Shown here: positions 1 through 64,000 of the stretch, one piece after another
Layout of the letters: each line of letters starts with the position of its first letter
Numbering within the stretch: position 1 is the first letter of the stretch
Sequence record: OQ411014.1
DNA length: 64,000 nt
Direction: 5' to 3' (one strand)
DNA from: Escherichia phage EJP2
Program-made: the position numbers and the translations under genes
The notes under the pieces: generated by a model
Database searches by the model: none
Told to the model about the DNA's origin: nothing
Seen by the model: only the letters and a program-made list of their open reading frames with translations

Positions 1-379
1 TAGCAATGCACAAAACAGAAATCACCTGAATTCAGGTGAAAGTACTTCAAGCTATGGTTATTGGAAATATAACTTCGCTGGAGTATCATCGGATACTTTA
101 TACATTACGAACTATGTTCCGTCTGGAAATATCAGAATTGTCGATTCAGTACAACATTATGAATATTATGATATTGACACGGAAAAGCCAAGTCTGTATA
201 CTATATCCGATATCGTAATTAGAAATGAAAAGACATTGTTCAACATGGTATTTCCAACGACTACTAAACTGTTTTCGAAGGAATACATGAAGTTCACAAT
301 TCCATTGTCTCTGATTATGAACAACCAATAAGAACGCGGAGTTCTTATATAACATCAACTACCAAAGAGGTAATATAAA

Positions 380-1852
380 ATGCAAAACGTAAATTTCATC
401 CTAAACGCAGATAGTTACAAGCACTCTCATTTACTAATGATGAAAGAAGGTGTTCAAGCTCTTGAATCAAACATCATTGCTCGTAAACCATCTAAATTCA
501 CCAGTCATGTAGTTATGATGGGTCTTCAGATTTTCGTTCAGGAATATCTGGATATCACAATTACTGCGGCTGATATCGATGAAGCAGAGATTGAAACAAA
601 CGAACGTGGTGATGATTTTGACCGCGACTTCTGGGAACACATCGTGAATGTACACAAAGGTAAACTACCTTTACATATCCGTGCTATCCCTGAAGGTACA
701 GTAGTTCCAGTTGGTATGCCGTTGGTTCGCTCCTTCAGTACTGACCCACGTACTATGGTACTCGCTAGTTTCGTCGAAACTCAATTACAACGTGCAATCT
801 GGTTCCAAACTACTGTTGCATCTAATGCTCGCAGTATCAAGGAATTTCTTGCTGATACTATGGAACGTCATGCTGGTCATCGCTTTGTGGATTATCATCT
901 ACATAACTTCGGCTGTCGTGGTGCAAGTTCCTATGAAACAGCAATGCTCGCAGGTGTAGCTCATGCCGCTCTATTCAGTGGCTCTGACTGCCTATTAGCA
1001 AACCGTAGTATCAAATACTACTACAATACTACTAAACCATATGTTAGTAGTGTTATGGCGAGTGAACACAGTGCTACATGTTCTAACTCCGATGCAGACA
1101 AGCGTGATGATTCAGCAATGGCGTTGAAGATGGTTCGCCTATGGGAAAAGAAAGTAGATAAGTTCATTGCTAATGGTTCAGTTGGTGCACCCCCAATTGT
1201 TTCTGTAGTAATCGATACTTATGATGCTTATCGCTTTGTTCGTGAGTTCATCGGTACTCGTCTAAAATCTACAATCGAAGAGATTGCAGCTAAATGTCCA
1301 AGTGCTAAACTAGTAATGCGTCCTGATAGTGGTAATCCACTAACTATGCCAATCGAAATCGTATCTATCCTTATGGAGAAATTCGGTTCAGTACTGAATG
1401 CTAATGGCATGAAAGTACTTCCATCTTTCATTGGTGTTCTTCAGGGCGACGGAGTTTCAGAAAGTTCAATCCGTGAAATCGTCCACAACCTAGAGAAAAA
1501 GAACTACTCTCTAGAGAATCTAATCTTTGGTATGGGTGGTAAAAACTCCCACGTCGAAGGTGGTCGTGATGCATATTCTTTCGCCCAGAAAGGTTGTGCA
1601 CAGCAACTAGCTGATGGTACTTGGGAAGATTTGTTCAAAGATCCTATTACTGACGTTGGGAAAAAATCCCTTCGTGGTCGTGTAACTACTTACTTGTGCA
1701 AAGAAAGTGGGAAGATGATGGCTGAACGAATCGAACTACAAGAAGTAAATCCTTTCTTAGAAGATATGATGGTTGACATTTTTGTAAATGGTGATATCAT
1801 GAATCTAAGCTCTTTTGATGATGTACGTGCTCGTGCGAACAAGGGATTGTAA
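380..1852 (+). CDS. nadV: nicotinamide phosphoribosyltransferase (NadV/NAMPT family)
   Basis: 490 aa; motifs LNADSYKHSH, AIPEGTVVP, FGCRGASS, RPDSGNPL, LQGDGV match the NAMPT family as recalled; RBS aaagagg upstream. Confidence 0.9.
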   Translation: MQNVNFILNADSYKHSHLLMMKEGVQALESNIIARKPSKFTSHVVMMGLQIFVQEYLDITITAADIDEAEIETNERGDDFDRDFWEHIVNVHKGKLPLHIRAIPEGTVVPVGMPLVRSFSTDPRTMVLASFVETQLQRAIWFQTTVASNARSIKEFLADTMERHAGHRFVDYHLHNFGCRGASSYETAMLAGVAHAALFSGSDCLLANRSIKYYYNTTKPYVSSVMASEHSATCSNSDADKRDDSAMALKMVRLWEKKVDKFIANGSVGAPPIVSVVIDTYDAYRFVREFIGTRLKSTIEEIAAKCPSAKLVMRPDSGNPLTMPIEIVSILMEKFGSVLNANGMKVLPSFIGVLQGDGVSESSIREIVHNLEKKNYSLENLIFGMGGKNSHVEGGRDAYSFAQKGCAQQLADGTWEDLFKDPITDVGKKSLRGRVTTYLCKESGKMMAERIELQEVNPFLEDMMVDIFVNGDIMNLSSFDDVRARANKGL

Positions 1853-1857
1853 TATCA

Positions 1858-1885
1858 ATGGGGAGTCTTAGTACTCCCTTTTTTG
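1858..1885 (+). terminator. hairpin gggagt/actccc followed by T6
   Basis: inverted repeat plus T-tract directly after nadV stop. Confidence 0.6.
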
Positions 1886-1895
1886 CGAGGTTTAT

Positions 1896-2534
1896 ATGTG
1901 GTCTAAAGTAAAAGATAATCTAGATGCGTACATTATCCCACTACACGATGTGGTATGGCTACGAGATGAAGTACGTAAGGCAATGACCGAAGGTTATGCG
2001 TTTCCAGCAGAAGAAGATGAAATTCAAAAAGATGCATCAGTAGTTTCTGATGAAATGATTATCGGTTATCCAGATCCAGAAAATGAAAATATGTTCATGT
2101 TTGGATTCAAAGATGATGATTGTCTGGACGACCAAAGTATCATTGACCACATTACACATCGCTGTTGGGAAGATATTAGTGAAGCTGGTATTGTTTCATT
2201 TGGTGAAATGGAAAGTTTTTCAGCAGTTGTGTATAATGAAGATGTTCCAAATTTCCGTAAGCACAAGACAGAAGTGGATAACTTCCTAACTCATTTGATT
2301 GGTCGATCTATTGTTAGTGATGAGCCATCATTCCTCAATAACACTGCGGAATGTAAAGAATTCATCTTAGAACGATATGATTATGAAAATATGAAACGTA
2401 CTGCGACGAATAAGTGGGGCAACTTCAATTATCGTTTATTTGAAAATGATGAAGGAGATGTCGTGACAATCGTTACATACAATGCTAAACTGATCTCCTA
2501 CTATAACTTCAGATACAAAGACGAGGATCTATAA
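1896..2534 (+). CDS. hypothetical protein
   Basis: 212-aa ORF, gagg RBS, tight spacing with neighbours; no motif recognised. Confidence 0.5.
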   Translation: MWSKVKDNLDAYIIPLHDVVWLRDEVRKAMTEGYAFPAEEDEIQKDASVVSDEMIIGYPDPENENMFMFGFKDDDCLDDQSIIDHITHRCWEDISEAGIVSFGEMESFSAVVYNEDVPNFRKHKTEVDNFLTHLIGRSIVSDEPSFLNNTAECKEFILERYDYENMKRTATNKWGNFNYRLFENDEGDVVTIVTYNAKLISYYNFRYKDEDL

Positions 2535-2535
2535 A

Positions 2536-2748
2536 ATGGTTTTGACTTATCTTTTCATGTTCGGTATGTACGCAGTAACCACTGGTTGTGCATGGTTCCT
2601 GACTTCAATTACATTCATTGGTTGGGCCAATCGTGAAGGTAAAATCAAATACGGCTTGTGGTTCCGTGAGTTCAGTCCTTTTGTAGTACCACTATGGATT
2701 ACAACTATTGTAATTTATATTCTCATCCCAGTAGTATTCTTGGGTTGA
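2536..2748 (+). CDS. small hydrophobic (membrane) protein
   Basis: 70-aa ORF starting one nt after the upstream stop; two hydrophobic segments. Confidence 0.35.
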   Translation: MVLTYLFMFGMYAVTTGCAWFLTSITFIGWANREGKIKYGLWFREFSPFVVPLWITTIVIYILIPVVFLG

Positions 2749-2788
2749 CATTACAGTACTGTTCAAGATTTTCTAATAAGGATTATAT

Positions 2789-3391
2789 ATGACTTGTATT
2801 ATCGCTTTTACTGATGGTAAATCATCCTTCATCGCAGGTGACAAACTAGGTTCCAACGGCTTTACTAAATCAGTAATGGTTGAACCAAAAGTCTTTGAGA
2901 AAGAGTTTCATCGTGTTAGTACCAATGATGAAGGTACTGTGCGGACGCGTGAAACGATGGCACTCGGTTATACTACGTCATTTCGTATGGGACAACTTCT
3001 GTCTTACAATCTAGTACTGCCTGACCAAGATGCGAATCAATCCTTCAGTCAGTACCTGGTTCAGAAAGTAATTCCACTTATTCGTCATATGTTCAAAGAT
3101 GAATGGGGTGCACGTGATAGCTCACAAGATATTGGTGGTGGTCAGTTCATTATTCTGCATAACCACACTATCTACGAAGTTCAAGGTGACTTCTCAGTAC
3201 TGCAACCTAAGACACAAATTACTGCTGTAGGTTCAGGTACTTACCATGCAATTGCAGCTATGCAAGCACTACAAAGTGTTTCATCTGATACTAAGAAAGA
3301 TCTACTACATTACGTACCAACGATTTTTGATATTGTCAGTACTAATGTAACTTCAGTATCTGCTGAACATGATGTATTGCATTACAAATAA
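2789..3391 (+). CDS. HslV/proteasome-like Ntn-hydrolase peptidase
   Basis: N-terminus MTCIIAFTDGKSSFIAGD parallels HslV MTTIVSVRRNGHVVIAGD (Thr after Met); AVGSGTYHAIAAMQAL parallels HslV IGSGGPYAQAAARAL. Confidence 0.5.
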   Translation: MTCIIAFTDGKSSFIAGDKLGSNGFTKSVMVEPKVFEKEFHRVSTNDEGTVRTRETMALGYTTSFRMGQLLSYNLVLPDQDANQSFSQYLVQKVIPLIRHMFKDEWGARDSSQDIGGGQFIILHNHTIYEVQGDFSVLQPKTQITAVGSGTYHAIAAMQALQSVSSDTKKDLLHYVPTIFDIVSTNVTSVSAEHDVLHYK

Positions 3392-3582
3392 TGGTTGATA
3401 TATTTTTCATTGTAATGATGATGCTTGGTGTATTCGGGTTGATTGCAATTACCCGAATCACTGATAGACCATACACAGATAACATTGAACGCGTTTGTAT
3501 GTTTCTACTAAGTACTATAATGTTGGTTATCGTTGGTGTAGTAGGTTCTATGTTTGCAGAACTAATTCTAATTGCGTACTGA
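3391..3582 (+). CDS. small membrane protein
   Basis: 63-aa hydrophobic ORF, start overlaps upstream stop. Confidence 0.3.
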   Translation: MVDIFFIVMMMLGVFGLIAITRITDRPYTDNIERVCMFLLSTIMLVIVGVVGSMFAELILIAY

Positions 3583-3605
3583 TGTACGCTTTTTAAGGAG
3601 TACTT

Positions 3606-3839
3606 ATGGACTTAGCAGATTTGGTTTATGTTGTATCGTTAGTACTGTACGGTATTTGTATAGTACTGACTATGTTAGAATGGAGTACTTGGAGTGATGG
3701 TTTCAAAGAACTAAATGGTGAGTTTACCTCTAAATACTATGCAATTAGTTATTTTATCATGAAGTTAGGTATGATTGGAATGTATGGTATTTTGGGATAT
3801 CTATTCTACTTCTTACCTGAACATATGAGATTATTTTAG
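3606..3839 (+). CDS. small membrane protein
   Basis: 77-aa ORF with ggag RBS; hydrophobic segments. Confidence 0.35.
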   Translation: MDLADLVYVVSLVLYGICIVLTMLEWSTWSDGFKELNGEFTSKYYAISYFIMKLGMIGMYGILGYLFYFLPEHMRLF

Positions 3840-3849
3840 GAGATATAAA

Positions 3850-4281
3850 ATGGCAGGAAAAGGATATTGCAGCCTAAAACTTGATAAAGCACAAGCAAAG
3901 GAATTGAAACGGATTTTAAAAATCGGTGGCGTTGAATGCTTAGACCCTTCGGATTTGCATTGTACTTTAATGTACGATGAAAGTAATCCTAACATCAAAA
4001 TGCTCAAGAACACAAAGACTTATAAAGCTAAAGTAACTGGTGTTAGTAAATTGGGTGATGCGATTGTATTGGATTTGGAATCCCCTGGCATCAAGAAACG
4101 TCATCAGGAATTGAAGAATGCTGGTTATAAGCACTCATTCCCTGAATTGAAAATTCATATGAGCATCAACTACGATCCAAAAAGTACTGATAAGGATTTA
4201 CTAGAACTCTTTATCAAATTGAAGGGTATTCCTTCAGTACTGATATTTGGTAATGAAAAATTTGAATCTCTAAAGCCGTAA
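3850..4281 (+). CDS. 2H phosphoesterase-family protein (LigT/Acb1-like fold)
   Basis: two H-x-T/S-x motifs (HCTL near residue 37, HMSI near residue 113) at the spacing typical of 2H phosphoesterases; 143 aa. Confidence 0.5.
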   Translation: MAGKGYCSLKLDKAQAKELKRILKIGGVECLDPSDLHCTLMYDESNPNIKMLKNTKTYKAKVTGVSKLGDAIVLDLESPGIKKRHQELKNAGYKHSFPELKIHMSINYDPKSTDKDLLELFIKLKGIPSVLIFGNEKFESLKP

Positions 4282-4291
4282 GGAGTATATA

Positions 4292-5050
4292 ATGGACGTG
4301 AATAAATTTCTTGACAACAAAGGACAAAAGCGTCTGTTAGTACTAACTGGTGCGGGTTTCAGTGCGGAATCTGGAGTTAGTACATTTCGTGATGCAGAAG
4401 ATGCCCTATGGGAAGGTGTGAAGATTAACGATGTATGTAACATTGCGAGCTTAGGCTTTAAGTACGCACAAGTACATGCATTCTACAACACACTAAGAAC
4501 TATCATCAAGGACAAAGAGCCTAACGAAGCACACTATGAAATTAGCGTTATGGAGTCAATGTACGGGGATAACTTCCTACACATGACTGCTAATATCGAT
4601 GATTTATATGAGCGTGCTGGTGGCACTGCTATGCACCTTCATGGCAACATCAAAGAAGTCATTGAGAACTATTCAATGGCACATAACGACTTTACAGTAC
4701 TGGATGTTGGATATGAAGTTTATATTCCAAAGGAAGGTGTATTTGCTAAACCTAATGTAGTATTCATTGGTGAATCAGAGCGTTATGTGAATAACCAGCG
4801 TATTCCGTTGTATGAAGAACGAAATAAAGTACTGGCATCCTTGACAGACTTAGATACCGTTGTTATCATTGGTTCATCGGATACAATCCTGAAGTGGAGT
4901 TCGTTGGTTGGTTTAGGCACACCAGCTTATACCATCAACATCAACACAAGAAAGAATGACACTGACTGGGCGTTCGATAAGAAGATTTACAAGCCAGTAA
5001 CTAAAGCGTTATTGGAATTGAGGGAGTTAGTTCTTACACGGATGGGATAG
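4292..5050 (+). CDS. Sir2-family protein lacking the zinc ribbon
   Basis: GAGFSAESGVSTFR, TANIDDLYERAGG, HLHG, PNVVFIGES, VVIIGSS match sirtuin core motifs; no CxxC pairs after the HG motif. Confidence 0.7.
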   Translation: MDVNKFLDNKGQKRLLVLTGAGFSAESGVSTFRDAEDALWEGVKINDVCNIASLGFKYAQVHAFYNTLRTIIKDKEPNEAHYEISVMESMYGDNFLHMTANIDDLYERAGGTAMHLHGNIKEVIENYSMAHNDFTVLDVGYEVYIPKEGVFAKPNVVFIGESERYVNNQRIPLYEERNKVLASLTDLDTVVIIGSSDTILKWSSLVGLGTPAYTININTRKNDTDWAFDKKIYKPVTKALLELRELVLTRMG

Positions 5051-5059
5051 GAGTGAGTT

Positions 5060-5614
5060 ATGGATTTTACAGAGATACCATTCGGACAACGCAGTGAAAG
5101 ATTTGACTGTGCGTTCGTTTGGATCTACGCTAAGAATTGCACACCATACAAGGATTATCCATATAATGATATTCCTAACGTATCTTTAGTACTGACAGAG
5201 TTACGCTTTGATGGTCTAATGGGTGCGGTTGGTGGAGCAGTTGAGGATGATGATCCTTCATTGGAAGTGGCAGTGCAACGTGAAGCCTTAGAGGAAATAA
5301 ACTTTTCTCTTGACATTACTAATCTGAAACCGTTATTATCATTACGTTCCCCATACGGAGCACATAACCATAGTTTCTCGTACGAAGTACAGTACGATGA
5401 GCTACTAGAGATTCGGAACAACGCATACAAAGGTGCTCACTTCAGTGCTGAAAATGCGGGTGTAAATCTGATTCACGTATGTCGCTATACGAAGGGAAGA
5501 GGGAACGAATGTGGTTACAATAACATTCTTACACAGAATTTTATTGGCACATCCAAACTGGAACTAGAGCGTTTAGTTCATAATGAAAATTTACTAATAA
5601 ATTACCTTGCATAA
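5060..5614 (+). CDS. Nudix-like hydrolase (imperfect Nudix box)
   Basis: GGAVEDDDPSLEVAVQREALEEINF contains REALEE with altered spacing from the canonical Nudix box. Confidence 0.45.
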   Translation: MDFTEIPFGQRSERFDCAFVWIYAKNCTPYKDYPYNDIPNVSLVLTELRFDGLMGAVGGAVEDDDPSLEVAVQREALEEINFSLDITNLKPLLSLRSPYGAHNHSFSYEVQYDELLEIRNNAYKGAHFSAENAGVNLIHVCRYTKGRGNECGYNNILTQNFIGTSKLELERLVHNENLLINYLA

Positions 5615-5624
5615 AGGATAAAAT

Positions 5625-5957
5625 ATGTATAAGATGTTTATAGACGACCTTCGGGATGCAGAGAAGCATTACCCAAATGAAGGATTCATCGTCACAAGGA
5701 CTTACAATGAAGCTGTACAGTACGTACAAGAACATGGTCTACCTAGTTTTGTTTCATTCGACCATGACTTGGGCGACACTGACAGTACTGATGAGAAGAC
5801 TGGATATTCTTTTGCTAAGTTCCTCATCGAGTACATGATTGATAACGATTTGCGGGAACCGTTTGAGTACTTTATTCACAGTGCTAATCCAGTTGGTGCA
5901 GAGAATATCAAACAGTACTTGCAAAATGGGTTCAACTTTATCCAAGGGCAAGCATGA
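5625..5957 (+). CDS. hypothetical protein
   Basis: 110-aa ORF with aaggat RBS. Confidence 0.45.
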   Translation: MYKMFIDDLRDAEKHYPNEGFIVTRTYNEAVQYVQEHGLPSFVSFDHDLGDTDSTDEKTGYSFAKFLIEYMIDNDLREPFEYFIHSANPVGAENIKQYLQNGFNFIQGQA

Positions 5958-6244
5958 AAGTAATAACATTTATTCTGATTTTGATTGTTGTTGTTGGTAT
6001 TCGCCTTAAAATAGCGGAGAACCAATACAACACTGAAAGACTGAATATTACGAAAGAATCTGGAACAGTAGTTGCAACTGGACAATGCAACAAATACACT
6101 TGTGCTTACTCTGTAAAAACCTCTAGTGGTTCTACAGTGAACAGTACTGGTGACACTCCGGTAAGTCTCGGTCAAATCGTATACCGTGAATGCTGGGAAG
6201 AAAGGGTCAGGGGTCCGCGTTGTTACGTAGACTTTAGACCATAA
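5954..6244 (+). CDS. hypothetical protein with N-terminal signal or anchor
   Basis: 96 aa; hydrophobic N-terminus VITFILILIVVVG; ATGA start/stop overlap with upstream gene. Confidence 0.4.
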   Translation: MKVITFILILIVVVGIRLKIAENQYNTERLNITKESGTVVATGQCNKYTCAYSVKTSSGSTVNSTGDTPVSLGQIVYRECWEERVRGPRCYVDFRP

Positions 6245-6269
6245 AACACTATCATGAAAAGGGAATTTT

Positions 6270-7724
6270 ATGAAAAAATATGCTATTGATACAAACGTAC
6301 TTCTAAGCGATCCAAACGCAGCAACCGCTTTCAAAGGTGCTACAGTGGTTCTACCATTTACAGTACTGGAAGAAATGGACTCCATCAAGAGTCGTGGTGT
6401 TGACGTTAGCCGTGATGCACGTGTAGCAATTCGCAATATCAGTAACATCCTGGAAGACGCGTCTCATGAAGAGATTAGTACTACTGGGGTTGATATGTCC
6501 AAACTACATCCACATTTAGATTCCGACAGTCGTCTAATGATTGTTACATCTGAAGAAGCTGAAGCACTTCTACGTGTTGCAGGTATTGATAAGTCCGATG
6601 CTGAACTTACAAAAGTTGCTACACTAATGAACAGTACTGTACCGGATGACAAGATTATTCTTGTTGCTCTAGCTACAGAATCAGTACTGGTTACTCGTGA
6701 TATCAACATGCGTATCAAAGCTATGGCTTATGGTGTTGAAGTTCAGGACTATCGTAGTGATGTTACTATTTCCGATTCTGACCTACTACATATTGGGAAC
6801 CACAAACTAGAGTTTTCGTTCTGGGATACCATTGCGGATCGTGGTTTAGAAGTTTTCAGTACTAAAGAAGGTCGTAACACTTATCAACTAATTGCTAAAG
6901 ATGCAATTCAGGATCTACTACCAGAAAATCTATGCGTTGGTGACTATCTATATGATGACACTGATTTGCTAATGGTATATGATGGAGAAGGTGATCGTGA
7001 GTTCTCTGATGGTGAAGTTGATGACACAGTGTACTCCGTGTTCATTGATGTTGGTCAACACAGTGCAATGCGTACTAAGATTTGGGATATCAAAGCTAAG
7101 AACGTGAAACAAGCAATGGCAATCAACAGTATTCTTGACCCTAATGTTCACTTGACAGTACTGTTAGGTTCTGCGGGTACAGGTAAGACTTTGATTACTC
7201 TAGCATGTGCACTAGAACTAACATTAGAGAAGCGTCAGTACGATAAAGTTATTTTCTCTAAAACCCAAGACTCACAGTTTGATGAAATTGGTTTCTTACC
7301 AGGAACCGAAATGGAAAAAATGCTTCCGAATTGTGGACCTGCACTGGATGCATTGGAATTCCTTCACAAAGATGATGCTAACCCTCAAGGTTCAATTGAA
7401 GAAATCATCAAACGTAATGTTGTACAATTCAAAGCACTGAACTTTATTCGTGGACGTTCGTTTACCAATACAATTCTAGTTGTTGATGAATTCCAAAACA
7501 TTACTCCGGCTCAAGCTAAAACTATCTTGACACGGGCAGGAATGAACTGTAAAGTTATCATCATGGGTAACTTAGCACAGATTGATAGTAAGTTTATCAG
7601 TTCTGTAAACAGCGGTTTGACCTATGTAGTTGAGAAGTTCAAAGATTGGGAAGGTTGTCGTATCATCGAACTCGAAGGTGTTGTACGTTCTGCACTAGCT
7701 GAATTCGCTGAAGAAAATATGTAA
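6270..7724 (+). CDS. phoH: PIN-domain / PhoH-like ATPase fusion
   Basis: N-terminal YAIDTNVLLSDP (PIN-like); Walker A LLGSAGTGKT; Walker B-like VVDEFQNI. Confidence 0.8.
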   Translation: MKKYAIDTNVLLSDPNAATAFKGATVVLPFTVLEEMDSIKSRGVDVSRDARVAIRNISNILEDASHEEISTTGVDMSKLHPHLDSDSRLMIVTSEEAEALLRVAGIDKSDAELTKVATLMNSTVPDDKIILVALATESVLVTRDINMRIKAMAYGVEVQDYRSDVTISDSDLLHIGNHKLEFSFWDTIADRGLEVFSTKEGRNTYQLIAKDAIQDLLPENLCVGDYLYDDTDLLMVYDGEGDREFSDGEVDDTVYSVFIDVGQHSAMRTKIWDIKAKNVKQAMAINSILDPNVHLTVLLGSAGTGKTLITLACALELTLEKRQYDKVIFSKTQDSQFDEIGFLPGTEMEKMLPNCGPALDALEFLHKDDANPQGSIEEIIKRNVVQFKALNFIRGRSFTNTILVVDEFQNITPAQAKTILTRAGMNCKVIIMGNLAQIDSKFISSVNSGLTYVVEKFKDWEGCRIIELEGVVRSALAEFAEENM

Positions 7725-7731
7725 TATATTG

Positions 7732-7758
7732 GGGGAGTTTCAATACTCCCCATTCATT
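7732..7758 (+). terminator. hairpin ggggagt/actcccc with interrupted T-tract
   Basis: inverted repeat directly after the phoH stop. Confidence 0.45.
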
Positions 7759-7971
7759 TGGACAGTACTATGAGTTTAGATTTGAACTTAGTTCGACACG
7801 CACTGTCACGGTTTGATTGGGCTGATACATTATTTTCGTTAGCTGAACAATCATTATCAACGGTTCCGGCTGATAACACTGACAGGCTTAAGCGTTTGTC
7901 GTTGTTATACAAAACACAAGCCTTAGTGAATCATGACAGAATTTTGAATAGAAGAAAAATGTTATAAATTA

Positions 7972-8001
7972 TTGAGACAAAACTCAATACTATGATATAA
8001 T
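7972..8001 (+). promoter_or_regulatory. sigma70-like promoter TTGAGA-N18-TATAAT with TGA extended -10
   Basis: ttgaga at 7972-7977, tgatataat ending 8001; member of the recurring promoter family. Confidence 0.55.
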
Positions 8002-8031
8002 AGATACATCAACAACAAAGAGGAAATAAAC

Positions 8032-8280
8032 ATGGAACAGAATAAAAAAGAAGCTCAAAACTCCCGTCGCGTAGCAATGGATAAACTATCCGCTCTAACA
8101 GAACTCAAGAAACTACGTCGTGACGGTATCCTAACTCGTCAACAGTTCCGTCGTGAAGTATGGGACAAAGGTCTACAAACTGGCGTGAAAGGTGTTCCAG
8201 AAATCACTGCTTTCGAAGTTGTGAAAGTAGATGGTAAGAAAGCACTAACCGTTCAAGTTCGTCCTTGGGGTCGTATCTGA
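8032..8280 (+). CDS. hypothetical basic protein
   Basis: 82-aa ORF, RBS agagga, downstream of promoter and upstream of strong terminator. Confidence 0.5.
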   Translation: MEQNKKEAQNSRRVAMDKLSALTELKKLRRDGILTRQQFRREVWDKGLQTGVKGVPEITAFEVVKVDGKKALTVQVRPWGRI

Positions 8281-8368
8281 AACGGGCATATTCTAAACAA
8301 TTTTGATAAATAACATTACAAGAATAATAATAAAGTTATTTAACTCCATGTTGTTTAGTTATACTTTC

Positions 8369-8397
8369 CAGCCCACTAATTTAGTGGGCTTTTTTTA
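8369..8397 (+). terminator. hairpin agcccact/agtgggct followed by T7
   Basis: perfect 8-bp stem, 5-nt loop, T-tract. Confidence 0.8.
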
Positions 8398-8409
8398 TGT
8401 GGTGACTAT

Positions 8410-9108
8410 ATGAATTTCGAACAGACAGTACTGAAAGCTGTTAGAGAACACGTAATATACTTCAGTGGTTACAGTACTTTTAGGGGGTATTACATCGTTG
8501 GTTCATTCATGCAATGTAAACGTTGTATCTTCATGGAACCTAAAGATATAGATGTAATTATTGTAACCAATGAGAAAGAAGAAATAGGTGAAAAGGAATA
8601 TAGTTTCTTCATTGAAGAAGCTGATAACATTGAAGTTAATGTTACAGTACTGACACCTGTTGAAAACCTAAATTCTATAATCAGACTCGAACCAAAGTAC
8701 TTTGATTCATTCTGTTCATCTAAGTCTCTTGAATGGGACATTGATGGTATTCGTAATATTTCTAATTCTGAAATCAGGTCTAAGGTCATGAAGTTCTCTG
8801 ACTTAGCTTTCAACAAAGGCAAAAAGAAACTCACCATAGAAAAAGATTACGATGAAGAATTAGGACTCAAGAATATTTGTCATGCTTATCGTTTTCTGAT
8901 TGATGCTATCCGGTTCTATTACCCATCTACACCTATGTTAGAGAAAGAGATGATGGACTTAGGTTATAGCAAGTACCGCAATCGGGTTTATAAAATTTAC
9001 AAAAATACGCAAGGTACACTTGACGATAAGTACCAAGCTATGGTAAAGTACGCTAAACCTGAATACAACAGGATGTGTTCAGAGTTTAGGAAATTGTTCC
9101 CTCGATAA
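8410..9108 (+). CDS. hypothetical protein
   Basis: 232-aa ORF; weak GS...DID nucleotidyltransferase-like pattern only. Confidence 0.45.
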   Translation: MNFEQTVLKAVREHVIYFSGYSTFRGYYIVGSFMQCKRCIFMEPKDIDVIIVTNEKEEIGEKEYSFFIEEADNIEVNVTVLTPVENLNSIIRLEPKYFDSFCSSKSLEWDIDGIRNISNSEIRSKVMKFSDLAFNKGKKKLTIEKDYDEELGLKNICHAYRFLIDAIRFYYPSTPMLEKEMMDLGYSKYRNRVYKIYKNTQGTLDDKYQAMVKYAKPEYNRMCSEFRKLFPR

Positions 9109-9119
9109 AAGGAGTTTAT

Positions 9120-9410
9120 ATGCAATACAGACCACTATACGACCATGTTCTTGCTAAACAGATTGTTCATGAAGCTAAGAGTTCTTTTGGTATCATCCTG
9201 AACAGTACTGGTGTAGAAGAGACAACTACTGCTACTGTTGTTGCAGTTGGTACTGGGTCGAAGAATAGCCTAGGGAAAGTTATTCCAGTTGGTGTAAACG
9301 TAGGTGATGTGGTATCATTCAGTCCTGATGCTGCTGTTCATCGTGTTACACTAGATGGTACTGAATATCTTGTTATGCGTAAAGATTGCATCTTAGGCGT
9401 ACAGGAATAA
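9120..9410 (+). CDS. GroES-like co-chaperonin (Cpn10)
   Basis: RPLYDHVLAK, AVGTG, VNVGDVV, ILGVQE align with E. coli GroES RPLHDRVIVK, AVGNG, VKVGDIV, ILAIVE. Confidence 0.75.
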   Translation: MQYRPLYDHVLAKQIVHEAKSSFGIILNSTGVEETTTATVVAVGTGSKNSLGKVIPVGVNVGDVVSFSPDAAVHRVTLDGTEYLVMRKDCILGVQE

Positions 9411-9411
9411 C

Positions 9412-9445
9412 ATAAAGGGAGCCATTATGGTTCCCTATTTTTATG
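9412..9445 (+). terminator. hairpin gggagccat/atggttccc followed by T-rich tract
   Basis: inverted repeat with one G-U pair after co-chaperonin gene. Confidence 0.55.
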
Positions 9446-9456
9446 AGGTCAATATA

Positions 9457-9798
9457 ATGAACGTGAATACCAGTACTGAACGATTGAAAATTTACGAAAC
9501 ACTAGAACGATATCTTGATATTGATGAAGTTAGTCCACAATATATTATTGACATTTTACAAAAACACGTCGATAATAATCCAGGAAAATGCCTTGTATGT
9601 TATTGCAACGAAGATATGTTAGAAATAACTGCTTCACACTTGGAAACTGATGAAGAATATAACGCCAGACAAAACTTTATCCAACAGCAGCAAGAACGAA
9701 AAGAAACTGAAAAACACATGAAAGCACTGATGAAGAAGTCATCACTCAGTACTGAAGAAAAAGCACTCCTAATCAAATACATTGAGGAAAACAAATGA
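9457..9798 (+). CDS. hypothetical protein
   Basis: start moved to ATG 9457 (gagg RBS, downstream of terminator); coiled-coil-like C-terminus. Confidence 0.45.
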   Translation: MNVNTSTERLKIYETLERYLDIDEVSPQYIIDILQKHVDNNPGKCLVCYCNEDMLEITASHLETDEEYNARQNFIQQQQERKETEKHMKALMKKSSLSTEEKALLIKYIEENK

Positions 9799-10568
9799 AT
9801 CGTGAAAAGATGCTTTATCATGCAAAAGAAAAGGGTTGTTTGAATTTTGATATCTACACAATGAAACGTGAAACACGTGATAACCTGGACTTCCTTTTGG
9901 ATGGTGACTTTTTAGATTTCAAAACAGACAGTGCATTCGGTAATGATCGCAACAGTAAATGGCAGGAATACGTAATCACCAATAGGGGTATTGCATTACT
10001 GGGAGTGTATCGTCTTGAGTATGCACATCTCAATGAACGTGATACTGAAAAACATATCGGTCGCATCGAACAACTTCGTGAATTACTTGATGTTGTTGAT
10101 GTAAAGCTAACTGATATTGAATATGCATTTACGAATAACCAACGTAAATCAGTGAACTACATGAACACCAACTATCCTACTGGTGCAAGTACATTAGTTC
10201 ACAAGATAAAAGAACAAGAAAAAAGTGTTGACACAACTCCCAATGATGAGCTATCATTACTCTCGTTGTTTGAGTTCAGTACTGAATTAGGTAAAAAAGG
10301 TTCCAGTACTAAACGCTCTGACGATTATGTCCTGAAGAAGTGTATGGAAGAACTTGGTGAGTTAGCTCTTGAAGTTACTATCAGTCAAGGTGAATCCTAC
10401 AAAGAACCAGGCAAAGATGGTGTCAAAGGTGAAGCAGTAGATTTAGCGATTTGTGCACTTGACATGTTCGCATTACAATGTAATAATATGAGTCCAGACG
10501 AGATAGAACGTGAGTTCTTGACTTATATGACAACTAAAGTGAATAAGTGGAGAAATACTCTAAAATGA
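9795..10568 (+). CDS. hypothetical protein
   Basis: 257-aa ORF; the C-terminal stretch ELGELALEV...GEAVDLAICALDM is acidic but matches no family motif recognised here. Confidence 0.45.
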   Translation: MNREKMLYHAKEKGCLNFDIYTMKRETRDNLDFLLDGDFLDFKTDSAFGNDRNSKWQEYVITNRGIALLGVYRLEYAHLNERDTEKHIGRIEQLRELLDVVDVKLTDIEYAFTNNQRKSVNYMNTNYPTGASTLVHKIKEQEKSVDTTPNDELSLLSLFEFSTELGKKGSSTKRSDDYVLKKCMEELGELALEVTISQGESYKEPGKDGVKGEAVDLAICALDMFALQCNNMSPDEIEREFLTYMTTKVNKWRNTLK

Positions 10569-10843
10569 GTAACACTAACAGTACTATCAAAGTTGAATGG
10601 TATGATAAAGTTACTGAAGTTCGTGCTCAGTGGGAGAATAATCATTTTATCTCTGACGGCGGGTTAGCTGGGCGAATCTACTTCAGTGATGAGTTCAATC
10701 AAGAATGGAGTGCTGGTGAACCTAAGTATTCAGTACTCCACGATGATGGACAATCTTCAGTAGTAGAGTTCGATGAAGAATGTGAGGAATTTGTTTCTGT
10801 TCAATCACATTTACCAATTATCTATTACAACAAAGAGAAATAA
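10565..10843 (+). CDS. hypothetical protein
   Basis: ATGA overlap with upstream stop; 92 aa. Confidence 0.45.
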   Translation: MSNTNSTIKVEWYDKVTEVRAQWENNHFISDGGLAGRIYFSDEFNQEWSAGEPKYSVLHDDGQSSVVEFDEECEEFVSVQSHLPIIYYNKEK

Positions 10844-11037
10844 TGAAAAAAGTTCTTGCAGTACTGCTATCTACTATGATAGTATCTTGTTCTGCTCCTG
10901 ATGTTAAACCTGGTGAAGCATACCAGGTTTATCCTGGACTGGTACAATTACAAATGCAGGGTGCAACGTACTCTTGTCATGAAATTCACGAAGATAATAC
11001 TCTATCTTTAATGTGTCGCAAAAACCGAATGAGGTAA
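10843..11037 (+). CDS. small putative lipoprotein
   Basis: signal peptide ending in lipobox-like IVSC; 64 aa. Confidence 0.4.
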   Translation: MKKVLAVLLSTMIVSCSAPDVKPGEAYQVYPGLVQLQMQGATYSCHEIHEDNTLSLMCRKNRMR

Positions 11038-11043
11038 TATAAC

Positions 11044-11376
11044 ATGAAAACTTCCGTACTAATTGCAGTTGATACCAGTGGTGAATACAACAACGAACAC
11101 ACCAAGAGTCGAGTACTGGACATTCTTCGTAACCTGTGTCCTCGTTCTAATGTTGATTTGATTACTTTCGATGCTGATGGTATTCTGCAATGGGATATTC
11201 CGGTGTTCCTTGAAAATAACATCGTCGGTTACGAAACCAAATCCGATTTCATGAGCATCCTTGAATATATGGATGAAACTGATTATGACCGTCAATTCAT
11301 TTTAGTTGAAAATTTTGATGGACTTCAAGACACAATTGATGTATATTCTCTGAAAACACACGGCTTTGTAGCCTAA
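11044..11376 (+). CDS. hypothetical protein
   Basis: 110-aa ORF, RBS gagg. Confidence 0.45.
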   Translation: MKTSVLIAVDTSGEYNNEHTKSRVLDILRNLCPRSNVDLITFDADGILQWDIPVFLENNIVGYETKSDFMSILEYMDETDYDRQFILVENFDGLQDTIDVYSLKTHGFVA

Positions 11377-11420
11377 AAAATAAACAACTTAGTAAATAAT
11401 TTCATATAGGAAAACAATAA

Positions 11421-11594
11421 ATGAGCAATACAAATAAACCCCTACTGTGTGGTCACTGTTCCAAAACACTGGGTGAACATAATTCCGTTGACGCAGGGTG
11501 TCCAATTCAAGTAGGGAAACTGGTCGTGGCTTTCAGTAAATCAAAGAAATTCACTGAACATGCTCCTATTGCTAAAATGGAATTCTTTTACTAA
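11421..11594 (+). CDS. small Cys-containing protein (below ORF-track cutoff)
   Basis: 57-aa ORF translated by hand; CGHC and GC cysteine pairs; agga RBS. Confidence 0.3.
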   Translation: MSNTNKPLLCGHCSKTLGEHNSVDAGCPIQVGKLVVAFSKSKKFTEHAPIAKMEFFY

Positions 11595-11741
11595 CTAACA
11601 AATGAAGTACTATAAGCCGTGCCGCTGGGTAATATCAGCATAAGACCGTACGCGACAGAAGCTAATACAGAGAGTCCCTACTCGGTATACCATCCTCTCT
11701 GGGCGATAGTACTTCACCCTTTAATTACAAGGAGTGCAGTG

Positions 11742-12380
11742 ATGAAAGACTTCAAAGATATGACCACATCAGATAAGTACTGGTACATCATCGAACATCC
11801 GGCGTTCATGAATGATGAGTTCGTTTCAGTAAACATCTGTGTTGAACCACAAAACGTATGCCCCATTACTGAACGTATCGAGAATTACAAACCACTGAAT
11901 ACTAAAGTTCAGTACTGGATAGAGTTCTGTCCTCCGTATAAAGATTCGTACACTAATAACAAATTCGTACAATCACACGATACTGATTGTGATTGTGGTG
12001 GTTGGACGTATGAAGAAGCAATCGATAATCTCTTCGATTTGGTTATCGAGAAGTACGGCTCTTACACCGACGAAGACCTAAAAACTAAAATGGGTGAAGT
12101 TTTTGGGACTACCAAACCAGTAATTTGGAAACGCAGCGTTGAGGATCGTGTCCAGGCACTACTCAAACAGCGTACATCAAATAAAGTAGAAGACCCGTTG
12201 GAATTCACTTTCTTAGAAAAAGATATCAAAAATCTAAAAGGTACACTCCATGCCTTGACTGAACATCGAAAGACTGCTAATATAGATTCATACAGTGAAA
12301 TTGACGATTGCATTCAGAATTGTAAAGTAGATATATCTATTCTGGAAGCATCATTAAAAATCGGAATGATGATTGAATGA
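11742..12380 (+). CDS. hypothetical protein
   Basis: ATG at 11742 with aaggag RBS preferred over the GTG at 11619. Confidence 0.5.
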   Translation: MKDFKDMTTSDKYWYIIEHPAFMNDEFVSVNICVEPQNVCPITERIENYKPLNTKVQYWIEFCPPYKDSYTNNKFVQSHDTDCDCGGWTYEEAIDNLFDLVIEKYGSYTDEDLKTKMGEVFGTTKPVIWKRSVEDRVQALLKQRTSNKVEDPLEFTFLEKDIKNLKGTLHALTEHRKTANIDSYSEIDDCIQNCKVDISILEASLKIGMMIE

Positions 12381-12751
12381 ATCCCAAATTAGAACGATTG
12401 GTAAATGAATTACGTACCCTGCCACCTTTGGAGTTAGATGAAGGTGCAGGGCGTAGACGTTATCGTGTTATTGCACGTGCACTTGATAAGCGTGGACGTG
12501 TGATTTGTACCAGAACTAACACGTATAAAACGTCACATCCAGTACAGAAGCATTTCGCGTTAAAGGTTGGTCGTCCTGATGCAATCTTTTTGCACGCTGA
12601 AATTTCAGTACTACTCTCTGCAAAACAGGATGTTCATACACTCCTTATTGCTAGAATCGATAGTAATGGTAATCCCGCTCTCGCTAAACCTTGCGAGATT
12701 TGTTCTATCGCAATTCAGCAATACGGTGTAAAAGAAATTATCCATACATAA
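12377..12751 (+). CDS. CDA-fold zinc-dependent nucleotide deaminase (dCMP deaminase-like)
   Basis: HAE and PCEIC zinc-binding/catalytic motifs at deaminase spacing; 124 aa. Confidence 0.55.
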   Translation: MNPKLERLVNELRTLPPLELDEGAGRRRYRVIARALDKRGRVICTRTNTYKTSHPVQKHFALKVGRPDAIFLHAEISVLLSAKQDVHTLLIARIDSNGNPALAKPCEICSIAIQQYGVKEIIHT

Positions 12752-12760
12752 GGAAGTACA

Positions 12761-13318
12761 ATGACTATTATCGTGAATTTAGTAGGTGGTCCGTGCTGTG
12801 GAAAAAGTACTACTGCTGCTGGACTATTCAGTACTATGAAACTTCAAACAACTAACAAGGTTGAACTTGTTACTGAAGTTATCAAAGACCATGTGTACGA
12901 TGAGAACAAAGGTGCAATGCAAGACCAGGTTCTTCTTACTGCTGAACAGAATCACCGATTCAAACGTTTAGATGGTAAAGTTGATTTTGTAATCTCGGAC
13001 GCTTCCCTTTTGAACGCAATCGTGTATAATCAGTTCTACAATCAAAACAAAGATATCAGTACTGAACTATCTCGTAAACTATTCGAGAAGTACGATAACG
13101 TTGTATTCTTCCTTCCACGTAAGCCTCAATATGATGCATACGGACGTACACAGTCAGAAGAAGATGCACGTTTCATCGATGAACTTTTCGAGAGTGTGTT
13201 CTGGGAATATTCTATTCCTTTCATTGATATGCGTGAATATACTCACGATGTTCTTCCAGAAAAGATTCTTGAGAAACTTCAAGAGAAATTTGGCAATACT
13301 GTAACCCTACGAGGCTAA
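12761..13318 (+). CDS. P-loop NTPase/kinase (AAA_28/NadR-like)
   Basis: Walker A GGPCCGKST at N-terminus; 185 aa. Confidence 0.5.
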   Translation: MTIIVNLVGGPCCGKSTTAAGLFSTMKLQTTNKVELVTEVIKDHVYDENKGAMQDQVLLTAEQNHRFKRLDGKVDFVISDASLLNAIVYNQFYNQNKDISTELSRKLFEKYDNVVFFLPRKPQYDAYGRTQSEEDARFIDELFESVFWEYSIPFIDMREYTHDVLPEKILEKLQEKFGNTVTLRG

Positions 13319-13319
13319 T

Positions 13320-13502
13320 ATGAAAACAATCTTCAGTAAAGAGTACGATGGAGAAGATCTTTACGATCTAAATCGTGATATCAGTGAAGCACTGGATGAA
13401 CGATTCAATACGTTAGTAGGTTCAATCCCTACTGATGAAAATGGTATTCAAGAAGGTAAATTCATTGTAACAGTAAAGTGGACTGCACACGAGGATGACT
13501 AA
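13320..13502 (+). CDS. hypothetical protein
   Basis: 60-aa ORF in tight operon spacing. Confidence 0.4.
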   Translation: MKTIFSKEYDGEDLYDLNRDISEALDERFNTLVGSIPTDENGIQEGKFIVTVKWTAHEDD

Positions 13503-13945
13503 TGCTTCAGTACTGTGATGGTATAGAGGTTAGTCACTATATAGAATCCAGAATACACAAGTATGATTTCTTAGGTTTTCTACCATTGATTGATGTGGAC
13601 GGTCTTGAGTACTATACTGTTGAAAACAAAGGTAGATTGAGTGATATTTTTGCACGTGTTTCTCCTGTTATTGGTGAGGAATCGGACATGATTACTGAAC
13701 TTGAGTATTGGTTCACTCAACCGATTCCCCAAGATGCACGAGAAGAACGAAAGTTATATCATGAATATTATCGTGATGAATTTATAAAACGCTTGCAAGA
13801 ATGGAAATACTGTGTTAGATTCTTAGGGTGCGACGACGCTGATTACTTCATGCGTTTCAAAAACAAGGAACATGCTCTGGAGTTCCTAAATACCGTCAGT
13901 TCGTTTGACGAAATATATAATCATGAACATTCAATGATGTGGTAA
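13502..13945 (+). CDS. hypothetical protein
   Basis: 147-aa ORF, start overlaps upstream stop. Confidence 0.5.
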   Translation: MLQYCDGIEVSHYIESRIHKYDFLGFLPLIDVDGLEYYTVENKGRLSDIFARVSPVIGEESDMITELEYWFTQPIPQDAREERKLYHEYYRDEFIKRLQEWKYCVRFLGCDDADYFMRFKNKEHALEFLNTVSSFDEIYNHEHSMMW

Positions 13946-13955
13946 GGAAAATATA

Positions 13956-14369
13956 ATGGCTAATACTATTGCAATGAAAAACACAACCACTGGTGAAATC
14001 CGTAATGGTTTCACTGGTTTCTCTTGGACAACCCTGTTCTTCTGGGCTTTCCCAGCAATCTTCCGAATGGACTTTGTTACATTCATCGTGGTGTTCCTAG
14101 TAACACTAGTACTGTCAGCTACTACCATGTTCGGTGGTGCTATCCTAGTAATCGTATGGGCGTTCCTGTACAACCGTTACTACACCATTAGTCTTATCCG
14201 AAAGGGTTACAAGTTCAATGGTACTCACGAAGAGAACAAAGCAGCAGCAATGATTCTCAGGATTGAACTAAATGCTAATAACTGTCTAACTACTGAACCA
14301 GTACCACAAACTCCAGCACCTGCACCAGTTGCACAACCTGAAGTTCAGGGAGAACCAGTACAGAAATAA
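13956..14369 (+). CDS. membrane protein with Pro/Ala/Gln-rich C-terminal tail
   Basis: two hydrophobic helices; 137 aa. Confidence 0.5.
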   Translation: MANTIAMKNTTTGEIRNGFTGFSWTTLFFWAFPAIFRMDFVTFIVVFLVTLVLSATTMFGGAILVIVWAFLYNRYYTISLIRKGYKFNGTHEENKAAAMILRIELNANNCLTTEPVPQTPAPAPVAQPEVQGEPVQK

Positions 14370-14380
14370 TCCTCTCTAAG

Positions 14381-14406
14381 AGCGTCCTTTATGGACGCTT
14401 TTTTCG
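14381..14406 (+). terminator. hairpin agcgtcc/ggacgct followed by T7
   Basis: perfect 7-bp stem plus T-tract. Confidence 0.8.
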
Positions 14407-14526
14407 TTTTATGTTAATGAAATATAACAGTACTAATATTGATTTAGGTCAACGTATTTTGGGCTTCATGGACGTATAATTCTTCTCAATGGATGTAAAT
14501 AATTTACTAATAACAAGGAGAAGAAT

Positions 14527-16332
14527 ATGAAACATGATAAACTATACGCAGATGTGAACGATTTCTTGAGTCAGAGTAATCCTGATATTCTACAAGAGAA
14601 TGCTAACAAAGATTCCAAAATGGTGAATACTCACAGGGATTTACTCGCTGGGATACTTTCCAAACACTTCGCAGAGGAAGTTATCTCAGATGATTTGATG
14701 AAGTGGCATACTGAAGGTTATGGTCATATTCATGATTTAGATTACTACATTAGCCCGTTGACTAACTGTTGTTTAGTGAACTATCAAGAGATGCTAGAGA
14801 ATGGTTTCAAATTGGGTAATGCACAAGTTGGTTCCCCTAATAGCATTGGTGTAGCGTGTACAGTACTGACACAGATAGTACTGGCAGTTTCAGCTTCACA
14901 GTACGGTGGACAGTCCTTAGCTCACATTGATGCCGGATTAGCTCCGTATGTTCGGAAATCTCACGAACGTCTATTGAAGGAACAAGAAAAGTATAATCTA
15001 CCAGATGAATACGTTACTTCTGCTCTTGAGAAGGAAGTGTATGATTCTATGCAAGCAGTACTGTACCAAGTGAATACCATCACAAGTTCCAATGGACAAA
15101 CGCCTTTTATATCTATTAGCTTAGGTTTGGACACTTCTGTGTATGGTCGGATGATTACTTCTGCGTACTTGAAAGTTCATGAGAAAGGTCTAGGTAAAGA
15201 TGGTACTACTCCTGTATTCCCTAAAGTTATTTTCTTTTTGGATGAAGGTACTAACTTCAAGCCTAATGACCCAAATTACGATCTAAAGGTACAAGCGATG
15301 CAATGTGCATCAAAACGCATCTATCCTGACTTTGTTTCAGTACCGAAGAATAAAGAAGTAACTGGCAGTACAAGTACAGCAGTAACACCTATGGGTTGTC
15401 GTTCTTTCCTGTCACAATGGAAAAACGATGACGGTACTGAACAATACAACGGTCGCTTCAACTTAGGTGTAGTATCCATCAACTTACCGCTAATTGCTCT
15501 TGAAAGTCCGTCAGAAGAGGATTTCTATAGTAATGTGCGTCATCATATGGATATTGCATTCAGAGCACAGATGAACCGTGTAGAGCGTCTAAAGAGCATG
15601 AAAGCGAAGCAGAACCCTACACTTTTCATGGAAGGGGCAATTGCTCGTCTAAAAGCAGATGACACTATCGAAGAGCTATTTTATGATGGTTATGCGAGTA
15701 TTAGTATTGGATATGTCGGTTTAGCTGAATGTTCAGACATTTTACGTTCAGGACTGGATAAAGATTTTTGTGTAGAAATCCTGACCTTTATGAAAAATAT
15801 TTGTAATTCCTATACTGAAAACTCCAAAATCGCTTTTAGTCTGTACGGTACACCTGCGGAGTCATTATGCTACAAATTTGCGAAATGTATCGAGAAAAAG
15901 CATCCTTCAGTACTGAAACGTGATTTTATCACTAACTCATTCCATCAACCAGTTTGGGTGGATAGTACTCCATTTGAGAAGTTCAAATACGAAGAAGGGT
16001 TCTCTTTGCTCAGTAATGGTGGTAATATCAGTTACGTTGAAACTCCTAACCTTGCACAGAATATGAAGGCTCTAGAAGGTATTATTGACTATGCTTATCA
16101 CAGAATCCATTATTTTGGAATCAACCAGCCTGTTGACAGATGTTATGCTTGTCAGTTCAATGGTGAGTTCAAAGTAGATAAAAATGGGTTTCATTGTCCA
16201 CAATGTAATAACCGAGACGAAACGAAGATGTCTGTCATTAGACGTGTTTCTGGGTACTTGAGTTCTCCTAATAGCCGTCCTTTCAACAAAGGTAAGCAAC
16301 AGGAAGTAATTGTAAGGGTAAAACATAAATGA
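14527..16332 (+). CDS. nrdD: anaerobic ribonucleoside-triphosphate reductase
   Basis: 601 aa; C-terminal RVSGYLSSPNSRPFNKGKQQE glycyl-radical-type tail; immediately followed by radical-SAM activase. Confidence 0.85.
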   Translation: MKHDKLYADVNDFLSQSNPDILQENANKDSKMVNTHRDLLAGILSKHFAEEVISDDLMKWHTEGYGHIHDLDYYISPLTNCCLVNYQEMLENGFKLGNAQVGSPNSIGVACTVLTQIVLAVSASQYGGQSLAHIDAGLAPYVRKSHERLLKEQEKYNLPDEYVTSALEKEVYDSMQAVLYQVNTITSSNGQTPFISISLGLDTSVYGRMITSAYLKVHEKGLGKDGTTPVFPKVIFFLDEGTNFKPNDPNYDLKVQAMQCASKRIYPDFVSVPKNKEVTGSTSTAVTPMGCRSFLSQWKNDDGTEQYNGRFNLGVVSINLPLIALESPSEEDFYSNVRHHMDIAFRAQMNRVERLKSMKAKQNPTLFMEGAIARLKADDTIEELFYDGYASISIGYVGLAECSDILRSGLDKDFCVEILTFMKNICNSYTENSKIAFSLYGTPAESLCYKFAKCIEKKHPSVLKRDFITNSFHQPVWVDSTPFEKFKYEEGFSLLSNGGNISYVETPNLAQNMKALEGIIDYAYHRIHYFGINQPVDRCYACQFNGEFKVDKNGFHCPQCNNRDETKMSVIRRVSGYLSSPNSRPFNKGKQQEVIVRVKHK

Positions 16333-16799
16333 ACTACCAAACTATCGTAATTGATGATATGGTGAACGGTGAGGGCATTCGCTGCTCTCTGTTCGTCAGT
16401 GGGTGCAGTCATGGCTGTGAAGGGTGTTTCAACGAAAAAGCGTGGGATTATCGCTCTGGATTTGAATACACTACCAGTACTGAAGAATGTATCCTAGAAG
16501 AGCTTCAGAAGGATTATGTGAGTGGTTTATCGCTATTAGGTGGTGATCCACTCATGCCGAAGAACATTATTGAGGTAATTGCTCTTTGTAAGAAAGTAAA
16601 GGAACAATTCCCAAATAAGACCATTTGGTGCTGGAGTGGGTACACTTTAGAGGAAATCCAAGAGAATCATGCTAAGGACGTATTACAGTACTTAGATGTT
16701 CTTGTGGATGGAAAGTTCGACTTAGAGAAGTATGACAGTACTGTTCAGTTCAGGGGTTCGAGTAATCAACGAATTCTGTATAAAGGTACTGACTTTTGA
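16329..16799 (+). CDS. nrdG: anaerobic RNR activating protein (radical SAM)
   Basis: CSHGCEGC radical-SAM cysteine cluster; 156 aa; ATGA overlap with nrdD. Confidence 0.8.
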   Translation: MNYQTIVIDDMVNGEGIRCSLFVSGCSHGCEGCFNEKAWDYRSGFEYTTSTEECILEELQKDYVSGLSLLGGDPLMPKNIIEVIALCKKVKEQFPNKTIWCWSGYTLEEIQENHAKDVLQYLDVLVDGKFDLEKYDSTVQFRGSSNQRILYKGTDF

Positions 16800-16803
16800 A
16801 TAT

Positions 16804-16828
16804 AGGCTCCTTTATGGAGCCTTTTCTA
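16804..16828 (+). terminator. hairpin aggctcc/ggagcct followed by T-rich tract
   Basis: perfect 7-bp stem after nrdG. Confidence 0.7.
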
Positions 16829-16881
16829 TTATAAAGGAGGTATAAATAAGTTATCGGATATCTATAACTAAGGGATATGAA

Positions 16882-19581
16882 ATGACTAAAAGAATTTATG
16901 GAGGCTTAGACGTTACTCATAACGTAACAGTTCAGGGCAAAAGGACAGTACAAGGTATCAATAATCAAGTATTCGATGCGAATGGTGATATGAAGATTAA
17001 TACCTATACTCAACAGGAATTACTCGATATTGTTAGCTTAATGCCAATATCACACTACGGTACTCACAACTACTTACCTGCTGGTGTTAGTGGGGACTTT
17101 AATGGTGCAGCGGAGAACCCAGCACAACGTAGAAACAAAATCCTACTGGAGAACGATGGTACACTAGTAATGCTACGTGCTGGTACAAACGGCAGTGTAG
17201 AAGGTTTATTCTATGCTTACCTACCAAATGCACTATCAGTTACTGATTTAGGTAGAGGTGTAAACACTGGTCGTCAGTACAAGCCAGGTTATTTTGGTAG
17301 TACTAAAACTGCTTTCGGTTTGTATAATACAGATGAGAACATTCTTCTAGGAAGATATTCTGATTCGTCAAATGGCAGTACTGGATGGTTTATTTCCATT
17401 ACTAACGGAACACTAGATGACACACAACATAATGGTTTCTTCTTGAATGCTTATACTGATATTGCCCCTCAAGGTGGTGTTGAATATGCAATGATGGCAG
17501 AAGATGGTTCAATTTACGTATTCAGTGTAGATACAAGTAATAACGAATTTAATATTGCAGTTGTTAGAGTTACTTTCAATTTGACGAATAAAACTTACAC
17601 AGCGTCAAGAATCACTGGTTGGACAACCAAGACGTTCTATAATACTACATATTCAGCAGATACTAATATTGTAGTGACGAAGAAAGTAAACTCAACTAAT
17701 ATCGCTGATAAGCCATATATGTACGTTCCGAATGGACTACTTGGTTTAGGTGTATACATGACGTCAATTGACTTGTGTGTAGCACAACAGCCAGGTACAC
17801 AGAACTTCCGCTTTAGAGTTAATGGTGATGCGTGGGCTACTATGGCAACGTATAATACCAGACCACAGCACAGTTATAGTTTCAACTTCAATATGAGTAC
17901 TAAACAATGTACGCTGGATGCAGGGAATGACATTGGTTCAAACGCAGCACCATTTATTGTTACTAATACAGGTTCACAATTAATTGCTTCTGGTAACGTA
18001 ATCAACCAAGATGATTTATATAATCACGGTGGGTGGAGAAACATTTATAGTTCTTACTATTACTTGGATATTGGTACAGTATTCTGTACTACGAGTCCTA
18101 ACTTGTCAGAACCATTGGGGATTGAAAAAGCAACATACCCAGCACAAAGTGTTTACAGTATGCTTAACGTAAGAGCAGTCAATGCATCAGCATTCAATAA
18201 AGGGAATCTTGGTCCTTCGTTCGGTTCAGCAGTTGGTTCTTACATTAACGGCGTAGAATTACTACCAGGTAACAGTACTAAACAATTCTCTCGTTCTTCT
18301 GGTACTGGTGCATTTAGACCATCATATGCAGTACATGCTGCTTCACCTACCTTTACGTTTAAATCTCTTTCAAGAGGTACAATGAAAGGTTATGAGCCTA
18401 CTGCTGAACGTGATTTCATTACAGATAATATAAACAACCGTATTTTCATTAGTACTGTATCTGGTTCGAATGTTACGACAAATGGTGGGATTTTCATGGT
18501 TGGTCAACGTTATTCACAGTCTTTGTCATTTGACAAACATGGTGTTGGTACTGGAACAATCTCGGTCACTGATTCAGTACTGGTAAATTTCAGAAATTCT
18601 GAATATGCAAAAGTACCTGCTTCATGGAATCTTTCTACAGCAGCAACTAAAGATATGACACTATTTGTTCCACAACAAACTGATATTCCTGCTTTTGTAA
18701 TGTTAAGTACTGTTACTACTGGAAATAAAAACTATATTAAGATTGTGGAAGTGAACGTTAATACCAGAAGTGGTAATATTACTTCAATTAGTTTTAAGCG
18801 TAATGTAATTGAAAACGTTTATGGTGATAGTTTTACACCAAATGGTGCTGGTGGTTTTGCTTCATCTTCTGTAGGTTTAACAATATATGATGGCGGTTCG
18901 TTCTACTTTATTGGTGGTTCAGATCCTTTATCTCACCCAACAATTGGCAATACGAATACACATCAATTCAGAGCTATTGTTACTAAAAGTACTGCACAAT
19001 TTGACAGCTTTATTATTTCAGGTTCACATGCTAGTTATGAACAGGGTATTCAACCTGCTGCTCTTCCTGGTATTGGCTTTGGGTATTTCCAAGCAATTGA
19101 CTACTCAAACAAAATGACATTCCAGAAATGTGGTACTACTGTTGCTGAATATAATGCATGGACAGCAATTGGTGATCCAATTAACGTAGTTTCACAAGAC
19201 GTTGCACAAGGATTTGTTGTTTACTTCAACGAAGAAACACCAGTAATGCTCAGTGGTAAGTCATTTACGATGCCAGTTCAAAGTGTTGATTTGAAAACTA
19301 TTAAAGCTAACCCAGCGAATACGACATTCCACATTTATGTGAGAATGAACCAAGGTAATGCAGAATATCATATAACTACTGAAGTTATTTCCGAAACTGG
19401 TAGTACTGCATATAACGTATTCTGGATTGGTACTGTTACTACGGATGCTATCCAAATCTCGACTATTAATGTATTCAAGCGTTCTCGTTTGGATGTATTT
19501 GGTGCATCACTTGAACCAACCGGATCATCATTCCCAGTGAGTTATGGTCTACCATCAGGCAACGGAACAATTAACTGGTAA
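16882..19581 (+). CDS. putative tail fibre / receptor-binding protein (paralog A)
   Basis: 899 aa, S/T/G/N-rich; N-terminal similarity to 20188 ORF; shared C-terminal motif ending GTINW. Confidence 0.5.
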   Translation: MTKRIYGGLDVTHNVTVQGKRTVQGINNQVFDANGDMKINTYTQQELLDIVSLMPISHYGTHNYLPAGVSGDFNGAAENPAQRRNKILLENDGTLVMLRAGTNGSVEGLFYAYLPNALSVTDLGRGVNTGRQYKPGYFGSTKTAFGLYNTDENILLGRYSDSSNGSTGWFISITNGTLDDTQHNGFFLNAYTDIAPQGGVEYAMMAEDGSIYVFSVDTSNNEFNIAVVRVTFNLTNKTYTASRITGWTTKTFYNTTYSADTNIVVTKKVNSTNIADKPYMYVPNGLLGLGVYMTSIDLCVAQQPGTQNFRFRVNGDAWATMATYNTRPQHSYSFNFNMSTKQCTLDAGNDIGSNAAPFIVTNTGSQLIASGNVINQDDLYNHGGWRNIYSSYYYLDIGTVFCTTSPNLSEPLGIEKATYPAQSVYSMLNVRAVNASAFNKGNLGPSFGSAVGSYINGVELLPGNSTKQFSRSSGTGAFRPSYAVHAASPTFTFKSLSRGTMKGYEPTAERDFITDNINNRIFISTVSGSNVTTNGGIFMVGQRYSQSLSFDKHGVGTGTISVTDSVLVNFRNSEYAKVPASWNLSTAATKDMTLFVPQQTDIPAFVMLSTVTTGNKNYIKIVEVNVNTRSGNITSISFKRNVIENVYGDSFTPNGAGGFASSSVGLTIYDGGSFYFIGGSDPLSHPTIGNTNTHQFRAIVTKSTAQFDSFIISGSHASYEQGIQPAALPGIGFGYFQAIDYSNKMTFQKCGTTVAEYNAWTAIGDPINVVSQDVAQGFVVYFNEETPVMLSGKSFTMPVQSVDLKTIKANPANTTFHIYVRMNQGNAEYHITTEVISETGSTAYNVFWIGTVTTDAIQISTINVFKRSRLDVFGASLEPTGSSFPVSYGLPSGNGTINW

Positions 19582-19590
19582 GGAGAAATT

Positions 19591-20178
19591 ATGCCATTAC
19601 AATACAGAACGGACGTGAACGCAGCAGGACAAATTAAAGTACAGAATAAAACAACTGGTGTTTCTATTACATCAGGTAACGGTCAAGTATATTCTACAAC
19701 ATCTGCGGGGGCGATTACGTTCCCAGTACTGACAACTGATGATGTGGATTATATTACACTTGAATTACCACTCTCTCAGTTCGGAGAATTGTATGAGAAT
19801 ACTAGTCTTAATATTACAAGTACTGGTTTAGTACTGAAGTTTAATAGAATAATTCCACTCTTCATGAGTGGGATTTACTACGATGTTCCAGTTCAGAACA
19901 TCACAGCACAAGCTGCAACGTCAGGTACAGCAACATATTATGTGTATGTTAAACTAGAACTTGGTGCACCAAAATATTTCATCTCCAGAACAGAAGGTGT
20001 TGAGAACGAAATAACCATGTTCATAGGTACTATCACAGTAAGTACTACCACAATAACAGCAATCAATATTAACAAAGTTTCCAGATTCGGTACATACAGA
20101 CCGAGTACTACACAGAAAGGTTCTTCTTTCCCTGTCAGTACTGGACACCCTTCACAAACTGGTTCAATTAACTGGTAA
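19591..20178 (+). CDS. fibre-associated protein sharing the C-terminal motif
   Basis: 195 aa ending RPSTTQKGSSFPVSTGHPSQTGSINW, paralogous to C-termini of flanking ORFs. Confidence 0.45.
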   Translation: MPLQYRTDVNAAGQIKVQNKTTGVSITSGNGQVYSTTSAGAITFPVLTTDDVDYITLELPLSQFGELYENTSLNITSTGLVLKFNRIIPLFMSGIYYDVPVQNITAQAATSGTATYYVYVKLELGAPKYFISRTEGVENEITMFIGTITVSTTTITAININKVSRFGTYRPSTTQKGSSFPVSTGHPSQTGSINW

Positions 20179-20187
20179 GGAAATAAC

Positions 20188-22941
20188 ATGTCATCTAAAA
20201 GAGTAATAGGTTCAGTTGAGTTTTTAAGTAACTTAGCTGTAAATGGGAAATACGCAATGCGTTCCTTTAATGGTGTCAATCCAGATGCCAATACTGGTAT
20301 AATCACTTATCCATTTTATACCAGAGAAGAAGTTCAGAAGATTCTCGATATACTCCCTGTTTCACGTATAGGTGAAATGGACTATCTACCACCGAACGTA
20401 AGTGGTTCCTTTAGTGGAGCTACTTCATTCTCGAATGATCGCAGAGTTCAGCCATGTATTATTGAAGATGATGGTACAGCCGTAATTATTCGCCCTGGTA
20501 CGAATGGTAGTCAGTTTGATTTTTATTATGCTTACATCCGTAACGTCAGAAATATCCCAACTCTAACACAAAGTGATATTGTTCAGACGAATACCAGATA
20601 TCACCCATCATATCTTACTAGTACTCAAAAGATTGAACAATTTTACGGTACTGATGGATATGATCTTCTTTGGTACAGAGTTTCTGACTCAGTTAATAGT
20701 TCAAACTATTTTGCAATTACATTAACTAACGGTTCCTTTAACGTAGTAGGTCACCAACATGCTCTTATTCCACAAACATCTATGCCTAATTTCACACCAG
20801 CATATGCTCATATCGTGAATGGTTCAGTATACATGTGGGGCTATGACAGTACTTTAGGTTCAGGTAGAGCATTGAAGTTATACACTATCCCAACTAGTTC
20901 GTTGCGTTCTGGTGTTACTACTGGTTTAACTGCTGTCACTGGATTTAATGGAAAAACTATCAACGGTAATGCTTATACAGCAGCCAGTACTGCTAGGATT
21001 TATGATACATATGCAAGTACTACCAGTACTGCTGATTGCTTAATTCAATACACGTCTAACATGTATTCTCCTGAATATCACGACTACGCCATCTCCAATG
21101 CAATGGCGGCTGGTAATGCTGATAATACACAGATTCGTTTCACTATGTTCCCTACATATCGTTACGGTTCTGCGTATGGTTTTAGTGGTATATTCATGTA
21201 CGCAATTAGTTTAGTCTATAATATCAGTACTAAAACATTTACGTACGATACTACATCTTTAGGTAAAATTGTGGTGAATGCTACACTAAATGGTTCTACA
21301 ATGACCTATACAGAAACTGCTAACCCATATTTGGTTGATGCAACTTCATGGCGTGGTTTTGGTGCAAGTCTAGGTAACTGTGGAACAATCTGTCAAGCAG
21401 GTGATGGTTTCATGGTGAGTACTCGCTCTCGTTGGGCAAGTTCTGCTCCTTACGGTGTCAGTACTTCTAAGATTAATAACTTTACTTCTCAATTCGATTC
21501 TATTAAAATGACTGGTAGAAGTGTTACTGCAAATACTCAACTATTTGCTAACCCAATCTACGGTTCTGCAATTGGTGAGAACTTGATGGGTCCACGTCTG
21601 TTAAGTAAAACTCGTATGATTCTTGCATGTTCAGGTACATACGATGGTGTATCCAACGCAAGCTATGACAATACTGTAGTTGCGGACTTCGGTACTGATT
21701 CGAACTTCTCATACAAGTCAATGACTCAAGGTACACTTACTGGGTATGCACCACAAACGTATCGTAAATTCGCTAATAATGACAACTTCAGACTATCAGA
21801 ATTAGTAACACTAATGGACAGTACTGGTAATGTTCAAGCAAGTAGTACTGCATTCATCGAGAACGTTAAGTACACTGGTGGGATTGGTATTAACCCTGAT
21901 ACACTTGAATACACTGGCAGTACTGTTAATATGTCCAATGCAGTTATCCAATCACTTAAACAAGGTATTGCAACTTCTGCTGGTATTCCATTGAATACAA
22001 GTTTGCTTACAGTGTATTACATTCCTGATACATCATATTGCAATCACCAAGCAGTACTAATGGTTCGTAATCCTGATAACACTGGCGTTGTAGTACTAGC
22101 TGAAATGAATTTAACTACAAGTACTTCTGGAAGTACAATTACTGTTACTGGTGGTTCTGTAATAAGAACTTTCGTTCAGAACAGACCAAATATTACTTCA
22201 GTAAATGGTGGGAACTACGCTCGTAACGTTGGTGTTTGTGCTGGTAAATTCAGTGGTTTTAATTACCTTAGTGTTCACTCAGCGAATAACTTTGGTGTTC
22301 CTGGTGATGCAAGGTCTTATTCGTTCTTTGCAAAAGTTAAGGGTGGTGCTATAGTATCACAGAGAATCGATGAGTCCTATTATTCACAGACATATGGCAG
22401 GACTGGTGGTTTCCTACCAGGGAAAGGTTTCGGTTATTATGATAACTCAGTGAGTGATTACCAGACCAAATCCGTGTTCCAACTCTTCGGTACTACTGAA
22501 GCACAGATGGATGCACTAATTGCTGGTACTGGAACATCAACACCTGTTGTTGTTATGTCTCAAGAAGTTCCTGAAGGTTTTAGTGTTTACTTTACACAAG
22601 AACTACCAGTATTCTTAGGTGGTATGTACGATAAGCTACCAATCCAGACAGTTGATTTGAGAACTATCAAAGCTGATCCATCCAATACTACTTTCTATAT
22701 CTACGTATCAATGGATAGAAGTAAAGGTGAAGCATCATACGTTATCAGTACTGCACTCTTGGATGAAACTCTAACCAGAGCATTCATTGGTACTATTGTG
22801 ACTATTGATGCAGGTATTGACCGGATTGATGCAGAGAAGGTAACACGCTTCTTGACTTACAGACCAAGTACTTACAAGAGGGGTTCTGCAATCCCTGCGA
22901 GTACTGGTGTTCCATCTGGGACTGGTTCACGCTGGCATTAA
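20188..22941 (+). CDS. putative tail fibre / receptor-binding protein (paralog B)
   Basis: 917 aa; N-terminal region YTREEVQKILDILPVSRIGEMDYLPPNVSGSFSGA parallels the 16882 ORF; C-terminus RPSTYKRGSAIPASTGVPSGTGSRWH. Confidence 0.5.
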   Translation: MSSKRVIGSVEFLSNLAVNGKYAMRSFNGVNPDANTGIITYPFYTREEVQKILDILPVSRIGEMDYLPPNVSGSFSGATSFSNDRRVQPCIIEDDGTAVIIRPGTNGSQFDFYYAYIRNVRNIPTLTQSDIVQTNTRYHPSYLTSTQKIEQFYGTDGYDLLWYRVSDSVNSSNYFAITLTNGSFNVVGHQHALIPQTSMPNFTPAYAHIVNGSVYMWGYDSTLGSGRALKLYTIPTSSLRSGVTTGLTAVTGFNGKTINGNAYTAASTARIYDTYASTTSTADCLIQYTSNMYSPEYHDYAISNAMAAGNADNTQIRFTMFPTYRYGSAYGFSGIFMYAISLVYNISTKTFTYDTTSLGKIVVNATLNGSTMTYTETANPYLVDATSWRGFGASLGNCGTICQAGDGFMVSTRSRWASSAPYGVSTSKINNFTSQFDSIKMTGRSVTANTQLFANPIYGSAIGENLMGPRLLSKTRMILACSGTYDGVSNASYDNTVVADFGTDSNFSYKSMTQGTLTGYAPQTYRKFANNDNFRLSELVTLMDSTGNVQASSTAFIENVKYTGGIGINPDTLEYTGSTVNMSNAVIQSLKQGIATSAGIPLNTSLLTVYYIPDTSYCNHQAVLMVRNPDNTGVVVLAEMNLTTSTSGSTITVTGGSVIRTFVQNRPNITSVNGGNYARNVGVCAGKFSGFNYLSVHSANNFGVPGDARSYSFFAKVKGGAIVSQRIDESYYSQTYGRTGGFLPGKGFGYYDNSVSDYQTKSVFQLFGTTEAQMDALIAGTGTSTPVVVMSQEVPEGFSVYFTQELPVFLGGMYDKLPIQTVDLRTIKADPSNTTFYIYVSMDRSKGEASYVISTALLDETLTRAFIGTIVTIDAGIDRIDAEKVTRFLTYRPSTYKRGSAIPASTGVPSGTGSRWH

Positions 22942-22946
22942 TTTAA

Positions 22947-22980
22947 ACTCAATTGAGGTTGTCTATTGACAGCCTCTTTT
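22947..22980 (+). terminator. hairpin aggttgtc/gacagcct followed by T7
   Basis: 8-bp stem with one G-U pair, overlaps -35 of next promoter. Confidence 0.55.
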
Positions 22981-22994
22981 TTTCTTGATATAAT
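22966..22994 (+). promoter_or_regulatory. sigma70-like promoter TTGACA-N17-TATAAT
   Basis: ttgaca 22966-22971, tataat 22989-22994 preceded by tga. Confidence 0.55.
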
Positions 22995-23021
22995 GTTTAG
23001 ACTCATGGAAGGAGGAAAATT

Positions 23022-23333
23022 ATGCAATACAGAACACCAGTACTGATCAATCGATACAAAAGTAAAGACTTTGATGTTTACATTGGTCGTGGGACAAAAT
23101 GGGGAAACCCGTTCCCAATCGATGAAGCATGTGGTCAAACTCGCCTAATCGTTATTGAAATGTACAGACACCAAATGTATGAATGGCTAGAAAATGGAAC
23201 CATCACTGTTCAGGATATTTTGGATTTATCGGGAAAAACCATTGCATGTTCTTGTGCACCAAAGGCATGTCATGGAGATATAATCATAGAGGTATTCAAT
23301 GAAATAGTGAGTATGATGAATGCAGGAACATAA
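23022..23333 (+). CDS. DUF4326-like small protein
   Basis: FDVYIGRGTKWGNPF resembles the YIGR...WGNPF signature recalled for DUF4326. Confidence 0.55.
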   Translation: MQYRTPVLINRYKSKDFDVYIGRGTKWGNPFPIDEACGQTRLIVIEMYRHQMYEWLENGTITVQDILDLSGKTIACSCAPKACHGDIIIEVFNEIVSMMNAGT

Positions 23334-23721
23334 AATATATGACATCATTAAAACTCTTAAAACTTGTAAGAGAGTAACATTATCTGAAAAAGTTTACTGC
23401 GGTTTAAATGATAAAAAGTGTATCATGTTCGATTGTATAGATGATGGTGAATCCAGCATTAGTATTGCTAGTCCTAAGAATCCTAATGGTGATTTTATCT
23501 TCTGTACAGTTACTGATGAACTTGAATTTGTACTCGTCAAGAGTGATGGTGCACAATCTGAAATCTTAGACTTGAGTACTGAAGATAGATTCTTTCAACG
23601 AAGTTTACTCTTTGACTTATCATTAACCTATGATGAGTATCAATCAGTACTTCATAATTTCAACAAATTTTATAACGGACTAATCAGTACTGTTATAATC
23701 TATTCAACCGAGGTCATATAA
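23320..23721 (+). CDS. hypothetical protein
   Basis: 133-aa ORF overlapping neighbours by a few nt. Confidence 0.45.
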   Translation: MQEHKIYDIIKTLKTCKRVTLSEKVYCGLNDKKCIMFDCIDDGESSISIASPKNPNGDFIFCTVTDELEFVLVKSDGAQSEILDLSTEDRFFQRSLLFDLSLTYDEYQSVLHNFNKFYNGLISTVIIYSTEVI

Positions 23722-24968
23722 TGTCAAAAAATATGCTCGAAAATATCATCGTAAAACACTACGCTGGTAGTATCGCTTATGGTACAAATACTCCCTTATC
23801 AGATGTTGATTTCCGTGGAATCTTTATGGCTCCAAAGGAATTCATCTTGTCTCCGTTCGTAAACGTAGGGGAAGCATCTGATTCAAAAGAAGAAGATACT
23901 AAATTCTACGAACTCAATAAGTTCATGAAACTAAATGTCGATGCGAACCCGAATATCCTCGAAACACTATGGGTCGATGATGAACACATCGTTGAAAGTA
24001 CTGAAATGTACCAACATCTTCGCAAGCACAGAAGTGAACTACTAAGTAATAAGATTGCATTTACTTATACTGGATTCGCATATAACCAAGTTCACCGCAT
24101 GAGCAACCATAATGGCTGGATGGATAAAGAGAGAATTGCTGAACGCAGACTCAATGAAATCATCGAAAAACATCCTTGTATTGAAGTGAAAGAGTGGATG
24201 TACGAATATTTCCCTCATTATGTCATTGACCGGATTGACTTCTCTAATGTAAAAGGTTATAGTGATGATGTTGATTTGGACTTGGATAAGTTCTTGCGTG
24301 ATAGTTCTCTGCAACTGATCAGTACTAAATCCTTAGCACAGCATCACTTCGTGCGTTTAGTACATAATTACTTACCACAGAAAGTACTTGACCGTGATTT
24401 CAACTTAGCTCATTTCAATACGAATCATGAACTAATTCACTACGGTGATAATATCTTTGCAGTAGTTCCAACTCAGGGGAAATCGAAAGTACTTTCAGTA
24501 CATAACGATTTAGTTTGGGATTCAAAGAAAGAACGTACTCCTGAAGAACTAAAAGTACTTCCATCTTTGATTGTGAAATTCAATCGCAAAGAATATGAAG
24601 AACTGAATGATAAACGCAAGCACTATCACAAGTGGAAAGAGAACCGTAACAGTATTCGTGCTGAACTGGAGTCAAAGAATGGCTTCGATACTAAGCACGC
24701 AATGCACGTGGTTCGTTTATTACGTACAGCAAAAGAAGCACTGTTGACTGGTGTCATCAACGTCAAACGTCCTGATGCGGAAGAATTACTTGCAATCCGT
24801 AATGGTGCTTGGACATATGAAGAAATGATGAAGTACTTTGAATCTGAATCTAAATTAGTAATGAACTTAGGTAAAACATCAAAAGTACTTCCATCGTCCC
24901 CAAACCGTAAACTAGCAACTCAATTAGTACTAGACTTACGTGAGATGCATTGGAAACAAGGAAAATAA
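23721..24968 (+). CDS. Pol-beta superfamily nucleotidyltransferase (PF10127-like)
   Basis: N-terminal AGSIAYGTNTPLSDVDFRGIF matches the GS...G...SDxDxRG signature; 415 aa. Confidence 0.5.
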   Translation: MSKNMLENIIVKHYAGSIAYGTNTPLSDVDFRGIFMAPKEFILSPFVNVGEASDSKEEDTKFYELNKFMKLNVDANPNILETLWVDDEHIVESTEMYQHLRKHRSELLSNKIAFTYTGFAYNQVHRMSNHNGWMDKERIAERRLNEIIEKHPCIEVKEWMYEYFPHYVIDRIDFSNVKGYSDDVDLDLDKFLRDSSLQLISTKSLAQHHFVRLVHNYLPQKVLDRDFNLAHFNTNHELIHYGDNIFAVVPTQGKSKVLSVHNDLVWDSKKERTPEELKVLPSLIVKFNRKEYEELNDKRKHYHKWKENRNSIRAELESKNGFDTKHAMHVVRLLRTAKEALLTGVINVKRPDAEELLAIRNGAWTYEEMMKYFESESKLVMNLGKTSKVLPSSPNRKLATQLVLDLREMHWKQGK

Positions 24969-24969
24969 T

Positions 24970-25122
24970 ATGCCTGAACTACAGAAACATATTGACGCTA
25001 TCATTGAACTTTACTTCAACGAAAAAGATACAGTAAAGCGTTATGAAATTGCAGCAGAAGTACAACATGCACTAGATGAAGCACGTCAAGCTACTGTTCA
25101 TAAAATCACTAAAGGCAAATAA
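24970..25122 (+). CDS. small hypothetical protein
   Basis: 50-aa ORF from ATG 24970, upstream of a strong terminator. Confidence 0.3.
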   Translation: MPELQKHIDAIIELYFNEKDTVKRYEIAAEVQHALDEARQATVHKITKGK

Positions 25123-25129
25123 CGAAAAA

Positions 25130-25157
25130 GGCCCAGATTATTCTGGGCTTTTTTATG
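25130..25157 (+). terminator. hairpin gcccaga/tctgggc followed by T6
   Basis: perfect 7-bp stem, 4-nt loop, T-tract. Confidence 0.8.
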
Positions 25158-25198
25158 TGCTAAATATTTGTACATTCATCATCAACACGGAGGTACAT

Positions 25199-25555
25199 AT
25201 GGGTGTATTCACGAAGTACTGGAAACTTGCTTCAGTACTTATTCTGTTACTAGGCTCATTCTATTCAGGGTGGTACGTAAAGACTCTAAAGGATGGTTAT
25301 GAACAGAATATTGTTAAAGAAGTAAAACAAGAAGTACAGGGTGCATTAAAGGAAGTAAAAGAACAGAACTACCAAAACTACTTAAACACGAAAGAGTATT
25401 TGGATTCTAAACAAATCAATGTAATCAAAGAAAAGATTCCAGTTATCATTGAGAAAGAAAAAGAGATATACTTCCAGTACTGTTTAGAAGAGGAAGGAGT
25501 AGAGGCTCTACGTATTCTACGTGAGAACTCAAGAATTGCGAGAGGTATGAAATGA
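25199..25555 (+). CDS. putative i-spanin (inner-membrane spanin subunit)
   Basis: ATG 25199 with ggagg RBS; N-terminal TM helix then K/E-rich coiled-coil-like region; directly upstream of lipoprotein gene. Confidence 0.5.
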   Translation: MGVFTKYWKLASVLILLLGSFYSGWYVKTLKDGYEQNIVKEVKQEVQGALKEVKEQNYQNYLNTKEYLDSKQINVIKEKIPVIIEKEKEIYFQYCLEEEGVEALRILRENSRIARGMK

Positions 25556-25875
25556 AAAAGTTAATCCTTAGTATTGTATTCGCTTGTACAGTACTTCTAT
25601 GTGGTTGTGCACCAAAAGCATTAGTAACAATGGAAGCACCTATACTGGAGACTGATTCTAAGTTCCTGGAGCGTTGTACTGCTGATACACCAGTACCGGA
25701 AAATCCTTACATTGATAAAGACGGGAAGAAGCTATACAATGGTATTTCCAGCATGGAAGCCTTTCAAAAATGGCAAACAGTATATGATGATTGTGCACTC
25801 AAACATGATGCACTAATAAATGTTATACTAGAATTGCAAAAAAATCGTACAGTACTATTGAAGAAAGAACATTGA
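25552..25875 (+). CDS. putative o-spanin (outer-membrane lipoprotein)
   Basis: signal peptide with lipobox LLCGC; 107 aa; ATGA overlap with the i-spanin candidate. Confidence 0.55.
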   Translation: MKKLILSIVFACTVLLCGCAPKALVTMEAPILETDSKFLERCTADTPVPENPYIDKDGKKLYNGISSMEAFQKWQTVYDDCALKHDALINVILELQKNRTVLLKKEH

Positions 25876-25927
25876 TGTATTATACTCAGGGGGTCCAATA
25901 TCGGATTCCCTTTTTTATGGAGCAAAT

Positions 25928-26293
25928 ATGACAACTAAAATTTTCCCTCAGAGTCTTATGAAGGATCTATCTTACGGTTACGGTACTACTAAGGTCATGG
26001 GTGATTATAATGAAAAGACTGATTCCTTCGCACCGGATATCGAATATGAAGTCTTACACAATGAACAGTGTAATACTACTCGTTGGAACAGTGTTCATGA
26101 TTTAGTTTTTCTTGACAAGAGTACTGGGAAAACGTATCATACACAGTATGAAGTTGGTCTTACCGAATCGCAGTATTTGAGTGCATTTGACTATGATAAA
26201 GAAGGTGTCGAATGTACTGAAGTACAAACGTGGGAAGAGCAAGTTACCTATACAGTGTTAAAATGGCGGGATAAAAATGATTCAAGATATTGA
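25928..26293 (+). CDS. hypothetical protein
   Basis: 121-aa ORF. Confidence 0.45.
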   Translation: MTTKIFPQSLMKDLSYGYGTTKVMGDYNEKTDSFAPDIEYEVLHNEQCNTTRWNSVHDLVFLDKSTGKTYHTQYEVGLTESQYLSAFDYDKEGVECTEVQTWEEQVTYTVLKWRDKNDSRY

Positions 26294-26666
26294 TTTTTCT
26301 AATTTGGAATACGTCAGTGCAGTCAAAAATATCAGTACTGAAGATGATATCAAATACGTTACTACTACGATTACGTTCTTGCGTAAAGAAGATAGTATTG
26401 CTCATCTAACTGGACTTGAGAAGACTTTCGCTGAACTCAAATTACAAGAAGAATCAAAGTACATCAAACTTGCTTCGGTGTACACTACGGTTGAAGATGT
26501 TATCCAGAAAGATGAGCCAATTAAGGTGATTTTTTCTGGGATAAATAAAAAGTACCGGCAGGTTACTCGTTCTGAAACGGATGAGAACATGCACATTATT
26601 CTGAATGACATTCAGTTCGTAGATATGGTTTTTGACCGTTCTGAAAATAAACATGTTTACATGTAG
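26277..26666 (+). CDS. hypothetical protein
   Basis: 129-aa ORF overlapping upstream gene. Confidence 0.45.
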   Translation: MIQDIDFSNLEYVSAVKNISTEDDIKYVTTTITFLRKEDSIAHLTGLEKTFAELKLQEESKYIKLASVYTTVEDVIQKDEPIKVIFSGINKKYRQVTRSETDENMHIILNDIQFVDMVFDRSENKHVYM

Positions 26667-26671
26667 TATTT

Positions 26672-26701
26672 TTGAGATGAATGAAAATTTTGTGATATAA
26701 T
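26672..26701 (+). promoter_or_regulatory. sigma70-like promoter TTGAGA-N18-TATAAT with TGTGA
   Basis: ttgaga 26672-26677, tgtgatataat 26691-26701; fires into an ORF-free region. Confidence 0.55.
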
Positions 26702-26704
26702 GTA

Positions 26705-27175
26705 TAGTACGGATAACACCTATGTTGAATGTCTTTGATAAACAGAACCTGATCCACTCGAAAATGTAGAGGGCAGATGAGTAGAACATTCACTACGAAG
26801 TGCAAATGAAACCCGTCAGTAATAAAGCGTAAGTGCGGTCATACAAACGAGACGTAAGACACACGCGACACGGCAAAGCGGCACTATAAAAGCGATAAGA
26901 AAACATATTCGCTCTTGATAGACTTATGAGGCATACTCACCCAGTTGAAAGGGAGTCTCTTTACGGAGAGACAGCAGTATTTGTTGCTGAATTAGCAAGT
27001 ACTGTAAGCGTGTGAGGAACACGACCGTTGTATGCAGACTGTAGTAGCTGGAAACAGGACAACCCGCCAGCGTTGCTACTTTTATTTGTACGGGAAAGAT
27101 CCGTCCAAAAAGTAGTGAATCTACAAATTCAGATTGGTAAGACTACCAGCGTCAGGATATTCCTGATTTTTTTTC
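26705..27175 (+). ncRNA. candidate structured non-coding RNA (about 470 nt), identity unknown
   Basis: no ORF of 60 aa or more on the plus strand; locally GC-richer; bounded by promoter 26672-26701 and hairpin plus T8 at 27153-27175; internal perfect hairpin gtctct/agagac. Confidence 0.3.
27153..27175 (+). terminator. hairpin cagga/tcctg followed by T8
   Basis: short stem and long T-tract at the end of the ORF-free region. Confidence 0.5.
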
Positions 27176-27311
27176 GGCCCTCCCTTGTGGGGGGATGGAA
27201 TTGGATCAACAAACCTCGTCAAGTATAATATGAATAGTATTAGTACTTAATAATTCAAATGAATTGAGAGATATGAGATGAGCGATAGCGAAATCGAATA
27301 TGTCTCAATTC

Positions 27312-27332
27312 TTGGCTTACGCAGTAAGCCAA
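27312..27332 (+). promoter_or_regulatory. perfect 9-bp hairpin in the 5' leader of the 27355 gene
   Basis: ttggcttac gca gtaagccaa, 10 nt upstream of RBS aggag. Confidence 0.4.
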
Positions 27333-27354
27333 CGAAACATTACAGGAGCTTATC

Positions 27355-27765
27355 ATGAGTCAGTTAGAACCAATTGTAGGATCTTATAATATTTTCTTCA
27401 AAGATACCAATGTAACACCAAGCAGTTCATATAACCAAAATACACGTGTAAGTACTTACACAATTGAGCATTTAAGTACTGGCAAGAATTTCAGTACTGA
27501 ATACGGGAAGTACGTCCAGAAGAACTCCGATTGTTTTCAGCTATTTCGTAACTCCCCACGTCAAGATATTTTACTAATCACAAACGAAGTGGAGTTCCGT
27601 CAAAGATCTCTTGATTTCCCTAATGCAGTTCATTATACTATTAGTGATATCGACTTCATCAAAGTACTTGTTCATTACGACGAAGTATCAAAGGTAAGTA
27701 CTTTTGAGGATTTGTCTTTTGATGAAGTAATTGCACTCAAGGATAAACTATATGAAAGCAAGTGA
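27355..27765 (+). CDS. hypothetical protein
   Basis: 136-aa ORF with aggag RBS. Confidence 0.5.
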   Translation: MSQLEPIVGSYNIFFKDTNVTPSSSYNQNTRVSTYTIEHLSTGKNFSTEYGKYVQKNSDCFQLFRNSPRQDILLITNEVEFRQRSLDFPNAVHYTISDIDFIKVLVHYDEVSKVSTFEDLSFDEVIALKDKLYESK

Positions 27766-28291
27766 ACTAGCTGCGATTCTACTCAAGAATCCAGATATGG
27801 AAGTATATACGGAGAATCATCATTATGACAGTTATGATAATGACTCTTATTTCACTACAGAAAAAGTAGATTCAGTAGTACTGTCACCTGATGGTCTTTT
27901 CTTGAATTTCAAAACTATTGACACGGATACTGCACTGAAGACTCCAATGAGTAAACCGAAGTTGCATACGTTCCGTATAAAACTAAAAGATGGTGAGTAC
28001 TTTAGGATTCCAGAGAGTTACCACACTCTCAGTACTTTGATTGATTTCGAAGTTGAAGGTCATATGGTATTTTATGTGTCATGGCATGATGACTGGTGGA
28101 TTTTAGCACCTGAAGATACAGAAGATGAGTTCGTAAAAGAAAAAATATCTTATTCTTCATCTACACATTACACTCCAGATGATGTAGAATGTGTTCAGAT
28201 AATTACTGCACTAGATGATAAGTGGGAACCAATCTACACTGACTTCACTTTGCAAGATGCCATTGAATTTGCCAATAGGAATACTAAATGA
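27752..28291 (+). CDS. hypothetical protein (tandem paralog 1 of 2)
   Basis: start set at MKASELAAILLKNPDMEVY, which parallels MKAKDLIDLLKNDPEQELY of the next gene. Confidence 0.45.
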   Translation: MKASELAAILLKNPDMEVYTENHHYDSYDNDSYFTTEKVDSVVLSPDGLFLNFKTIDTDTALKTPMSKPKLHTFRIKLKDGEYFRIPESYHTLSTLIDFEVEGHMVFYVSWHDDWWILAPEDTEDEFVKEKISYSSSTHYTPDDVECVQIITALDDKWEPIYTDFTLQDAIEFANRNTK

Positions 28292-28782
28292 AAGCTAAAG
28301 ACCTAATCGATTTACTAAAAAATGATCCAGAACAAGAACTATACGTGCAGCTTTCCCGAACAACTTCATGGGATGAAGATTACTGTACTGCTCATGTAGT
28401 GACTGATATTGAGATGACTCCATCTGGTATTTTCATTGAGTATGACTATCATAGTGCTAAGTCTGTAAAGATGCCAGCAGATGCACCATATGTCGGAGCT
28501 TTCCGTATCTTCCTGAAAAATGGTGAAGAATTCATTCCTAATGAAGTAGAAGATTTCTGGCCTAGTATTTTTGATTTTGGTTACTACGCATCATACAAAA
28601 CTGACAACGAATGTGTTGTACTGGAGTATAGTGAAGAATGTCAATACAATCCTGATAAAGTTGTCAGTACTGTAGATGATGTAGATCGTGTTGAAGTTGT
28701 AACTAGCGTTCAAGGATGGAAAACAGAATGGACATCTATGACGTTCCAGGAAGCATTCGAGTTTATGACGAATCTAGAGTAA
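28288..28782 (+). CDS. hypothetical protein (tandem paralog 2 of 2)
   Basis: N- and C-terminal similarity to the 27752 ORF; ATGA overlap. Confidence 0.45.
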   Translation: MKAKDLIDLLKNDPEQELYVQLSRTTSWDEDYCTAHVVTDIEMTPSGIFIEYDYHSAKSVKMPADAPYVGAFRIFLKNGEEFIPNEVEDFWPSIFDFGYYASYKTDNECVVLEYSEECQYNPDKVVSTVDDVDRVEVVTSVQGWKTEWTSMTFQEAFEFMTNLE

Positions 28783-29144
28783 ATCCGTTCGTACTAGAAG
28801 ATATGCTGTGTAAGTACTTTGAATTCAACATGTACAATAAAGAAAAATTGGCCCCTTGGGACGAAAGATGTTTGTTCGAAATATTGAGGCATAATTTTGA
28901 AGATGAACGCAGTCTATATGATACAGTACTGAAGTTAGTTGATATACTTAGTTCTACATTTGACGAACAGGTATTTGTGGCTTCATACCCAAGTAATTAT
29001 AGTGCTGTAGTTCATCCAAATGTTGTTTACCTTGATGAATTTGCATTCGGAAGAACATATCCAGAATGCAAAATTATCATTGCGTTCAACTATATGAATG
29101 TTGATGTTTCTTATAATGGTGTCCTTAGATATATAGTAAGATGA
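28728..29144 (+). CDS. hypothetical protein (start uncertain)
   Basis: ORF overlapping upstream gene; candidate starts 28716, 28728 or 28803. Confidence 0.4.
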   Translation: MDIYDVPGSIRVYDESRVNPFVLEDMLCKYFEFNMYNKEKLAPWDERCLFEILRHNFEDERSLYDTVLKLVDILSSTFDEQVFVASYPSNYSAVVHPNVVYLDEFAFGRTYPECKIIIAFNYMNVDVSYNGVLRYIVR

Positions 29145-29178
29145 TAAATATTCTATATCATTATATGAGGATTATTTT

Positions 29179-29625
29179 ATGAGCGATTTTGATGCAGCAG
29201 TAGATATGCGTAACATACTGGATTACATGGATGATACAGTACAAGAGAACGGTTCTTCTGAACTACTTGAGTTCGTTGAGGATTGTATCTTTTTGGAATC
29301 ATTGAGTCACCACTGGCACTTACAGTGTAAGATTTATTCCAAACATATGGAACTCGATGAACTATACAAAGAAATTGGTGAATACGTTGATTCCTTCATT
29401 GAAGGACTAATGAGTACTCGTGGTGTTCTACCTATGGTATCGGAGAAGCAATACTTCTTCGTAGGATTAGATCAATGTATTCCAGTACTGGAACAGTACG
29501 TACAACAAGCTAAAGTCATCCATGAGATGTTAGCTGCTGAAGATGATTTCGGTTCAGTGAATAGTATTGAAGACATTATTAGTTTTCTAGAACGTACTCT
29601 TTACAAACTGAAGTGTCTAGACTAA
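29179..29625 (+). CDS. hypothetical acidic protein
   Basis: 148-aa ORF with gagg RBS. Confidence 0.45.
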   Translation: MSDFDAAVDMRNILDYMDDTVQENGSSELLEFVEDCIFLESLSHHWHLQCKIYSKHMELDELYKEIGEYVDSFIEGLMSTRGVLPMVSEKQYFFVGLDQCIPVLEQYVQQAKVIHEMLAAEDDFGSVNSIEDIISFLERTLYKLKCLD

Positions 29626-29633
29626 AATACAAA

Positions 29634-29656
29634 GGACGCACAATGCGTCCTTTTTC
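29634..29656 (+). terminator. hairpin ggacgca/tgcgtcc followed by T5
   Basis: perfect 7-bp stem, 3-nt loop. Confidence 0.75.
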
Positions 29657-29672
29657 TATATGAGGATTTTAT

Positions 29673-30020
29673 ATGAGTGAAACACGTGTAATCTATGGCT
29701 TGATTGCAGAACTAAATTCACCTGTTGATTACGATGAAGAGATTGACCGCATCTCTGACAGTACTCTAAGTCTGAACTACAATGGTACATTAGTGTATAT
29801 GGTTCAAGAAGAACTAGAGTCATATGAATTTGGTTTGCTAATTTCTACTAAGCAATATGGCGATAAAGACAAGTTCCTTGCACTATGCAAAGAAGCAAAT
29901 CTTGATGTCAATCCTGACAGTACTGACATTTTCTGCGTACAATGGTATGACGGGGTAGATTGTCCTTTGGATTGTACCAGCATTGAAGAATATAGAGCGT
30001 ATCGTACCGGTGCTAAATAG
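29673..30020 (+). CDS. hypothetical protein
   Basis: 115-aa ORF with gagg RBS. Confidence 0.45.
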   Translation: MSETRVIYGLIAELNSPVDYDEEIDRISDSTLSLNYNGTLVYMVQEELESYEFGLLISTKQYGDKDKFLALCKEANLDVNPDSTDIFCVQWYDGVDCPLDCTSIEEYRAYRTGAK

Positions 30021-30056
30021 TATTATATCAATACTACTCTATAAGGAGATAATAAA

Positions 30057-30281
30057 ATGCAAGCTAACGATTTGTCTGGTAAAATTGTCACTGAAGGTGA
30101 CGTAGTAGCTTATGGACATGACAATGGAAGTACTTTAGAACTAGGTAAAGTATATAAGATTACGCCTAAGAAAGTTTGGATGTATCCTATTCAGGATGGT
30201 GTAGTACAGTTCCTGTGCAAACAGTGCCGTGATTGGAGGCGAGTGGTAAAGGTTGAGAATTTCTATAATCGAGATAAATGA
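30057..30281 (+). CDS. hypothetical protein
   Basis: 74-aa ORF with aaggag RBS. Confidence 0.4.
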   Translation: MQANDLSGKIVTEGDVVAYGHDNGSTLELGKVYKITPKKVWMYPIQDGVVQFLCKQCRDWRRVVKVENFYNRDK

Positions 30282-30516
30282 GATTTATGAAGAATACCGA
30301 GACGTGTGGCGTAATGCTGATTACAGTATAGTACGCCGCAAACGTCTACTGGAATTATTTGATAAGGGTCTTGTAATTGTGGTGAACACGAAGCATTGTC
30401 CACAACTAAAACAGGATGCGGATTTGAAAAAGTTGCTCAAGGATGGTAAACTAGAACAGTTCAATATCAGAGAGAGTAAGAATTTCAAGAGGACATATCT
30501 AAGAAGGAAGCCATGA
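30253..30516 (+). CDS. possible gene with non-ATG (TTG) start
   Basis: 87-aa ORF with no in-frame ATG; overlaps upstream gene; would otherwise leave about 235 bp non-coding. Confidence 0.3.
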   Translation: MRISIIEINEIYEEYRDVWRNADYSIVRRKRLLELFDKGLVIVVNTKHCPQLKQDADLKKLLKDGKLEQFNIRESKNFKRTYLRRKP

Positions 30517-30517
30517 T

Positions 30518-31072
30518 ATGGCAAAACTACAATTTACATATGCAGCAATGAATTGCGGTAAAAGTACTGCACTATTACAAACAGCTTATAACCTAAGTAA
30601 TATTGGAAAGAAAGTACAATACTACACATCAGCACTTGATGACCGATATGGTTATGGTAAAATTACTTCCAGAATTGGTCTGTCCGAAGAAGCTATGGTC
30701 ATTCCTAAAGATGACTTTTCAGTACTGAATGATATCATTACTGATTACAATGAAGGTACTGAACCTTTTGCAATTTTCGTTGATGAATGTCAGTTCTTGA
30801 ATACAAATCAGATTGACAAATTGGCGTATATCGCTGATAATTGCAATGTAGCCGTATATTGTTATGGACTCAGGACTGATTACAGTGGTGTACTCTTTGA
30901 GGGTTCTAAACGTCTCTTTGAGTTAGCTGATGACTTACATGAGCTAAGTAACAACTGTCAATGTGGTGCTAAGGCTACGATGACAAAGCGACTAAATGAC
31001 AGTACTGAACAAGTACTGATTGGTGATAATGACATGTATCAATGCGTATGCAGAGCGTGTCACAAGAAATAA
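30518..31072 (+). CDS. tdk: thymidine kinase
   Basis: [25 protein letters not shown] parallels E. coli Tdk [25 protein letters not shown]; C-terminal Cys cluster. Confidence 0.85.
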   Translation: [184 protein letters not shown]

Positions 31073-31081
31073 GGACAACAT

Positions 31082-31330
31082 ATGATTAGTTACAAAGACA
31101 TTATCTTTGCAGTACTGAAGCGTTTCAAAAATGAAGTACTTGATGAGTTTGATGACCGTACTCTGTTCAAACTATTAGCGTACTGTACTGCTGCATTTGT
31201 AGTATTCTCTTTTGTACCAGGGTGGGCTATTGTTGTTGCACTTCTGATTGGTTGGGTTACTTACATCGTTGACCGTTCACAAGACGCAAAGACTTGGGCT
31301 GAACATGAAAAAGATGTTGACGAAGAATAA
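31082..31330 (+). CDS. small membrane protein
   Basis: 82 aa with central TM segment. Confidence 0.4.
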   Translation: MISYKDIIFAVLKRFKNEVLDEFDDRTLFKLLAYCTAAFVVFSFVPGWAIVVALLIGWVTYIVDRSQDAKTWAEHEKDVDEE

Positions 31331-31390
31331 AAAATAACATACACTTAAAAGGTGCTACAGATGTAGTGCCTTTTTTCTTAGGAGAGTACT

Positions 31391-31870
31391 ATGTGGTTAT
31401 TTCTATTTTGTTTGATAATGGCATTTGCAACAGTGCAATTGTTCTTTGAGATGGTACATTCTGGTGTATTCGGAGATAGATTGTACTTCAAGGTGAAGTT
31501 TATTGGATTTGATGTAAACACTGAGCGTTCACAGGTGATCCGTACATTAATAATGATGTATCATTCTGGTAAGTACAAAATTGAACTGAACAAGCAGACA
31601 TTATATTTCATCCAAGAAGGCGAGAACAGTACTGAATACATTGTGGAGTGCTTACATGTAAGTGATGTGAATTCATATAAGTACGGACGTTTTGCTGGTA
31701 TTACTAGTACTACAATGGATAACCGAGGCATAATTGATTTCGACACTCGGATGATGTTGTATGATATTGTTGCTGAAGCAAAAGAGCCTGAACCACCAGC
31801 AGATGTTCCAACTTACCAGTACTCAAACTTGAAAGGTTTCTTTGCCCCTAAACAGGATATCGAATTATGA
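31391..31870 (+). CDS. hypothetical protein with N-terminal TM helix
   Basis: 159-aa ORF. Confidence 0.45.
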   Translation: MWLFLFCLIMAFATVQLFFEMVHSGVFGDRLYFKVKFIGFDVNTERSQVIRTLIMMYHSGKYKIELNKQTLYFIQEGENSTEYIVECLHVSDVNSYKYGRFAGITSTTMDNRGIIDFDTRMMLYDIVAEAKEPEPPADVPTYQYSNLKGFFAPKQDIEL

Positions 31871-32538
31871 TTATTGAATATGTAATTGCAATGTGTACTG
31901 CGAGTGCTGTAGCACCGTTGGGTTCTTATATTCTGTACCAGAATCGTGAAGTTATTTCGCGTAAACTGGGTAAACTCTTCGGTACTAAAAAGCTGATTGA
32001 CTGCTTAGATGAGAATCAAACTCATCTTATTGAACTGGCAGAAGATGGTATCATTCTTGAAAAAGTACCTGATATTTTTTCTTATGATGAAGAGTACAGC
32101 TTGAGTCTACTTGAAAAGATTCACCCTGATGCATCTAAAGAGTACGACCGCCGAGCGAAGATGGCACGTATCAACCATGAAGCAGACTCGGTTGTGTATA
32201 CAACTCTAATGCAGATGCGGGAAGGGAGAGTTGAAGTTGCAGGTAAAGACAAGTACAATATGGTTTTCTCGAATGGATTATCAGTCTGGACTGAAAACCG
32301 ATATTTTGCTTTCGGACACTTGACCAAGAACGACGACAATCCTCGGTTCAATACTGTTAGATTCAACTGGGAATATGAGCGTTACTCTAAATTCACATTC
32401 ATGTGGCTGGTGGATGTTTATCTTGAACATTATGAGAATGAAGTATGGCGTGGTCGCCGTGCCATGTACTCACATGATGATATTCAAGATCAAGAACAAT
32501 CTGAAAAACTAAGATTCAAGAATGCAATCACATGGTAA
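31867..32538 (+). CDS. hypothetical protein
   Basis: 223-aa ORF, ATGA overlap. Confidence 0.45.
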   Translation: MIIEYVIAMCTASAVAPLGSYILYQNREVISRKLGKLFGTKKLIDCLDENQTHLIELAEDGIILEKVPDIFSYDEEYSLSLLEKIHPDASKEYDRRAKMARINHEADSVVYTTLMQMREGRVEVAGKDKYNMVFSNGLSVWTENRYFAFGHLTKNDDNPRFNTVRFNWEYERYSKFTFMWLVDVYLEHYENEVWRGRRAMYSHDDIQDQEQSEKLRFKNAITW

Positions 32539-32783
32539 AAGAATATTATGATGCATGGATAACAGAGATTATGATATTCATGAATATTATAGACTCTGGT
32601 GTATTACAGTATGGTAATCCAAAAGCAACTCTTGAACTCTTACAGTACTGTCAAGAGGTTTGGTATCGCTGAGTTAGATGAAGAATATCATTACTTTCAA
32701 GGTGAATTACTAAAATACTTCAATGATTACAATAACTCTAGGTACGTTCCTAGATTATTTTTCTTTCATTCTGAGGATATGTA

Positions 32784-33233
32784 ATGACGTTAGAAGAATT
32801 ACTAAGTACTCATAAGTACTACATTGATGATGATAATAAAAATATTTCGGCTATCATTTCTATGTTGAATACAAAGTACAACCTACATGGTAAGTCCCCT
32901 AAAGCTGACGAAATTTTGGAATCACCGAAGAAATTTTTGATGTACAATCCAAAAACAAAGTGCATTCGACTTGTTGACAAAAGTTACTTAGCACCAGAAA
33001 CAACATTTACGGATATCGTCCGTGTGTACACTGGATTGCCATTCACTATCAATCATTTATTCGTTGAGGTGTACAGTACTGGAAGTCCTAATTACTGGAA
33101 TTATGCAGTACATAAAGGTGATGTAACACGTTACTTCAAACTGACCAAACTCAATGCTTGGCTTGAAGAAGAATACGTTGATACATCTGAAATGATCAAA
33201 ATTGAAGATTCGTACATACAAAATGTGAGATAA
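32784..33233 (+). CDS. hypothetical protein
   Basis: 149-aa ORF. Confidence 0.45.
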   Translation: MTLEELLSTHKYYIDDDNKNISAIISMLNTKYNLHGKSPKADEILESPKKFLMYNPKTKCIRLVDKSYLAPETTFTDIVRVYTGLPFTINHLFVEVYSTGSPNYWNYAVHKGDVTRYFKLTKLNAWLEEEYVDTSEMIKIEDSYIQNVR

Positions 33234-33254
33234 CGTCACAAAATGTGATATAAT
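33225..33254 (+). promoter_or_regulatory. sigma70-like promoter GTGAGA-N18-TATAAT with TGTGA
   Basis: tgtgatataat 33244-33254; same architecture as the other family members. Confidence 0.5.
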
Positions 33255-33282
33255 GGAATAACACACTAAAGAAGGAAACTAT

Positions 33283-33426
33283 ATGAAACTACTCCGTAAT
33301 AGCTTATTTGCGTTTTACATGGATTATCAAATCTCGCTAAAACTAAATCCAGTACTGACAGTACTAGGAACAGCCACTGTTGCAGCTTTCACTGCATGGT
33401 TAGTTACACTGTTTTGTGCTCTATAA
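33283..33426 (+). CDS. small hydrophobic peptide (47 aa, below ORF-track cutoff)
   Basis: translated by hand: MKLLRNSLFAFYMDYQISLKLNPVLTVLGTATVAAFTAWLVTLFCAL; RBS aaggaa; directly downstream of promoter. Confidence 0.4.
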   Translation: MKLLRNSLFAFYMDYQISLKLNPVLTVLGTATVAAFTAWLVTLFCAL

Positions 33427-33441
33427 TCTTAGGATAACAAA

Positions 33442-34071
33442 ATGACAACTCACGTTAGGTATTATATTGCATATAATGGAAGACCAGTTCGTTCTATTGG
33501 ATTAGATCTTGAGCCAGTAATGTCTGTACAGACTAATCTATACTTCAGTACTGAAGAAGAAGCAGACTCTTTCATTATGACTAGGATTGCAACTGCGTCC
33601 ACTACACTTTATCATATTCATTTTGATTGTATTGATAAGTACTCAATCGTCAAAGAAATTGTTCAGTTGGAACCGTGCAGTACTAAAACTAATTATATGC
33701 GAAACTATACTCTAACTTGGTTGCGATTACTCGACCAGGATATCTGTACTGATTCTATGATTTCCACTACTATACGTGCGTTCGTCATGCGTGGGTTTAG
33801 TACATCAGGATTGGATTTAGAAGAAGTGAAAAACTTGATTTTGGGTAATCCAAAACTTCAAAAAACCATTGACAAACTTATTCCAAAGCATATAATCTCT
33901 AATATTGAAAATTACATGCAAGATGGTTTAGTCAATGCTCCGGTGGAAGAGCTTGAATTCTTGAATCTAACAATTTCAGATGAAATGAAATTTGATCTTG
34001 ACTTCGAAGAACTCTTCCCTTACAATAAGTTCAAACCAACAAAATGGGAAAATCATGGAACTAGTAACTGA
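33442..34071 (+). CDS. hypothetical protein
   Basis: 209-aa ORF. Confidence 0.45.
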   Translation: MTTHVRYYIAYNGRPVRSIGLDLEPVMSVQTNLYFSTEEEADSFIMTRIATASTTLYHIHFDCIDKYSIVKEIVQLEPCSTKTNYMRNYTLTWLRLLDQDICTDSMISTTIRAFVMRGFSTSGLDLEEVKNLILGNPKLQKTIDKLIPKHIISNIENYMQDGLVNAPVEELEFLNLTISDEMKFDLDFEELFPYNKFKPTKWENHGTSN

Positions 34072-35308
34072 AGGTCGCAAACTCGTAACAATTCGTAAAA
34101 TCAATGCAATTGATGCAATTGAAGGTGCAGATCTGATTGTCAAAGCAACTGTTGACGGTTGGGATGTAGTTGTGAAGAAAGATGAATTCAACGTTGGGGA
34201 TTACTGTGTATTCTTCGAAATCGATTCATTCCTTCCAGTACAGACACCACAATTCGCATTCTTGGCGGGTTCAGGCTGTAAACTCGATGAACAGAATGTA
34301 GAACGTTTCCGTCTACGTACTCGTAAACTTCGCGGGGTAGTCTCTCAAGGCTTGGCTCTACCAGTATCTCTATTTGAGGCAGTACTGGAAGCTATTGACG
34401 AAGCTGGTGGTCATCACCCTGACTCGTACACTACAACGGCACGTGAAGAACTCCTAGTGAGTCTAGAGGCGAATCGTGAAGGCATTGAGCAATTCCTCAA
34501 TGTAACCAAATACGAGCGTCCTGATGAGCGTAATGGCGGTACTGGTGCATCTAAGTGCAAAGCTGCTGGTAACTTCCCTATCGTCATTCCTAAGACTGAT
34601 GAAGACCGTATTCAGAACGTAATGGGTAAGTACTCTCAGACTATGAAAGGTGTTGCATTCCGTAAATCACTGAAACTGGATGGTTCTAGCCAGACAATTG
34701 CATTCATTAGCAATCCTGATTTCTTTGTAGATAAAGTTGATGAAGAAGTCCGTGCATGGAATGAAGAGACTCAAGAACTTGAAGTTGTTGAAGTGAAGCC
34801 ATACCCGTTCCAATGGGAAGATGGTCAGGTAGCAGTATGTTCTCGCAATCTTGCGTTGAAATTTGATGCTGAATCTCACTTCTGGAAAGCAGCACTGAAA
34901 GATGATATTCCAGCACGTCTGAAAGAGTACTGTGTTCGTAATGACCGCCAACTAGCACTACAAGGCGAAGTAATGGGTCCTGGTATCCAAGGGAACCGTG
35001 AAGAACTGACCGAACATCAATTCTACGTATTCCGTATTTGGGATATTGATAATAAATGTTTCCTTGATGATGGTGATTTCTTGACACTATCTGCACTACT
35101 GGGATTGACTACAGTACCGCAAGGTGATATCGTGTACTTCTTCGATGAATACACTTCTATCAAAGAAGCATTGGCATCTGCTGACCACGCATCTATCAAG
35201 CATAAGATCGCGGAAGGCGATGTGTTCAAAAGTGTATCTAAAGTGAATGGTGTTACTGTACACTTCAAGGTAATCAACAACAAATTCTTGCTCAAATGTG
35301 AGGACTAA
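34055..35308 (+). CDS. ATP-dependent RNA ligase-like nucleotidyltransferase
   Basis: start set at ATG 34055; candidate motif I lysine in SLKLDGSS (KxDG) about 170 aa from the N-terminus, preceded by an N-terminal domain. Confidence 0.5.
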   Translation: MELVTEGRKLVTIRKINAIDAIEGADLIVKATVDGWDVVVKKDEFNVGDYCVFFEIDSFLPVQTPQFAFLAGSGCKLDEQNVERFRLRTRKLRGVVSQGLALPVSLFEAVLEAIDEAGGHHPDSYTTTAREELLVSLEANREGIEQFLNVTKYERPDERNGGTGASKCKAAGNFPIVIPKTDEDRIQNVMGKYSQTMKGVAFRKSLKLDGSSQTIAFISNPDFFVDKVDEEVRAWNEETQELEVVEVKPYPFQWEDGQVAVCSRNLALKFDAESHFWKAALKDDIPARLKEYCVRNDRQLALQGEVMGPGIQGNREELTEHQFYVFRIWDIDNKCFLDDGDFLTLSALLGLTTVPQGDIVYFFDEYTSIKEALASADHASIKHKIAEGDVFKSVSKVNGVTVHFKVINNKFLLKCED

Positions 35309-35916
35309 TGAAGAAAAAATTCGGCGTGGCGATAAATGACGCCGACTATGCTGTAACATCATATGACGATGCTGGTAAACGCCAGCATTGTCCCTTTTAT
35401 CGAAGATGGGCGAGTATGATAAATCGATGTTATGGTGATGTTGGTGCAACATACACTGAATCCTATGTATGTGATGAATGGTTAACCTTCTCTAACTTTA
35501 AGAGATGGATGGAAACACAAAAATGGGAAGGTATGGAGTTGGACAAAGATTTACTTTATATCAACAATAAGGAATATGGCCCAAATACATGTTTATTTTT
35601 ACCAAAGGTTATTAATTCACTATTCGTTGATAGTAAATCGAGCCGTGGTACTAATCCGATTGGTGTATCTTTTGAAAAACGTCGATTGAAATATGAAGCA
35701 TATATATCAATTGATAATAAGAAAAAACATCTTGGATATTTTGATAACCCAATTGATGCACATGTAAAATGGCAACATGCAAAATTGAAAGTATTGGAAG
35801 ATTTCATGAAAACGTTATCTGACCCTATACATATACAAATTGTAGATTTGCGAATCAACAAGCTAAAGAATGATATACAATCAAATATCATAACCGAATC
35901 TTTACATCATTTCTAA
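35308..35916 (+). CDS. AP2-domain DNA-binding protein, homing-endonuclease-like
   Basis: C-terminal YEAYISIDNKKKHLGYFDNPIDAHVKWQ resembles an AP2 domain; N-terminal W..M..RC pattern. Confidence 0.4.
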   Translation: MKKKFGVAINDADYAVTSYDDAGKRQHCPFYRRWASMINRCYGDVGATYTESYVCDEWLTFSNFKRWMETQKWEGMELDKDLLYINNKEYGPNTCLFLPKVINSLFVDSKSSRGTNPIGVSFEKRRLKYEAYISIDNKKKHLGYFDNPIDAHVKWQHAKLKVLEDFMKTLSDPIHIQIVDLRINKLKNDIQSNIITESLHHF

Positions 35917-35928
35917 AAAGGAAATAAT

Positions 35929-36123
35929 ATGATCAAAAAACGTCTAACTGTATATTGCAGTGGTGCACCTAATTTCTTTATCTATGGTGTAACAAAAGAT
36001 AATGAAACGTACAGCCTTATTGATAACCAGTACTGGATTCGTGCATCAAATGATTTGACACCTGCTGAAATTTCAGTAATGACTGTAGTTGAATCTGACT
36101 GTATGTATAACGTTCAAGAGTAA
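35929..36123 (+). CDS. hypothetical protein
   Basis: 64-aa ORF with aaggaaa RBS. Confidence 0.35.
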   Translation: MIKKRLTVYCSGAPNFFIYGVTKDNETYSLIDNQYWIRASNDLTPAEISVMTVVESDCMYNVQE

Positions 36124-36143
36124 ATAAAGTTGTATTGTTAGTA

Positions 36144-36172
36144 TTGACAATCAAACAGTTTCGAGATAGACT
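36144..36172 (+). promoter_or_regulatory. weak sigma70-like promoter TTGACA-N17-TAGACT
   Basis: consensus -35, poor -10; upstream of the endolysin gene. Confidence 0.3.
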
Positions 36173-36279
36173 AGTGTTTCACTAGAGCTATGTAGAAAGT
36201 CCAAAAGAGGCTTTGTGCAAACGGAGCCTAATAACTCCTGTTGCTGAAGCTACACAATAATTAGCAAATAGGAGGAATT

Positions 36280-37200
36280 GTGCATAAAGCGATACAAGAA
36301 CTCAAAACTCGTACTAAGGTTGTTCTATTAGTAAGTTTTCTGTTGCTTGCCGCTGCTATTGGATTATATGGTTTATATCAAAATGATCGTACTACATCAT
36401 CGGGTTCAGAAGAATCAGTAGTACAAAATCAAATTCAAAAGCAACCAGTTACAACGTTACCAATGCAAAAGGCAACAGTACTGGAAAGCAGGAAGCAATA
36501 CGTAGTGCAAGCAGGTGATAGTTATTGGATCATCACTAATAAGATGAAACCTAATAACGTTGAACCACTTGAGTATATGGCAGTACTGAAGAAAGTGAAT
36601 AACAATGTTCAGTTACACACTGCTGTACCAATCTACGTGCCGAATGACAATGATTTGATGCATGTTACATTACCAGATGTGGTTGTCAAATTTGACGTAT
36701 ACGACGATATTGTCGTAAACCACATCAAGGAAGCAGAAGGTTCGAAGGAAGCACAGTCTAATAACAAGAGACGTCTTCTGGGTGGTAAAGTAGGTCCGTC
36801 ATTTAGTAAAAATCGTTTCTATCCTTACAAGGACACGAAAGGAAATTATACTATTGGGTACGGTCATTATATTGGTCCCAAAGAGTCCGAAGCGAGAAAG
36901 TATCGTTTTGGGTTGACCGAACGTGAAGCACACAAACTGTTGATTCAGGATATGAAAAAGACTCGTGAAGATTTCATATTGTTGCTGAAGCGTAAAAATG
37001 CAGTGAATCTAAGTGTTGAACAGCAACGTGTTTTATACGAAATGGCATTCAACATGGGCGTTGACAAACTGAGTACATTTGGTAAACTATGGAAAAGTGT
37101 AGAACGTCAAAATGAAAAGAAGTTCAAAAAAGAAATTGAGAACTCATTGTGGTACAGACAAGTAGGCAACCGTGCTGAAATGTTACTGAGTTCTCTATAA
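36280..37200 (+). CDS. endolysin: N-terminal TM/signal-anchor, LysM-like segment, T4-lysozyme-like (GH24) domain
   Basis: GTG start with aggagg RBS; YKDTKGNYTIGYGH parallels T4 lysozyme YKDTEGYYTIGIGH; WYRQVGNRAEM parallels WYNQTPNRAKR; YVVQAGDSYWII is LysM-like. Confidence 0.75.
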   Translation: MHKAIQELKTRTKVVLLVSFLLLAAAIGLYGLYQNDRTTSSGSEESVVQNQIQKQPVTTLPMQKATVLESRKQYVVQAGDSYWIITNKMKPNNVEPLEYMAVLKKVNNNVQLHTAVPIYVPNDNDLMHVTLPDVVVKFDVYDDIVVNHIKEAEGSKEAQSNNKRRLLGGKVGPSFSKNRFYPYKDTKGNYTIGYGHYIGPKESEARKYRFGLTEREAHKLLIQDMKKTREDFILLLKRKNAVNLSVEQQRVLYEMAFNMGVDKLSTFGKLWKSVERQNEKKFKKEIENSLWYRQVGNRAEMLLSSL

Positions 37201-37207
37201 CAGAGAG

Positions 37208-37549
37208 GTGTTATATATGCTAAATGTAAACGTTCAAGGTAATGTAGAAATCACTGACGCAATTCATGAACATATTCTGGCTGAAGCGGATCATCTAGAA
37301 AAGTACAGTACTGATAAAGTACTGGAACTTGATGTTCACGTGAAAAAAGAACACAAAACTCAATACACTGTAACAATCGTTGGTAACGGCAAATCCAGTA
37401 CTGCCAACGCTGCTGATTTATACAAAGCAATCACTGACTCCTTTGGTAAAATGGATAAAGTGCTTGGTAAAGATAAGAGTGTAAAAATCAGTCGCCGTAA
37501 CAATCCTGTTCATCCTGTTGAAATTGACTTGACAGAAGACGAAGAGTAA
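37208..37549 (+). CDS. hypothetical protein
   Basis: 113-aa ORF. Confidence 0.45.
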   Translation: MLYMLNVNVQGNVEITDAIHEHILAEADHLEKYSTDKVLELDVHVKKEHKTQYTVTIVGNGKSSTANAADLYKAITDSFGKMDKVLGKDKSVKISRRNNPVHPVEIDLTEDEE

Positions 37550-37560
37550 TACATAATACA

Positions 37561-37586
37561 AGGAAGCCATATGGCTTCCTTTTTTA
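37561..37586 (+). terminator. hairpin aggaagccat/atggcttcct followed by T6
   Basis: perfect 10-bp palindrome plus T-tract. Confidence 0.85.
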
Positions 37587-37590
37587 ATAT

Positions 37591-38139
37591 ATGGAGAACA
37601 CAATGAGTGAATTTACAAAGGTAATCAATAAGGTTCGTAGTTTCACTGCTGAAGATTGGCACAGAACCAAACATGGCTCGTGGGAATCTTTTGACAAATA
37701 TAGTTTTCGTTCAGCAGATTATGAAATTATGTCCGAAGATATGGAAGATTTTGTTCTAGGTGATAGTACTCCATATCGTGAAGTACTCCCACTAATCGGT
37801 CATGTTGTTTGGCACGCTGAAGAGATGTCATATAGTAAAGATCTGCACTCAATTCAAATTATTGTTGGGTCTTCTAAAAGGAAAGGTGATATCACACTAT
37901 ATGTGCGTAAAGATTTGGTGTATCTGGTAAATGACACATTACGATACACGGAAAATCCCGAAGACTGCCCTACAGAATCGCAGTACTTCCAAATCTTACT
38001 TGAACAACCTGAATTTCCTGACATGTCCTACGATGAGTTCAAATCTTTGTTCACACTGTATGATCATTTGAACGAGGTAATCACAAAAGGTAAAACAATG
38101 ACATTTGCTGGGAGTAGATATCATGATTACAATGCTTGA
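37591..38139 (+). CDS. hypothetical protein
   Basis: 182-aa ORF. Confidence 0.45.
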   Translation: MENTMSEFTKVINKVRSFTAEDWHRTKHGSWESFDKYSFRSADYEIMSEDMEDFVLGDSTPYREVLPLIGHVVWHAEEMSYSKDLHSIQIIVGSSKRKGDITLYVRKDLVYLVNDTLRYTENPEDCPTESQYFQILLEQPEFPDMSYDEFKSLFTLYDHLNEVITKGKTMTFAGSRYHDYNA

Positions 38140-38242
38140 AGAAGACTGGGGCGTAGGTGGGGATTACAATCCATTTGAACCTGAAGAAAAAGAAGAGTCC
38201 CCATCGTGGTGGGATTGGGTTCGTGGATTATTCGGGCGATAA
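38123..38242 (+). CDS. tiny Trp-rich ORF (39 aa)
   Basis: hand-translated MITMLEEDWGVGGDYNPFEPEEKEESPSWWDWVRGLFGR; fills the gap before the paralog array. Confidence 0.25.
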   Translation: MITMLEEDWGVGGDYNPFEPEEKEESPSWWDWVRGLFGR

Positions 38243-38243
38243 T

Positions 38244-38657
38244 ATGAAAATAGAACCTGAACGCATTGCTAAACTAAAACAACTCATGGAACATACGTTA
38301 GAACTTCCACGAGAAAATCTAACATCATTCACAACCAAACCTTGGTGTACAGGTTGGTGGGTTAGTGATTATGTTTATGCTGATTATGACCACAACGAGC
38401 TAATGATTTGTGTACTGAAAAGTGACGTGGTGTGGGGACAGACTGGTAAGTTATACATAAGTTCAAATCACGTTCAATTGATAAAAACTGCACCACCGTT
38501 TACACTTAGCGTTCCGAGAATCAGTACTGAAGAAGAGTATTTTCAACAGTCAACACTTCATGATTTGACAAATTTGGACTTGGATTTCTTTTTGACTTGT
38601 AATAAACTCTATTCACTATGTTGCAGTTTACACACGATTGGGGATACAGATGTATAG
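38244..38657 (+). CDS. paralog-array protein 1 (conserved C-terminal STEEE...LDFF motif)
   Basis: start at ATG 38244; C-terminus ISTEEEYFQQSTLHDLTNLDLDFFLTCNKLY. Confidence 0.5.
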   Translation: MKIEPERIAKLKQLMEHTLELPRENLTSFTTKPWCTGWWVSDYVYADYDHNELMICVLKSDVVWGQTGKLYISSNHVQLIKTAPPFTLSVPRISTEEEYFQQSTLHDLTNLDLDFFLTCNKLYSLCCSLHTIGDTDV

Positions 38658-39042
38658 TCGTATGCTAAAAGAACTGAATGAACTTCTGGTGAATGTATTG
38701 GGATGGCCTGCTGATAATTACAGATACATCAGAGAACGTGATTTAGGAACCATCAGAGATTGCTGGGTGAATAAATTCACATTCGCAGAAGATAATTGTG
38801 GTGATGTTTCGGTATCTTTGTCTAAATGTTCGGATATTGATTTTTGTTACATCAAGATATTGGAAGATGCAGTGGAGTTCCGAAAAGGATTGTCTACGAT
38901 TTGGAGTTACCCACGATTGAGTACTGAAGAAGAGTTTTTTCAATTATCAGTACTGCATGATACATCTGGCTTGGATTTGGACTTCTTTTTGAATTGCACT
39001 AAACTATACAACCTGGGCAAAATTGCACTAATAGAGGGATAA
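38650..39042 (+). CDS. paralog-array protein 2
   Basis: C-terminus LSTEEEFFQLSVLHDTSGLDLDFFLNCTKLY; start overlaps upstream stop. Confidence 0.5.
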   Translation: MYSRMLKELNELLVNVLGWPADNYRYIRERDLGTIRDCWVNKFTFAEDNCGDVSVSLSKCSDIDFCYIKILEDAVEFRKGLSTIWSYPRLSTEEEFFQLSVLHDTSGLDLDFFLNCTKLYNLGKIALIEG

Positions 39043-39043
39043 C

Positions 39044-39454
39044 ATGGCTATGAATCCAAATAAAGTAGTACAGCTAAGAGATTTACTACCGTACATTTTA
39101 GAACTTCCTGAGAAAGCACATAAACGATTGTCCTTCCGATATGAAGTTGGTGGTGGGTGGATCAATGACTTTGTGAATGTATTTTTCATCAATGACAAGC
39201 TCACAGTTTCCGTGACTGCTGATGTGGAGTTTAAAACTGGTTACTTCACTATAAGCGAAAATACAGTTGAATATTACACTTCCAATAAAGGTGGTGCGAA
39301 ACCGGAAATAACGTACAAACTTGTCAGTACTGAAGAAGAGCATTTCCAGGAGTCACTAATTCATGATTTAACACTTTTAGATCTGGACTTCTTCCTGAAC
39401 TGTGCTAAAATATACGCACTATGTGATGATTTGATCACGATTGATTATTATTGA
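39044..39454 (+). CDS. paralog-array protein 3
   Basis: C-terminus VSTEEEHFQESLIHDLTLLDLDFFLNCAKIY. Confidence 0.5.
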   Translation: MAMNPNKVVQLRDLLPYILELPEKAHKRLSFRYEVGGGWINDFVNVFFINDKLTVSVTADVEFKTGYFTISENTVEYYTSNKGGAKPEITYKLVSTEEEHFQESLIHDLTLLDLDFFLNCAKIYALCDDLITIDYY

Positions 39455-39462
39455 GGATTATA

Positions 39463-39864
39463 ATGTACAATAGTGTAATGATGCAGCATTTCACTACAAT
39501 GATTGGTGCTGCCATGAATAGTCCTAAACTGAAAACGTTACGCATCATTGATGGTGCGTGCTGGATTACAGAAAATGCTTTTATCTGGATGCATGAGAGT
39601 CGTGATAAATTAACTATCACAATAAAGCCATCATTTAGTTTAGAAGAGATACTACAACATAGTAGTATTGATATCAAACATGATAGTATAGATATTCGTA
39701 ACTCCCATAACCCAAAAGGTATTAATATCCCACGTATTAGTACTGAAGAAGAGTACTTTCAACAAAGTACTATTCATGATTTATCAAATTTCAACCTTGA
39801 TTTTTTCAAACAATGTGCAGTACTGTTCGATAAAACATGGGATCAACTTACATGGTGTAAGTAG
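39463..39864 (+). CDS. paralog-array protein 4
   Basis: C-terminus ISTEEEYFQQSTIHDLSNFNLDFFKQCAVLF; gagga RBS. Confidence 0.5.
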   Translation: MYNSVMMQHFTTMIGAAMNSPKLKTLRIIDGACWITENAFIWMHESRDKLTITIKPSFSLEEILQHSSIDIKHDSIDIRNSHNPKGINIPRISTEEEYFQQSTIHDLSNFNLDFFKQCAVLFDKTWDQLTWCK

Positions 39865-39891
39865 TATTTTACATTATTATGAGGAACTAAA

Positions 39892-41001
39892 ATGAAAAAG
39901 TATTTGGTTGGTGGTTTTGTACGCGATAAGCTACTTGGCTTACGTCCTAAAGACAAAGATTATGTCTTGGTAGGAGCGACCCCGCGTGATATTCAGTACT
40001 TAAAAAGTATTGGATATGAGCAGGTTGGTGCAGACTTCCCTGTGTTCTTGGATAAGGACGGCAATGAGCACGCACTTGCCCGTACTGAACGCAAGGTGTC
40101 TGATGGCTATAATGGCTTTGAAGTGAATACACAAGGTGTAACGCTTCAGGAAGACTTGTATCGTCGTGATTTGACCATCAATGCGATTGCCTTTGACCCA
40201 CAGTTAAAGGTACACGTAGACCCATATGGTGGCAAAGAAGACCTAAAGAACAAAGTACTGCGACATGTATCTGAACATTTTGAAGAAGATCCAGTACGTA
40301 TTCTGCGTATCGCTCGTTTCAGTGCACGTTATTCGGACTTTACAGTACATGAAAGTACTGAATCGTTGATTCGCCGTATGATCAATCGTGGCGATATTTC
40401 TGAATTGACTAAAGAGCGAGTGTACGTAGAATTCGAGAAAGCATTCTCCGAAGAAGAGCCAGTTATCTTCCTGGAGAAGCTATCCAAATGGGGAGCCATG
40501 AGTAAGTTGATTCCTGGTAATCCTGAAAGTACTTACAAGACTATTGAATACATTAGTTCCAATTGTACTTTAGCGTATAAGGATTTTTACTTGTGGGCTG
40601 AACTAATTGGTTCTAATGAAGTACAAAAAGATGGAGTCTTTGGTCAGGTCAAGCTACCATCGCGTTACTCTAAGTTCAGTGCGTATGTATGCAAGCACGC
40701 GGATAGTATCAAGAATTTCCGTAAGAGCACCCCAGAAGAAATGGTAAATATTCTTACTGAGATGAGCGTAAAGAACAACGGTGGTGAAGAGTACTTGTAC
40801 AAAGTACTGGAATACTTTATCCTACGTAAAGAGATTGATTTGGACTTAGAAGATTTGATTATTCGAGTTTATGATCGCTTTGAGAATACGGTCATTGGTA
40901 ATATTGATCAGATGCTTAAAGATGGAACTATCACTTCACGTGAAATTCCTTCTTTTGTGAAAGAGAAGCGAATCGCTGAGGTGGAAAAAATCTTCAAATA
41001 A
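39892..41001 (+). CDS. CCA-adding tRNA nucleotidyltransferase / poly(A) polymerase family
   Basis: GGFVRDKLLG, DKDYV and RRDLTINA head-domain motifs; 369 aa. Confidence 0.8.
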   Translation: MKKYLVGGFVRDKLLGLRPKDKDYVLVGATPRDIQYLKSIGYEQVGADFPVFLDKDGNEHALARTERKVSDGYNGFEVNTQGVTLQEDLYRRDLTINAIAFDPQLKVHVDPYGGKEDLKNKVLRHVSEHFEEDPVRILRIARFSARYSDFTVHESTESLIRRMINRGDISELTKERVYVEFEKAFSEEEPVIFLEKLSKWGAMSKLIPGNPESTYKTIEYISSNCTLAYKDFYLWAELIGSNEVQKDGVFGQVKLPSRYSKFSAYVCKHADSIKNFRKSTPEEMVNILTEMSVKNNGGEEYLYKVLEYFILRKEIDLDLEDLIIRVYDRFENTVIGNIDQMLKDGTITSREIPSFVKEKRIAEVEKIFK

Positions 41002-41002
41002 A

Positions 41003-41032
41003 TTGAGATATTTTCGAAAAAAGTGATATATT
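41003..41032 (+). promoter_or_regulatory. sigma70-like promoter TTGAGA-N18-TATATT with TGA
   Basis: same architecture as the family, weaker -10. Confidence 0.4.
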
Positions 41033-41064
41033 ATAAGTATCTGAGATATGTAAGAGATAAAAAT

Positions 41065-41742
41065 ATGCGATATACATGCGGGATAATATTTTATCGAAAC
41101 GGTCAGATACTTGTAGGTCACACGACTGGTCAGAGTCATTGGGATTTACCGAAAGGTAAGACTGAAGGTTCTGAGACATTCAAGGAAGCGGCAGTTCGTG
41201 AATGCTATGAAGAAACTGGATACAGTATTGATGAACGAGATTTACTGTACTTAGGTGATGTATCATACAGAAAGGGAAAGCGTTTAGTACTGTTCTTTTA
41301 CACAGCCAAGACGAAACCAATTGCTGAAGAGTTGCAATGTATCAGTACTTACACGAATAAGTACGGTATTGTACGTCCAGAGTTGGACAAATTCAAGTAC
41401 ATAGACATTGAGGACTGTGAACTCTACTTGACTGAACGGATGTGTGATAGTATAATCAAAGCTATTACACAATTTGATAAAAAGACAAATAAAAAGGAAG
41501 ATAATATGAAAGTTGTAATTTATGGTCGTAAAGCTGGTTGTAAGTGGTGTACTACTGCTAAAGAAGTTTGTGAAACTAACTCAATTGATTTTGATTTCAT
41601 TGATTTAGATGAAGCTGGTATTGATGGTGCTAAACTCGCTGAAATTTGTGGCACTCCAGTACGTACTGTTCCACAAATTTTCGTTGACGATCAACACATT
41701 GGTGGTTGTACTGAGTTTATTTCGCACCTATCCAAAATGTAA
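41065..41742 (+). CDS. Nudix hydrolase fused in frame to a glutaredoxin/NrdH-like domain
   Basis: perfect Nudix box GKTEGSETFKEAAVRECYEETG; C-terminal MKVVIYGRKAGCKWC (CxxC) preceded by internal RBS aggaag at 41494 and ATG 41506, no stop between the domains. Confidence 0.6.
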   Translation: MRYTCGIIFYRNGQILVGHTTGQSHWDLPKGKTEGSETFKEAAVRECYEETGYSIDERDLLYLGDVSYRKGKRLVLFFYTAKTKPIAEELQCISTYTNKYGIVRPELDKFKYIDIEDCELYLTERMCDSIIKAITQFDKKTNKKEDNMKVVIYGRKAGCKWCTTAKEVCETNSIDFDFIDLDEAGIDGAKLAEICGTPVRTVPQIFVDDQHIGGCTEFISHLSKM

Positions 41743-41750
41743 GGTTTCAA

Positions 41751-42002
41751 ATGTCAAGTCTTCAAGAATTCCATAACAAAAGTTCTGCACAAGCCCAGCG
41801 ACTTGCTAAACATTTTGGTGTAGAACTCAAGATGCCGGATTTAGCAGAAATAGAAGCGAAAGCAAAGCATCGCATCATGTTGATGGAGAAGTATCATGAG
41901 CAGAAAGATATGTACGATGCAGCGATTCATAAACTGCTTGACATTGTACCTGCTGATGTATTACAATCTATCATATCGAAACTGCTAAATTCTTCGAAAT
42001 AA
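41751..42002 (+). CDS. hypothetical protein
   Basis: 83-aa ORF. Confidence 0.4.
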   Translation: MSSLQEFHNKSSAQAQRLAKHFGVELKMPDLAEIEAKAKHRIMLMEKYHEQKDMYDAAIHKLLDIVPADVLQSIISKLLNSSK

Positions 42003-42008
42003 ATAACA

Positions 42009-42299
42009 ATGAAGGGTAACAAATCCTTCGTTATGAAATTTGGGAGAAATACTATGACTAGTTTCCGTGAACAATTGGCTCAAGGTAAATTCGAGAGCAA
42101 AACATCCAGTACTAACATTCCTAAGAAAAGTGCTTTTCTGGGAACAATTACTGAAGATGGTTATTGTGATTACAACGTGCCAGAAGACTCTTGGTATGTT
42201 AGTAAGGACATGAAACGCAGTATTCGCTTACACCAAAGTACGGTTGCGAGAAAACAACGTAAGGAACTTCGTCGTTTATTGACGGGTTCTGAAGACTAA
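42009..42299 (+). CDS. hypothetical basic protein
   Basis: 96-aa ORF, start uncertain (42009/42033/42054). Confidence 0.4.
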   Translation: MKGNKSFVMKFGRNTMTSFREQLAQGKFESKTSSTNIPKKSAFLGTITEDGYCDYNVPEDSWYVSKDMKRSIRLHQSTVARKQRKELRRLLTGSED

Positions 42300-42309
42300 T
42301 AATTTAAAA

Positions 42310-42336
42310 GGACTCCTAAATCAAGAGTCCTTTTTT
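42310..42336 (+). terminator. hairpin ggactc/gagtcc followed by T6
   Basis: 6-bp stem, 9-nt loop, T-tract. Confidence 0.7.
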
Positions 42337-42350
42337 CATCGAGATAAAAT

Positions 42351-42851
42351 ATGAATAACATCACACATCACGTAGGAAATCTTTTCAACTTATATAAAGA
42401 AGTAGGTGAAGAGAATAACAGTACTGATAGTGAAGTAATGAACGTTATTATTCATGGTTGTAACGCACAAGGTCGTATGGGTTCTGGTTTTGCTAAAGAA
42501 TTACGTGCACGTTTTCCTGGTGCTTATAACGAATATAAAAAACAGTACGAAAGTACTGGACTTCAGTTAGGAAAGAACGTATACTACTTACCACATGATG
42601 AAAACACCCTTATCGTAAATGCTATCACTCAAGAGTATTACGGATATGATGGTAAGAAGTACGTTAGTTATGACGCAATTGATGATTGTATGATTGAACT
42701 AAATACTCTACTTTCTGGAATGGATGGAAATATCCAAATTCACTTCCCAAAAATCGGAGCCGATTTAGGTGGTGGTAATTGGGAAGTAATCAAAAGTATC
42801 ATTGAAACACGGGTAATCTTTGGTACTAAGCATCTATATACCCTAGTATAA
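42351..42851 (+). CDS. macro-domain protein (ADP-ribose binding/processing)
   Basis: VIIHGCNAQGRMGSGFA and IHFPKIGADLGGG resemble the two macro-domain glycine-rich motifs; 166 aa. Confidence 0.6.
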   Translation: MNNITHHVGNLFNLYKEVGEENNSTDSEVMNVIIHGCNAQGRMGSGFAKELRARFPGAYNEYKKQYESTGLQLGKNVYYLPHDENTLIVNAITQEYYGYDGKKYVSYDAIDDCMIELNTLLSGMDGNIQIHFPKIGADLGGGNWEVIKSIIETRVIFGTKHLYTLV

Positions 42852-42873
42852 TTTTATCAATAACTTCAAAGGA

Positions 42874-43215
42874 ATGAACAACATGGCTACTGAAAAAGCA
42901 CAAATCGTCGTAAAACTACTACACATTGCAGGTCAAGGTCCAGTACTAGCAGTACTACAAGGTGAAACCAACGATTCCCTAATCACCATGCATCCAGCAC
43001 AACTTGGTCAAGATGAGAATGGCGATATTCAAATCCTATCCTATCTTGGTGGTCTAGTTGCTGAAGATGCACCAGTAGTATTCATGAAGTCTAACATTGT
43101 TGCGGTATGTGAAGTTGAACCGACTCTAGGTAAAGAATACGTTTCTGCTGTAGAAGCATTGACAAAATCCTCTGTTGGTGTTATTATGCCTCCAGAAAAG
43201 AAAATCATTCTATAA
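42874..43215 (+). CDS. hypothetical protein
   Basis: 113-aa ORF. Confidence 0.45.
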   Translation: MNNMATEKAQIVVKLLHIAGQGPVLAVLQGETNDSLITMHPAQLGQDENGDIQILSYLGGLVAEDAPVVFMKSNIVAVCEVEPTLGKEYVSAVEALTKSSVGVIMPPEKKIIL

Positions 43216-43234
43216 GACAAAATAAGGTACTAAT

Positions 43235-43621
43235 ATGATCCGTAAAGAAGACACCAAACCAGTTGTAACTTTCCAAGCAATCGTAGTACTGAAAGGTACT
43301 GCACCAGAAGTCATTGCAGCAGAGTTAGTAATGGCAGGGATGACTACTCTACATCAGTACAATCCAAAGTCCAATTCATTTGTAGGTAATTATGAAGCGG
43401 GTGAATTCACTAAACATTGGGATTCATGGGTAAAAGACAATGACTTGCGTCAAGCTGTGTACTTTGCGGATAATATTGACCAGCTAAACGAAGTATCGTA
43501 TTTGGCAGAACTAGAAAGCGTTCCAATGAACGCATTCGATGAAGATAGTAGTGTTCTAGTACTGGGACCGTTCAGTGGAGAACGTATTGACTATCTGACC
43601 ACGAACTTCACTAAAGCATAA
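43235..43621 (+). CDS. hypothetical protein
   Basis: 128-aa ORF. Confidence 0.45.
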   Translation: MIRKEDTKPVVTFQAIVVLKGTAPEVIAAELVMAGMTTLHQYNPKSNSFVGNYEAGEFTKHWDSWVKDNDLRQAVYFADNIDQLNEVSYLAELESVPMNAFDEDSSVLVLGPFSGERIDYLTTNFTKA

Positions 43622-43682
43622 TAAAATAAAAAAGCATCTCTAAATACAGTAACAGTAAACGTTACTTATGAAGAGGTGCTTT

Positions 43683-44468
43683 ATGGCATATGATTATCAG
43701 GGCAACCCAGAAGCCCCAAATTACGACCACAGAGAAAAATTAAAAGATGTAATTACTACACGTCTAGGAGCTGGGGCAGTAGAAGTAGAAATTACTGATG
43801 ACCAGTTAGAGTTAGCTATTGACATGGCAGTAGAGAACTACAGAGCGTGGTCAGGCAATTCCAAAGAAGAATCATTCTTGCATATGAAACTATTCCCATC
43901 TGAATCAGTCTATGTGTTACCAACAGAAGTTGAAATCGTTCGCAGAATTTACCGCAGGGGTAATGGTGTAGTATCAGGAAACAGTAGTACTGTTGACCCA
44001 TTTAGTCTTGCTTATAGCAATACTTATCTATTATCGGCAGTTCGTGGTAGTACTGGTGGTGGTCTATTAACTTATGACTTGTATCACCAATTTGATGAAA
44101 CTGTAGCACGTCTATTCGGTCGTGAGATTATATTCCAATGGAACCCAGTTAACAAAAAACTAATTATTGATCGTGACATTCGTGGTGAAGAAGATGTACT
44201 ATTACATGTGTACCAAAACGTACCAGAGCCAATGCTATTCAAACAGCAAATGACTTATCCTTGGTTGCGTGATTGGGCTATGTCTGAAGCGATGCTAATG
44301 TTAGGTCGTAACCGTTCTAAATTTGCTACCCTTCCAGGGCCACAAGGTACATTCAGTATGGATGGTAATGAACTTCGCCAGGAAGCAATGGCAATGCAAG
44401 AGAAATTAGAGCAACAAATCCGTAATTACAGAGATGGTTCAATGCCATTATCTTTCATTATTGGATAA
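43683..44468 (+). CDS. putative virion structural protein (neck/tail-completion-like by position)
   Basis: start at ATG 43683 (aagagg RBS); lies two genes upstream of the sheath gene; no motif recognised. Confidence 0.35.
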   Translation: MAYDYQGNPEAPNYDHREKLKDVITTRLGAGAVEVEITDDQLELAIDMAVENYRAWSGNSKEESFLHMKLFPSESVYVLPTEVEIVRRIYRRGNGVVSGNSSTVDPFSLAYSNTYLLSAVRGSTGGGLLTYDLYHQFDETVARLFGREIIFQWNPVNKKLIIDRDIRGEEDVLLHVYQNVPEPMLFKQQMTYPWLRDWAMSEAMLMLGRNRSKFATLPGPQGTFSMDGNELRQEAMAMQEKLEQQIRNYRDGSMPLSFIIG

Positions 44469-44557
44469 AGTACTTTTACAGTACTGAAGTTTCAATACAA
44501 TACTAGAGATGCACTATAATGGTGTCATCTCTTTTCTTTTATATAAAGGAGTTATAT

Positions 44558-45202
44558 ATGGCACGGAAGATTGTAGCTATCAATGGGACAATTGGTTCAG
44601 GTAAGGACACATTTAGTGAAGAGTTTATTCAAGCTGGGTGGCATCGAATGTCATTTGCTTCTACACTAAAGGATGCTGTAGCAGTTATCTTTGGTTGGGA
44701 TCGTGAAATGTTAGAAGGTAATACTAAGGAAGCCCGTGTAATTCGTGAAACACGCGATGAGTACTGGAGTGTAAAACTCGGTCGTGAAGTTACTCCACGC
44801 TGGGTACTTCAAAACTTCGGTACTGATGTTGTTCGTACTCATTTTCATGATAATACGTGGGTATTTTCATTAGAAAACCAGATGCGTAAAATTGAAGGTA
44901 ATATTATTATTACTGACTGTCGTTTCCCGAATGAAATTCAGATGCTTCAAGAGAACGATGCAGTACTAATTGAAGTTCAACGTAACACTCCAGAATGGTA
45001 TGGTAAAGCATATGCATACAATTCAATTATAGATTCTGGTGCTTCTGCTGAAATACCTTCAGTACTGCAAGATATTCATCGTTCTGAATGGGCGTGGATT
45101 GGTCGTAATAAGAACAGAATTTTAGTAGAGAATAGTGGTACAATTGAAGAGCTACATAAGCAAGCTAGTTGGATTCGTCACGGTATAGAGGACTCTAAGT
45201 AG
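44558..45202 (+). CDS. deoxynucleoside monophosphate kinase (T4 gene 1-like)
   Basis: ATG 44558 with aaaggag RBS; GTIGSGKDT and ASTLKDAV parallel T4 dNMP kinase GVKRSGKDT and AGPIKDAL as recalled. Confidence 0.6.
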   Translation: MARKIVAINGTIGSGKDTFSEEFIQAGWHRMSFASTLKDAVAVIFGWDREMLEGNTKEARVIRETRDEYWSVKLGREVTPRWVLQNFGTDVVRTHFHDNTWVFSLENQMRKIEGNIIITDCRFPNEIQMLQENDAVLIEVQRNTPEWYGKAYAYNSIIDSGASAEIPSVLQDIHRSEWAWIGRNKNRILVENSGTIEELHKQASWIRHGIEDSK

Positions 45203-45285
45203 TCCCTTTCAGTACATTAGATTTAATCCTCCAATAAATAACATTATACGAATATTCTATAATACCAATTTTTTGGAGGATTAAA

Positions 45286-47931
45286 ATGGCTGATCTATTA
45301 TCACCAGGTGTAAGTGTAACAGTCACTGATGAGTCAATGAGCGGTGCTTCTGCTCCAGGGACTGTCCCACTTATCATCATTGCAACTGCACAAGACAAAT
45401 TGGTTCCAGGCAGCACATCTGTTGCACCAGGGACTCTCAAAGCGAACGCTGGTAAACTACAGCTACTAACTTCACAAAAAAATGCCCTTGACGTATTCGG
45501 GACACCTATTTTTCAGAAACATTTAGGTTCAGTAGTTCAAGGCGACGAATTAAACGAATACGGCTTACATGCTGCTTATTCATATTTGGGAATTGCAAAC
45601 CGTGCTTATGTAGTACGTGCTGACATCGACCTAGCACAGCTAGCACCAACTGGTACTGCACCAACTGGCCCTGTTACCAACGGTAAACTATGGTTAGATA
45701 CTACTGCAAGTCAAGTTGAAGCATATGTTGCTAAGAAAGATGACCCACAATCATTCTACGACTGGCAACTAAAACCAGTACGCATCGTTAGTGCGGCTGA
45801 TATTGCTGATGTTGATACTATTGGTCTAAACGTTGATGACCTAGTACTACGTTACAACCCAGCGAATGGTCAACTACTAATGTACAAATTTTCTGCTGCT
45901 GGTCTAGTTCAAGTTGAAACTTACCTATCACCAATCAACAAAGTACCATCAGGTATTGAATACAATGAAGGTGATATTTGGATTCGTGATGGTTTCACTA
46001 AATCTGGTTCTAACTACTTCGGTACTCGTTTTGTTATTAAACGTTATGCTTCTCTAACTCGCGTATGGCAGAATGTTGATACCTTTACTGGTACAAGTTT
46101 CTATGAAATTGAATCTAAAACTGGTGTAATGTCGTCTTCTTACATCACTGCACTATTCGATTATGATAGTAATAGTTTCTCCTTCTATATGCAACGTGCT
46201 TCATTACCTACCGTTACCGCTGGTGCAGTTCCAGTTGGTCAATCTTCGGTAAACACTGCTGCTGTTGATGGTTTCTTAACTGTTAATTATCTAAATAAAT
46301 CCGTTAAAGTACTAGCAGTACTACAAGGTCAACTAATTAATGCTGCTGTTATCATTGAAAATTTGAATAAGAGTTCAGTACTAATTAACGCAGGTTTCAC
46401 ATTCACTGGAACACAAGATGTTGTCATTACTAACCGTAATGGATATAGTTTTAAAGTGAGTCAATCAGACGAAGTGATTTTTAGCCAACAAGAACTCAAG
46501 AAACTAACTCAAGATAGCAGTAACTATGCACTAGTTAACGTTAACAACCTAGTAACTTCAGCAACCGAACCACGTGCTGTTGCACCAGAAGGTACTTACT
46601 GGTATGACTTTAGTAACTCTGACAATCTTGAAGTAACTCTTTATACTGCTAATACCAGTACTGAAGATTGGGATCTAGTAATTGCTAGTGACAAGTACAT
46701 CCAAGTTGATGAACCTGCTGCTGACCGTTCTTTCTGGGTTCTACCACTATCTCAAGGTATTGATGGTTATGAGTTCTATCGTAACGTAAATGGTGAGTGG
46801 ATTAAACTAGATCCAGCAGACCAAAGTACTCTAAACGGTATGATTTACGAAGACTTCAATGACGAAGTACCAAGTGCTAACCTATACCAAAACGGTATGC
46901 TTGCAATTGACCTAGGCAATACTGAAGGTGTTGTTAAACAAATGGTTAATGGTAAGTGGGTAGTAGTAAGTGGTGTTGCTATTGATGGTTCTGGTCTATT
47001 TGGTCGTCATGCACAACGTCAAATGATTGTTGAAGCTATGGCATCTGTTATCGTTAGCAACGAAGCGATTCGTTCTGAGACTGTCGATTTCAACCTAGCG
47101 GTTGCTCCTGGTTATGTTGAACTACTAGATGAACTAGTAACTCTAAACACTGACCGTAAAGAAACATCTTTCTTGATTACTGATGTTCCAGCACGTTTGA
47201 AACCTTCCAGTACTGACGTACAAGAATGGGCTACTAACGCTAACAACGCTCCAAGTAACGGTGATATCGGTCGTGTAACTGCATACGATTACGCTGCACA
47301 ATACATGGGTTGGTGCTTAGGTACTAACGTTGATGGTGAAGAAGTTGCTATTCCTGGTTCTTCTGTTGCACTACGTACCTATGCGTACAGTGACAGTGTT
47401 TCTTATGTATGGTATCCACCAGCAGGTACTGCACGTGGTGTTGTTTCCAACGCTGCTTCAGTAGGCTTCATCAATGATGAAGGCGAATATGAGCCAGTAG
47501 TTTACAACCAAGGCCAACGTGATATCATGTATATCAACAAGATTAACCCGATTGCAATGCGTCCAAACCGTGGTCTACTAGTTTATGGTGATAAGACACT
47601 AACTGCGAACGAAACTTCAGCACTAGCGAACGTAAACGTAGCACGTCTAATCGTATACATTCGTCGTCAACTAGACATTCTTGCTGAACCATTCCTATTC
47701 CGTCTAAACACCCCAAGTACTCGTCAGGAGTTCGCTGGTGTAGTGAACAGCTTCCTAGCAGAAATCGTTCAACTAAATGGCCTATACGACTTTACTGTTG
47801 TGTGTGATGAATCAAACAACACCCCAACTCGTATTGACCGTACTGAACTATGGATGGATATTGCGATTCAACCAACTCGTACAATTAACTACATTTATGT
47901 ACCAATTCGTATCGAGAAAACTCAAGCATAA
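45286..47931 (+). CDS. tail sheath protein
   Basis: 881 aa; N-terminus ADLLSPGVSV and C-terminus IDRTELWMDIAIQPTRTINYIYV resemble the T4 gp18 termini as recalled; followed by tube genes. Confidence 0.8.
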   Translation: MADLLSPGVSVTVTDESMSGASAPGTVPLIIIATAQDKLVPGSTSVAPGTLKANAGKLQLLTSQKNALDVFGTPIFQKHLGSVVQGDELNEYGLHAAYSYLGIANRAYVVRADIDLAQLAPTGTAPTGPVTNGKLWLDTTASQVEAYVAKKDDPQSFYDWQLKPVRIVSAADIADVDTIGLNVDDLVLRYNPANGQLLMYKFSAAGLVQVETYLSPINKVPSGIEYNEGDIWIRDGFTKSGSNYFGTRFVIKRYASLTRVWQNVDTFTGTSFYEIESKTGVMSSSYITALFDYDSNSFSFYMQRASLPTVTAGAVPVGQSSVNTAAVDGFLTVNYLNKSVKVLAVLQGQLINAAVIIENLNKSSVLINAGFTFTGTQDVVITNRNGYSFKVSQSDEVIFSQQELKKLTQDSSNYALVNVNNLVTSATEPRAVAPEGTYWYDFSNSDNLEVTLYTANTSTEDWDLVIASDKYIQVDEPAADRSFWVLPLSQGIDGYEFYRNVNGEWIKLDPADQSTLNGMIYEDFNDEVPSANLYQNGMLAIDLGNTEGVVKQMVNGKWVVVSGVAIDGSGLFGRHAQRQMIVEAMASVIVSNEAIRSETVDFNLAVAPGYVELLDELVTLNTDRKETSFLITDVPARLKPSSTDVQEWATNANNAPSNGDIGRVTAYDYAAQYMGWCLGTNVDGEEVAIPGSSVALRTYAYSDSVSYVWYPPAGTARGVVSNAASVGFINDEGEYEPVVYNQGQRDIMYINKINPIAMRPNRGLLVYGDKTLTANETSALANVNVARLIVYIRRQLDILAEPFLFRLNTPSTRQEFAGVVNSFLAEIVQLNGLYDFTVVCDESNNTPTRIDRTELWMDIAIQPTRTINYIYVPIRIEKTQA

Positions 47932-47947
47932 TTTGTGAAATAATAAA

Positions 47948-47975
47948 GGGAACCTTATGGTTCCCTTTTTCTTTT
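47948..47975 (+). terminator. hairpin gggaacc/ggttccc followed by T5
   Basis: perfect 7-bp stem, loop ttat. Confidence 0.8.
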
Positions 47976-48051
47976 CTAGTAACTACATTATGTGATAATT
48001 TTCTGATAAATATATTAAAGATAATTTTCCTTGTGAATTGGAGATCAATAC

Positions 48052-48741
48052 ATGGCAAATATGATAGATAAATATGGAGTCCCACTTCCTGGTGGTGGTC
48101 GCATTTCCATGAAGCAACCTAAAGCGAAATATAAGTTTCGTGTTATCTTCTTTGGCTTTGGTGTCGGGGATGATGGCAACTACATTACTGTAGATACAAA
48201 TACTGTTGGTGCAGTTCATGTGGAACACGAAGATGTAACCGTACATAGCTATAACAGTTCTGCACACTATAAAGGTAAGTACACTTGGAGTCCAATCGAA
48301 GTTGCTTTTCGTGATAGCGTTGGTAACATGAGTGCGAAAGCAGTTTACAACCAAATGCGTAAAGAATTTAACTACTACACCCAAGAATCCCGTATGACTG
48401 ACTCACAGTTCAAGTTCGAAATGTGGATTCAAGAGCTAGACGGTTCTAACAGTGAATCCACTACCAACCTATTCGAAGGTACTCTAAGTACTTGGGTATG
48501 TCAGGGTTGCTTTATTTCTGACTCTAACTTCGGTGAATGGGATTACTCCAGCAGTGATGCACAAGTAATCACCATGACTGTACGACCAGATGGTTGTGCA
48601 AAACTAGGTCCAGAAGGTCAACCATTCGGTGATGAAGTTTCCGGTAACGGTACTCCAGAAAACGCTACTAGTATTAGTGGTGCACAAACTGCAATTTCAA
48701 GTACTTCTATTACTGATAGTAACTTCTACAACGAACAATAA
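48052..48741 (+). CDS. putative tail tube protein (paralog 1)
   Basis: directly downstream of sheath; MANMIDKYGVPLPGGGRISMKQPKAKYKFRVI paralogous to the next ORF. Confidence 0.5.
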   Translation: MANMIDKYGVPLPGGGRISMKQPKAKYKFRVIFFGFGVGDDGNYITVDTNTVGAVHVEHEDVTVHSYNSSAHYKGKYTWSPIEVAFRDSVGNMSAKAVYNQMRKEFNYYTQESRMTDSQFKFEMWIQELDGSNSESTTNLFEGTLSTWVCQGCFISDSNFGEWDYSSSDAQVITMTVRPDGCAKLGPEGQPFGDEVSGNGTPENATSISGAQTAISSTSITDSNFYNEQ

Positions 48742-48768
48742 TAATAAAAGTACTTTTCAGTACTACAA

Positions 48769-48800
48769 AAGCCTTGGAAAAACATTCCGAGGCTTTTTTT
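48769..48800 (+). terminator. hairpin agccttgg/ccgaggct followed by T7
   Basis: 8-bp stem with one G-U pair. Confidence 0.6.
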
Positions 48801-48846
48801 ATGCTAAATAAATGATAATATGTTTTTTACAGATAGAGGTTACTTT

Positions 48847-49620
48847 ATGGCAAATATGTTAGACAAATACGGTGTACCGCTACCTAGTGGAGCTAACCGT
48901 ACAATGCTCCAGCCAAAAGCAAAGTATAAATTCAGAGTAATTGTATACAATTTCGGTACTGAGATTGATGAACGTGATCACATCGCACTGGACGTTGATG
49001 CAGTAGATAGACCAAGCATTACATTCAAAACACATAAGGTGTTTCAGTTCACCACGAACTCATCCTATGTTGGTAGCCACGACTGGAACCCAATTAAATT
49101 AACAATTCGTGATTCTATTGGTAACAAAAGTACTAAAGCGATTTCACGTCAATTACAAAAACAACTTGACTTTCAACGTAGGATTACGGCAAAATCAGAA
49201 CAGGATTATTCAGGCTATAAGTTCGGCATGATTATCCAAATGCTAAATGGTAGAAATAGTGATGATTCTCTTGACAATCTAGGAAGAGACACTATAATTG
49301 ATGCTGCAACTGCTGCAACCAATAATGGTGGTTTAGTTAACGCTGTGGATCAATTCCTAGGTGGAAGCAACTACAACAGTGCTGGAGTTATGGAGTACTT
49401 TGTATGTACTGGTTGTATCATAACTGATACCGACTATGATTCACTGGACTACTCTTCAAGTGCACCATTGAAAATATCCCTTACTATTAAGCCGGATACT
49501 GTACATCAATTTGATTCAATTGAGGAAATGTATAAAACCCGCATATCTTCTTTACTACCAGATGGTGTGAATCAGGGTCTTGATATACTTGATCGCATAA
49601 TCGGTTCAGTAGGTTTATAA
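48847..49620 (+). CDS. putative tail tube protein (paralog 2)
   Basis: start at ATG 48847 (agagg RBS); MANMLDKYGVPLPSGANRTMLQPKAKYKFRVI. Confidence 0.5.
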   Translation: MANMLDKYGVPLPSGANRTMLQPKAKYKFRVIVYNFGTEIDERDHIALDVDAVDRPSITFKTHKVFQFTTNSSYVGSHDWNPIKLTIRDSIGNKSTKAISRQLQKQLDFQRRITAKSEQDYSGYKFGMIIQMLNGRNSDDSLDNLGRDTIIDAATAATNNGGLVNAVDQFLGGSNYNSAGVMEYFVCTGCIITDTDYDSLDYSSSAPLKISLTIKPDTVHQFDSIEEMYKTRISSLLPDGVNQGLDILDRIIGSVGL

Positions 49621-49630
49621 GGAGAATAAT

Positions 49631-51739
<2,109 letters not shown>

Positions 51740-51764
51740 ATGAAACTACTGTTATGGAGTTATT

Positions 51765-52304
51765 ATGAATAATCTACAGAAAATTTTAACAGACAGCTTA
51801 CCAGTACTGGAATACCGCATTAAATTTGCGGTAGAGCCGTCTAAAGAGGATTTGAGTAAAATCCACAATCGCTTGAACGACCGATATGATGCAATTGAGA
51901 TTTCCCCTCTAATGAAATCAATCTTCCAAACACGCCCACTTGAGTTTTATGAACTCGATTGTGGTGAAATTTGGTGGTTAGATTTCAAATGTAATCGTGG
52001 TGTTCAACCTGAAGTACTACTATATGAAATCGGCAATATGCTCAAATGGTCTGAAGCACTATTACGTGTTCGTGGTAAATATGAGCCTATTGAAATCGAA
52101 GATGTACTGGACGATTCTGAAGAATTGGATTTTGATGAAATCGAACCAGTGATTGGTCAGCCATTTGGTGAACCCTTTGAGCCTGAAGCACAGGACATTG
52201 CGGGTCAACAACGTGCTGATGACGCAGTAAAAAATGCAAAAGAACGTTTAGGTAGATCACAGTACAGTAATTATATGTCTGCTGGTTATGGGAAAAAAGG
52301 ATAA
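51765..52304 (+). CDS. hypothetical protein
   Basis: 179-aa ORF. Confidence 0.45.
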   Translation: MNNLQKILTDSLPVLEYRIKFAVEPSKEDLSKIHNRLNDRYDAIEISPLMKSIFQTRPLEFYELDCGEIWWLDFKCNRGVQPEVLLYEIGNMLKWSEALLRVRGKYEPIEIEDVLDDSEELDFDEIEPVIGQPFGEPFEPEAQDIAGQQRADDAVKNAKERLGRSQYSNYMSAGYGKKG

Positions 52305-52307
52305 TAT

Positions 52308-52865
52308 ATGAGTATGTTACACGAACTATTTGAAGATGCCGAACCACTGAATGAGCGTCCTTATTCACGCACTCAATCAGCAATTGACTCCGCTAAGGGT
52401 GGAGTCAAGGGTATGTTCGGCTCCGGTCAAGTTGAGCAAGGAGCACGTGAAGCTGGTGATGTTGCTAACCGTCTATGGGTTGATTTCAAACGTATGATTG
52501 GTCGCAAATACGGAAAAGCTCAATCATCAGTACCTTTTGCTGATGTAGAAGCATTTTTCAAAACTAACCAACTAGATACCAAAGGTCTAGGTTCTAATGC
52601 TAATCGTACATTCACCCCTAAAGATGTAGGTAATGCACTATTAGCAGCAGCACGTGAGCAAGTCACTGCTGAGTATCGTCAATCACCTCCAGAACAAGCC
52701 CCTAACGCACCACAGGCGGCTCCTGCACAGGCACAAAGCGATTCTGAATCAGCACCAGTACCACCACAATCTAACCCCGCAGGACAAGCTGTAGACGGCT
52801 TAGAAGCTAAGATTGCATCACTTTCTAAAGCAGAACGTGACCAATTACTAGCAATGCTAGGGTAA
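52308..52865 (+). CDS. hypothetical protein with Ala/Pro/Gln-rich C-terminus
   Basis: 185-aa ORF. Confidence 0.45.
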   Translation: MSMLHELFEDAEPLNERPYSRTQSAIDSAKGGVKGMFGSGQVEQGAREAGDVANRLWVDFKRMIGRKYGKAQSSVPFADVEAFFKTNQLDTKGLGSNANRTFTPKDVGNALLAAAREQVTAEYRQSPPEQAPNAPQAAPAQAQSDSESAPVPPQSNPAGQAVDGLEAKIASLSKAERDQLLAMLG

Positions 52866-52879
52866 TAGGAGAATAAACC

Positions 52880-54358
52880 ATGATCAATATTTTCGGTACT
52901 AATAATGTAGTACCTAACGGCTACATTTATAAGACACACAAAGGTTCCGAATACATTTTTCTAGAAGGATTCTGGTTCAACCATTCTAATCTAAAGATGG
53001 TTGACCCAGCCAAAACTACTAAAATGAATGAGGCAGCATCCGCACAAATCTTGAAACATAATAGTACTGGGAAGCAAATGATTGGTGAATCTTTTTCCTT
53101 TACTGGTAATGATTATGTATACTTAGGTGAAGGTCGATTCACTGAAAACGGCGTTATAGTCGAATCTTCAGTACTGACTGAACTTATGGCAGATGATGAT
53201 CGCGTATATAAGGTATCCCGTGAAACCCTAAACAAAGAATGGGCTACATTGAACTTCTATATCCTTCCACCACACGCAGAAGATGTTTCTATCCCTGCTG
53301 GTCTTGAAGTTGAAGGGTTCAAATTCGTTCCTAAAGGACAACGTTTCATTGATATGCAAACTGGTCGGCCTGCATCCCCTGAAATGACCCGTAAATTACA
53401 TGCTGCTGGTATGCGTTTAGCGAGACAACAAGCAACATCCAACCAACTAGTTCCAATCAACTCAACTCTAAAGATGGGTAATGCTGTTGCTACTTGGAAT
53501 GGTAAAGATTTTTGTGATAATGATGGCAACGTTGTAGTACCAGCAGCACAAGCATCTAATATTTTCTCCAAATATAAGCAATTTGTACACGCAAACCCTA
53601 ATGATTTCCAGAGTTTAGTACAAGACACTAGCAAAGAACAACGTTTTGGTGTTGGTGAAAAGCCTGTTCAGAAACAACCTGTTACTGAAGCTGATGAAGA
53701 AGGTAAAGGTTTAGTTGTTCCTGACGGATATACTATTGTTTCTAAGTCACAAATCCCGTATTATAAAAAGAATGGTGAGTGGATTTCTACTAAAACTAAG
53801 AAACCAATCAACTCATCTGCTGCTAAGAGTGTTGAACGTGCTGCACAAGTCCGTATTGCTGAATACAACAAGTCCGCACCAGTGAAAATTGGTGAAGAAT
53901 GGACTTCAAGTAAAGGTAAAACTTATACTTATGTAGGTGATGACCGATTTATCAGTACTGATGGAAAGCTAATCCCTAAAGATTCTGCTAAAAAGATTCT
54001 TGCAAAACTCGAAGGTGAGCGTAAAGTAGATACTGATAGTCCTTTGGATACAAAAGACAAAGAGCCTAAAGTTCAAGATGCACCAAAACAAGATGCACCG
54101 AAGAGTGAACCAGAAGTTCAGAGTCAAGAAGAACCAAAACAAGATGCACCGAAGAGTGAACCAACACCTTCCAGTACTGAAAACAGTGAACTGTCATCTT
54201 TAGCTGATGCTATCAAACAACATCCTAAAGCGAGAAAGATCACAGTACTGATGACTCGCGGTGACAAGGTATCATTACTAGCAGCGGATTTGATTCTAGC
54301 TGGTAAGGAACAAGATGCTATCAAGATTTTGAAAGCATTAAATAGTAATGATGAATAA
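52880..54358 (+). CDS. hypothetical protein with C-terminal PKQDAPKSEP repeats
   Basis: 492-aa ORF; internal direct DNA repeat. Confidence 0.5.
   Translation: MINIFGTNNVVPNGYIYKTHKGSEYIFLEGFWFNHSNLKMVDPAKTTKMNEAASAQILKHNSTGKQMIGESFSFTGNDYVYLGEGRFTENGVIVESSVLTELMADDDRVYKVSRETLNKEWATLNFYILPPHAEDVSIPAGLEVEGFKFVPKGQRFIDMQTGRPASPEMTRKLHAAGMRLARQQATSNQLVPINSTLKMGNAVATWNGKDFCDNDGNVVVPAAQASNIFSKYKQFVHANPNDFQSLVQDTSKEQRFGVGEKPVQKQPVTEADEEGKGLVVPDGYTIVSKSQIPYYKKNGEWISTKTKKPINSSAAKSVERAAQVRIAEYNKSAPVKIGEEWTSSKGKTYTYVGDDRFISTDGKLIPKDSAKKILAKLEGERKVDTDSPLDTKDKEPKVQDAPKQDAPKSEPEVQSQEEPKQDAPKSEPTPSSTENSELSSLADAIKQHPKARKITVLMTRGDKVSLLAADLILAGKEQDAIKILKALNSNDE
54082..54163 (+). repeat. perfect about 31-bp direct repeat (accaaaacaagatgcaccgaagagtgaacca) present twice, 51 bp apart
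   Basis: copies at 54082-54112 and 54133-54163 inside the CDS. Confidence 0.8.
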
Positions 54359-54376
54359 TTTATAAGGATTTATGAA

Positions 54377-55351
54377 ATGAAAAACAAAATCAATGAAGCA
54401 TCTATCAAACTTGATGTGAACGGTCTTGAGTCATCTGACTTCGATACCTTATCCCGTATGCTTGCTCTAGCTGGTCAAGCTGAAACACAGGGTGGTAATA
54501 ACCCTGGTATGTCCGAACTACCAAAAATGAAAGCATTCGACTTTGATGCATTTGGTGGTGACGAAGCTGAAGTTGAACCAATTCCTTCTGCTGATCCATT
54601 TGGAGAGCCGGAGGCTGAACTTTCCGTCGAACCAATGGCAGAACCTGAAGTTGGTTCTGAAGAAGAACTTTCTCTTGACTTAGATGGTTCACCGTCACTA
54701 GAATCTGGTGATGAGTTCGAAGAAGATGATTTCGATTTCGGACGTATGTCTGAACTAGCTGGTCTAGGTGAAAGTGTTTCTCTAGCAACTTCAGAAGACG
54801 AAGCTGGTGAAGGTGAAGTAGAAGATGCTGATGAACTTGCCAAAGATGAAGAAGATGCAGCAGCAGAAGAACTTTCTGAAAAACTACTCCCTGACCTATC
54901 TCTAGATGAAGATGCTGAAGCACGATCTGACGATGGTGATCGTCACCACGTTGTGGATTCAAAAGAACATGGTCCATTCAGTACTGAACGTGAAGCTGTT
55001 CATGATGCAATGCGTGTAACCAATGGTACTGAATTCGAACATTTTGCTATCATCCCAGGAAAAGACGGTTATTACTGGAGACGTAACCTACAAGAAGGTT
55101 TCGATAACGAACCAGAACCAGAAGTTGTTGATATGGATGGTATTGAAAATAGTCGTCATGAATTCAAACGTGTTCCAGGAACTGCACTTGGTGATAACCC
55201 ACTAAAAGAATCTGAAGATGAAGACTCAGATAAGTGTGACAAATGCCACGAAGATCCATGTGAGTGTTCGGACGAGAAACTAGATGAAGATGTATCTGAC
55301 ATTCTAGAGAGCATCAATGCTCGCTACAATGAATACATCAAAGGTCTATAA
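54377..55351 (+). CDS. highly acidic low-complexity protein with C-terminal Cys cluster
   Basis: long D/E-rich tracts; CDKCHEDPCEC near the C-terminus; 324 aa. Confidence 0.5.
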   Translation: MKNKINEASIKLDVNGLESSDFDTLSRMLALAGQAETQGGNNPGMSELPKMKAFDFDAFGGDEAEVEPIPSADPFGEPEAELSVEPMAEPEVGSEEELSLDLDGSPSLESGDEFEEDDFDFGRMSELAGLGESVSLATSEDEAGEGEVEDADELAKDEEDAAAEELSEKLLPDLSLDEDAEARSDDGDRHHVVDSKEHGPFSTEREAVHDAMRVTNGTEFEHFAIIPGKDGYYWRRNLQEGFDNEPEPEVVDMDGIENSRHEFKRVPGTALGDNPLKESEDEDSDKCDKCHEDPCECSDEKLDEDVSDILESINARYNEYIKGL

Positions 55352-55352
55352 T

Positions 55353-55748
55353 ATGGATTATCGGTCATTAGTAGAATCTCTTGACAATATAATGCATGGT
55401 GAAGAGGGTTCGGATGAACTCTCTCCACAAGAATTACTAAAAGGGATTGTTCAATCACTACAGGGAATCACAAACTGTATCAGTGCTGAAGAAATCCAAG
55501 ATTATGATGCATTGATAGAAGTTTTGAAAGATGTGAAAAATATGCTTGACGAAGTTCAAGATACCCAATATAATGAACCCCATCAAGACGAGACAGTTGA
55601 AGAAGACCTTCTACCTCTTGATAGTATTGAAGGTAACGAGTTAGGTACTAAAGGTATGGGGCCAACAATCGACAGTGCTGGTAAACAGAACTACGCGAAG
55701 AAAGACGGCAAATCATACGCAGAGCGGAAAGGCTTCGTAGGTCCATAA
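55353..55748 (+). CDS. hypothetical acidic protein
   Basis: start at ATG 55353 immediately after upstream stop. Confidence 0.45.
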   Translation: MDYRSLVESLDNIMHGEEGSDELSPQELLKGIVQSLQGITNCISAEEIQDYDALIEVLKDVKNMLDEVQDTQYNEPHQDETVEEDLLPLDSIEGNELGTKGMGPTIDSAGKQNYAKKDGKSYAERKGFVGP

Positions 55749-55749
55749 T

Positions 55750-56130
55750 ATGATGATGATACCGCCAACTGATCGTACTGACTCCCAGATGGAAGTACTT
55801 TCTAAAATACGGTCAGTACAAGTGGAAAAATCTGACTTAACCGACCGTTTAGTACTGAAGTCTATCTTTGAAAATTACAGATCCGGTTCGGGTATGAGAT
55901 TGAGTAAATTTGGTAAAGAGATGTGCATTGAGCATGAACTCTATGAGTTTGCTAAGTTTAATATCCCTAAAGGAACTAAGAAATCAGTACTGTTTATAAC
56001 GCTTGACAGATTATGCAAAGAGCCGTATTATGTAGAAGGTTTCGATGTGTTTCTGTCGGATGCACAAGTAATAACAGAACTGACATTTTGTTGTGATGAT
56101 TTTGAAAAATTGATTAAACTTTATTTGTGA
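55750..56130 (+). CDS. hypothetical protein
   Basis: 126-aa ORF. Confidence 0.45.
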   Translation: MMMIPPTDRTDSQMEVLSKIRSVQVEKSDLTDRLVLKSIFENYRSGSGMRLSKFGKEMCIEHELYEFAKFNIPKGTKKSVLFITLDRLCKEPYYVEGFDVFLSDAQVITELTFCCDDFEKLIKLYL

Positions 56131-56154
56131 CAAACCAATAAAGTGTGATATAAT
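56125..56154 (+). promoter_or_regulatory. sigma70-like promoter TTGTGA-N18-TATAAT with TGTGA
   Basis: tgtgatataat 56144-56154; family architecture. Confidence 0.5.
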
Positions 56155-56301
56155 AGTTTTACAGTTTACAAGGCACTCTGATTTAAAATAAAATAAAATC
56201 AAAAGTGCCTTCTCTTTTGCCAAAATTTATGATACACTATAAATTCTGACAAAAGCATCTCACTAAAACGAGATGAGTTAAAAAAAGATTTAAAAAAGTG
56301 G

Positions 56302-56330
56302 TTGACAAGGCATTAAGAAGTACGTATAAT
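56302..56330 (+). promoter_or_regulatory. consensus sigma70 promoter TTGACA-N17-TATAAT
   Basis: perfect -35 and -10 hexamers with 17-bp spacer, about 120 bp upstream of the AAA+ gene. Confidence 0.7.
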
Positions 56331-56448
56331 TAATCACATCAAGACGAGAACGTGATTGAACAAATGAGAAAAAGGACTTGACTCTACCAACGGATTTTGG
56401 TAAACTAAACAAACTTTACTTATCATCAATAAATGAGGAATCAATACT

Positions 56449-57780
56449 ATGTCTACTAACAACGACCTGCTGAACATCAAACTGTCCCCAAAACAAGCTA
56501 AAGCTGCTATGGAAGCTGCTGACCTGTGCCGCGATAGTCTGATGATTTGGGGTGCACCTGGTATCGGTAAATCCGCAATTGCACGTCAATACGCTGATGA
56601 GAAATATCCACTGCGTAAAGACAACGTTGGTCGTATCGCATCTCTGAACAATCGTATTGCTCAAGAAACTGATGCTGATGAGAAGAAAGCACTAGAACGT
56701 GAACTGGCTTCACTAGAATCCAAACTGATTGATCAAGATACCAACTTCATTGACTTCCGTCTGTCTCAGATTGAACCAACTGACTTACGTGGTATCCCAG
56801 TTCCAGAAAAACTGTTCCGTTCTACTAACGGTAACCTGTTGAAAGAATCTGAACTGGCTGAAGCGAAAGAGTACGTAGCTGAAACCGCAGTAACTTGGGC
56901 TGCTCCTAAAGTACTGAAACTGGCTGACGATTGGAAAGGTGTGATTCTGTTTGATGAAATCAACTCCGCAATGCCGATTGTACAAGCAGCGTCCTACCAG
57001 CTAATTCTGGACCGTTGTGTTGGTGAAATGAAACTACCATCTACTGCACTGATTCTTGCAGCAGGTAACCGTGACGGTGACGGCGGTGTAACTTTCACCC
57101 TAGCTACTCCACTGCGTGACCGTATGACTCACATTGAAGTCACTCCGAATCACACTGACTGGATTGATGACTATGCAATCAACAAGCGTCTGAACGCAGC
57201 GACTGTAGCATTCATCAACAACACTGGTAGCAAGTACTTCAACACGCTAGACCCGAACAACCCAAGCCATGCTGGTGGTACTTCTCCACGCTCTTGGGAA
57301 AAAGTAGCCGAGTACGAAGATCTGAATCAAAAAGGTCTGTTGACTAAAGAAATCTACCGTGCTATGATTGCTGGACGTGTTACCGATGGTATCGCAGTTG
57401 AGTACATCGAGTTTGTTGAGAACGTTGCATCTCTACCAGATACCATGAAGATTCTGACTGGTGAGATCAAAGAGATTGATAAAGACTTGGATATTTCTTC
57501 CAACTACTTCATCACTCTGAACCTAGTGTACAAGATTATCGCACTCTTCGAAGAGAAGAATGAGAAACGTCTAAGTGCAGAAGAGTGGAACCAAATGGCG
57601 AATAACTTCGTAGTGTTCCTAGACCACAACTTCTCTGCAACACAAGGTGAGTTGGCAGTACTAGCAATTCGTAACATTACTATCGCAGGTGTTACTATGT
57701 CTTACAACGATGTTCCAGCGTTCCAGCCGTTCGTAAAACGCTACATGGGTCTAGTTCGTAAAGCACGTGCACTGAAGTAA
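56449..57780 (+). CDS. MoxR-type AAA+ ATPase (AAA_5-like)
   Basis: Walker A GAPGIGKS; Walker B VILFDEINSA; LILAAGNRDG sensor; LATPLRDRM; CTG-rich codon usage unlike neighbouring genes. Confidence 0.8.
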   Translation: MSTNNDLLNIKLSPKQAKAAMEAADLCRDSLMIWGAPGIGKSAIARQYADEKYPLRKDNVGRIASLNNRIAQETDADEKKALERELASLESKLIDQDTNFIDFRLSQIEPTDLRGIPVPEKLFRSTNGNLLKESELAEAKEYVAETAVTWAAPKVLKLADDWKGVILFDEINSAMPIVQAASYQLILDRCVGEMKLPSTALILAAGNRDGDGGVTFTLATPLRDRMTHIEVTPNHTDWIDDYAINKRLNAATVAFINNTGSKYFNTLDPNNPSHAGGTSPRSWEKVAEYEDLNQKGLLTKEIYRAMIAGRVTDGIAVEYIEFVENVASLPDTMKILTGEIKEIDKDLDISSNYFITLNLVYKIIALFEEKNEKRLSAEEWNQMANNFVVFLDHNFSATQGELAVLAIRNITIAGVTMSYNDVPAFQPFVKRYMGLVRKARALK

Positions 57781-57790
57781 TAACTCAAAA

Positions 57791-57817
57791 GGAGGCTGAA
57801 TAATCAGTCTCCTTTTT
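57791..57817 (+). terminator. hairpin ggaggctga/tcagtctcc followed by T5
   Basis: 9-bp stem with one G-U pair; may attenuate between the two module genes. Confidence 0.6.
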
Positions 57818-57840
57818 AAACAAACCGAGGAAATCATATA

Positions 57841-59253
57841 ATGAGTAAATTCAATAATTTGTCTACTAAACTTCCCGATTCAGTTTTGCAAGAATGTAAT
57901 GAACGTATGGTACTAGCTCGTACTTCACTGATGCTCTCTAAACCATTCTTTGGTGTTTTGGCATCTCGTCTTCGCCCAGTACCGAATGATACTTGGTGTC
58001 GTACGATGGCAGTAGATGGCAAACACTTGTACTATAACGTAGAATTCGTTATGGGTTTACAAGACCAAACTAAACGTGCACAATACGAAGAAGCACTAAA
58101 AGAATCAATCGACGATATCAGTACTGAACAAATCAATGACGTACTGAACGGTCTATCTGACCAGAACCTGATTGCTGTACTGTGTCATGAAATTCTTCAC
58201 TGTGCTTATGACCACTTCTTGCGTCGTGGTATGCGTGACCCACAACTGTTCAACAAAGCTGCTGACTATGCAATCAACCAGATTCTAGTTCGTGAAAACA
58301 TTGGTAAGATTCAGTCTTCTTGGTTGTACGACAAGAAATATGACGGAATGACCGCTGAAGAAATCTATGTTCTTCTTGAAGAAGAGAAGAAGAAAGAAGA
58401 GCAAGAAAACGGTGGTGGTGATGGCGACGGTGATGGTTCCGATGACCAAGATGGCGATGGTGACGGAAACAGCAACGGTGGTGGTAAGAAGAAAGGTAAG
58501 AAAGGTAAAGGCGGCACAATTGACCAGCATGACGTACCACAAGAAGGTGATGGTGAAGTAAGTGATGCCAAGCGTCGTGAATATATGGAAGATTTCAAAA
58601 CTGCAATGATGAACGCAGCACGTGCTGGTGGTACTCCAGCAGAAATCGAACGTATGATTGACTCCTTCACTAAACCAAAAATCGACTGGCGTTCTAAACT
58701 ACAACGTACTATGCGTTCTTGCATGAAGTCCGATGTAATTTTCTCTAACCCAAGTCGTCGTTCTTGGAGTACGGGCTTCGGTCACAGTGGTTCTTTCTTT
58801 GGTTCTCCTATCTTCCCAGGACTGAAACCAGATGAAGATATTGATATTGCAATTGCACTTGATGCGTCAGGTTCTATCAGTAATGATATGTTGCGTGACT
58901 TCATCAGTGAAGTGATGGGAATCACCAAACAGTTCAAACAGTTCAAGATTCGTATTATGACTTTTGATACTAAGGTTTATACTGTTCGTGATTATAAAAC
59001 TGGTGAAGAGAAGAAGATTCTAGAATATCCAGTTCATGGAGGTGGTGGTACTGATTTCCAAGCAGTTTGGGATCATATGCGTGATGACAACTACCGTCCA
59101 AAACAACTCGTAATGTTCACTGATGGTGAGCCGTGGGATTCCTGGGGTGACGAAAACTATTGTAAGACTCTTTTCGTAATCCACTCCAACCCTGAAAAGA
59201 TTGCACCATTCGGTGAAACCGTACACTACGAGTACGAAGCGAAGCAACACTAA
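57841..59253 (+). CDS. HExxH metallopeptidase-like domain plus vWA domain protein (DUF2201-like architecture)
   Basis: HEILH motif; G/D and K/G low-complexity linker; MIDAS-like DASGS in IALDASGSIS; 470 aa. Confidence 0.7.
   Translation: MSKFNNLSTKLPDSVLQECNERMVLARTSLMLSKPFFGVLASRLRPVPNDTWCRTMAVDGKHLYYNVEFVMGLQDQTKRAQYEEALKESIDDISTEQINDVLNGLSDQNLIAVLCHEILHCAYDHFLRRGMRDPQLFNKAADYAINQILVRENIGKIQSSWLYDKKYDGMTAEEIYVLLEEEKKKEEQENGGGDGDGDGSDDQDGDGDGNSNGGGKKKGKKGKGGTIDQHDVPQEGDGEVSDAKRREYMEDFKTAMMNAARAGGTPAEIERMIDSFTKPKIDWRSKLQRTMRSCMKSDVIFSNPSRRSWSTGFGHSGSFFGSPIFPGLKPDEDIDIAIALDASGSISNDMLRDFISEVMGITKQFKQFKIRIMTFDTKVYTVRDYKTGEEKKILEYPVHGGGGTDFQAVWDHMRDDNYRPKQLVMFTDGEPWDSWGDENYCKTLFVIHSNPEKIAPFGETVHYEYEAKQH
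58381..58515 (+). repeat. low-complexity tract within the CDS (E/K-rich, then GDGDGDG, then G/K-rich)
   Basis: encodes EEKKKEEQENGGGDGDGDGSDDQDGDGDGNSNGGGKKKGKKGKGG. Confidence 0.8.
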
Positions 59254-59261
59254 TATAAATA

Positions 59262-59298
59262 ATGCGTAAGTTCAGGATGTTCTTACGCATTTTATTTT
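59262..59298 (+). terminator. hairpin atgcgtaag/cttacgcat followed by T-rich tract
   Basis: perfect 9-bp stem, 11-nt loop. Confidence 0.65.
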
Positions 59299-59316
59299 GA
59301 GATATCATAAGAAATT
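59287..59316 (+). promoter_or_regulatory. sigma70-like promoter TTGAGA-N18-TATAAT with TGTGA
   Basis: ttgaga 59287-59292, tgtgatataat 59306-59316. Confidence 0.55.
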
Positions 59317-59358
59317 GTGATATAATATGAGTACAATAAACAATACATGGAGTGTATT

Positions 59359-59589
59359 ATGAGTGAACAAAACCAAGAACAACTAAGCATTGAAATTGAA
59401 GATATCATCAATGCAACCAAAATCATGGAAGCAGCAATCAAAGCGGGTGCTTTCGGTGTTGAAGACTTAGTAAAAGTTGCACCAATTGTTGACCGTTTCA
59501 TCAAGTTCAGTAATGCAATTATTGAACAACACAACAAAAATGTTGAAGCTCAAGAAGCGGCACAAAATGGAGGTACTGACCATGAGTAA
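59359..59589 (+). CDS. hypothetical protein
   Basis: start at ATG 59359 with ggag RBS downstream of promoter. Confidence 0.45.
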   Translation: MSEQNQEQLSIEIEDIINATKIMEAAIKAGAFGVEDLVKVAPIVDRFIKFSNAIIEQHNKNVEAQEAAQNGGTDHE

Positions 59590-60232
59590 GATTATCCGTC
59601 ACCAAGGTGTAGTTCGTAGTACTGGTTCCCGTGTGTTCGTTCTATGGCGACACATTCCTGATGATATCAACCACTGCCTAGTCATTTATCGTGACTCTAT
59701 TCCTGAAGTTTATATGCATACAGTGAATGAACTTGTAATGAATCAAGGTCAGAAAAGCGTTGAACTATGGGAAGTGATGGATAAAGTTGGTTATCTTGAT
59801 AATCGTAAAATGCTTGATGTTCTACACAATCTAGGTTATATTCGTAAGCAACGTACATGTGACATTGACATGCACGTGGGTGGTGGTGCGAAAGTTGCAC
59901 TCGACGAACTAAATGCTAGTATTCTTGAAGAGCGTATCCATCAAGATGGTAAAGTCAAAGACTTCAACCCATTTGATGCAAATGCACAAGACAGTACTGC
60001 TGAACGTGGTACAATCGTTGATAAACTAATTGCAGATGCAGAACAGTATCTACGTCTTCATGAAGAAAATCTTGAACGTGCTTATAACATCGACCCATCT
60101 CGTCGTCCAGTAGTTGAAGCGGCTGGTGAAGAAGATGATACCACATTCTCTATCGTTCTTGAGAAAGGCGTTTCCCAAGCGAAAGCAATTGAAATCGTCA
60201 AAAAAGCACTAGCAGCACAAAAGGCAAAATAA
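59582..60232 (+). CDS. hypothetical protein
   Basis: start at ATG 59582 (ATGA overlap); 216 aa. Confidence 0.45.
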   Translation: MSKIIRHQGVVRSTGSRVFVLWRHIPDDINHCLVIYRDSIPEVYMHTVNELVMNQGQKSVELWEVMDKVGYLDNRKMLDVLHNLGYIRKQRTCDIDMHVGGGAKVALDELNASILEERIHQDGKVKDFNPFDANAQDSTAERGTIVDKLIADAEQYLRLHEENLERAYNIDPSRRPVVEAAGEEDDTTFSIVLEKGVSQAKAIEIVKKALAAQKAK

Positions 60233-60233
60233 T

Positions 60234-60530
60234 ATGACTCGTGATGAAATCATTCAAATGATTCTCACTGAGCGTAATCGTCAAACAGAGAATCCAAACA
60301 CTGTTTCTGACTTACACAAAACCAAAAATGATTGGGCTGCTTTGGCAGCCTATTATTTGTTTGAAGGTGCAAGTCGTTCCGATAAACATGTATCTTTCGA
60401 AGAGTTTCGTAGTTCTCTAGTTCAAACTGCTGCCGTCATTATTGCAGCACTAGAAACCAGCTATGCTCATGAGAATGAAACGGTTCGAGATTTACTATCT
60501 CAACTGGAAAATAAAGATGACAAGCAATGA
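60234..60530 (+). CDS. hypothetical protein
   Basis: 98-aa ORF. Confidence 0.45.
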   Translation: MTRDEIIQMILTERNRQTENPNTVSDLHKTKNDWAALAAYYLFEGASRSDKHVSFEEFRSSLVQTAAVIIAALETSYAHENETVRDLLSQLENKDDKQ

Positions 60531-61107
60531 GTTACAACTTGCTCTTAGTGATCTAGATAATGTATGTTATAGTGGCGGTGCTAAAGGGGCAGACCGCCTC
60601 TTTGGTATCTGGGCTACTGAAAATGGTTTTCAAGAAGTACATTTCTCTTTCAAGAAACATAATTATGTTGTAGATGAAAGTACTATCATTGAAATTCCAG
60701 ATTCGATTCTACAGGATAGTACTGTAATCGATAAACTCAAGAAAGCGAACTACTCTTTAGGAAGAAGTATTCCAAAGAAAGGTTCTTATGTTTATAATCT
60801 ACTTGCACGTAATACGTTTCAAGTTCTTCTTACTGAACGTGTGTATTGCATCAGTCCTTTAGCATCACCAACAACCGTTTCAGGTGGTACAGCATGGGCT
60901 GTTCAAATGTACATTGACCAGTACGAGAATCCTGTAATTTACGGTTATGACCCACTTCGGAAAGAAGCATATCAGTACTGTAATACTAAGAAAGAATTCA
61001 TTACAGTTGATTCTGTTCCAGCACCTACTGGTAAATGGACAGGTATTGGTTCACGTGAAACTACAGAGAATCACATGCAAGCATTCGTTAGTTACTTCAG
61101 GAGTTGA
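60517..61107 (+). CDS. Rossmann-like nucleotide-processing protein (SLOG/LOG-like, tentative)
   Basis: YSGGAKGADRLFG and SPTTVSGGTAWAVQ resemble the glycine-rich LOG/SLOG motifs; start at ATG 60517. Confidence 0.3.
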   Translation: MTSNELQLALSDLDNVCYSGGAKGADRLFGIWATENGFQEVHFSFKKHNYVVDESTIIEIPDSILQDSTVIDKLKKANYSLGRSIPKKGSYVYNLLARNTFQVLLTERVYCISPLASPTTVSGGTAWAVQMYIDQYENPVIYGYDPLRKEAYQYCNTKKEFITVDSVPAPTGKWTGIGSRETTENHMQAFVSYFRS

Positions 61108-61373
61108 TGATGAGTGATGAGTGTGATAATTGCGATTACCGTTATGAATCAGGCCACAGAGACGGATATGAGCAAGGTTGTAAAGACTCCAGTTCGGAAA
61201 ATTACGAACAAGGTTATAAAGATGCAAAAGACGAAGGTGCTAGAGAATTAGATGATCAATTAGCGAACATGAGTTCGAACTTCTCTAGTGTAATACGAGA
61301 TTTAGTTGCAAGGAATAAGCAACTACAGCAAGAAATTTATGAGATAAGGAAATCCAATGCAACAGCTTCATGA
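61104..61373 (+). CDS. hypothetical protein
   Basis: 89-aa ORF, ATGA overlap. Confidence 0.4.
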   Translation: MMMSDECDNCDYRYESGHRDGYEQGCKDSSSENYEQGYKDAKDEGARELDDQLANMSSNFSSVIRDLVARNKQLQQEIYEIRKSNATAS

Positions 61374-62289
61374 TTTATATTCAAAAGTACTAAACGAAGG
61401 TGTCACATCAGAAGACCGTACTGGTACTGGTACTATCAAACTGATTGGTCAACAAATGCGTTTCGATTTGAAAGAAGGCTTCCCAGCGACAACAACGAAA
61501 CGTCTAGCATGGAAAGCAATGACTTCTGAACTGTTGTGGTTCCTCGAAGGTTCACAAAACGAACGTCGTTTATGTGAAATTCTACATGGTACTACTGACC
61601 CAGAGAAACGTACAATCTGGACTGGTAACTATGAGAATCAAGGACAGAAACTTGGATACGTCAATGGCAATCTCGGCCCTGTTTATGGTAAACAATGGCG
61701 TGAGTGGGAAGATGTAGTTATCCTTCCTGGTGTGTACACTGAAGTAGTAAAACATACTGAAATGGGTTACAATCTAGTTGAACGTACTACTAGTGGTATG
61801 TATGTAATGCAACGTACTATTGACCAGATTGCAGTACTGGTTGATGGTTTGAAGAATGATCCAAACGGTCGCCGCCACATCCTATCTGCATGGAACGTTG
61901 GTGATTTAGATAAGATGGCACTACCACCTTGTCATAGTTTTGTTCAGTTCTTTGTGGTTGATGGTAAGCTAAGTTGCTCACTATATCAACGCAGTGCAGA
62001 TCTCTTTTTAGGTGTACCATTCAATATTTCAAGTTATTCTCTACTAACTCATATGCTTGCACAAGTGTGTGGTTTGGATGTTGGTGAGTTCATTTGGAAT
62101 GGTGGTGACTGTCACATTTATCTAAACCACATCGACCAAGTTCGTGAACAATTGTCACGTGAACCAAAAGAATTACCACAATTGTGGTTGGATGAAAATA
62201 TTACTGATATTGATACATTTACAATGGATTCGTTCAAACTTCTGAACTACAATCCTGATTCAGTAATCAAAGCACCAATGGCAGTTTAA
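61357..62289 (+). CDS. thyA: thymidylate synthase (ThyA family; dUMP hydroxymethylase not excluded)
   Basis: DRTGTGT, GPVYGKQWR, SAWNVGDLDKMALPPCH, LSCSLYQRSADLFLGVPFNI, GGDCHIY closely parallel E. coli ThyA; active-site Cys and Asn conserved. Confidence 0.85.
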   Translation: MQQLHDLYSKVLNEGVTSEDRTGTGTIKLIGQQMRFDLKEGFPATTTKRLAWKAMTSELLWFLEGSQNERRLCEILHGTTDPEKRTIWTGNYENQGQKLGYVNGNLGPVYGKQWREWEDVVILPGVYTEVVKHTEMGYNLVERTTSGMYVMQRTIDQIAVLVDGLKNDPNGRRHILSAWNVGDLDKMALPPCHSFVQFFVVDGKLSCSLYQRSADLFLGVPFNISSYSLLTHMLAQVCGLDVGEFIWNGGDCHIYLNHIDQVREQLSREPKELPQLWLDENITDIDTFTMDSFKLLNYNPDSVIKAPMAV

Positions 62290-62292
62290 TGC

Positions 62293-62326
62293 CAAAATAA
62301 AAGGAGCCTAATGGCTCCTTTTTTAT
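62293..62326. terminator. bidirectional hairpin aggagcc/ggctcct flanked by A-tract and T-tract
   Basis: sits between convergent thyA (+) and the minus-strand fibre gene. Confidence 0.8.
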
Positions 62327-64000
62327 TATCTGTATGTTATGATGACACGACCATTAAAGCGAACATCTGGTGTTGCCGGAATGGACAGTACTGCATTAGT
62401 AGGGGAGATAGATACACTATCAACTTCTACTAGGTTGTAATTAGAACCAACTAGTTCTTGAACTACGATTGACTGAATGTTAGTACCTGTGATAGTATAA
62501 GTGTAATATGAACCACTTAATACCCAAGAACTTGTAGTAAATGATTGTTCAACACCACCACCACTTACAGTAGTCCATTGACCATTTGACTTCTGCATTA
62601 CAGTGTTACGTTGAGTACTGTAAGCAATCATACCATCTTCACCCACAGCGTTGTCTATTGGATTAAGTTTAGGAAGACCAATACCATAACGGTTGAACTT
62701 AGTTCTTACTGCTGCTCCATCATTAATTGTCATATCACCAAAAGCTGTCATGTCTAATTTTAGATTACCAGTAATTTGTGATATTGCTGTTGCAGTTGTT
62801 GCATGTTCAAATGTCAAAATTCCTGCTGGCATCATGTTAAGATTTTTGAATCTATTACTTGAACCATTGAAAGTTGTAGTTGTTTGAAAAGCACTATTCG
62901 CATTAACAACGAGAGTATCAGTATTTGTGTCACCGAGAATTGTATTCCCCTTAACTGTCATATTAGCATCAGTAATAACTGCTCCGTGGAATTCAGTACT
63001 GGCATCTTTGAACTCAACTTGGTTCTTATTTGCAATACTAACGGTCATGATATTATTGATTGCACTTAGACCAACGTTCGCTGTATTACCAGTACCTTGG
63101 AATTGTAATGCAGGAGCAGTTGTTGGGTTAACGTTAGCTGCTTGAATTACAATAATACCAGTTGGGTTGATTCTAAATTTCTCAACTCCTGAAGTACTGA
63201 AACCCATTGTTCCGGTTGCTTGGTGGAATATACCAGTTTTAGTATCAGTCCATTGTGTTGGGTCAATACCAGTATTAGTTACTGGGTCATATAATGCATC
63301 GTTAAATGCAATTGCTGGTTCAGTAGCAGAGCCATATACAACACCTAAACGTCCTTTACCTGCACCACCCTTGTTCATAGAGTCACCTGTGCGACGTAGA
63401 GCACCTAGAGCGGACGCATCGATAATAGACTGTACGGTACTATCATCACCTTCAAAACCGCGTCCTGAGCTATCTAGGAGCGTACTATCATACATTACAG
63501 TACTTGCAAGAATACTTACACGGCTGTTACGTAGGCGTTGTGCACGAGTACCGTTAAGGATTACCCAGTCACCATCGGTTAATGCTCTTTCTGTTGCTGG
63601 AGTTGCAGTGCTGACAAATGCATCAGTTAATTCGGTATCTTCAGCAAGGGAAGTTAAACCACCATGACCTGCTGGAACTGGAGTGATAATACGTCCGAAT
63701 GCGGATGTTACTTGACGAGAACCAGGAACGGTTGGGTTCGAATCTAGGTAGTACTTTATTTGTAACCAGTTACCTTGTCCACTAGGGTTTGTTGGTGTGA
63801 AAATAACCGAAGCTGCTGCTGTTGGGTTTGCATTGAAGTGAGTTTGTGCAGCATTCATAATACCACGAACGATATAGTACTCACCTGAGTTTGCCGTTGT
63901 TGGTGTGGGGAGTGGGGTATACACACCTGGGGTTAATGGTGGATCAATATCATCAGATAATGGGGAATATGTACCCACATAATGTAGCCCTGCTAATATC
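62326..64000 (-). CDS. tail fibre / tail spike-like protein, 3' part (N-terminus lies beyond the window)
   Basis: only minus-strand gene; S/T/G/N-rich with beta-helix-like repeats; ORF open to the window edge. Confidence 0.55.
   Translation of the reverse strand, partial: ILAGLHYVGTYSPLSDDIDPPLTPGVYTPLPTPTTANSGEYYIVRGIMNAAQTHFNANPTAAASVIFTPTNPSGQGNWLQIKYYLDSNPTVPGSRQVTSAFGRIITPVPAGHGGLTSLAEDTELTDAFVSTATPATERALTDGDWVILNGTRAQRLRNSRVSILASTVMYDSTLLDSSGRGFEGDDSTVQSIIDASALGALRRTGDSMNKGGAGKGRLGVVYGSATEPAIAFNDALYDPVTNTGIDPTQWTDTKTGIFHQATGTMGFSTSGVEKFRINPTGIIVIQAANVNPTTAPALQFQGTGNTANVGLSAINNIMTVSIANKNQVEFKDASTEFHGAVITDANMTVKGNTILGDTNTDTLVVNANSAFQTTTTFNGSSNRFKNLNMMPAGILTFEHATTATAISQITGNLKLDMTAFGDMTINDGAAVRTKFNRYGIGLPKLNPIDNAVGEDGMIAYSTQRNTVMQKSNGQWTTVSGGGVEQSFTTSSWVLSGSYYTYTITGTNIQSIVVQELVGSNYNLVEVDSVSISPTNAVLSIPATPDVRFNGRVIITYR

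Follow-up and report, generated by a model that had tools for sequence, protein, structure and literature searches.

Positions 26667–27354 of the 64,000-nucleotide stretch of Escherichia phage EJP2 analyzed here (sequence record OQ411014.1; hereafter the window) raise the question of what this DNA encodes if not a protein. The original prediction was that the interval contains no credible ORF and specifies a discrete large structured non-coding RNA with its own promoter and terminator, and every test that could be run here left this claim standing. The longest ORF inside the interval is 66 aa (27028–27228, TTG start) and the remainder are shorter than 40 aa; no ORF is conserved in position or frame across 15 orthologs, and no codon periodicity is found at the variable columns of these orthologs (0.56/0.57/0.53). 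The upstream ORF has its own stop codon and ends at 26666, and the downstream ORF has its own ribosome binding site and ATG. A protein-coding gene, including a mini-ORF following GGGGGGAUG, is rejected on the grounds that there is no conserved frame, no periodicity, and a scatter of 1-nt indels. The interval was also said to be locally richer in GC than its surroundings, and this is the case (0.425–0.465 over 26700–27200 compared with 0.33–0.385 on either side).

All features described here are on the + strand. A promoter is located at 26672–26701, as had been proposed, and contains a -35 sequence TTGAGA (26672–26677), an 18 nt spacer, and an extended -10 sequence TGaTATAAT (26693–26701); it is of the sigma-70 type and matches the consensus at 11 of 12 positions in addition to the upstream TG. 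Transcription is predicted to start at about 26707–26709. A sequence scan identifies an intrinsic-terminator-like hairpin (27151–27167) followed by a run of eight T residues (27167–27174), the one such site in 800 bp where 0.3 are expected, such that promoter and terminator would bound a short RNA form of ~468 nt (26707–27174). In most copies of the RNA there is a hairpin directly after the transcript start. We infer transcription of 26707–27223, together with its start, its end, and any read-through, from signals of this type in the DNA.

The leader of the next gene (27261–27357) includes an imperfect palindrome (27261–27273/27299–27311), a 9-bp hairpin (27312–27320/27324–27332), a Shine-Dalgarno sequence AGGAG (27344–27348), and an ATG at 27355. 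The palindrome and hairpin were both noted from the letters alone, and similar features precede the start codon in other aligned copies. In the window and in two GAP32 paralogs, the DNA separating the RNA from the next gene contains no sigma-70-type promoter by a scan that cannot see phage middle or late promoters, and the RNA may therefore be a leader instead of, or in addition to, a free-standing RNA of 470 nt.

Homologs are present in about 70 records of RaK2/121Q/GAP32-like jumbo phages, in which there is an ORF-free gap at the syntenic place and the RNA has 67–89% DNA identity, compared with only 30–55% identity for the flanking proteins. When 20 kb were used as a megablast query, the Salmonella phage relatives matched from exactly the RNA onward. 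In Munch, GAP32, BF, CBB, XbC2, pEa_SNUABM_49, Yen9-03, and XaC1, the syntenic gap is either ORF-free or has no annotation beyond short 'hypothetical protein' calls. A family profile matches the window at 26724–27224 (nhmmer, E=2.3e-124), and neither blastn nor nhmmer finds a second copy within the 64-kb window. The genomes as a whole contain 3–5 diverged paralogs at positions conserved across genera in every RaK2/121Q/GAP32-like phage checked; those of BF are near 30, 93, 174.5, and 259 kb, and those of GAP32 near 35, 99, and 261 kb. Every copy for which the annotated context was checked has the same orientation as the downstream genes, which code for unrelated hypothetical proteins, and for the same paralog the downstream gene family differs between clades, such that conservation of the RNA is independent of the neighboring families. 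An extended -10 sigma-70-type promoter precedes each copy and points in the same direction as the genes that follow the RNA; by pattern match, a TGnTATAAT box is at the same place in 32 of 34 aligned copies, and also in the copies of RaK2 and the E. coli island. In CBB and GAP32 the -35 sequence belongs to the 'TGAAACG' class described previously, which clusters ahead of DNA-synthesis genes in CBB (PMC5259590).

The family RNA is ~470–545 nt long (~470–520 nt for the window copy) and is recognized by the blocks AGAUGAGUAG, UACGA, AACCCGU, CACGGCAAUGCGGC, GAUAGAC, AAGGGAG, CGACCGUUG, CAACCCGC, and GGGGGAUG, together with a pair of repeats, R1 and R2. The window copy gives a full-length profile match that includes the conserved blocks, and its core helices and 5′ pseudoknot have compensatory changes. 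As far as seen, the family appears to be confined to RaK2/121Q/GAP32-like jumbo phages and a single E. coli genomic island copy. No copy was found in a plasmid collection, and a search of 100,044 bacterial genomes with the CGACCGTTG..CAACCCGC motif returned at least 120 matches, of which those listed are all chance occurrences in GC-rich genomes, and the profile confirms none of them; when the 5′ motif was loosened, only four of 120 metagenomic loci among the matches listed are true members. The phages carrying the family infect E. coli, Salmonella, Cronobacter, Serratia, and Erwinia and are cultivable, so that its role is directly testable.

Structure at this locus exceeds chance. Across 35 sequences, 85.5% of pair cells are paired (36–43% in slid controls), 55 pairs have double, compensatory changes (21–28 in slid controls), and the covariation value of 0.315 compares with at most 0.084 in controls and is reached by none of 500 shuffles. 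The original prediction had pointed to conservation and covariation in relatives and to secondary-structure prediction as its checks, and both come out in its favor, the latter with an MFE z of -2.93 on the + strand. RNAalifold recovers 58 pairs (27 compensatory) from 32 copies, and 106 pairs (33 compensatory) from 15 orthologs. The core helices are 93–100% paired in the 35 sequences, with double changes in 4/5, 6/8, 1/3, 3/4, 2/6, 5/5, and 4/5 of their pairs. An alignment this rich in covariation, with several paralogs per genome, makes comparative dissection possible.

The alignment supports one pseudoknot, in a 5′ domain at 26725–26796. Here helix H1 (26726–26732/26786–26792) has compensatory changes in four of the five pairs of its main segment and 96.6% of cells paired, with RaK2 having the version AUGUUGG/CCAACAU, and encloses a hairpin (26749–26759/26769–26776) that closes the conserved GAAAAUGUA loop. 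Crossing H1 is a GUA/UAC stem (26781–26783/26794–26796) with GA/GA flanks that is 100% paired, and in which the E. coli island copy swaps a U-A pair for A-U. A two-helix domain follows at 26800–26884 (26800–26803/26881–26884 and 26813–26820/26868–26873), with 99.3% and 96.5% of cells paired, respectively, and G-C/C-G and U-A/A-U swaps; within it are the near-invariant strand CACGGCAAUGCGGC and a hairpin that varies. The hairpin at 26891–26913 (26891–26895/26909–26913) is compensatory at all five pairs and 97.6% paired.

A peripheral domain at 26955–27005 is specific to the subfamily, and other paralog groups have other inserts at this place. It consists of a perfect hairpin (26955–26961/26966–26972) and a 12-bp hairpin (26974–26986/26993–27005). 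The first is the perfect gtctct/agagac hairpin reported at the outset, found within 26955–26972, and it changes in a compensatory manner among orthologs (e.g. GUCUCU/AGAGAC and GAUAUU/AAUAUC). The core (27022–27071) contains CGACCGUUG (27022–27030) and, in the loop of a helix (27047–27051/27067–27071) that is 100% paired and covaries at four of five pairs, CAACCCGC (27060–27067); both blocks are invariant in the 35 sequences. A 3′ strand CUACA (27121–27125) pairs with 27040–27044 and covaries at four of five pairs in the 32-sequence fold. Finally, a hairpin of a pyrimidine run and G6 (CCCUCCC uugu GGGGGG, 27179–27194), followed by an invariant AUG, is present in all 35 copies; its only changes are from C-G to U-G, so the + strand fits as the RNA strand. 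RNAalifold also proposed two long-range pairings of invariant triplets, ACG(26795-97)/CGU(27217-19) and GAC/GUC(27151-53), both of which were rejected because RaK2 alters one side only (CGUCA to CUUCA) and the change is uncompensated.

The interval had been thought to end at the hairpin and T8; these are present, but conservation runs on to 27223. A 24-nt direct repeat, read from the sequence, is placed around them, with the first copy, R1ext (AUUGGUAAGACUACCAGCGUCAGG), at 27133–27156, its last bases forming the 5′ arm of the terminator, and the second, R2ext (AUUGGAUCAACAAACCUCGUCAAG), at 27200–27223, forming the 3′ end of the family-wide conserved element. This element passes the terminator and reaches R2ext in every copy. 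The two repeats vary in parallel among the paralogs, RaK2, XaC1, and the island copy, with states of C/C or U/U and of G/G, C/C, U/U, or A/A; a CGUCA to UGUCA change is seen in two separate groups, and RaK2 has ACG..CUUCA in both repeats. Neither mutual information nor duplex energy identified a common pairing partner for R1ext and R2ext that is consistent across subfamilies, and the AGAUGAGUAG block, the G-run, the CCUGAU strand, and the H1 5′ strand were each rejected as inconsistent partners. The hairpin and U-run are present in the window's ortholog group and in group C and absent from groups B and D, and the terminator is an optional insert that only some subfamilies have. By eye, the island and RaK2 copies have a similar hairpin and U-run. 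The multi-copy family, the optional terminator insert, and the ~50 nt conserved past the terminator were all invisible to the first reading.

The first reading could not assign a family by eye, and none emerges from Rfam 15, including its models for GOLLD, ROOL, HEARO, OLE, raiA, group I/II introns, RNase P, tmRNA, 6S, T-box, and riboswitches. There are no matches at the gathering score in the whole 64-kb window, only two chance-level matches at E<=10 in 26400–27600 (snR69 with 19 against 50 bits, and S15 with 15 against 39.5), and no recurrent family at permissive thresholds in six homologous loci. ARAGORN finds neither tRNA nor tmRNA in the whole window, and tmRNA is further rejected because 1-nt indels displace the short frame following GGGGGGAUG in Munch, Hallingskeid, L017, L040, and group C. 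A group I/II intron is rejected as well, since the upstream ORF stops at 26666, the RNA has its own promoter, the downstream gene has its own ribosome binding site and ATG, and no model matches. The literature searched contains no description of the RNA, and no transcriptome of a RaK2/121Q/GAP32-like phage was found. Comparative evidence shows that 26707–27223 encodes a putative large, pseudoknotted, structured RNA of a family new to Rfam 15 and to the searched literature. Large RNAs with so much conserved architecture are rare, and the earlier classes (RNase P, tmRNA, group I/II introns, and later GOLLD, ROOL, and OLE) each opened new biology.

As to what the RNA does, we tentatively favor a giant promoter-proximal leader that would control read-through into the downstream genes, acting in cis while nascent. 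The conserved core would fold behind the host RNA polymerase and set the choice between stopping at the embedded terminator and reading on; stopping at T8 (27167–27174) would release a free RNA of ~468 nt, and reading on would take the polymerase past the second repeat and into the downstream genes. R1ext and R2ext may be alternative docking or pairing partners of one site, as in an attenuator expression platform. Consistent with a leader are the 3–5 diverged paralogs per genome that are each syntenic across genera, their co-orientation with the downstream genes in all copies examined in context, the lack of a sigma-70-type promoter ahead of the next gene in the window and two GAP32 paralogs, the conservation beyond the terminator to R2ext in every copy, the placement of the terminator between two repeats that change in parallel, and a conserved leader structure that extends to the start codon. 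If true, it would explain how 350-kb phages without a polymerase of their own transcribe long one-directional arrays.

Nascent RNAs of this type have precedents. HK022 put and lambda nut are transcribed after early promoters and before terminators, at the heads of several operons, and act on their own polymerase; put-type RNA needs no protein factors to suppress termination by the polymerase transcribing it. They share with the jumbo phage RNA a layout of promoter, structured RNA, terminator, and co-directional genes with no further sigma-70 promoter. However, put is ~70 nt with two stem-loops and nut consists of boxA and boxB, whereas the jumbo phage RNA is 470–545 nt with a pseudoknot and no boxA; the likeness is one of logic rather than sequence or size, with the layout alone compared. 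No match to the boxA consensus (UGCUCUUUAACAA) with up to three mismatches is present on the + strand of 26667–27354, and the matches over the whole window are at chance (32 compared with 34 expected). An antiterminator of the lambda nut/rrn type is accordingly rejected, and the missing boxA also counts against the leader reading in general. T-box and riboswitch leaders similarly occur in many copies, each syntenic with its own operon, have a conserved core with variable peripheral helices, and include an intrinsic terminator within the conserved element and similar segments able to compete for a partner. The jumbo phage RNA differs from them in that there is no Rfam match, the downstream hypothetical genes vary by clade, two subfamilies have no terminator, and a pairing partner was not found.

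Several of these differences weigh on a promoter-proximal leader directly. Because paralog groups B and D lack a terminator following R1, control of termination can be at most part of the explanation, and the variation in downstream gene family between clades for the same paralog argues against gene-specific regulation. The third element that alternate pairing of R1ext and R2ext would need was not found, and phage middle or late promoters ahead of the next gene would escape the sigma-70 scan. The 430-nt core, in which many unpaired bases are invariant and a pseudoknot is present, goes far beyond the needs of any antiterminator or attenuator known to us, and it looks more like a ribozyme or the RNA of a ribonucleoprotein.

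The main alternative, which we consider possible although doubtful, is a stand-alone RNA of ~470 nt, or one processed to its final form in the copies that have no terminator, that would act in trans on host or phage molecules as a stable ribozyme, RNP scaffold, or self-assembling ornate RNA. The many invariant unpaired nucleotides, the pseudoknot, and the GA-flanked stem fit such a role, as do the promoter and canonical terminator that would give the window copy a defined product, the 5′ hairpin that most copies have right after the start, a feature of stable RNAs, and the indifference of its conservation to neighboring gene families. GOLLD and ROOL, two large ornate RNAs, are often found in phages and prophages. 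Like them (Rfam RF01998, RF03087), the jumbo phage RNA is several hundred nucleotides long, phage-associated, and an orphan, with dense structure and conserved unpaired bases. It differs in having no covariance-model match at E<=10, several copies per genome, and a promoter-proximal terminator with a repeat module, in being found in enterobacterial jumbo myoviruses, and in that there are no tRNA genes in the window. As a precedent, the large orphan RNAs GOLLD, ROOL, and OLE form elaborate assemblies (bioRxiv 10.1101/2024.12.08.627333).

A second precedent is PA5oct, a distantly related jumbo phage that also depends on host RNA polymerase, in which abundant ORF-free transcripts of 236–619 nt account for up to 5% of phage reads; they are annotated as ncRNA001-004 ('putative lncRNA'), are transcribed according to RNA-seq, and two of them are at 1–5% of phage reads (PMC7318152). 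However, the two loci scanned with nhmmer and by eye, ncRNA001 and ncRNA002, have no similarity to the family profile, and neither structure nor paralogy is reported for the PA5oct RNAs. Action in trans is also hard to reconcile with the 3–5 diverged, position-conserved paralogs, as large trans-acting bacterial RNAs are, to our knowledge, normally single-copy, with an element that in every copy extends past the terminator, and with the two subfamilies that have no terminator ahead of the next gene. If true, it would add a new orphan ribozyme or RNP candidate.

A bolder combination, which we regard as rather unlikely, is a novel type of giant RNA, catalytic or polymerase-binding, that would head several transcription units and reprogram host RNA polymerase or prime replication without a dedicated protein, with a two-state switch built from the co-evolving repeats around the terminator; at least one E. 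coli lineage would have taken it into a defense island as an infection-triggered switch or decoy. A replication-origin transcript, in which an R-loop near the C-run/G6 hairpin and AT-rich DNA would prime the leading strand and the spaced copies would give a 350-kb genome multiple origins, is improbable. T4 has several origins per genome, and the jumbo phage RNA resembles ColE1 RNA II and the promoter-dependent T4 origins in being a noncoding transcript with a dedicated promoter and a G-run near its 3′ part; the resemblance is one of sequence layout, and for those origins local secondary structure or a DNA unwinding element is enough. The spread of 4–5 copies along the genome at conserved places, the 'TGAAACG' promoters that precede DNA-synthesis genes in CBB (PMC5259590), and the invariant G6 run beside a C/U run with AT-rich DNA after R2 are compatible with origins, and an island-captured copy would be understandable as a decoy or hijacked origin. 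However, a primer RNA needs no 430-nt core with tertiary-type conservation, no iterons or initiator gene adjoin the copies, and cumulative GC skew has no inflection at the locus, which is a weak test given that the phage genes are all one-directional.

The E. coli copy, carried by LR-29-1 (NZ_AP027515.1), is full-length and located in an integrase-bearing chromosomal defense island, adjoining the candidate defense system PDC-M45 (DuOB, DUF488, mSLOG/DUF4326) and a protein with a weak PDC-M01B match. It retains the promoter and all of the core helices, with one compensatory change, and no phage homolog was found for the 303-aa island protein adjoining the RNA. The capture hints at a part in the phage-host arms race, and as the sole non-phage copy, with its neighbors and its intact promoter and helices, it would suit a counter-defense or decoy RNA by which the phage sequesters or misleads a factor of host immunity or RNA processing, with the island copy as a host counter-measure or sensor. 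We consider this quite improbable. The copy is present in only 2 of 5,426 complete E. coli genomes, with identical sequences that reflect one event, and is absent from 38 related islands; there is no direct link to any defense mechanism, and the conserved positions and the repeat/terminator module would be left unexplained.

That there is no RNA gene here at all, only unannotated small proteins or a decayed mobile element (a group I/II intron or homing-endonuclease cassette), is scarcely credible even though Munch and XaC1 have a gene for an HNH endonuclease upstream and GenBank has 'hypothetical proteins' of 33–68 aa over the homologous region in Hallingskeid, Yen9-03/04, RaK2 (ORF245), and Kaldavass, since the annotated ORFs vary in strand, frame, and extent between orthologs (the longest in L006 being <=31 aa), codon periodicity is lacking, 1-nt indels interrupt the mini-frame that follows the G-run in several copies, intron models give no match at E<=10, the upstream stop codon and the RNA's own promoter leave no exons to join, and there is strong purifying selection on pairing. 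Spurious 'hypothetical protein' calls overlie the RNA in dozens of GenBank records.

The interval 26667–27354 is bounded by two + strand ORFs, one of 129 aa ending at 26666 and one of 136 aa starting at 27355, and contains no credible ORF itself, the longest being 66 aa with a TTG start and the others shorter than 40 aa. The GC content is 0.425–0.465 over 26700–27200, compared to 0.33–0.385 on either side. A near-consensus promoter (26672–26701, + strand; TTGAGA, 18 nt, and the extended −10 motif TG-a-TATAAT) is located at its start, and a terminator-like 7 bp hairpin followed by eight T residues lies at 27151–27174 on the same strand. These features, together with a perfect hairpin, an imperfect palindrome, and a hairpin preceding the ribosome binding site of the next gene, were all found on reading the sequence, confirming the original prediction of an ORF-free, GC-richer region with its own promoter and terminator. 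The RNA described here spans 26707–27223 (+), and a short form would extend from the predicted start at 26707 to the T8 end at 27174.

The genome is that of a RaK2/121Q/GAP32-like jumbo myovirus and has no close relative in the phage collection. A 20 kb query matches best to Erwinia phage Hallingskeid and to the Salmonella phages Munch, 7t3, and PHA46, with ~81–84% identity and only 7–10% of its length covered. The match to the Salmonella phages starts exactly at the RNA region (query position 8747, corresponding to 26746), such that this intergenic stretch is among the most conserved DNA of its neighborhood. The region is matched in 70 phage records at 67–89% identity, with hosts including Escherichia, Salmonella, Klebsiella, Cronobacter, Serratia, Yersinia, Erwinia, Pectobacterium, and Xanthomonas, and a syntenic gap of ~650 nt is retained in every relative examined, either ORF-free or with only short 'hypothetical protein' calls. 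Relative to Munch and Hallingskeid the flanking proteins are only 30–55% identical and the RNA 84–89% at the nucleotide level; the GAP32/BF clade has a downstream gene of a wholly different family. An HNH homing endonuclease gene is present a short distance 5′ of the RNA locus in Munch (L001:1–606; L-numbers denote loci fetched from other genomes) and directly upstream in Xanthomonas phage XaC1 (L007:1–482), where the locus has no flanking small genes; no HNH gene is upstream of the RNA in the window.

Covariation and structure prediction, both proposed as checks of the original prediction, show that a strong promoter is followed by an RNA fold that is complex and under selection. RNAalifold predicts 58 pairs from 32 distinct copies, 27 of them with compensatory changes, and 106 pairs (33 compensatory) from 15 orthologs of the window copy, including the perfect hairpin noted from the sequence. 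One pseudoknot stem was added by hand, a GUA/UAC pairing (26781–26783 with 26794–26796, +) with GA flanking both strands, in which the E. coli copy has a U-A to A-U swap. Its loop pairs with the 5′ region to form helix H1 (26726–26732 with 26786–92, +). For H1 most copies have CUGAUUGA/UCAAUCAG or CUGAAUGA/UCAUUCAG, and RaK2 has AUGUUGG/CCAACAU. In a 35-sequence alignment 85.5% of pair-cells are paired, against 36–43% in slid controls in which the 3′ partners were displaced by 1–3 columns, and 55 pairs are changed on both sides, against 21–28. The covariation score is 0.315 (≤0.084 slid, 0.145 shuffled), and the observed value was reached in none of 500 shuffles, or in 4 of 500 for further pair types. 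Across all 35 sequences seven core helices are 93–100% paired, and the window sequence folds better than its shuffles (z = −2.93). C-G/U-G alternation is frequent, as in the C-run/G6 hairpin, and would correspond to C-A mismatches on the opposite strand, indicating that the + strand is the RNA strand, in agreement with the promoter.

A coding or intron-remnant origin is effectively ruled out. No ORF is common to the 15 orthologs, their substitutions show no codon periodicity, no conserved peptide frame was found in the RNA, and there are no exons to join around it. The short CDSs annotated over the region in some records differ in strand, frame, and extent. Such 32–68 aa 'hypothetical proteins' overlie the RNA in the GenBank entries for Hallingskeid, fHe-Yen9-03/04, Kaldavass, and RaK2 (ORF245), with calls at L002:1642–2038, L004:1740–2042, L009:890–1215, and L170:1545–1751; neither frame nor strand is conserved, and these calls are probably spurious.

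The original prediction did not assign a family, and the RNA indeed belongs to no Rfam 15 family: the whole window gives no match at the gathering score, the RNA region has only two matches at E≤10, both at chance level, and six homologous loci share no recurrent family. ARAGORN reports no tRNA or tmRNA, and there is no boxA in the region. A literature search returned no description of this RNA and no transcriptome of a RaK2/121Q/GAP32-like phage. In the related phage PA5oct 'lncRNAs' have been defined by RNA-seq (PMC7318152), but the two scanned, ncRNA001 and ncRNA002, show no sequence similarity to this family. For the combination of size, paralogy, supported pseudoknot, and co-evolving repeat/terminator module in the present RNA we know of no counterpart.

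Related genomes contain 3–5 matching places each, and a scan of IMG/VR with a conserved 24 nt motif yielded 33 loci, with at most four per contig. The paralogs, which form groups A–D, share a TGnTATAAT promoter and near-invariant blocks and vary in their peripheral inserts, and within each group the orthologs keep the same place in the genome from genus to genus. In GAP32 the copies lie near 35.1, 98.8, and 261.5 kb, and in BF near 30, 93, 174.5, and 259 kb; the window has just one (nhmmer E=2.3e-124, 26724–27224), and the RaK2 copy is far more diverged (E=4e-36). The conserved module (A)GAUCCGUCyAAAAUUUGAG was placed by reading the A3 alignment (columns ~395–415 and 560–590): groups A and C have it 3′ of the CAACCCGC loop, groups B and D have it inside the central insert, and the E. 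coli copy has it at both locations. This suggests domain shuffling within the family. Most members also have a strong 9–10 bp hairpin and U-run ~5 nt past the predicted start (e.g. L046:4112–4134), annotated in GAP32 by its authors as a rho-independent terminator and missing from the window copy; it could stop upstream read-through or stabilize the 5′ end.

The terminator hairpin and U-tract at 27151–27174 are not family-wide: they occur in group C and among the window's orthologs, similar features can be made out by eye in RaK2 and the E. coli copy, and groups B and D lack them. All copies continue through a pyrimidine-run/G6 hairpin and an AUG that is invariant to a second block, the 3′ end of which reads AAAyCnyGUCAr (27179–27223 in the window). 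The final 24 nt (R2ext, 27200–27223) are a direct repeat of the 24 nt preceding and entering the terminator (R1ext, 27133–27156), from which they differ in a fixed way, UAAGACUA vs AUCAACAAA. The variable positions of the two repeats shift together across the paralogs, RaK2, XaC1, and the E. coli copy: the 5′ end reads GG, GC, CC, GU, AC, or UC, AyC has C/C (19 of 32 sequences) or U/U (13 of 32), and the position after it has G/G, C/C, U/U, or A/A. In two separate groups UGUCA replaces CGUCA in both repeats, and RaK2 has ACG..CUUCA in both. There are at least five distinct parallel states, and repeats resemble their own partner more than those of other copies (permutation p<5e-5, a figure inflated by shared ancestry). 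No third segment complementary to both repeats was found.

Everything concerning the function of this RNA we infer. We favor, tentatively, a cis-acting leader that would govern read-through of host polymerase. Several diverged copies are held at fixed positions, which is typical for leader elements and untypical for trans-acting large RNAs; the copies in annotated contexts examined all face co-directional genes for which no separate promoter is evident; the terminator is internal to the conserved element rather than at its end; and the paired repeats flanking it resemble competing expression-platform segments. From the upstream gene to the next start codon, the window and two GAP32 paralogs have no sigma-70-type promoter on the + strand other than the RNA's own. 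The layout is similar to HK022 put and lambda nut in logic only. Against a leader role, two subfamilies lack the terminator, the downstream genes vary, and no antiterminator known to us approaches the core in size or conservation. The main rival, only a little less plausible, is an RNA that stands alone and acts in trans, of the kind represented by GOLLD and ROOL. An origin or primer transcript is improbable, and a decoy against host defenses slightly more so.

Among 5,426 complete E. coli genomes, two have a full-length copy (E=5e-101), in a chromosomal island that carries an integrase and candidate defense genes and adjoins ffs (L168:5931–6546; LR-29-1, NZ_AP027515.1, ~3,478,970–3,479,585; same sequence in NZ_CM130020.1). 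Its TGTGATATAAT promoter is intact, none of the core helices is missing, and both R1 and R2 are present, as are a terminator-like hairpin and the G6 hairpin. Its neighbors encode a 303-aa zinc-finger protein (weak match to PDC-M01B) and a membrane protein, and a candidate defense system, PDC-M45 (DuOB, DUF488, mSLOG/DUF4326), is a few genes away. The two copies are identical across the 1.4 kb compared, the RNA is absent from 38 related islands, and the closest phage copy (80%) belongs to a fourth paralog locus, which Serratia phage BF shares with the Erwinia phages. This is a single capture event, and the island copy is thus a lead rather than evidence of function.

The ~130 nt from R2ext to the next ATG contain an imperfect 13 bp palindrome and a perfect 9 bp hairpin just 5′ of the ribosome binding site (27261–27332), with comparable features in other copies; the loop of the similar hairpin in GAP32, BF, and CBB is GGAG, apparently the Shine-Dalgarno sequence itself. 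These may constitute a separate translational control element. Upstream of the RNA, at 25076–25875, there are two overlapping ORFs, one of 159 aa with a membrane segment predicted from its translation and one of 107 aa beginning MKKLILSIVFACTVLLCGC, a lipobox; they look like a spanin pair, and a GAP32 gene at the matching position is annotated as 'Rz-like spanin'. Of the three genes 3′ of the RNA (27355–28782; 136, 186, and 164 aa), two are detectable paralogs with 27% identity, and all three are related to single downstream genes in Munch and Hallingskeid, which looks like a small gene family expanding locally.

Follow-up and report, generated by a model that had tools for sequence, protein, structure and literature searches.

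Genomic organization of the locus

We analyzed a stretch of 64,000 nucleotides from Escherichia phage EJP2 (OQ411014.1), referred to here as the window. EJP2 is a 349-kb Rak2-like jumbo phage; its genome was sequenced by Illumina MiSeq, and Glimmer, GeneMarkS, and RAST were used for the annotation (PMC10213699). An open reading frame of 87 codons, which we call ORF-X, lies on the + strand at 30253-30516. It encodes a predicted small winged-helix protein of the family PHROG 20476. Upstream of it is a gene for a 74-residue DUF7205 protein (PF23835; 30057-30281, + strand), identical (100%) to EJP02_169, and downstream is the thymidine kinase gene tdk (30518-31072, + strand). The ORF-X frame is preceded by an in-frame TAA (30247-30249) and closed by a TGA (30514-30516, + strand). 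Its 5' end shares 29 nucleotides with the DUF7205 gene, and its 3' end lies one nucleotide before tdk, whose Shine-Dalgarno (SD) sequence AAGGAAG (30504-30510) is contained in the last ORF-X codons. The ORF-X stop abuts tdk as in normal operons. Rfam and tRNA scans of the ORF-X neighborhood were negative.

ORF-X has no in-frame ATG, and its only canonical in-frame starts are TTG (30253-30255, + strand) and GTG (30304-30306, + strand; codon 18). A preliminary description of the window had reported an ATG-less, TTG-started ORF of 87 residues at 30253-30516 that overlaps the upstream gene, and both the coordinates and the overlap hold. It had estimated that about 235 bp would be non-coding if the ORF were rejected; the measured uncalled interval is 236 nt (30282-30517). 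Its statement that TTG is the sole start was correct as to the missing ATG but overlooked GTG 30304, which is the start used in GenBank.

The GenBank protein EJP02_170 (OQ411014; P0001; hypothetical protein) corresponds to ORF-X from codon 18 to the end, in the same frame and with the same stop, and ORF-X is therefore already in GenBank as a 70-residue hypothetical protein. The stored gene calls of 14 EJP2-like assemblies (L007-L016, L023-L026) leave the ORF-X interval empty (locus positions 1726-1961), so the protein is missing from large protein collections. An exact look-up of the 70-residue GenBank protein found it not on record, since the gene callers skip ORF-X.

Codon usage favors the ORF-X frame over the other two frames by 26 bits. 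The preliminary description had called this composition gene-like, which holds, though the signal is weak: the margin of 0.30 bit per codon is the lowest among the genes compared, below the 0.61 ± 0.15 (minimum 0.34) of 68 confident genes in the window. The length of the open frame alone is not evidence either, because many such ORFs occur in non-coding frames of the window. What raises ORF-X above chance is its homology, namely the PHROG 20476 match and the family representatives found by phmmer.

Protein family and predicted fold

The preliminary description had proposed a comparison with homologs, and this comparison found ORF-X to be conserved. Residues 10-86 matched positions 29-108 of the 110-position PHROG 20476 profile with an E-value of 5.8e-15. 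In an exhaustive search, phmmer detected 38 relatives, nearly all of about 80-123 residues, among 1.84 billion cluster representatives, and many of the alignments start at ORF-X residues 6-12. PHROG 20476 comprises uncharacterised proteins of about 100 residues from Rak2-like and other large myophages, such as Erwinia phage Hallingskeid CDS0493 (102 aa), Salmonella phage Munch gp196 (122 aa), and Cronobacter phage GAP32 K4FB28 (99 aa), with which ORF-X has the conserved core and the predicted fold in common. The family core reads Y..R..YG..RR..L..L..G....VN.KH..Q.K.DPDLKKLLK.GKIE......K.T..R.K. We defined columns conserved at 70% or more in the family alignment as strongly conserved, and ORF-X retains 16 of these 17 (0.94; family mean 0.89). 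Among the conserved residues tested, R28, R29, N45, D55, D57, L61, K63, and the YG before RR are all present. The sole departure is G25S, at a position where glycine is conserved in 93% of the other family members. The mean identity of ORF-X to family members, 0.39, is typical for the family. The 16 retained columns and an identity of about 50% to relatives, also family-typical, indicate that the protein has been constrained for essentially all its history.

An AlphaFold2 model computed with the family alignment as input was confident (pLDDT 92). It consists of helices at residues 5-21, 26-37, and 56-63 and strands at residues 42-44, 67-73, and 79-85, which form an N-terminal helix followed by a winged-helix core. 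When superposed on BFVD models of homologues, the model fits at 1.2-1.4 Å across 75-78 columns, and a Foldseek search against the PDB pointed in the same direction without reaching significance. The modeled fold resembles that of winged-helix DNA-binding domains (MarR, PadR, ArsR, TFIIIC eWH). However, ORF-X has no sequence-level membership in MarR, PadR, ArsR, or similar families, as profile searches of Pfam, NCBIfam, and the PDB were negative, and nothing usable came from Pfam, NCBIfam, PADLOC, or PDB-sequence searches with ORF-X. Judging from the predicted fold, the ORF-X protein presumably binds nucleic acid or a protein partner.

Two database matches were discarded. An NCBIfam colicin Z match (E 0.07) was considered noise. 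A Kelch-repeat protein of 2001 residues (P0010), found by phmmer at an E-value of 2e-8, was a spurious, repeat-amplified chance match, since its Kelch motif AEIYDPxTDTW, which recurs about 20 times, resembles ORF-X residues 8-19. Separately, PADLOC weakly matched residues 45-104 of one family member (P0008, from L017) to the N-terminal part of the Shango defence protein SngB (E 2.8e-4, 18 bits). This match was limited to that one relative and was absent from the ORF-X protein.

Relocation of the family gene and the overlap with the DUF7205 gene

The position of ORF-X differs from that of its relatives. Members of PHROG 20476 lie upstream of the DUF7205 gene, whereas ORF-X lies downstream of it and directly before tdk. 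In the cluster that runs from the DUF5856 gene to the thymidine kinase (TK) gene, the family gene precedes the DUF7205 gene in six relatives (L001, L002, L004, L017, L022, and L028). The full order of family gene, DUF7205 gene, a gene of 60-72 residues, and tdk was found in Hallingskeid, Munch, L004, L017, L022, and L028, and in L005 the family gene is also upstream, two genes before tdk. The EJP2 lineage has the order DUF7205 gene, family gene, tdk, and ORF-X takes the place of the 60-72-residue gene that normally precedes tdk. The window contains no homologue of that gene, nor of the gene of about 175 residues that precedes the family gene in relatives. The comparison of gene orders thus shows that the family gene was relocated in the EJP2 lineage.

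The family gene is absent from L021 and L027, both from its usual place and elsewhere in the DNA available. Outside the EJP2 group, L027 has the most similar TK (82% identity); the most similar DUF7205 protein is that of L021 (64%). The absence of the family gene from these two relatives indicates that it has been gained, lost, or moved repeatedly in this phage group.

ORF-X also differs from its relatives at the N-terminus. Members of PHROG 20476 start at ATG and have about 17-30 variable residues before the first helix, whereas ORF-X has TTG and about 6-10 residues before the homologous part, and is without the family's variable first 20 or so residues. Family members with a short leader do exist (P0017 and P0020). 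Within the nucleotide-metabolism cluster of these Rak2-like jumbo phages, ORF-X is then a copy of a conserved predicted winged-helix protein that has been moved and remodelled at its N-terminus, which offers a small natural test of what part of the protein can be spared.

In the overlap with ORF-X (30253-30281, + strand; 29 nt), the upstream gene is extended at its 3' end. Most proteins homologous to its product stop about 1-3 residues past a conserved 'KV', and that of L027 stops four residues past it. The window copy is eight codons longer, with the extra codons ENFYNRDK followed by the stop, and the extension begins exactly at the TTG. The preliminary description had offered, as one of its readings, that ORF-X is a frameshift product of the upstream ORF. 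A programmed +1 frameshift would fuse the DUF7205 protein to ORF-X, and both the 29-nt frame overlap and the missing ATG would fit such a product. However, the overlap (GTT GAG AAT TTC TAT AAT CGA GAT AAA TGA) has neither an X XXY YYZ heptamer nor a prfB-like CUU UGA, and inspection of 30250-30281 showed no slippery heptamer and no stop context prone to shifting. There is no SD in a position to promote a +1 shift, and no RNA structure stands out (z about 0). In all examined relatives carrying both genes, they are separate, initiated at ATG or GTG, and in the opposite order. We therefore regard the frameshift as very improbable.

Conservation among EJP2-like assemblies

The upstream protein occurs in many public assemblies. 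We compared the region 29657-31781 (2.1 kb) in 14 independent EJP2-like loci taken from Logan and ENA, which came from different runs and samples. All 14 assemblies are collinear with the window over this region, without any indel and with 1-75 differences each. With 6 variable sites against 18.8 expected (P = 3e-4), ORF-X is the least variable stretch of the locus. No variable site occurs in the 107 nt from the GGAGG sequence discussed below to codon 26 (30225-30331; 7.6 expected, P = 4e-4). Three of the six changes in ORF-X are synonymous and three non-synonymous, which is too few for pN/pS, and the low diversity could also come from mosaic (patchy) recombination rather than selection. In other collections, no near-identical DNA turned up when the locus was compared by megablast with 50,697 phage records (EJP2 itself seems to be absent from that collection), and no close relatives were detected when ORF-X and TK were used to scan metagenome contigs of IMG/VR and JGI.

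These assemblies bear on the sequencing error that the preliminary description had listed as a further reading. Two ATGs in the +1 frame (30278 and 30287) lie within the first 35 nt of ORF-X, and a sequencing or assembly indel might have put the true start out of frame. The segment 30225-30331 is, however, identical and indel-free in all 14 independent assemblies, EJP2 was sequenced by Illumina, and the homology in the family frame already extends upstream of both ATGs. The error is refuted by these data, and we give an indel practically no credence.

A further possibility is that ORF-X is a disabled remnant, which lost its own start through the relocation, is no longer translated, and has a frame that is open only for lack of time. 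The missing ATG and family N-terminus, the poor SD spacing described below, the lowest codon-usage margin, the G25S change, and the omission of the ORF by gene callers would all fit a remnant. Against it, the conserved columns and the family-typical identity have been kept, the arrangement is fixed in the 14 assemblies, and ORF-X varies less than the rest of the locus, contrary to what a decaying spacer would show. The operon-style contact of its stop with tdk and the confident structure model also speak against a remnant. ORF-X thus does not look like a pseudogene: its frame is intact in every assembly, its core is retained, and its variability is the lowest of the locus. We consider a remnant unlikely. 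On the sequence evidence, ORF-X is a real, conserved member of its family and most likely a functional protein-coding gene.

Translation start of ORF-X

The two canonical starts were compared with an HMM built from 30 family members, with the query left out. The 87-residue form scored 100.6 bits and the 70-residue form 93.6 bits, so the 17 extra residues add 7 bits. When the first 17 residues were shuffled, the score was 94.9 ± 1.1 bits and 0 of 200 shuffles reached 100.6, and the other two frames gave 94.4 and 93.5 bits. The family homology in the ORF-X frame runs 11-12 residues upstream of the GTG. The first 17 residues make up most of the helix at residues 5-21, which is modeled with a pLDDT of about 93 and superposes on the homologue models, and a start at GTG 30304 would remove nearly all of this helix. 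The segment 30253-30303 has no variable site in the 14 assemblies (3.6 expected, P = 0.026).

The annotation of EJP02_170 implies a real gene that starts at GTG 30304 and is translated by reinitiation 23 nt after the upstream TGA. Its 70-residue product would comprise hardly anything beyond the winged-helix core. No SD precedes the GTG, whose best duplex is only -1 to -3 kcal/mol, although 65 of the 68 window genes have a recognisable SD-like duplex. Given also the homology, the helix, and the invariance upstream of it, initiation at the GTG appears rather unlikely, and the GenBank start is probably 17 codons too short. The main result of this work is this annotation correction, which implies no new mechanism. 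It also shows that conserved small genes of phages can drop out of catalogues when a rearrangement leaves them with a weak start codon.

TTG 30253 is the most likely start, as no other canonical in-frame start precedes the conserved N-terminal helix. An SD-like GGAGG (30235-30239, + strand) lies 13 nt before the TTG, inside the upstream gene (codons TGG AGG). Its duplex with the anti-SD has an energy of -9.3 kcal/mol, compared with a median of -5.95 for the 68 genes, and it is among the strongest SD sequences in the window. The + strand has 11 GGAGG sites, and at four of the others an ORF of at least 100 codons has its likely start 4-8 nt downstream. AGG accounts for 4.1% of the arginine codons in the window, and in two of the closest relatives the site of the GGAGG reads TGGAGT (L021) and TGGTCA (L027). 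Both the TTG and the GGAGG are invariant in the 14 EJP2-like assemblies.

The spacing of this SD is atypical. In canonical SD-led non-AUG initiation the SD lies 4-10 nt upstream of the start; the TTG has a strong GGAGG but at 13 nt, and the GTG has none. Non-AUG-initiated genes of E. coli and T4 with atypical SD spacing combine UUG with a strong SD and an overlap that allows translational coupling. If started at the TTG, ORF-X would share the UUG-type start, the strong SD, and the overlap with the preceding gene with such phage and bacterial genes. A spacer-shortening hairpin is known from the literature for T4 gene 38, whereas none is predicted between the GGAGG and the TTG of ORF-X (z about 0).

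The start codons of other genes in the window argue against the TTG. No other TTG start was found among about 90 + strand ORFs, and non-ATG starts are rare among them, with one clear GTG. The start-codon identity is nevertheless labile in this gene cluster, since tdk starts with ATG in the window (30518) and with GTG at the homologous site in L004 (3188), L021 (2918), and L027 (3501). The clear GTG-initiated gene of the window is probably a 306-residue ORF that starts at GTG 36280. Within 36271-36282, an AGGAGGA lies 3-4 nt before this GTG, and the first ATG of the ORF is 61 codons downstream and has no SD.

Initiation might also use a near-cognate codon beside the upstream stop, either ATT 30283 or ATA 30274, by coupling of termination and reinitiation. 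A start right after an upstream stop is the usual geometry of coupled reinitiation. The ATT begins 1 nt past the upstream stop, and a product of 77-80 residues would keep most of helix 1. However, AUU and AUA are weak initiators, whose efficiency in E. coli is at most a few percent of that of AUG, and neither codon here has an SD (-2.7 to -3.0 kcal/mol). The two out-of-frame ATGs, at 30278 and 30287, open only a mini-ORF of 17 codons (30278-30331, + strand; stop TAG 30329-30331), which is the only ATG-initiated reading at the site and has no homology support. Its ATG 30278 shares bases with the upstream stop (ATGA), and ribosomes that reinitiate could be drawn to it, in competition with a near-cognate start. 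We consider such a start quite unlikely.

Weighing these observations, we favor TTG 30253 as the translation start of ORF-X with moderate confidence. Among the three readings in the preliminary description, the TTG-initiated gene is the best supported, by the family homology, the fold, the conservation in the population, and the strong SD. Initiation would take place at the TTG inside the 3' end of the DUF7205 gene, aided by the GGAGG, by ribosomes terminating 26 nt downstream (TGA 30279-30281), or by both. The weak start codon and the 13-nt spacer suggest a low output of ORF-X. Tryptic peptides that would mark a start upstream of the GTG are ISIIEINEIYEEYR (residues 3-16) and DVWR. The EJP2 paper reports no proteomics or ribosome profiling (PMC10213699).

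A possible chimeric 5' end

The TTG at 30253 lines up with the ATG of the gene found at the same position before tdk in L004-type relatives. The window sequence at 30253-30282 (TTG AGA ATT TCT ATA ATC GAG...; xRISIIE) and the start of the L004 gene (ATG GAA GAA TCT ATA ATT GAA...; MEESIIE) match without gaps, start to start, at 18 of 30 positions, or 16 of 27 without the start codon. Compared with all 30-mers, this match has an empirical p-value of 2e-4 to 7e-4; compared with gene starts, the value is 0.004, or 0.034 family-wise for the nine relatives.

Other comparisons did not reproduce this signal. A profile of the 60-72-residue gene that precedes tdk gave 0 bits on the N-terminus of ORF-X, and 384 of 500 shuffles did as well. 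Gapped DNA alignments of the junction with eight relatives were inconsistent. In addition, ORF-X residues 13-19 (EEYRDVW) resemble EHYKEVL, the homologous motif of the L027/L021-type gene, which makes the junction ambiguous within codons 8-20 or so. Since the match is above background only in the start-to-start comparison with L004-type relatives, we regard the chimeric 5' end as suggestive only. The first codons of ORF-X may derive from the displaced gene (p about 0.03).

If so, ORF-X would be a chimera in which the family gene was placed into the 5' end of the pre-tdk gene, a history that we consider possible but with the balance somewhat against it. The start position would have been inherited from the gene formerly preceding tdk. 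A deletion of about 7 nt would have changed its ATG to TTG and, in the same event, removed the stop codon of the upstream gene and the original SD spacer. The GGAGG would then have arisen inside the upstream gene, by way of the rare AGG codon, as a compensation. If this history is true, ORF-X would illustrate step by step how a jumbo phage rebuilds a translation-initiation region once its genes have been shuffled.

Other features of the neighborhood

Two further features were observed upstream of the locus. The interval 26667-27354 (about 690 nt) has no ATG-started + strand ORF of at least 60 residues, although it lies inside a tightly packed array of + strand genes. Neither a tRNA nor an Rfam match at E <= 0.1 was found in it, and it contains a TTG-initiated ORF of 66 residues at 27028-27228. 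Between the DUF5856 gene and a 115-residue gene, a perfect 10-bp hairpin at 29631-29653 (AAAGGACGCA...TGCGTCCTTT) is bordered on both sides by T runs and looks like a bidirectional terminator.

Follow-up and report, generated by a model that had tools for sequence, protein, structure and literature searches.

What does the open reading frame at positions 34055..35308 (plus strand) of this DNA encode, and on which nucleic acid would its product act? The window analyzed, 64,000 nucleotides of Escherichia phage EJP2, belongs to a Rak2/GAP32/7t3-like jumbo phage with a genome of roughly 350 kb. The initial annotation had read the frame as an RNA ligase-like nucleotidyltransferase on the basis of a KxDG motif, and had placed it in a tRNA or RNA repair system directed against anticodon nucleases. 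By its sequence, the product is an ATP-dependent RNA ligase of the Rnl5 family (DraRnl/NgrRnl, TIGR02306) with predicted activity, and we consider it very probable that it is a catalytically competent polynucleotide ligase, transcribed early, that seals nicks in structured or duplex RNA during infection.

The frame is real, with an ATG start, 417 codons and a TAA stop, and independent gene calls for an identical protein on public contigs pick the same start. A longer ORF beginning at a TTG at 33992 was rejected on three lines of evidence, because Arg8 of the ligase aligns to Arg4 of the Naegleria gruberi enzyme NgrRnl, because GGGA stands 7 to 10 nt upstream of the ATG, and because the ATG is the start used in the independent gene calls. 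A pattern scan found a perfect sigma-70 consensus (TTGACA, 16 nt, TATAAT; 12/12 positions) at 33869..33896 on the plus strand, ∼160 nt upstream of the ligase ATG and within the preceding ORF, and the annotation of phage GAP32 includes promoters of the same consensus type. This element is a candidate early promoter, and the ligase would probably be transcribed early from such a host-type promoter. The preceding ORF itself (33442-34071) overlaps the start of the ligase by 17 nt. It has no Pfam match and only a weak match to phrog_25951, a family of unknown function; it weakly resembles GAP32_179 and 7t3_0379 (E about 1e-5 to 1e-6), which are located elsewhere in their genomes, and the ORFs that take its place in 7t3 and GAP32 are not similar to it. 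It was rejected as a conserved operon partner.

Taken by itself the K.DG motif is weak evidence, though it is rare here (5 occurrences in the six-frame translation, with ∼0.016 expected per 417 amino acids), and it is the matches at the profile level that are decisive. Pfam returned two families, an OB fold (PF21189, amino acids 10-104, 9.7e-34) and RNA_ligase (PF09414, amino acids 207-407, 1.1e-19), and none of the Rnl1 type. A profile search, which had been proposed as a check with the original call, confirmed the nucleotidyltransferase assignment and placed the protein in Rnl5: the NCBIfam equivalog TIGR02306 (RNA_lig_DRB0094) scored 226.8 bits (E = 3.3e-67) against a curated cutoff of 151.15 bits, DR_B0094 being DraRnl of Deinococcus radiodurans, the founding member of the family. 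The match to this model of 341 positions is split into two stretches because of insertions in the phage protein. The ligase also matched phrog_968, "RNA ligase," at 2.3e-102, and its best sequence match among solved structures was NgrRnl (E = 4.6e-41), which accounted exclusively for the PDB matches down to E = 9.4e-40.

The family is common in phages, with a homologue in 332 phage records, and at an E of 1e-10 or better it comprises >4,000 representative clusters. The orthologues in Klebsiella phage 05F01 (84% amino acid identity), Salmonella phage 7t3 (about 80%) and Cronobacter phage GAP32 (GAP32_175, 71%) occupy the same syntenic place as the EJP2 gene, between the genes for thymidine kinase and those for RaiA and the CCA-adding enzyme. 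Because these relatives are already labeled "RNA ligase," the call is correct but ordinary and mainly confirms existing annotation. Between near-identical genomes the ligase gene differs at 5 and 3 nucleotides, all of them synonymous since the protein is identical.

The domain order is that of Rnl5, with an N-terminal OB module followed by a nucleotidyltransferase domain and no C-terminal appendage. The separate N-terminal domain, put at about 170 residues in the initial annotation, is roughly right in extent: the N module spans amino acids 1 to ∼157, compared with 1-126 in NgrRnl, because a helical insertion of ∼30 residues follows the OB fold of ∼100 residues. The OB-fold domain (amino acids 10-104; 34082..34366, plus strand) is all-beta in the predicted structure and carries Arg8 and Asp57, which correspond to Arg4 and Asp53 of NgrRnl, while Lys152, in the linker after the insertion, corresponds to Lys121. 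In NgrRnl these three N-domain residues serve the ATP gamma-phosphate and the second metal (PMC7261155), and all three are invariant in our homologue alignment.

The nucleotidyltransferase (adenylyltransferase) domain, delimited by PF09414, Foldseek and the alignment, covers amino acids 158-417 (34526..35305, plus strand) and holds the remaining motifs, all on the plus strand. The KxDG sequence is indeed motif I (SLKLDGSS, amino acids 205-212; 34667..34690), aligning to Lys170 and Asp172 of NgrRnl; Lys207 (codon 34673-34675) is predicted to accept the AMP and Asp209 to be a metal ligand, and Lys207 and Gly210 are invariant in 63 sequences. Motifs III to V, whose absence had been named as an argument against a ligase, all align: motif III (ALQGEVMG, 34955..34978) places Glu305 at NgrRnl Glu227, motif IIIa (YVFRIWD, 35024..35044) places Phe326 at Phe248, motif IV (AEGDVFK, 35210..35230) places Glu387 at Glu312 and motif V (VHFKVIN, 35258..35278) places Lys405 at Lys326. 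Phe248 is the residue that stacks on the adenine in NgrRnl (PMC7261155). Thr181, Arg185 and Arg264 align to Thr145, Arg149 and Arg190, so that all 12 ATP- and metal-contacting residues listed for the NgrRnl active site (PMC7261155) are kept in the phage enzyme. Across 63 homologues, 8 of these 12 residues show no variation at all, and Thr181 and Phe326 are found in at least 90%. The protein ends 12 residues past the motif V lysine, Lys405.

An AlphaFold (AF2) model of the ligase was obtained with a pLDDT of 91.7 and a pTM of 0.86. In a Foldseek search with this model the top 13 matches were all NgrRnl (E about 1e-31, TM 0.88 normalized to NgrRnl), followed by T4 Rnl2 at 3.4e-7, with the nucleotidyltransferase domain alone. 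NgrRnl, the structural prototype of Rnl5 (PDB 5COT, 5COU, and 6VT0-6VTG), shows the same two-domain order with nothing past motif V and shares ∼30% identity with the ligase over the full length. The phage protein is 78 residues longer (417 versus 339 amino acids), and the surplus resides in two acidic hairpins. The first (amino acids 104-141; 34364..34477, plus strand) is a helical hairpin with a net charge of −6, its modeled helices at 104-117 and 127-140, which sits between the OB fold and the linker carrying Lys152 and falls in a gap of the NgrRnl alignment. Its length is variable across homologues, the 7t3 ligase having 402 residues and the GAP32 ligase 421. The second (amino acids 216-254; 34700..34816, plus strand) is a beta hairpin with modeled strands at 230-236 and 241-248 and a net charge of −7, which interrupts the hairpin just after motif I. 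It is absent from NgrRnl and typical of the jumbo-phage clade: the spacing from KxDG to SRN is 56 residues in the EJP2 ligase, in the 05F01, 7t3 and GAP32 orthologues and in 74 of the 120 closest homologues, compared with 19 in NgrRnl and PAK_P3.

With no counterpart in the solved structure, these insertions could change substrate choice. Together with an overall pI of 5.0, unusual for a nucleic-acid enzyme, they could also be taken as a sign that the protein is a degenerate or repurposed homologue that does not ligate at all, for example one that only binds nucleic acid or that AMPylates proteins. We regard this as extremely improbable, given that every catalytic residue is kept and conserved across the clade, that the substitutions between near-identical genomes are all synonymous, and that NgrRnl is acidic too (pI 5.8 over 325 residues reconstructed from the alignment). 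A more specific proposal, which we hold to be quite unlikely, is that the acidic insertions, both specific to the clade, could retarget the Rnl5 enzyme to a phage-specific partner or substrate, so that it would perform the sealing in a second route of RNA repair or anti-defense, independent of Rnl1 and Pnkp. It could, for instance, dock onto RlaP or onto the "RNA-binding protein" (DUF2828) that adjoins the ligase in relatives. The gene for the latter, of roughly 505 codons, lies just downstream of the ligase in GAP32, where it bears the DUF2828 annotation, and in 7t3, where it follows two small ORFs. It is absent here, and a homing-endonuclease ORF abuts the stop codon of the EJP2 ligase. The genes flanking the ligase differ among EJP2, 7t3 and GAP32, with no conserved adjacent partner. 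If true, retargeting by the insertions would also provide a viral Rnl5 with a physiological role for the first time.

The same architecture separates the enzyme from the other ligase classes. The Rnl2 class (T4 gp24.1 and the kinetoplastid RELs) was rejected given the end of the protein 12 residues past motif V: T4 Rnl2 lacks an N-terminal OB domain and carries a helical domain at its C terminus, whereas the EJP2 ligase is the reverse, and although the two share a related nucleotidyltransferase fold, identity is ∼16% over that domain only, and the match to 2HVR has a TM of 0.38. T4 Rnl1 (RnlA) is, like our ligase, a phage ATP-dependent RNA ligase with a KxDG lysine but has a C-terminal tRNA-binding domain that is missing here; this class was rejected on finding weak fold matches alone (5TT6 and 2C5U; E about 4e-4 to 1e-3) and no Rnl1-type Pfam family. 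ATP-dependent DNA ligases carry their OB domain C-terminal to the nucleotidyltransferase domain, with motif VI, and were likewise rejected, the OB fold here being N-terminal with nothing past motif V; DNA-ligase structures match the model weakly in Foldseek (E of 1e-4 or weaker).

What the sequence and the model show is the domain architecture, the motifs and the fold, whereas the chemistry, substrate and in vivo role are inferred. By homology with NgrRnl and DraRnl the reaction should follow the three-step ligation pathway. Lys207 would attack the ATP alpha-phosphate to form ligase-AMP, with the catalytic metal held through water by Asp209, Glu305 and Glu387, the phosphates held by Lys405 and Arg185 together with Arg8 and Lys152 of the N module, and Asp57 engaging the second metal complex. 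The AMP would then be passed to a 5'-PO4 end, and an RNA 3'-OH would attack the adenylylated end, sealing the break. The characterized Rnl5 enzymes seal nicked duplexes in which RNA provides the 3'-OH strand, and their activity on single-stranded RNA is feeble (PMC4408790); ATP-dependent adenylylation of the lysine and a strict need for RNA in the 3'-OH strand are known for NgrRnl and DraRnl only. For the EJP2 ligase we expect a duplex substrate with a 3'-OH/5'-PO4 nick and RNA as the 3'-OH strand. The same class of substrate, nicks in duplex RNA or RNA:DNA, is the one handled by T4 Rnl2, and the ligase would be a functional counterpart of Rnl2, not of Rnl1. The substrates on which Rnl5 enzymes act physiologically have been described as uncharted (PMC5397189), and our literature search found no report of a biochemical study or purification of a phage Rnl5.

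The RNA-repair setting claimed for the locus is partly real, and its better neighbors are RlaP (23721-24968) and the CCA-adding enzyme (39892-41001), neither of them adjacent to the ligase; a RaiA/HPF homologue is also in the window. The supposed 2H phosphoesterase (3850-4281) proved to be a homologue of the anti-CBASS protein Acb1 (Pfam 1.8e-17) that lies 30 kb from the ligase, and is therefore poor evidence of RNA end-healing. ARAGORN detected neither a tRNA nor a tmRNA in the window, and there was no Rfam match to a structured RNA at gathering thresholds. By tblastn, GAP32 RnlA, PseT, DNA ligase, Thg1 and DUF2828, and Aeromonas phage 31 PseT and 7t3_0376, had no match in the 64-kb window. 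GAP32 itself encodes RnlA, PseT, Thg1 and RlaP, the RnlA and PseT genes being adjacent to each other and about 60 kb from its Rnl5 gene, and has its own DNA ligase (GAP32_099). In the reading we favor, sealing of nicks in structured or duplex RNA would be one element of an RNA-maintenance toolkit of this lineage, to which RlaP and the CCA-adding enzyme of the window belong, as do Rnl1, PseT and Thg1 of the relative GAP32.

It is Rnl1, together with Pnkp, that repairs the anticodon-loop cuts made by PrrC or RloC. The scenario first put forward, in which the EJP2 ligase would seal such breaks against PrrC/RloC-type nucleases with the help of the 2H phosphoesterase and the CCA-adding enzyme, agrees with the presence of RlaP and a CCA-adding enzyme in the window and with the interpretation of jumbo-phage RNA ligases, RlaP and CCA-adding enzymes as countermeasures to tRNA attack (PMC7824862). 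We nevertheless judge it very unlikely. On single-stranded RNA T4 Rnl1 works efficiently and NgrRnl only feebly (PMC4408790), and the Rnl5 family is devoid of the tRNA-binding domain of Rnl1. A T4-type heal-and-seal system, with Pnkp beside the ligase, was rejected as tblastn with the GAP32 and Aeromonas phage 31 queries found no Pnkp in the window, and GAP32 keeps a dedicated RnlA-PseT pair far from its Rnl5 gene. Furthermore, the CCA-adding enzyme matches the multifunctional CCA model at positions 1-208 of 409, its second half not being detected, and the 2H protein belongs with Acb1.

An alternative that we also find unlikely, although it deserves more weight, keeps the enzyme and its chemistry and changes the substrate to DNA-associated nicks with 3' ribonucleotides, which would be sealed in "ribo-patch" repair or at RNA-primer/DNA junctions left over while the 350-kb genome replicates or recombines. 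On a DNA template NgrRnl is efficient at joining RNA-OH to pDNA (PMC4408790), and the sole genetic evidence for the family favors DNA over RNA repair: deletion of DraRnl makes D. radiodurans sensitive to ionizing radiation and delays genome reassembly, and rescue needs ligase activity (PMC5397189). This radiation-resistance role of DraRnl has no obvious phage equivalent. The homologue of Aeromonas phage 31 lies between gp32/gp59 and frd/td, that of PAK_P3 precedes the genes for the primase-helicase and DNA polymerase by about 1.5 kb, and here the ligase is ∼3 kb downstream of thymidine kinase, but gene neighborhood is a weak functional guide in these phages. Against a DNA-associated role, the lineage has a separate DNA ligase and the window holds the RNA-directed RlaP, CCA-adding enzyme and RaiA/HPF homologue, and we favor the sealing of nicks in structured or duplex RNA.

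An intact, probably early-expressed Rnl5 in a jumbo phage that has RlaP and a CCA-adding enzyme, and whose relatives have Rnl1 and Pnkp, is a reasonable entry point to the question of why phages retain a second RNA ligase, of the nick-sealing kind, and to that of whether such a ligase acts on RNA or on ribonucleotide-containing DNA.

Exactly at the stop codon of the ligase we also observed the site of a 618-bp homing-endonuclease insert, which is present or absent among near-identical genomes.

The ligase gene lies in a plus-strand frame open from 33992 (TTG) to 35308, where the ATG at 34055, preceded 7 to 10 nt 5' by GGGA, and the TAA stop at 35306-35308 delimit a protein of 417 aa. The same frame is found in gene calls on public contigs with an identical protein, and six public metagenome contigs encode this identical protein. 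The initial annotation had read SLKLDGSS (aa 205-212, nt 34667-34690, + strand) as motif I of an RNA ligase-like nucleotidyltransferase with a separate N-terminal domain. K.DG is rare, with five matches in the six-frame translation of the window and ∼0.016 expected per 417 aa; its four residues are by themselves no proof of ligase identity. Profile searches bear out both parts of this reading. The Pfam RNA_ligase domain (PF09414) matches aa 207-407 with an E value of 1.1e-19, the NCBIfam equivalog TIGR02306 (RNA_lig_DRB0094, "RNA ligase (ATP)") scores 226.8 bits, above its curated cutoff of 151.15, and the PHROGs family phrog_968, "RNA ligase", matches at 2.3e-102. The N-terminal domain preceding RNA_ligase is the OB fold PF21189 (PHA02142 OB-fold domain; aa 10-104, 9.7e-34).

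Sequence searches of solved structures gave significant matches only to entries of the Naegleria gruberi RNA ligase NgrRnl (5COT and others; E = 4.6e-41), the structural prototype of the Rnl5 family, with the alignment broken into three stretches that leave aa 110-141 and 216-254 of the phage protein unmatched. An AlphaFold2 model built from a 63-sequence alignment (mean pLDDT 91.7, pTM 0.86) was compared with the PDB using Foldseek, and the best 13 matches were all NgrRnl, with E values of ∼1e-31 and a TM score of 0.88 normalised to NgrRnl. T4 Rnl2 came next at 3.4e-7, with the match confined to the NTase domain, and archaeal Rnl3, Trl1, Rnl1 and DNA ligases matched far more weakly. The window protein is an RNA ligase of the Rnl5 family.

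[quoted passage not shown] We mapped these residues in an alignment of NgrRnl, the window ligase and 13 homologues, with the NgrRnl chain rebuilt from the alignment (chain index equal to residue number plus 1, verified at Lys170). All twelve are kept, as R8, D57, K152, T181, R185, K207, D209, R264, E305, F326, E387 and K405. At least eight of the twelve show no variation at all across the 63-sequence alignment (R8, D57, K152, R185, K207, R264, E305, E387 and K405 are the ones named), and T181 and F326 are kept in at least 90% of its sequences. Motifs III-V, whose absence had been proposed as grounds for rejecting the ligase call, are therefore present and favor it. Since the chain stops 12 residues past K405, the protein has no C-terminal domain.

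Two acidic insertions account for the extra 78 aa of the phage ligase relative to NgrRnl (417 versus 339 aa). Insertion 1 (aa 104-141, net charge -6) is modeled as two helices (104-117 and 127-140), and its length is highly variable in the family, with 21 to 81 residues separating SQGL from KYE. Insertion 2 (aa 216-254, net charge -7) is modeled as a β-hairpin (230-236 and 241-248) on the hairpin that follows motif I, and is a clade marker: the distance from KxDG to SRN is 56 in the window, Salmonella phage 7t3, Cronobacter phage GAP32 and 74 of the 120 closest database proteins, 38 to 46 in homologues from other phages (40 for Aeromonas phage 31), and 19 in both NgrRnl and Pseudomonas phage PAK_P3. 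The acidity of the insertions argues against direct nucleic acid binding. The Rnl5 papers we consulted do not describe these clade-specific insertions.

The Rnl5 family, its domain signature and its occurrence in phages have been published, and orthologues are already labeled RNA ligase; our literature search turned up no biochemical work on any phage Rnl5. The family is large: when 1.84 billion cluster representatives were searched exhaustively, 6421 matched at E ≤1e-3, of which 4253 reached 1e-10 and 1428 reached 1e-30. The best matches listed are mostly proteins of 330 to 390 aa whose alignments fall into two or three pieces, interrupted at both insertion sites. Homologues occur in 332 phage records, the best protein matches being those of Klebsiella phage 05F01 (84%), GAP32 (71%) and Serratia phage BF (68%), all labeled "RNA ligase". 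At the DNA level, the region matched only Salmonella phages 7t3, SE_PL, Munch and PHA46 and Klebsiella phage fENko-Kae01, with ∼80% identity across the last 835 nt of the ligase gene. Window, 7t3 and GAP32 have in common the order thymidine kinase, ligase, lysozyme, RaiA/HPF, CCA-adding enzyme, Nudix, glutaredoxin, macro domain protein, dNMP kinase and tail sheath. The window phage is therefore one of the Rak2/GAP32-like jumbo phages, a group of ∼350 kb. The RaiA/HPF homologue, a ribosome hibernation factor, is encoded 1.9 kb past the ligase gene (37208-37549, +).

By homology, ATP would adenylylate K207 in a two-metal mechanism requiring the OB module (PMC4408790, PMC7261155), the AMP would pass from the ligase to a 5'-PO4 end, and the adenylylated end would then be attacked by an RNA 3'-OH. 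Both NgrRnl and DraRnl, the founding member from Deinococcus radiodurans, act on a nicked duplex only if its 3'-OH strand is RNA, and NgrRnl is feeble on single-stranded RNA, on which T4 Rnl1 is efficient (PMC4408790). The most likely activity, by analogy with these enzymes, is therefore the sealing of nicks in duplex RNA or RNA:DNA, a function like that of T4 Rnl2.

For the role in vivo, sealing of RNA nicks is the leading explanation; it agrees with the toolkit of RlaP, CCA-adding enzyme and Rnl1-Pnkp and with the interpretation of jumbo phages in the literature (PMC7824862). A serious rival is the sealing of ribo-patch nicks in DNA, since the sole genetic study of the family points to ribonucleotide-tipped DNA nicks (PMC5397189) and Aeromonas phage 31 and PAK_P3 each carry their homologue among replication genes. 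Direct repair of anticodon loops is unlikely. GAP32 carries RnlA (GAP32_080) and PseT (GAP32_084) side by side, and also a DNA ligase (GAP32_099), Thg1 (GAP32_147) and RlaP (GAP32_154). The lineage thus already possesses the classical tRNA heal-and-seal pair, to which Rnl5 (GAP32_175 in GAP32) adds a further ligase. In tblastn searches with GAP32 queries, RnlA, PseT, DNA ligase and Thg1 had no match in the 64-kb window, which begins downstream of the syntenic position of RnlA, PseT and DNA ligase.

The RNA-repair context to which the initial annotation had appealed is only partly supported. RlaP (23721-24968, +; PF10127 3e-16, phrog_388 3.8e-70) is 55% identical to GAP32_154 and lies ∼9 kb upstream of the ligase, not adjoining it; enzymes of this RNA-ligase-associated Pol-beta nucleotidyltransferase group extend damaged RNA 3' ends by one or two nucleotides (PMC12776372). 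The CCA-adding enzyme that had been invoked is present, as a class II CCA-adding/poly(A) polymerase-type enzyme (39892-41001, +) matching the first half of the multifunctional CCA model (positions 1-208 of 409; 276 bits against a cutoff of 451). As this match is confined to the first half and falls below the cutoff, the wording "2',3'-cyclic phosphodiesterase/phosphatase" used in 7t3 is unsupported for the window protein. The supposed 2H phosphoesterase (3850-4281, +) matches Pfam Acb1 (anti-CBASS protein 1) at 1.8e-17 and the 2',5' RNA ligase superfamily weakly (1.3e-3), and shares 57% identity with GAP32_118, a protein misannotated as "RNA ligase". A counter-defense role in degrading cyclic oligonucleotides is more likely for it than RNA end healing, and at 30 kb from the ligase, within a cluster of NAD and nucleotide-signal genes, it is poor evidence for end healing. 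This counter-defense cluster (380-7724) includes NAMPT (380-1852), Sir2 (4292-5050), a Nudt16-like Nudix (5060-5614) and PIN-PhoH (6270-7724). Farther along the window, at 41023-42851, are a Nudix-glutaredoxin ORF (41023-41742), which in 7t3 is split into two genes, and the macro domain protein, weakly similar to DarG (42351-42851).

The immediate neighbors of the ligase are not conserved among window, 7t3 and GAP32, and the ORF upstream is unrelated to its positional counterparts. We compared the downstream block (35308-36280) with the corresponding loci of the relatives (L002, 6429-9178, and L001, 13148-15838). A ∼505-aa gene, annotated in GAP32 as a DUF2828 "RNA-binding protein", follows Rnl5 directly in GAP32 and after two small ORFs in 7t3, and three more genes come next; tblastn found no match to this block anywhere in the window. 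The association may be functional, since bacterial Ro-type proteins have a role in RNA quality control.

In the window, the ligase stop overlaps by one base (TAATG) the ATG of a free-standing HNH/AP2-like endonuclease of 202 aa (35308-35916, +), which matches the C-terminal half of the HNH-endonuclease profile phrog_953 (2.4e-79). The ORF is carried by a 618-bp insert, roughly 35309-35926. Two public genomes 99.3-99.7% identical to the window (L008 and L009) lack the insert and have the next small ORF directly after the ligase stop; L011 has it, and in L010 a 2-bp deletion cuts the ORF to 134 aa. Insert-bearing and insert-free genomes also differ in the flanking sequence, at two synonymous positions of the ligase gene (35288 and 35290) and in the opening codons of the ORF that follows. 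Such a pattern fits a free-standing homing endonuclease whose target site is co-converted or protected, and suggests that homing occurs at the ligase gene's 3' end.

Pattern scans identified a perfect σ70 consensus promoter (TTGACA-16-TATAAT, 12/12; 33869-33896, +) within the preceding ORF, ∼160 nt upstream of the ligase ATG, and a strong terminator-like hairpin with a 12-bp stem and T-rich tail (35365-35392, +) in the 5' end of the endonuclease ORF, 57 nt past the ligase stop. These signals suggest an early host-polymerase transcript ending after the ligase and could limit expression of the endonuclease.

Two sets of paralogues were also seen in the window. Four tandem ORFs of ∼135-165 aa at 38157-39864 (+), possibly also 37591-38139, have a common C-terminal motif, roughly STEEE(Y/H/F)FQ.S.(L/I)HD...(L/F).LDFF. 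Two adjacent paralogues of ∼900 aa each (16882-19581 and 20188-22941, +), with no Pfam match, match phrog_3573 (unknown function) with E values down to 1e-246; GAP32 has a tandem array of three such genes, whose annotation notes similarity to phage EL gp115.

Follow-up and report, generated by a model that had tools for sequence, protein, structure and literature searches.

A tandem array of small paralogous genes in the RNA-repair gene island of RaK2/PBECO4-like jumbo phages

Escherichia phage EJP2 (OQ411014.1) carries four consecutive small genes whose products end in nearly the same block of residues, which raises the question of whether they constitute a genuine protein family and, if so, what such a family may do for the phage. 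A sequence-only reading of the window (the whole 64,000-nt stretch analyzed here) had described four ORFs of about 131-138 aa starting at 38123, noted the DNA word AGTACTG in the codons of a shared STEEE motif, and attributed the array to local duplication with N-terminal diversification, a pattern that it associated with anti-defence or host-specificity functions. We found four consecutive ORFs on the + strand, P1-P4, that span 38244-39864 and encode 130-137 aa from the called starts (Table 1). SD-like sequences precede all four, and the start of P2 overlaps the end of P1 by 8 nt. The proposed array start had to be moved, as position 38123 belongs to a separate conserved 39-aa gene and the first paralog is P1. 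The 39-aa gene has homologs of 38-40 aa inside the array or at its end in six related loci (L001, L002, L003, L006, L007, and L008), and its comparison with L010 gave 7 synonymous and 0 non-synonymous changes. The array is also longer than first described, with a degenerate copy of the motif in the upstream ORF P0.

Table 1. Features of the array and of the second family locus (positions in the window)
Feature	Coordinates	Strand	Remarks
Sixth family member, 133 aa (LSTEDRFFQRSLLFDL...)	23320..23721	+	E 4.6e-8 vs HMM built without it
RlaP nucleotidyltransferase gene	23721-24968		Pfam; directly downstream of sixth member
Sigma-70-type promoter-like site, TTGACA-17-CATAAT	37529..37557	+	11/12 consensus match; within last HPF codons, upstream of array
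GC-rich hairpin then T-run, terminator-like	37560..37581	+	9-bp stem, -14.4 kcal/mol, z -3.9; 3 nt after -10 hexamer
P0, 178 aa, probable divergent family member	37603..38139	+	Longer N-terminal part; degenerate motif; occupies family slot
39-aa acidic, Trp-rich gene (MITMLEEDWGV...WWDW...)	38123..38242	+	Conserved; outside family
P1, 137 aa, family member	38244..38657	+	Alternative GTG start 38223; STEEE S codon at 38523
P2, 130 aa, family member	38650..39042	+	134 aa from TTG 38638; STEEE from 38920
P3, 136 aa, family member	39044..39454	+	STEEE from 39326
P4, 133 aa from ATG, family member	39463..39864	+	137 aa from TTG 39451; STEEE from 39739
CCA-adding tRNA nucleotidyltransferase	39892..41001	+	PF01743 + PF12627; conserved downstream neighbour of array

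Pairwise BLASTP of P1-P4 returned E-values of 1e-12 to 7e-27, with P1, P2, and P3 alignable across 127-135 residues, so that homology runs the full length of the proteins and well beyond the residues encoded by the DNA word. As had been proposed, the C-terminus is conserved and the N-terminus diverged: the C-terminal 34-40 residues are 51-71% identical, while the N-terminal ~90 residues share at most 28% identity, yet are homologous (N-terminal parts alone: E 4e-9 for P1 with P3; E 0.011 for P2 with P3). Local duplication is likewise supported, since P1-P3 are each other's best matches, forming a group beside a conserved P4 orthologous group, and members turn over within the slot. The idea of N-terminal diversification, on the other hand, needs qualifying, as the N-terminus is still homologous and the whole protein is one homologous domain. 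Judged by these alignments, P1-P4 are true paralogs. Between them, the C-terminal block has a dS of 1.2 to >3 (saturated) and a dN of 0.18-0.51; gene conversion was ruled out as the source of the conserved C-terminus because synonymous sites there are saturated.

We define the family by a length of about 120-180 aa and the C-terminal signature [ST]-E-E-E-[FYH]-F-Q-x-S-[LT]-[IL]-x-[DN] ... [LY]-[DE]-x-[FY]. The signature block is present in P1-P4 and in a sixth member at 23320-23721, which has orthologs in 51 phage records, and appears only in degenerate form in P0 (PTESQYFQ...MSYDEFKSLFTLYDHL, in register with the family block). P0 is probably a divergent member, graded no higher because its match to a non-circular HMM has an E-value of 0.023 (conditional 1.7e-5) and hhalign gave P 0.016 over 41 columns. 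Further rounds of HMM searching brought up no other member in the window.

In all four paralogs, S-T-E-E-E is encoded by the identical 15 nt AGTACTGAAGAAGAG, which confirms that these codons carry AGTACTG, and AGTACTG is hugely over-represented across the genome. Both observations would suit an explanation in which the paralogs resemble each other as an artefact of the DNA motif, with no real protein family behind the resemblance. However, the similarity covers the 34-40 residues of the C-terminal block and extends full length, and members whose DNA lacks AGTACTG retain the protein motif [ST]EEE[FY]FQxS through alternative encodings (for example, ATG ACA GAA, AAG ACG GAA, and TTG TCT GAA). Therefore, the DNA motif does not impose the protein motif, the similarity is not confined to the residues that such a word would dictate, and we consider the artefact refuted, with a practically negligible chance of being correct. 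The shared codons reflect a genome-wide AGTACT(G) bias, which can account only for codon choice and perhaps for the Ser before T-E-E-E. A literature search on CAGTACTG/AGTACT in jumbo phages found nothing relevant. The analysis thus tells the protein motif apart from the DNA motif that coincides with it. The latter, genome-wide and very unusual, may be the more interesting of the two in this genome.

The family protein is well supported as a single alpha/beta domain that is small (about 130 aa), soluble, and mildly acidic. AlphaFold2 predicts a six-stranded antiparallel sheet preceded by an N-terminal helix and followed by a helical hairpin at the C-terminus (P4: pLDDT 90.4, pTM 0.85; P1: pLDDT 73.7). 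The shared module is modelled as this hairpin within the single domain, and the signature [ST]EEE[FY]FQxS[LT][IL]xD ... [LY][DE]xF sits on it; the readings of T-E-E-E as a helix N-capping box and of the sheet as the variable part are also well supported. The proteins look soluble and cytoplasmic, with no membrane segment. Structural matches in BFVD comprised only uncharacterised proteins of GAP32, CBB, RaK2, pEa_SNUABM_50, UB, SP27, and fHe-Yen9-04. Polo-box domains have a beta6-alpha fold, and those of PLK1/2/4 and Cdc5 matched at low Z and 4-6% identity; the family differs from them in its extra N- and C-terminal helices and in having no kinase context. Pfam, NCBIfam, and PADLOC (defence systems) gave no credible hit and hold no model for the family, a PDB sequence-profile search returned nothing below E 0.06, and no library or PDB match assigned an activity.

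The window comes from a RaK2/PBECO4-like jumbo phage whose nearest relative is Erwinia phage Hallingskeid. No match to the array region turned up when 50,697 phage records were searched by megablast, and tblastn with P4 found Hallingskeid alone. Among 1.84 billion representatives, the word index gave 27 hits to the family and there were 28 clusters at 50% identity; every one is about 100-180 aa long and derives from a phage contig of roughly 350 kb. A second word-index search with a diverse alignment returned 6 proteins, a related-locus search with a narrower alignment returned 5 loci, and IMG/VR jumbo contigs yielded further diverged arrays of 4-8 members. Profile HMMs (E 1e-14 to 1e-37) placed in the same family Hallingskeid XPP58776-XPP58782 (minus XPP58779, a small ORF), PBECO4 gp035/gp036/gp038, and phAPEC6 gp289c-gp291c. 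These proteins, all annotated as hypothetical, share with P1-P4 the motif, the slot between the HPF and CCA-adding-enzyme genes, and the accompanying 38-40 aa gene, but they include subfamilies missing from the window. PHROG entries (phrog_21500, 17453, 12674, 38694, and others) matched weakly (E 7e-7 to 1e-3), and every match fell in the C-terminal block; PHROGs split the family over many entries, none with a function. Each of the loci L001-L010 holds 3-6 members in the same slot between the lysozyme/HPF and CCA-adding-enzyme genes (the HPF gene is absent from L006), and the subfamilies differ. P1-P3 have no clear ortholog in Hallingskeid, PBECO4, or phAPEC6, where P4 alone has one (40-63%); P4 is 63% identical to L004 6001-6399 and 40% identical to Hallingskeid L001 6789-7187. 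Literature searches on the family and on Asteriusvirus anti-defence found nothing relevant. Two conclusions are well supported: the family is specific to RaK2/PBECO4-like jumbo phages, with P1-P4, the 23320 copy, and probably P0 as members, and the array occupies a fixed slot of an RNA-repair gene island, gaining and losing members between relatives.

The genes around the array encode an RNA ligase, HPF, the CCA-adding enzyme, Nudix-glutaredoxin, and Macro proteins. Upstream, the promoter-like site would function as a sigma-70-type promoter, and TTGACA-17-TAnnnT is found again at the corresponding position of Hallingskeid, PBECO4, L004, and L006, with a weaker form in L008. The hairpin and T-run that follow it are found at the same place in all relatives, while the array contains no late-type ATAAATA motif. 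Downstream, the CCA-adding enzyme is 75.6% identical to that of Hallingskeid, and its ATG shares nucleotides with the stop codon of the final family member in L001, L004, and L006. The sixth member is flanked by a DUF4326 gene and the RlaP gene (Pfam), with its stop overlapping the RlaP start (TAATG). Its position directly upstream of the nucleotidyltransferase gene recurs in Salmonella phage Munch, and in Hallingskeid a 153-aa ORF lies between the two. RlaP and CCA-adding enzymes have a role in jumbo-phage RNA repair (PMC7824862). That both family loci in the window directly precede RNA-repair nucleotidyltransferase genes is the best functional lead. No Rfam RNA family was found in 36000-41200, and there are no tRNA genes within the window.

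Comparison with L010 gave dN/dS values of 0.13 for P0, 0.26 for P1, 0.07 for P2, and 0.19 for P4 (range 0-0.26), and P3 differed by 2 synonymous and 0 non-synonymous changes. Purifying selection on every array member is well supported by these codon comparisons, and between close relatives there was no sign of positive selection, except in P1 of the low-coverage contig L003 (6 non-synonymous vs 1 synonymous change). Ratios so far below 1 give no positive-selection support for anti-defence. They also bear on an explanation in which the duplicates are dispensable and close to neutral, surviving in a permissive part of a very large genome. Varying member number and identity among relatives would fit such duplicates, as would the tandem paralogs reported in related jumbo phages, namely the 22 paralogous ORFs of CBB (PMC5259590). 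However, every member is under purifying selection, the motif is conserved though members are saturated at synonymous sites, and orthologs of P4 and of the 23320 copy occur in phages of Escherichia, Salmonella, Klebsiella, and Erwinia, which makes neutral persistence improbable. The proteins p32/gC1qBP/MAM33 consist of an N-helix, a seven-stranded sheet, and two C-terminal helices and form a doughnut-shaped homotrimer. It is doubtful, at about the same low level, that the family represents acidic oligomers of this kind, serving as a scaffold or chaperone for phage processes and not as conflict proteins. Pfam gave no hit, to MAM33 or to anything else, at E <= 1, and no p32 chain appeared at E <= 10 in the PDB profile search.

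The host-specificity half of the original proposal was rejected because mass spectrometry identified 62 virion proteins in phAPEC6 without the homologs gp289c-291c among them, and because the proteins appear to be soluble and cytoplasmic. Receptor-binding or virion-associated proteins would match the family only in general layout, a conserved module attached to a variable part, and with the genes placed among RNA-metabolism genes and lacking a late-promoter motif, we regard this role as highly improbable. The anti-defence half is plausible, with the conserved sigma-70-type promoter, the copy-number turnover, and the restricted distribution in its favour. In one version, the paralogs would be early host-takeover or anti-defence inhibitors of a generic kind, with no link to RNA repair. 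Each would bind and block its own host protein, either a defence effector or a housekeeping hub, and their position beside repair genes would be inherited synteny only. Their small, acidic, soluble, and non-virion character, the promoter-like site upstream, and the varying copy number and subfamily content are all consistent with this version, as are the diverged arrays in other jumbo phages, which sit among small hypothetical ORFs with no repair enzyme in the 10 larger neighbours scanned. On the other hand, dN/dS is well below 1, and both window loci abut repair nucleotidyltransferase genes, with stop/start overlaps in several phages, so generic inhibition appears rather unlikely.

Our preferred explanation, which we put forward as a tentative possibility, is that the family proteins work by binding other molecules in the conflict between phage and host over RNA. 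Host RNA polymerase would transcribe the array early, along with the CCA-adding enzyme gene, starting at the conserved sigma-70-type promoter. The conserved hairpin could provide a common scaffold or docking surface, while the variable sheet would recognise different partners. These could be host effectors that target RNA, in which case the proteins would act as inhibitors, or the repair nucleotidyltransferases encoded next door (CCA-adding enzyme, RlaP) with their tRNA substrates, in which case the proteins would be helpers. Several observations weigh against this explanation. The nucleotidyltransferase adjacency was noticed post hoc and at two loci, and related phages may share it simply through common ancestry; the hairpin just after the -10 hexamer could terminate early transcripts; in the more distant arrays L011-L015, a scan of the 10 larger ORFs nearby found no nucleotidyltransferase; and, P1 of L003 apart, close relatives gave no sign of positive selection. 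A bolder and decidedly unlikely form of the preferred explanation is a modular adaptor system, in which the invariant hairpin docks one common partner (the adjacent Pol-beta-type CCA-adding enzyme/RlaP, or a host hub) and the sheet of each paralog picks out a target of its own, be it a damaged tRNA species or an RNase effector of the host. If true, this would be a phage counterpart of F-box-like substrate-receptor families, dedicated to tRNA conflict.

The ASFV MGF and poxvirus host-range families are examples of viral multigene families whose tandem arrays expand and contract, and they have an established role in conflict. The array resembles them in its tandem paralogs, conserved module, strain-variable copy number, and non-structural products, but it has no sequence or structural relationship to them, and its own conflict role is a proposal. 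RaK2/PBECO4-like jumbo phages are isolated in large numbers for phage therapy, with more than 80% of their genes lacking a function (83% in phAPEC6; PMC7247149). Within that space, one multigene family is now defined by its signature, a confident fold model, its extent, the constant slot that it occupies in the RNA-repair island, and its turnover among relatives. The outcome is a small, testable set of candidates that may be inhibitors of host RNA-targeting defences or tRNA-repair helpers.

We found that the four adjacent genes P1 to P4 are closely packed paralogs with products of 130-137 aa, and BLASTP among them gave E values of 1e-12 to 7e-27, with the P1/P2/P3 alignments spanning 127-135 residues. 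When the two halves were compared apart, with the cut placed immediately N-terminal to the motif, the C-terminal 34-40 residues were 51-71% identical, whereas identity across the N-terminal ~90 residues did not exceed 28%. The N-terminal part alone linked P1 with P3 (E 4e-9) and P2 with P3 (E 0.011), and the remaining pairs had no detectable pairwise similarity there. These results bear out the sequence-only reading of four consecutive paralogs with similar C-termini and diverged N-termini, but position 38123, where it had the array begin, is the start of a distinct 39-aa gene, and four is not the full extent of the family. A further member lies elsewhere in the window, and P0, the ORF upstream of P1, is graded only a probable member because the tests leaving it out were weak (HMM E 0.023, hhalign P 0.016). 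Iterated searches found no additional members in the window.

Family genes and associated features in the window, with comparison to the closely related metagenomic contig L010
Feature	Position	Strand	Description	Versus L010
Promoter-like site	from 37529	+	TTGACA-17-CATAAT, sigma-70-type; within last codons of HPF gene	
Hairpin + T-run	ends 37581	+	strong, terminator-like; starts 3 nt past the promoter-like site	
P0	37603-38139	+	degenerate copy of family block, in correct register	dN/dS 0.13
Small gene	38123-38242	+	39 aa, acidic, Trp-rich, MITMLEEDWGV...SWWDWVRGLFGR; conserved	7 synonymous, 0 non-synonymous (~98% identical relative)
P1	38244-38657	+	family gene, SD-like sequence upstream	dN/dS 0.26
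P2	38650-39042	+	family gene, SD-like sequence upstream	dN/dS 0.07
P3	39044-39454	+	family gene, SD-like sequence upstream	2 synonymous, 0 non-synonymous
P4	39463-39864	+	family gene, SD-like sequence upstream	dN/dS 0.19
Sixth family member	23320-23721	+	E 4.6e-8 against an HMM built without this protein	
DUF4326 / sixth member / RlaP nucleotidyltransferase trio	23022-24968		overlapping stop/start codons	

The array is syntenic among relatives and forms part of this phage group's RNA-repair island, surrounded by RNA ligase, lysozyme, HPF, CCA-adding enzyme, Nudix-glutaredoxin and Macro-domain genes; the island of one related locus, L006, additionally holds TROVE-like DUF2828 and 2H phosphoesterase genes. 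A megablast of 50,697 phage records returned no near-identical record for the array region. The adjoining CCA-adding enzyme shares 75.6% identity with its counterpart in Erwinia phage Hallingskeid (366 kb) and ~61% with the enzymes of PBECO4-like Asteriusvirus phages, and these phages have the gene order of the window. Two contigs from metagenomes have the same array: L003, which is nearly identical to the window, and L010, at about 98-99% identity. In all relatives examined, one slot, bounded by lysozyme/HPF on one side and by the CCA-adding enzyme gene on the other, is occupied by the family and the small gene, with five family members in the window, six in Hallingskeid, four in L004/L005 and three each in PBECO4, phAPEC6 (where they were separately confirmed), L006/L007 and L008. 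The small gene shares 17 nt with the end of P0, and its homologs of 38-40 aa in Hallingskeid, PBECO4, phAPEC6 (gp288c), L006 and L008 vary in position, being inside the array or at its end. Since P4 alone has noted orthologs (63% identity in L004, 40% in Hallingskeid), P1-P3 are one another's best matches and group beside the P4 group, and some subfamilies of relatives are missing from the window, the slot gains and loses members. Synonymous sites between paralogs are saturated even within the conserved block (dS 1.2 to >3); therefore, the duplications are old, and the same saturation means that the block cannot owe its conservation to recent gene conversion.

Jumbo phages are known to carry families of tandem paralogs, and the distribution of this one is narrow. 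A word-index search yielded 27 family proteins, and 1.84 billion representatives, searched exhaustively by profile, yielded 28 clusters, all of similar length; hits with a recorded source came from contigs of ~350 kb or jumbo phages. A BFVD structure search matched only uncharacterised proteins of GAP32, CBB, RaK2, pEa_SNUABM_50, UB, SP27 and fHe-Yen9-04. Because an IMG/VR pattern scan revealed more diverged arrays of 4-8 members each in four ~350-kb contigs, the superfamily exceeds the strict HMM count. Family genes in relatives are annotated as hypothetical and spread over PHROGs of unknown function, and we found no account of the family among the publications accessible to this analysis.

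The second family locus is also next to an RNA-repair gene. The sixth member, with orthologs in 51 phage records, sits immediately 5' of the RlaP gene both here and in Salmonella phage Munch; Hallingskeid has the same order, but with a 153-aa ORF between the ortholog and the nucleotidyltransferase gene. Both family loci of the window thus directly precede Pol-beta-type RNA-repair nucleotidyltransferase genes, an adjacency noticed post hoc, and in several phages the family-gene stop overlaps the enzyme start codon (TAATG or ATGA). Jumbo phages are considered to use RlaP and CCA-adding enzymes as RNA-repair components against host RNases (PMC7824862). In the five distant arrays, L011-L015, no nucleotidyltransferase was present among the 10 larger neighbouring ORFs scanned. 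A 12/12 perfect match to a sigma-70 promoter, at 22966, precedes the trio.

Upstream of the slot array, a promoter-like site is followed by a hairpin, and the predicted transcript would begin within the hairpin's 5' arm. The arrangement recurs throughout the relatives, among them Hallingskeid, PBECO4, L004 and L006, with a weaker promoter-like site in L008; since L006 lacks the HPF gene yet keeps it, coding constraint cannot account for the -35 hexamer there. The element might stop upstream transcripts and let new ones through. We found no late-type ATAAATA motif, reported as late-promoter-like for CBB and GAP32 (PMC5259590), within the array, and expression may be early. Elsewhere in the window, ATAAATA occurs at 45234, 48006, 48068 and 59255, shortly upstream of tail sheath and tail tube genes.

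An AlphaFold2 model of P4 from a diverse 25-sequence alignment was confident (pLDDT 90.4, pTM 0.85) and predicts a chain that opens with a helix (residues 2-18), continues through six antiparallel strands, the third and fourth being separated by a short helix, and closes with a C-terminal helical hairpin (95-104 and 112-128). The model of P1 is in agreement, at lower confidence (pLDDT 73.7). The family block falls on the modelled hairpin, where T94-E95-E96-E97, at the N-terminus of its first helix, may form a capping box. Across 99 aligned sequences, the most conserved positions were E95, F99, Q100, S102 and D106 (P4 numbering).

As the sequence-only reading had noted, the STEEE codons carry AGTACTG: an identical 15 nt, AGTACTGAAGAAGAG, writes S-T-E-E-E in all four genes. 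Both strands of the window together carry 255 copies of AGTACTG (10.3 expected), AGTACT occurs 243 times against 54, and no 8-mer is commoner than the palindrome CAGTACTG (83 copies, 3.8 expected under a second-order Markov model), with 78 of the 83 within + strand genes. The AGTACT(G) word occupies two codon frames, the third being rare, and of 66 S-T dipeptides that precede a G-starting codon, 59 are spelled AGT-ACT, where codon usage predicts 16.5%. These counts show a genome-wide bias at the DNA level, which explains the identical codons. CAGTACTG is also in excess in all relatives checked (L001-L010; 0.3-1.3 copies per kb). In Hallingskeid, L004, L006 and L008, family proteins retain x-[TS]-E-E-E-[FY]-F-Q-x-S-L although its codons and the residues before it differ (ATG ACA GAA, AAG ACG GAA, TTG TCT GAA, GGT ACT GAA). 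Judged from these spellings, the protein block is independent of the DNA motif; similarity is not confined to motif-imposed residues, the reading of the family as a DNA-motif artefact is refuted, and the bias may at most have favoured the Ser preceding T-E-E-E. The genome-wide excess, for which we found no literature, is a stranger feature than the family itself and could possibly reflect a binding, modification or repair-drive site. Copies of CAGTACTG are spaced a little more evenly than chance would give (CV 0.73). Four palindromic hexamers are wholly absent from the window (AAGCTT, 21.7 expected; CAGCTG, 14.3; CCATGG, 11.3; CGATCG, 5.3), which resembles the classical avoidance of restriction sites and is the reverse of what AGTACT shows.

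Over 34055-39864, dS against L010 is uneven (0.02 to 0.40 across the array; flanks near 0.01-0.02), at 0.07-0.40 in RNA ligase, lysozyme, HPF, P0, the small gene, P2 and P4 and about 0.02 in P1 and P3; this patchiness suggests mosaic recombination among relatives within the island. Nearly all differences from L003 fall in P1 (L003 4506-4919; 6 non-synonymous, 1 synonymous), with 2 synonymous changes in ~4.7 kb of flanks. Since that contig has ~4x coverage, going by its name, we give these changes little weight; they could be local diversification, recombination or assembly noise. Two nearby differences were also seen. The ~600 bp at 35305-35932, which separates the RNA ligase gene from the small gene after it, is missing in L010 and corresponds to one 134-aa gene in L003, and reads as a one-gene indel among close relatives. 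A 150-aa gene of L010 (L010 3492-3944) has its counterpart at about 32500-32800 by unreliable window coordinates, with only ~47% identity over the aligned part beside neighbours at 99%; this gene may have been replaced or truncated.

We tentatively favour, as one possibility, that the family products are early, cytoplasmic binding proteins in a conflict over RNA; the family proteins of the window have pI 4.6-6.0 and no hydrophobic segment or signal peptide. The conserved hairpin would serve as a scaffold or common docking surface and the variable sheet would recognise differing partners, either host RNA-targeting effectors, which would be inhibited, or neighbouring repair enzymes and tRNAs, which would be assisted. 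The analysis shows paralogy, family extent, purifying selection, a fold model, synteny and absence from one virion proteome, whereas expression timing, the binding function and the RNA-repair link are what we infer. Generic host-takeover or anti-defence inhibitors with no RNA connection are rather unlikely, the family lying beside RNA-repair genes at both loci.

We give p32-like oligomeric scaffolds a slim chance. The modelled fold has no close solved relative. It is similarly improbable that the genes are near-neutral duplicates, and P0-P4 are functional genes under purifying selection. The suggestion of host-specificity proteins is rejected as scarcely credible on gene context and on one virion proteome: the phAPEC6 members gp289c-291c are missing from the list of 62 phAPEC6 virion proteins. 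Altogether, the family is a solid, well-delimited candidate with a specific testable lead.
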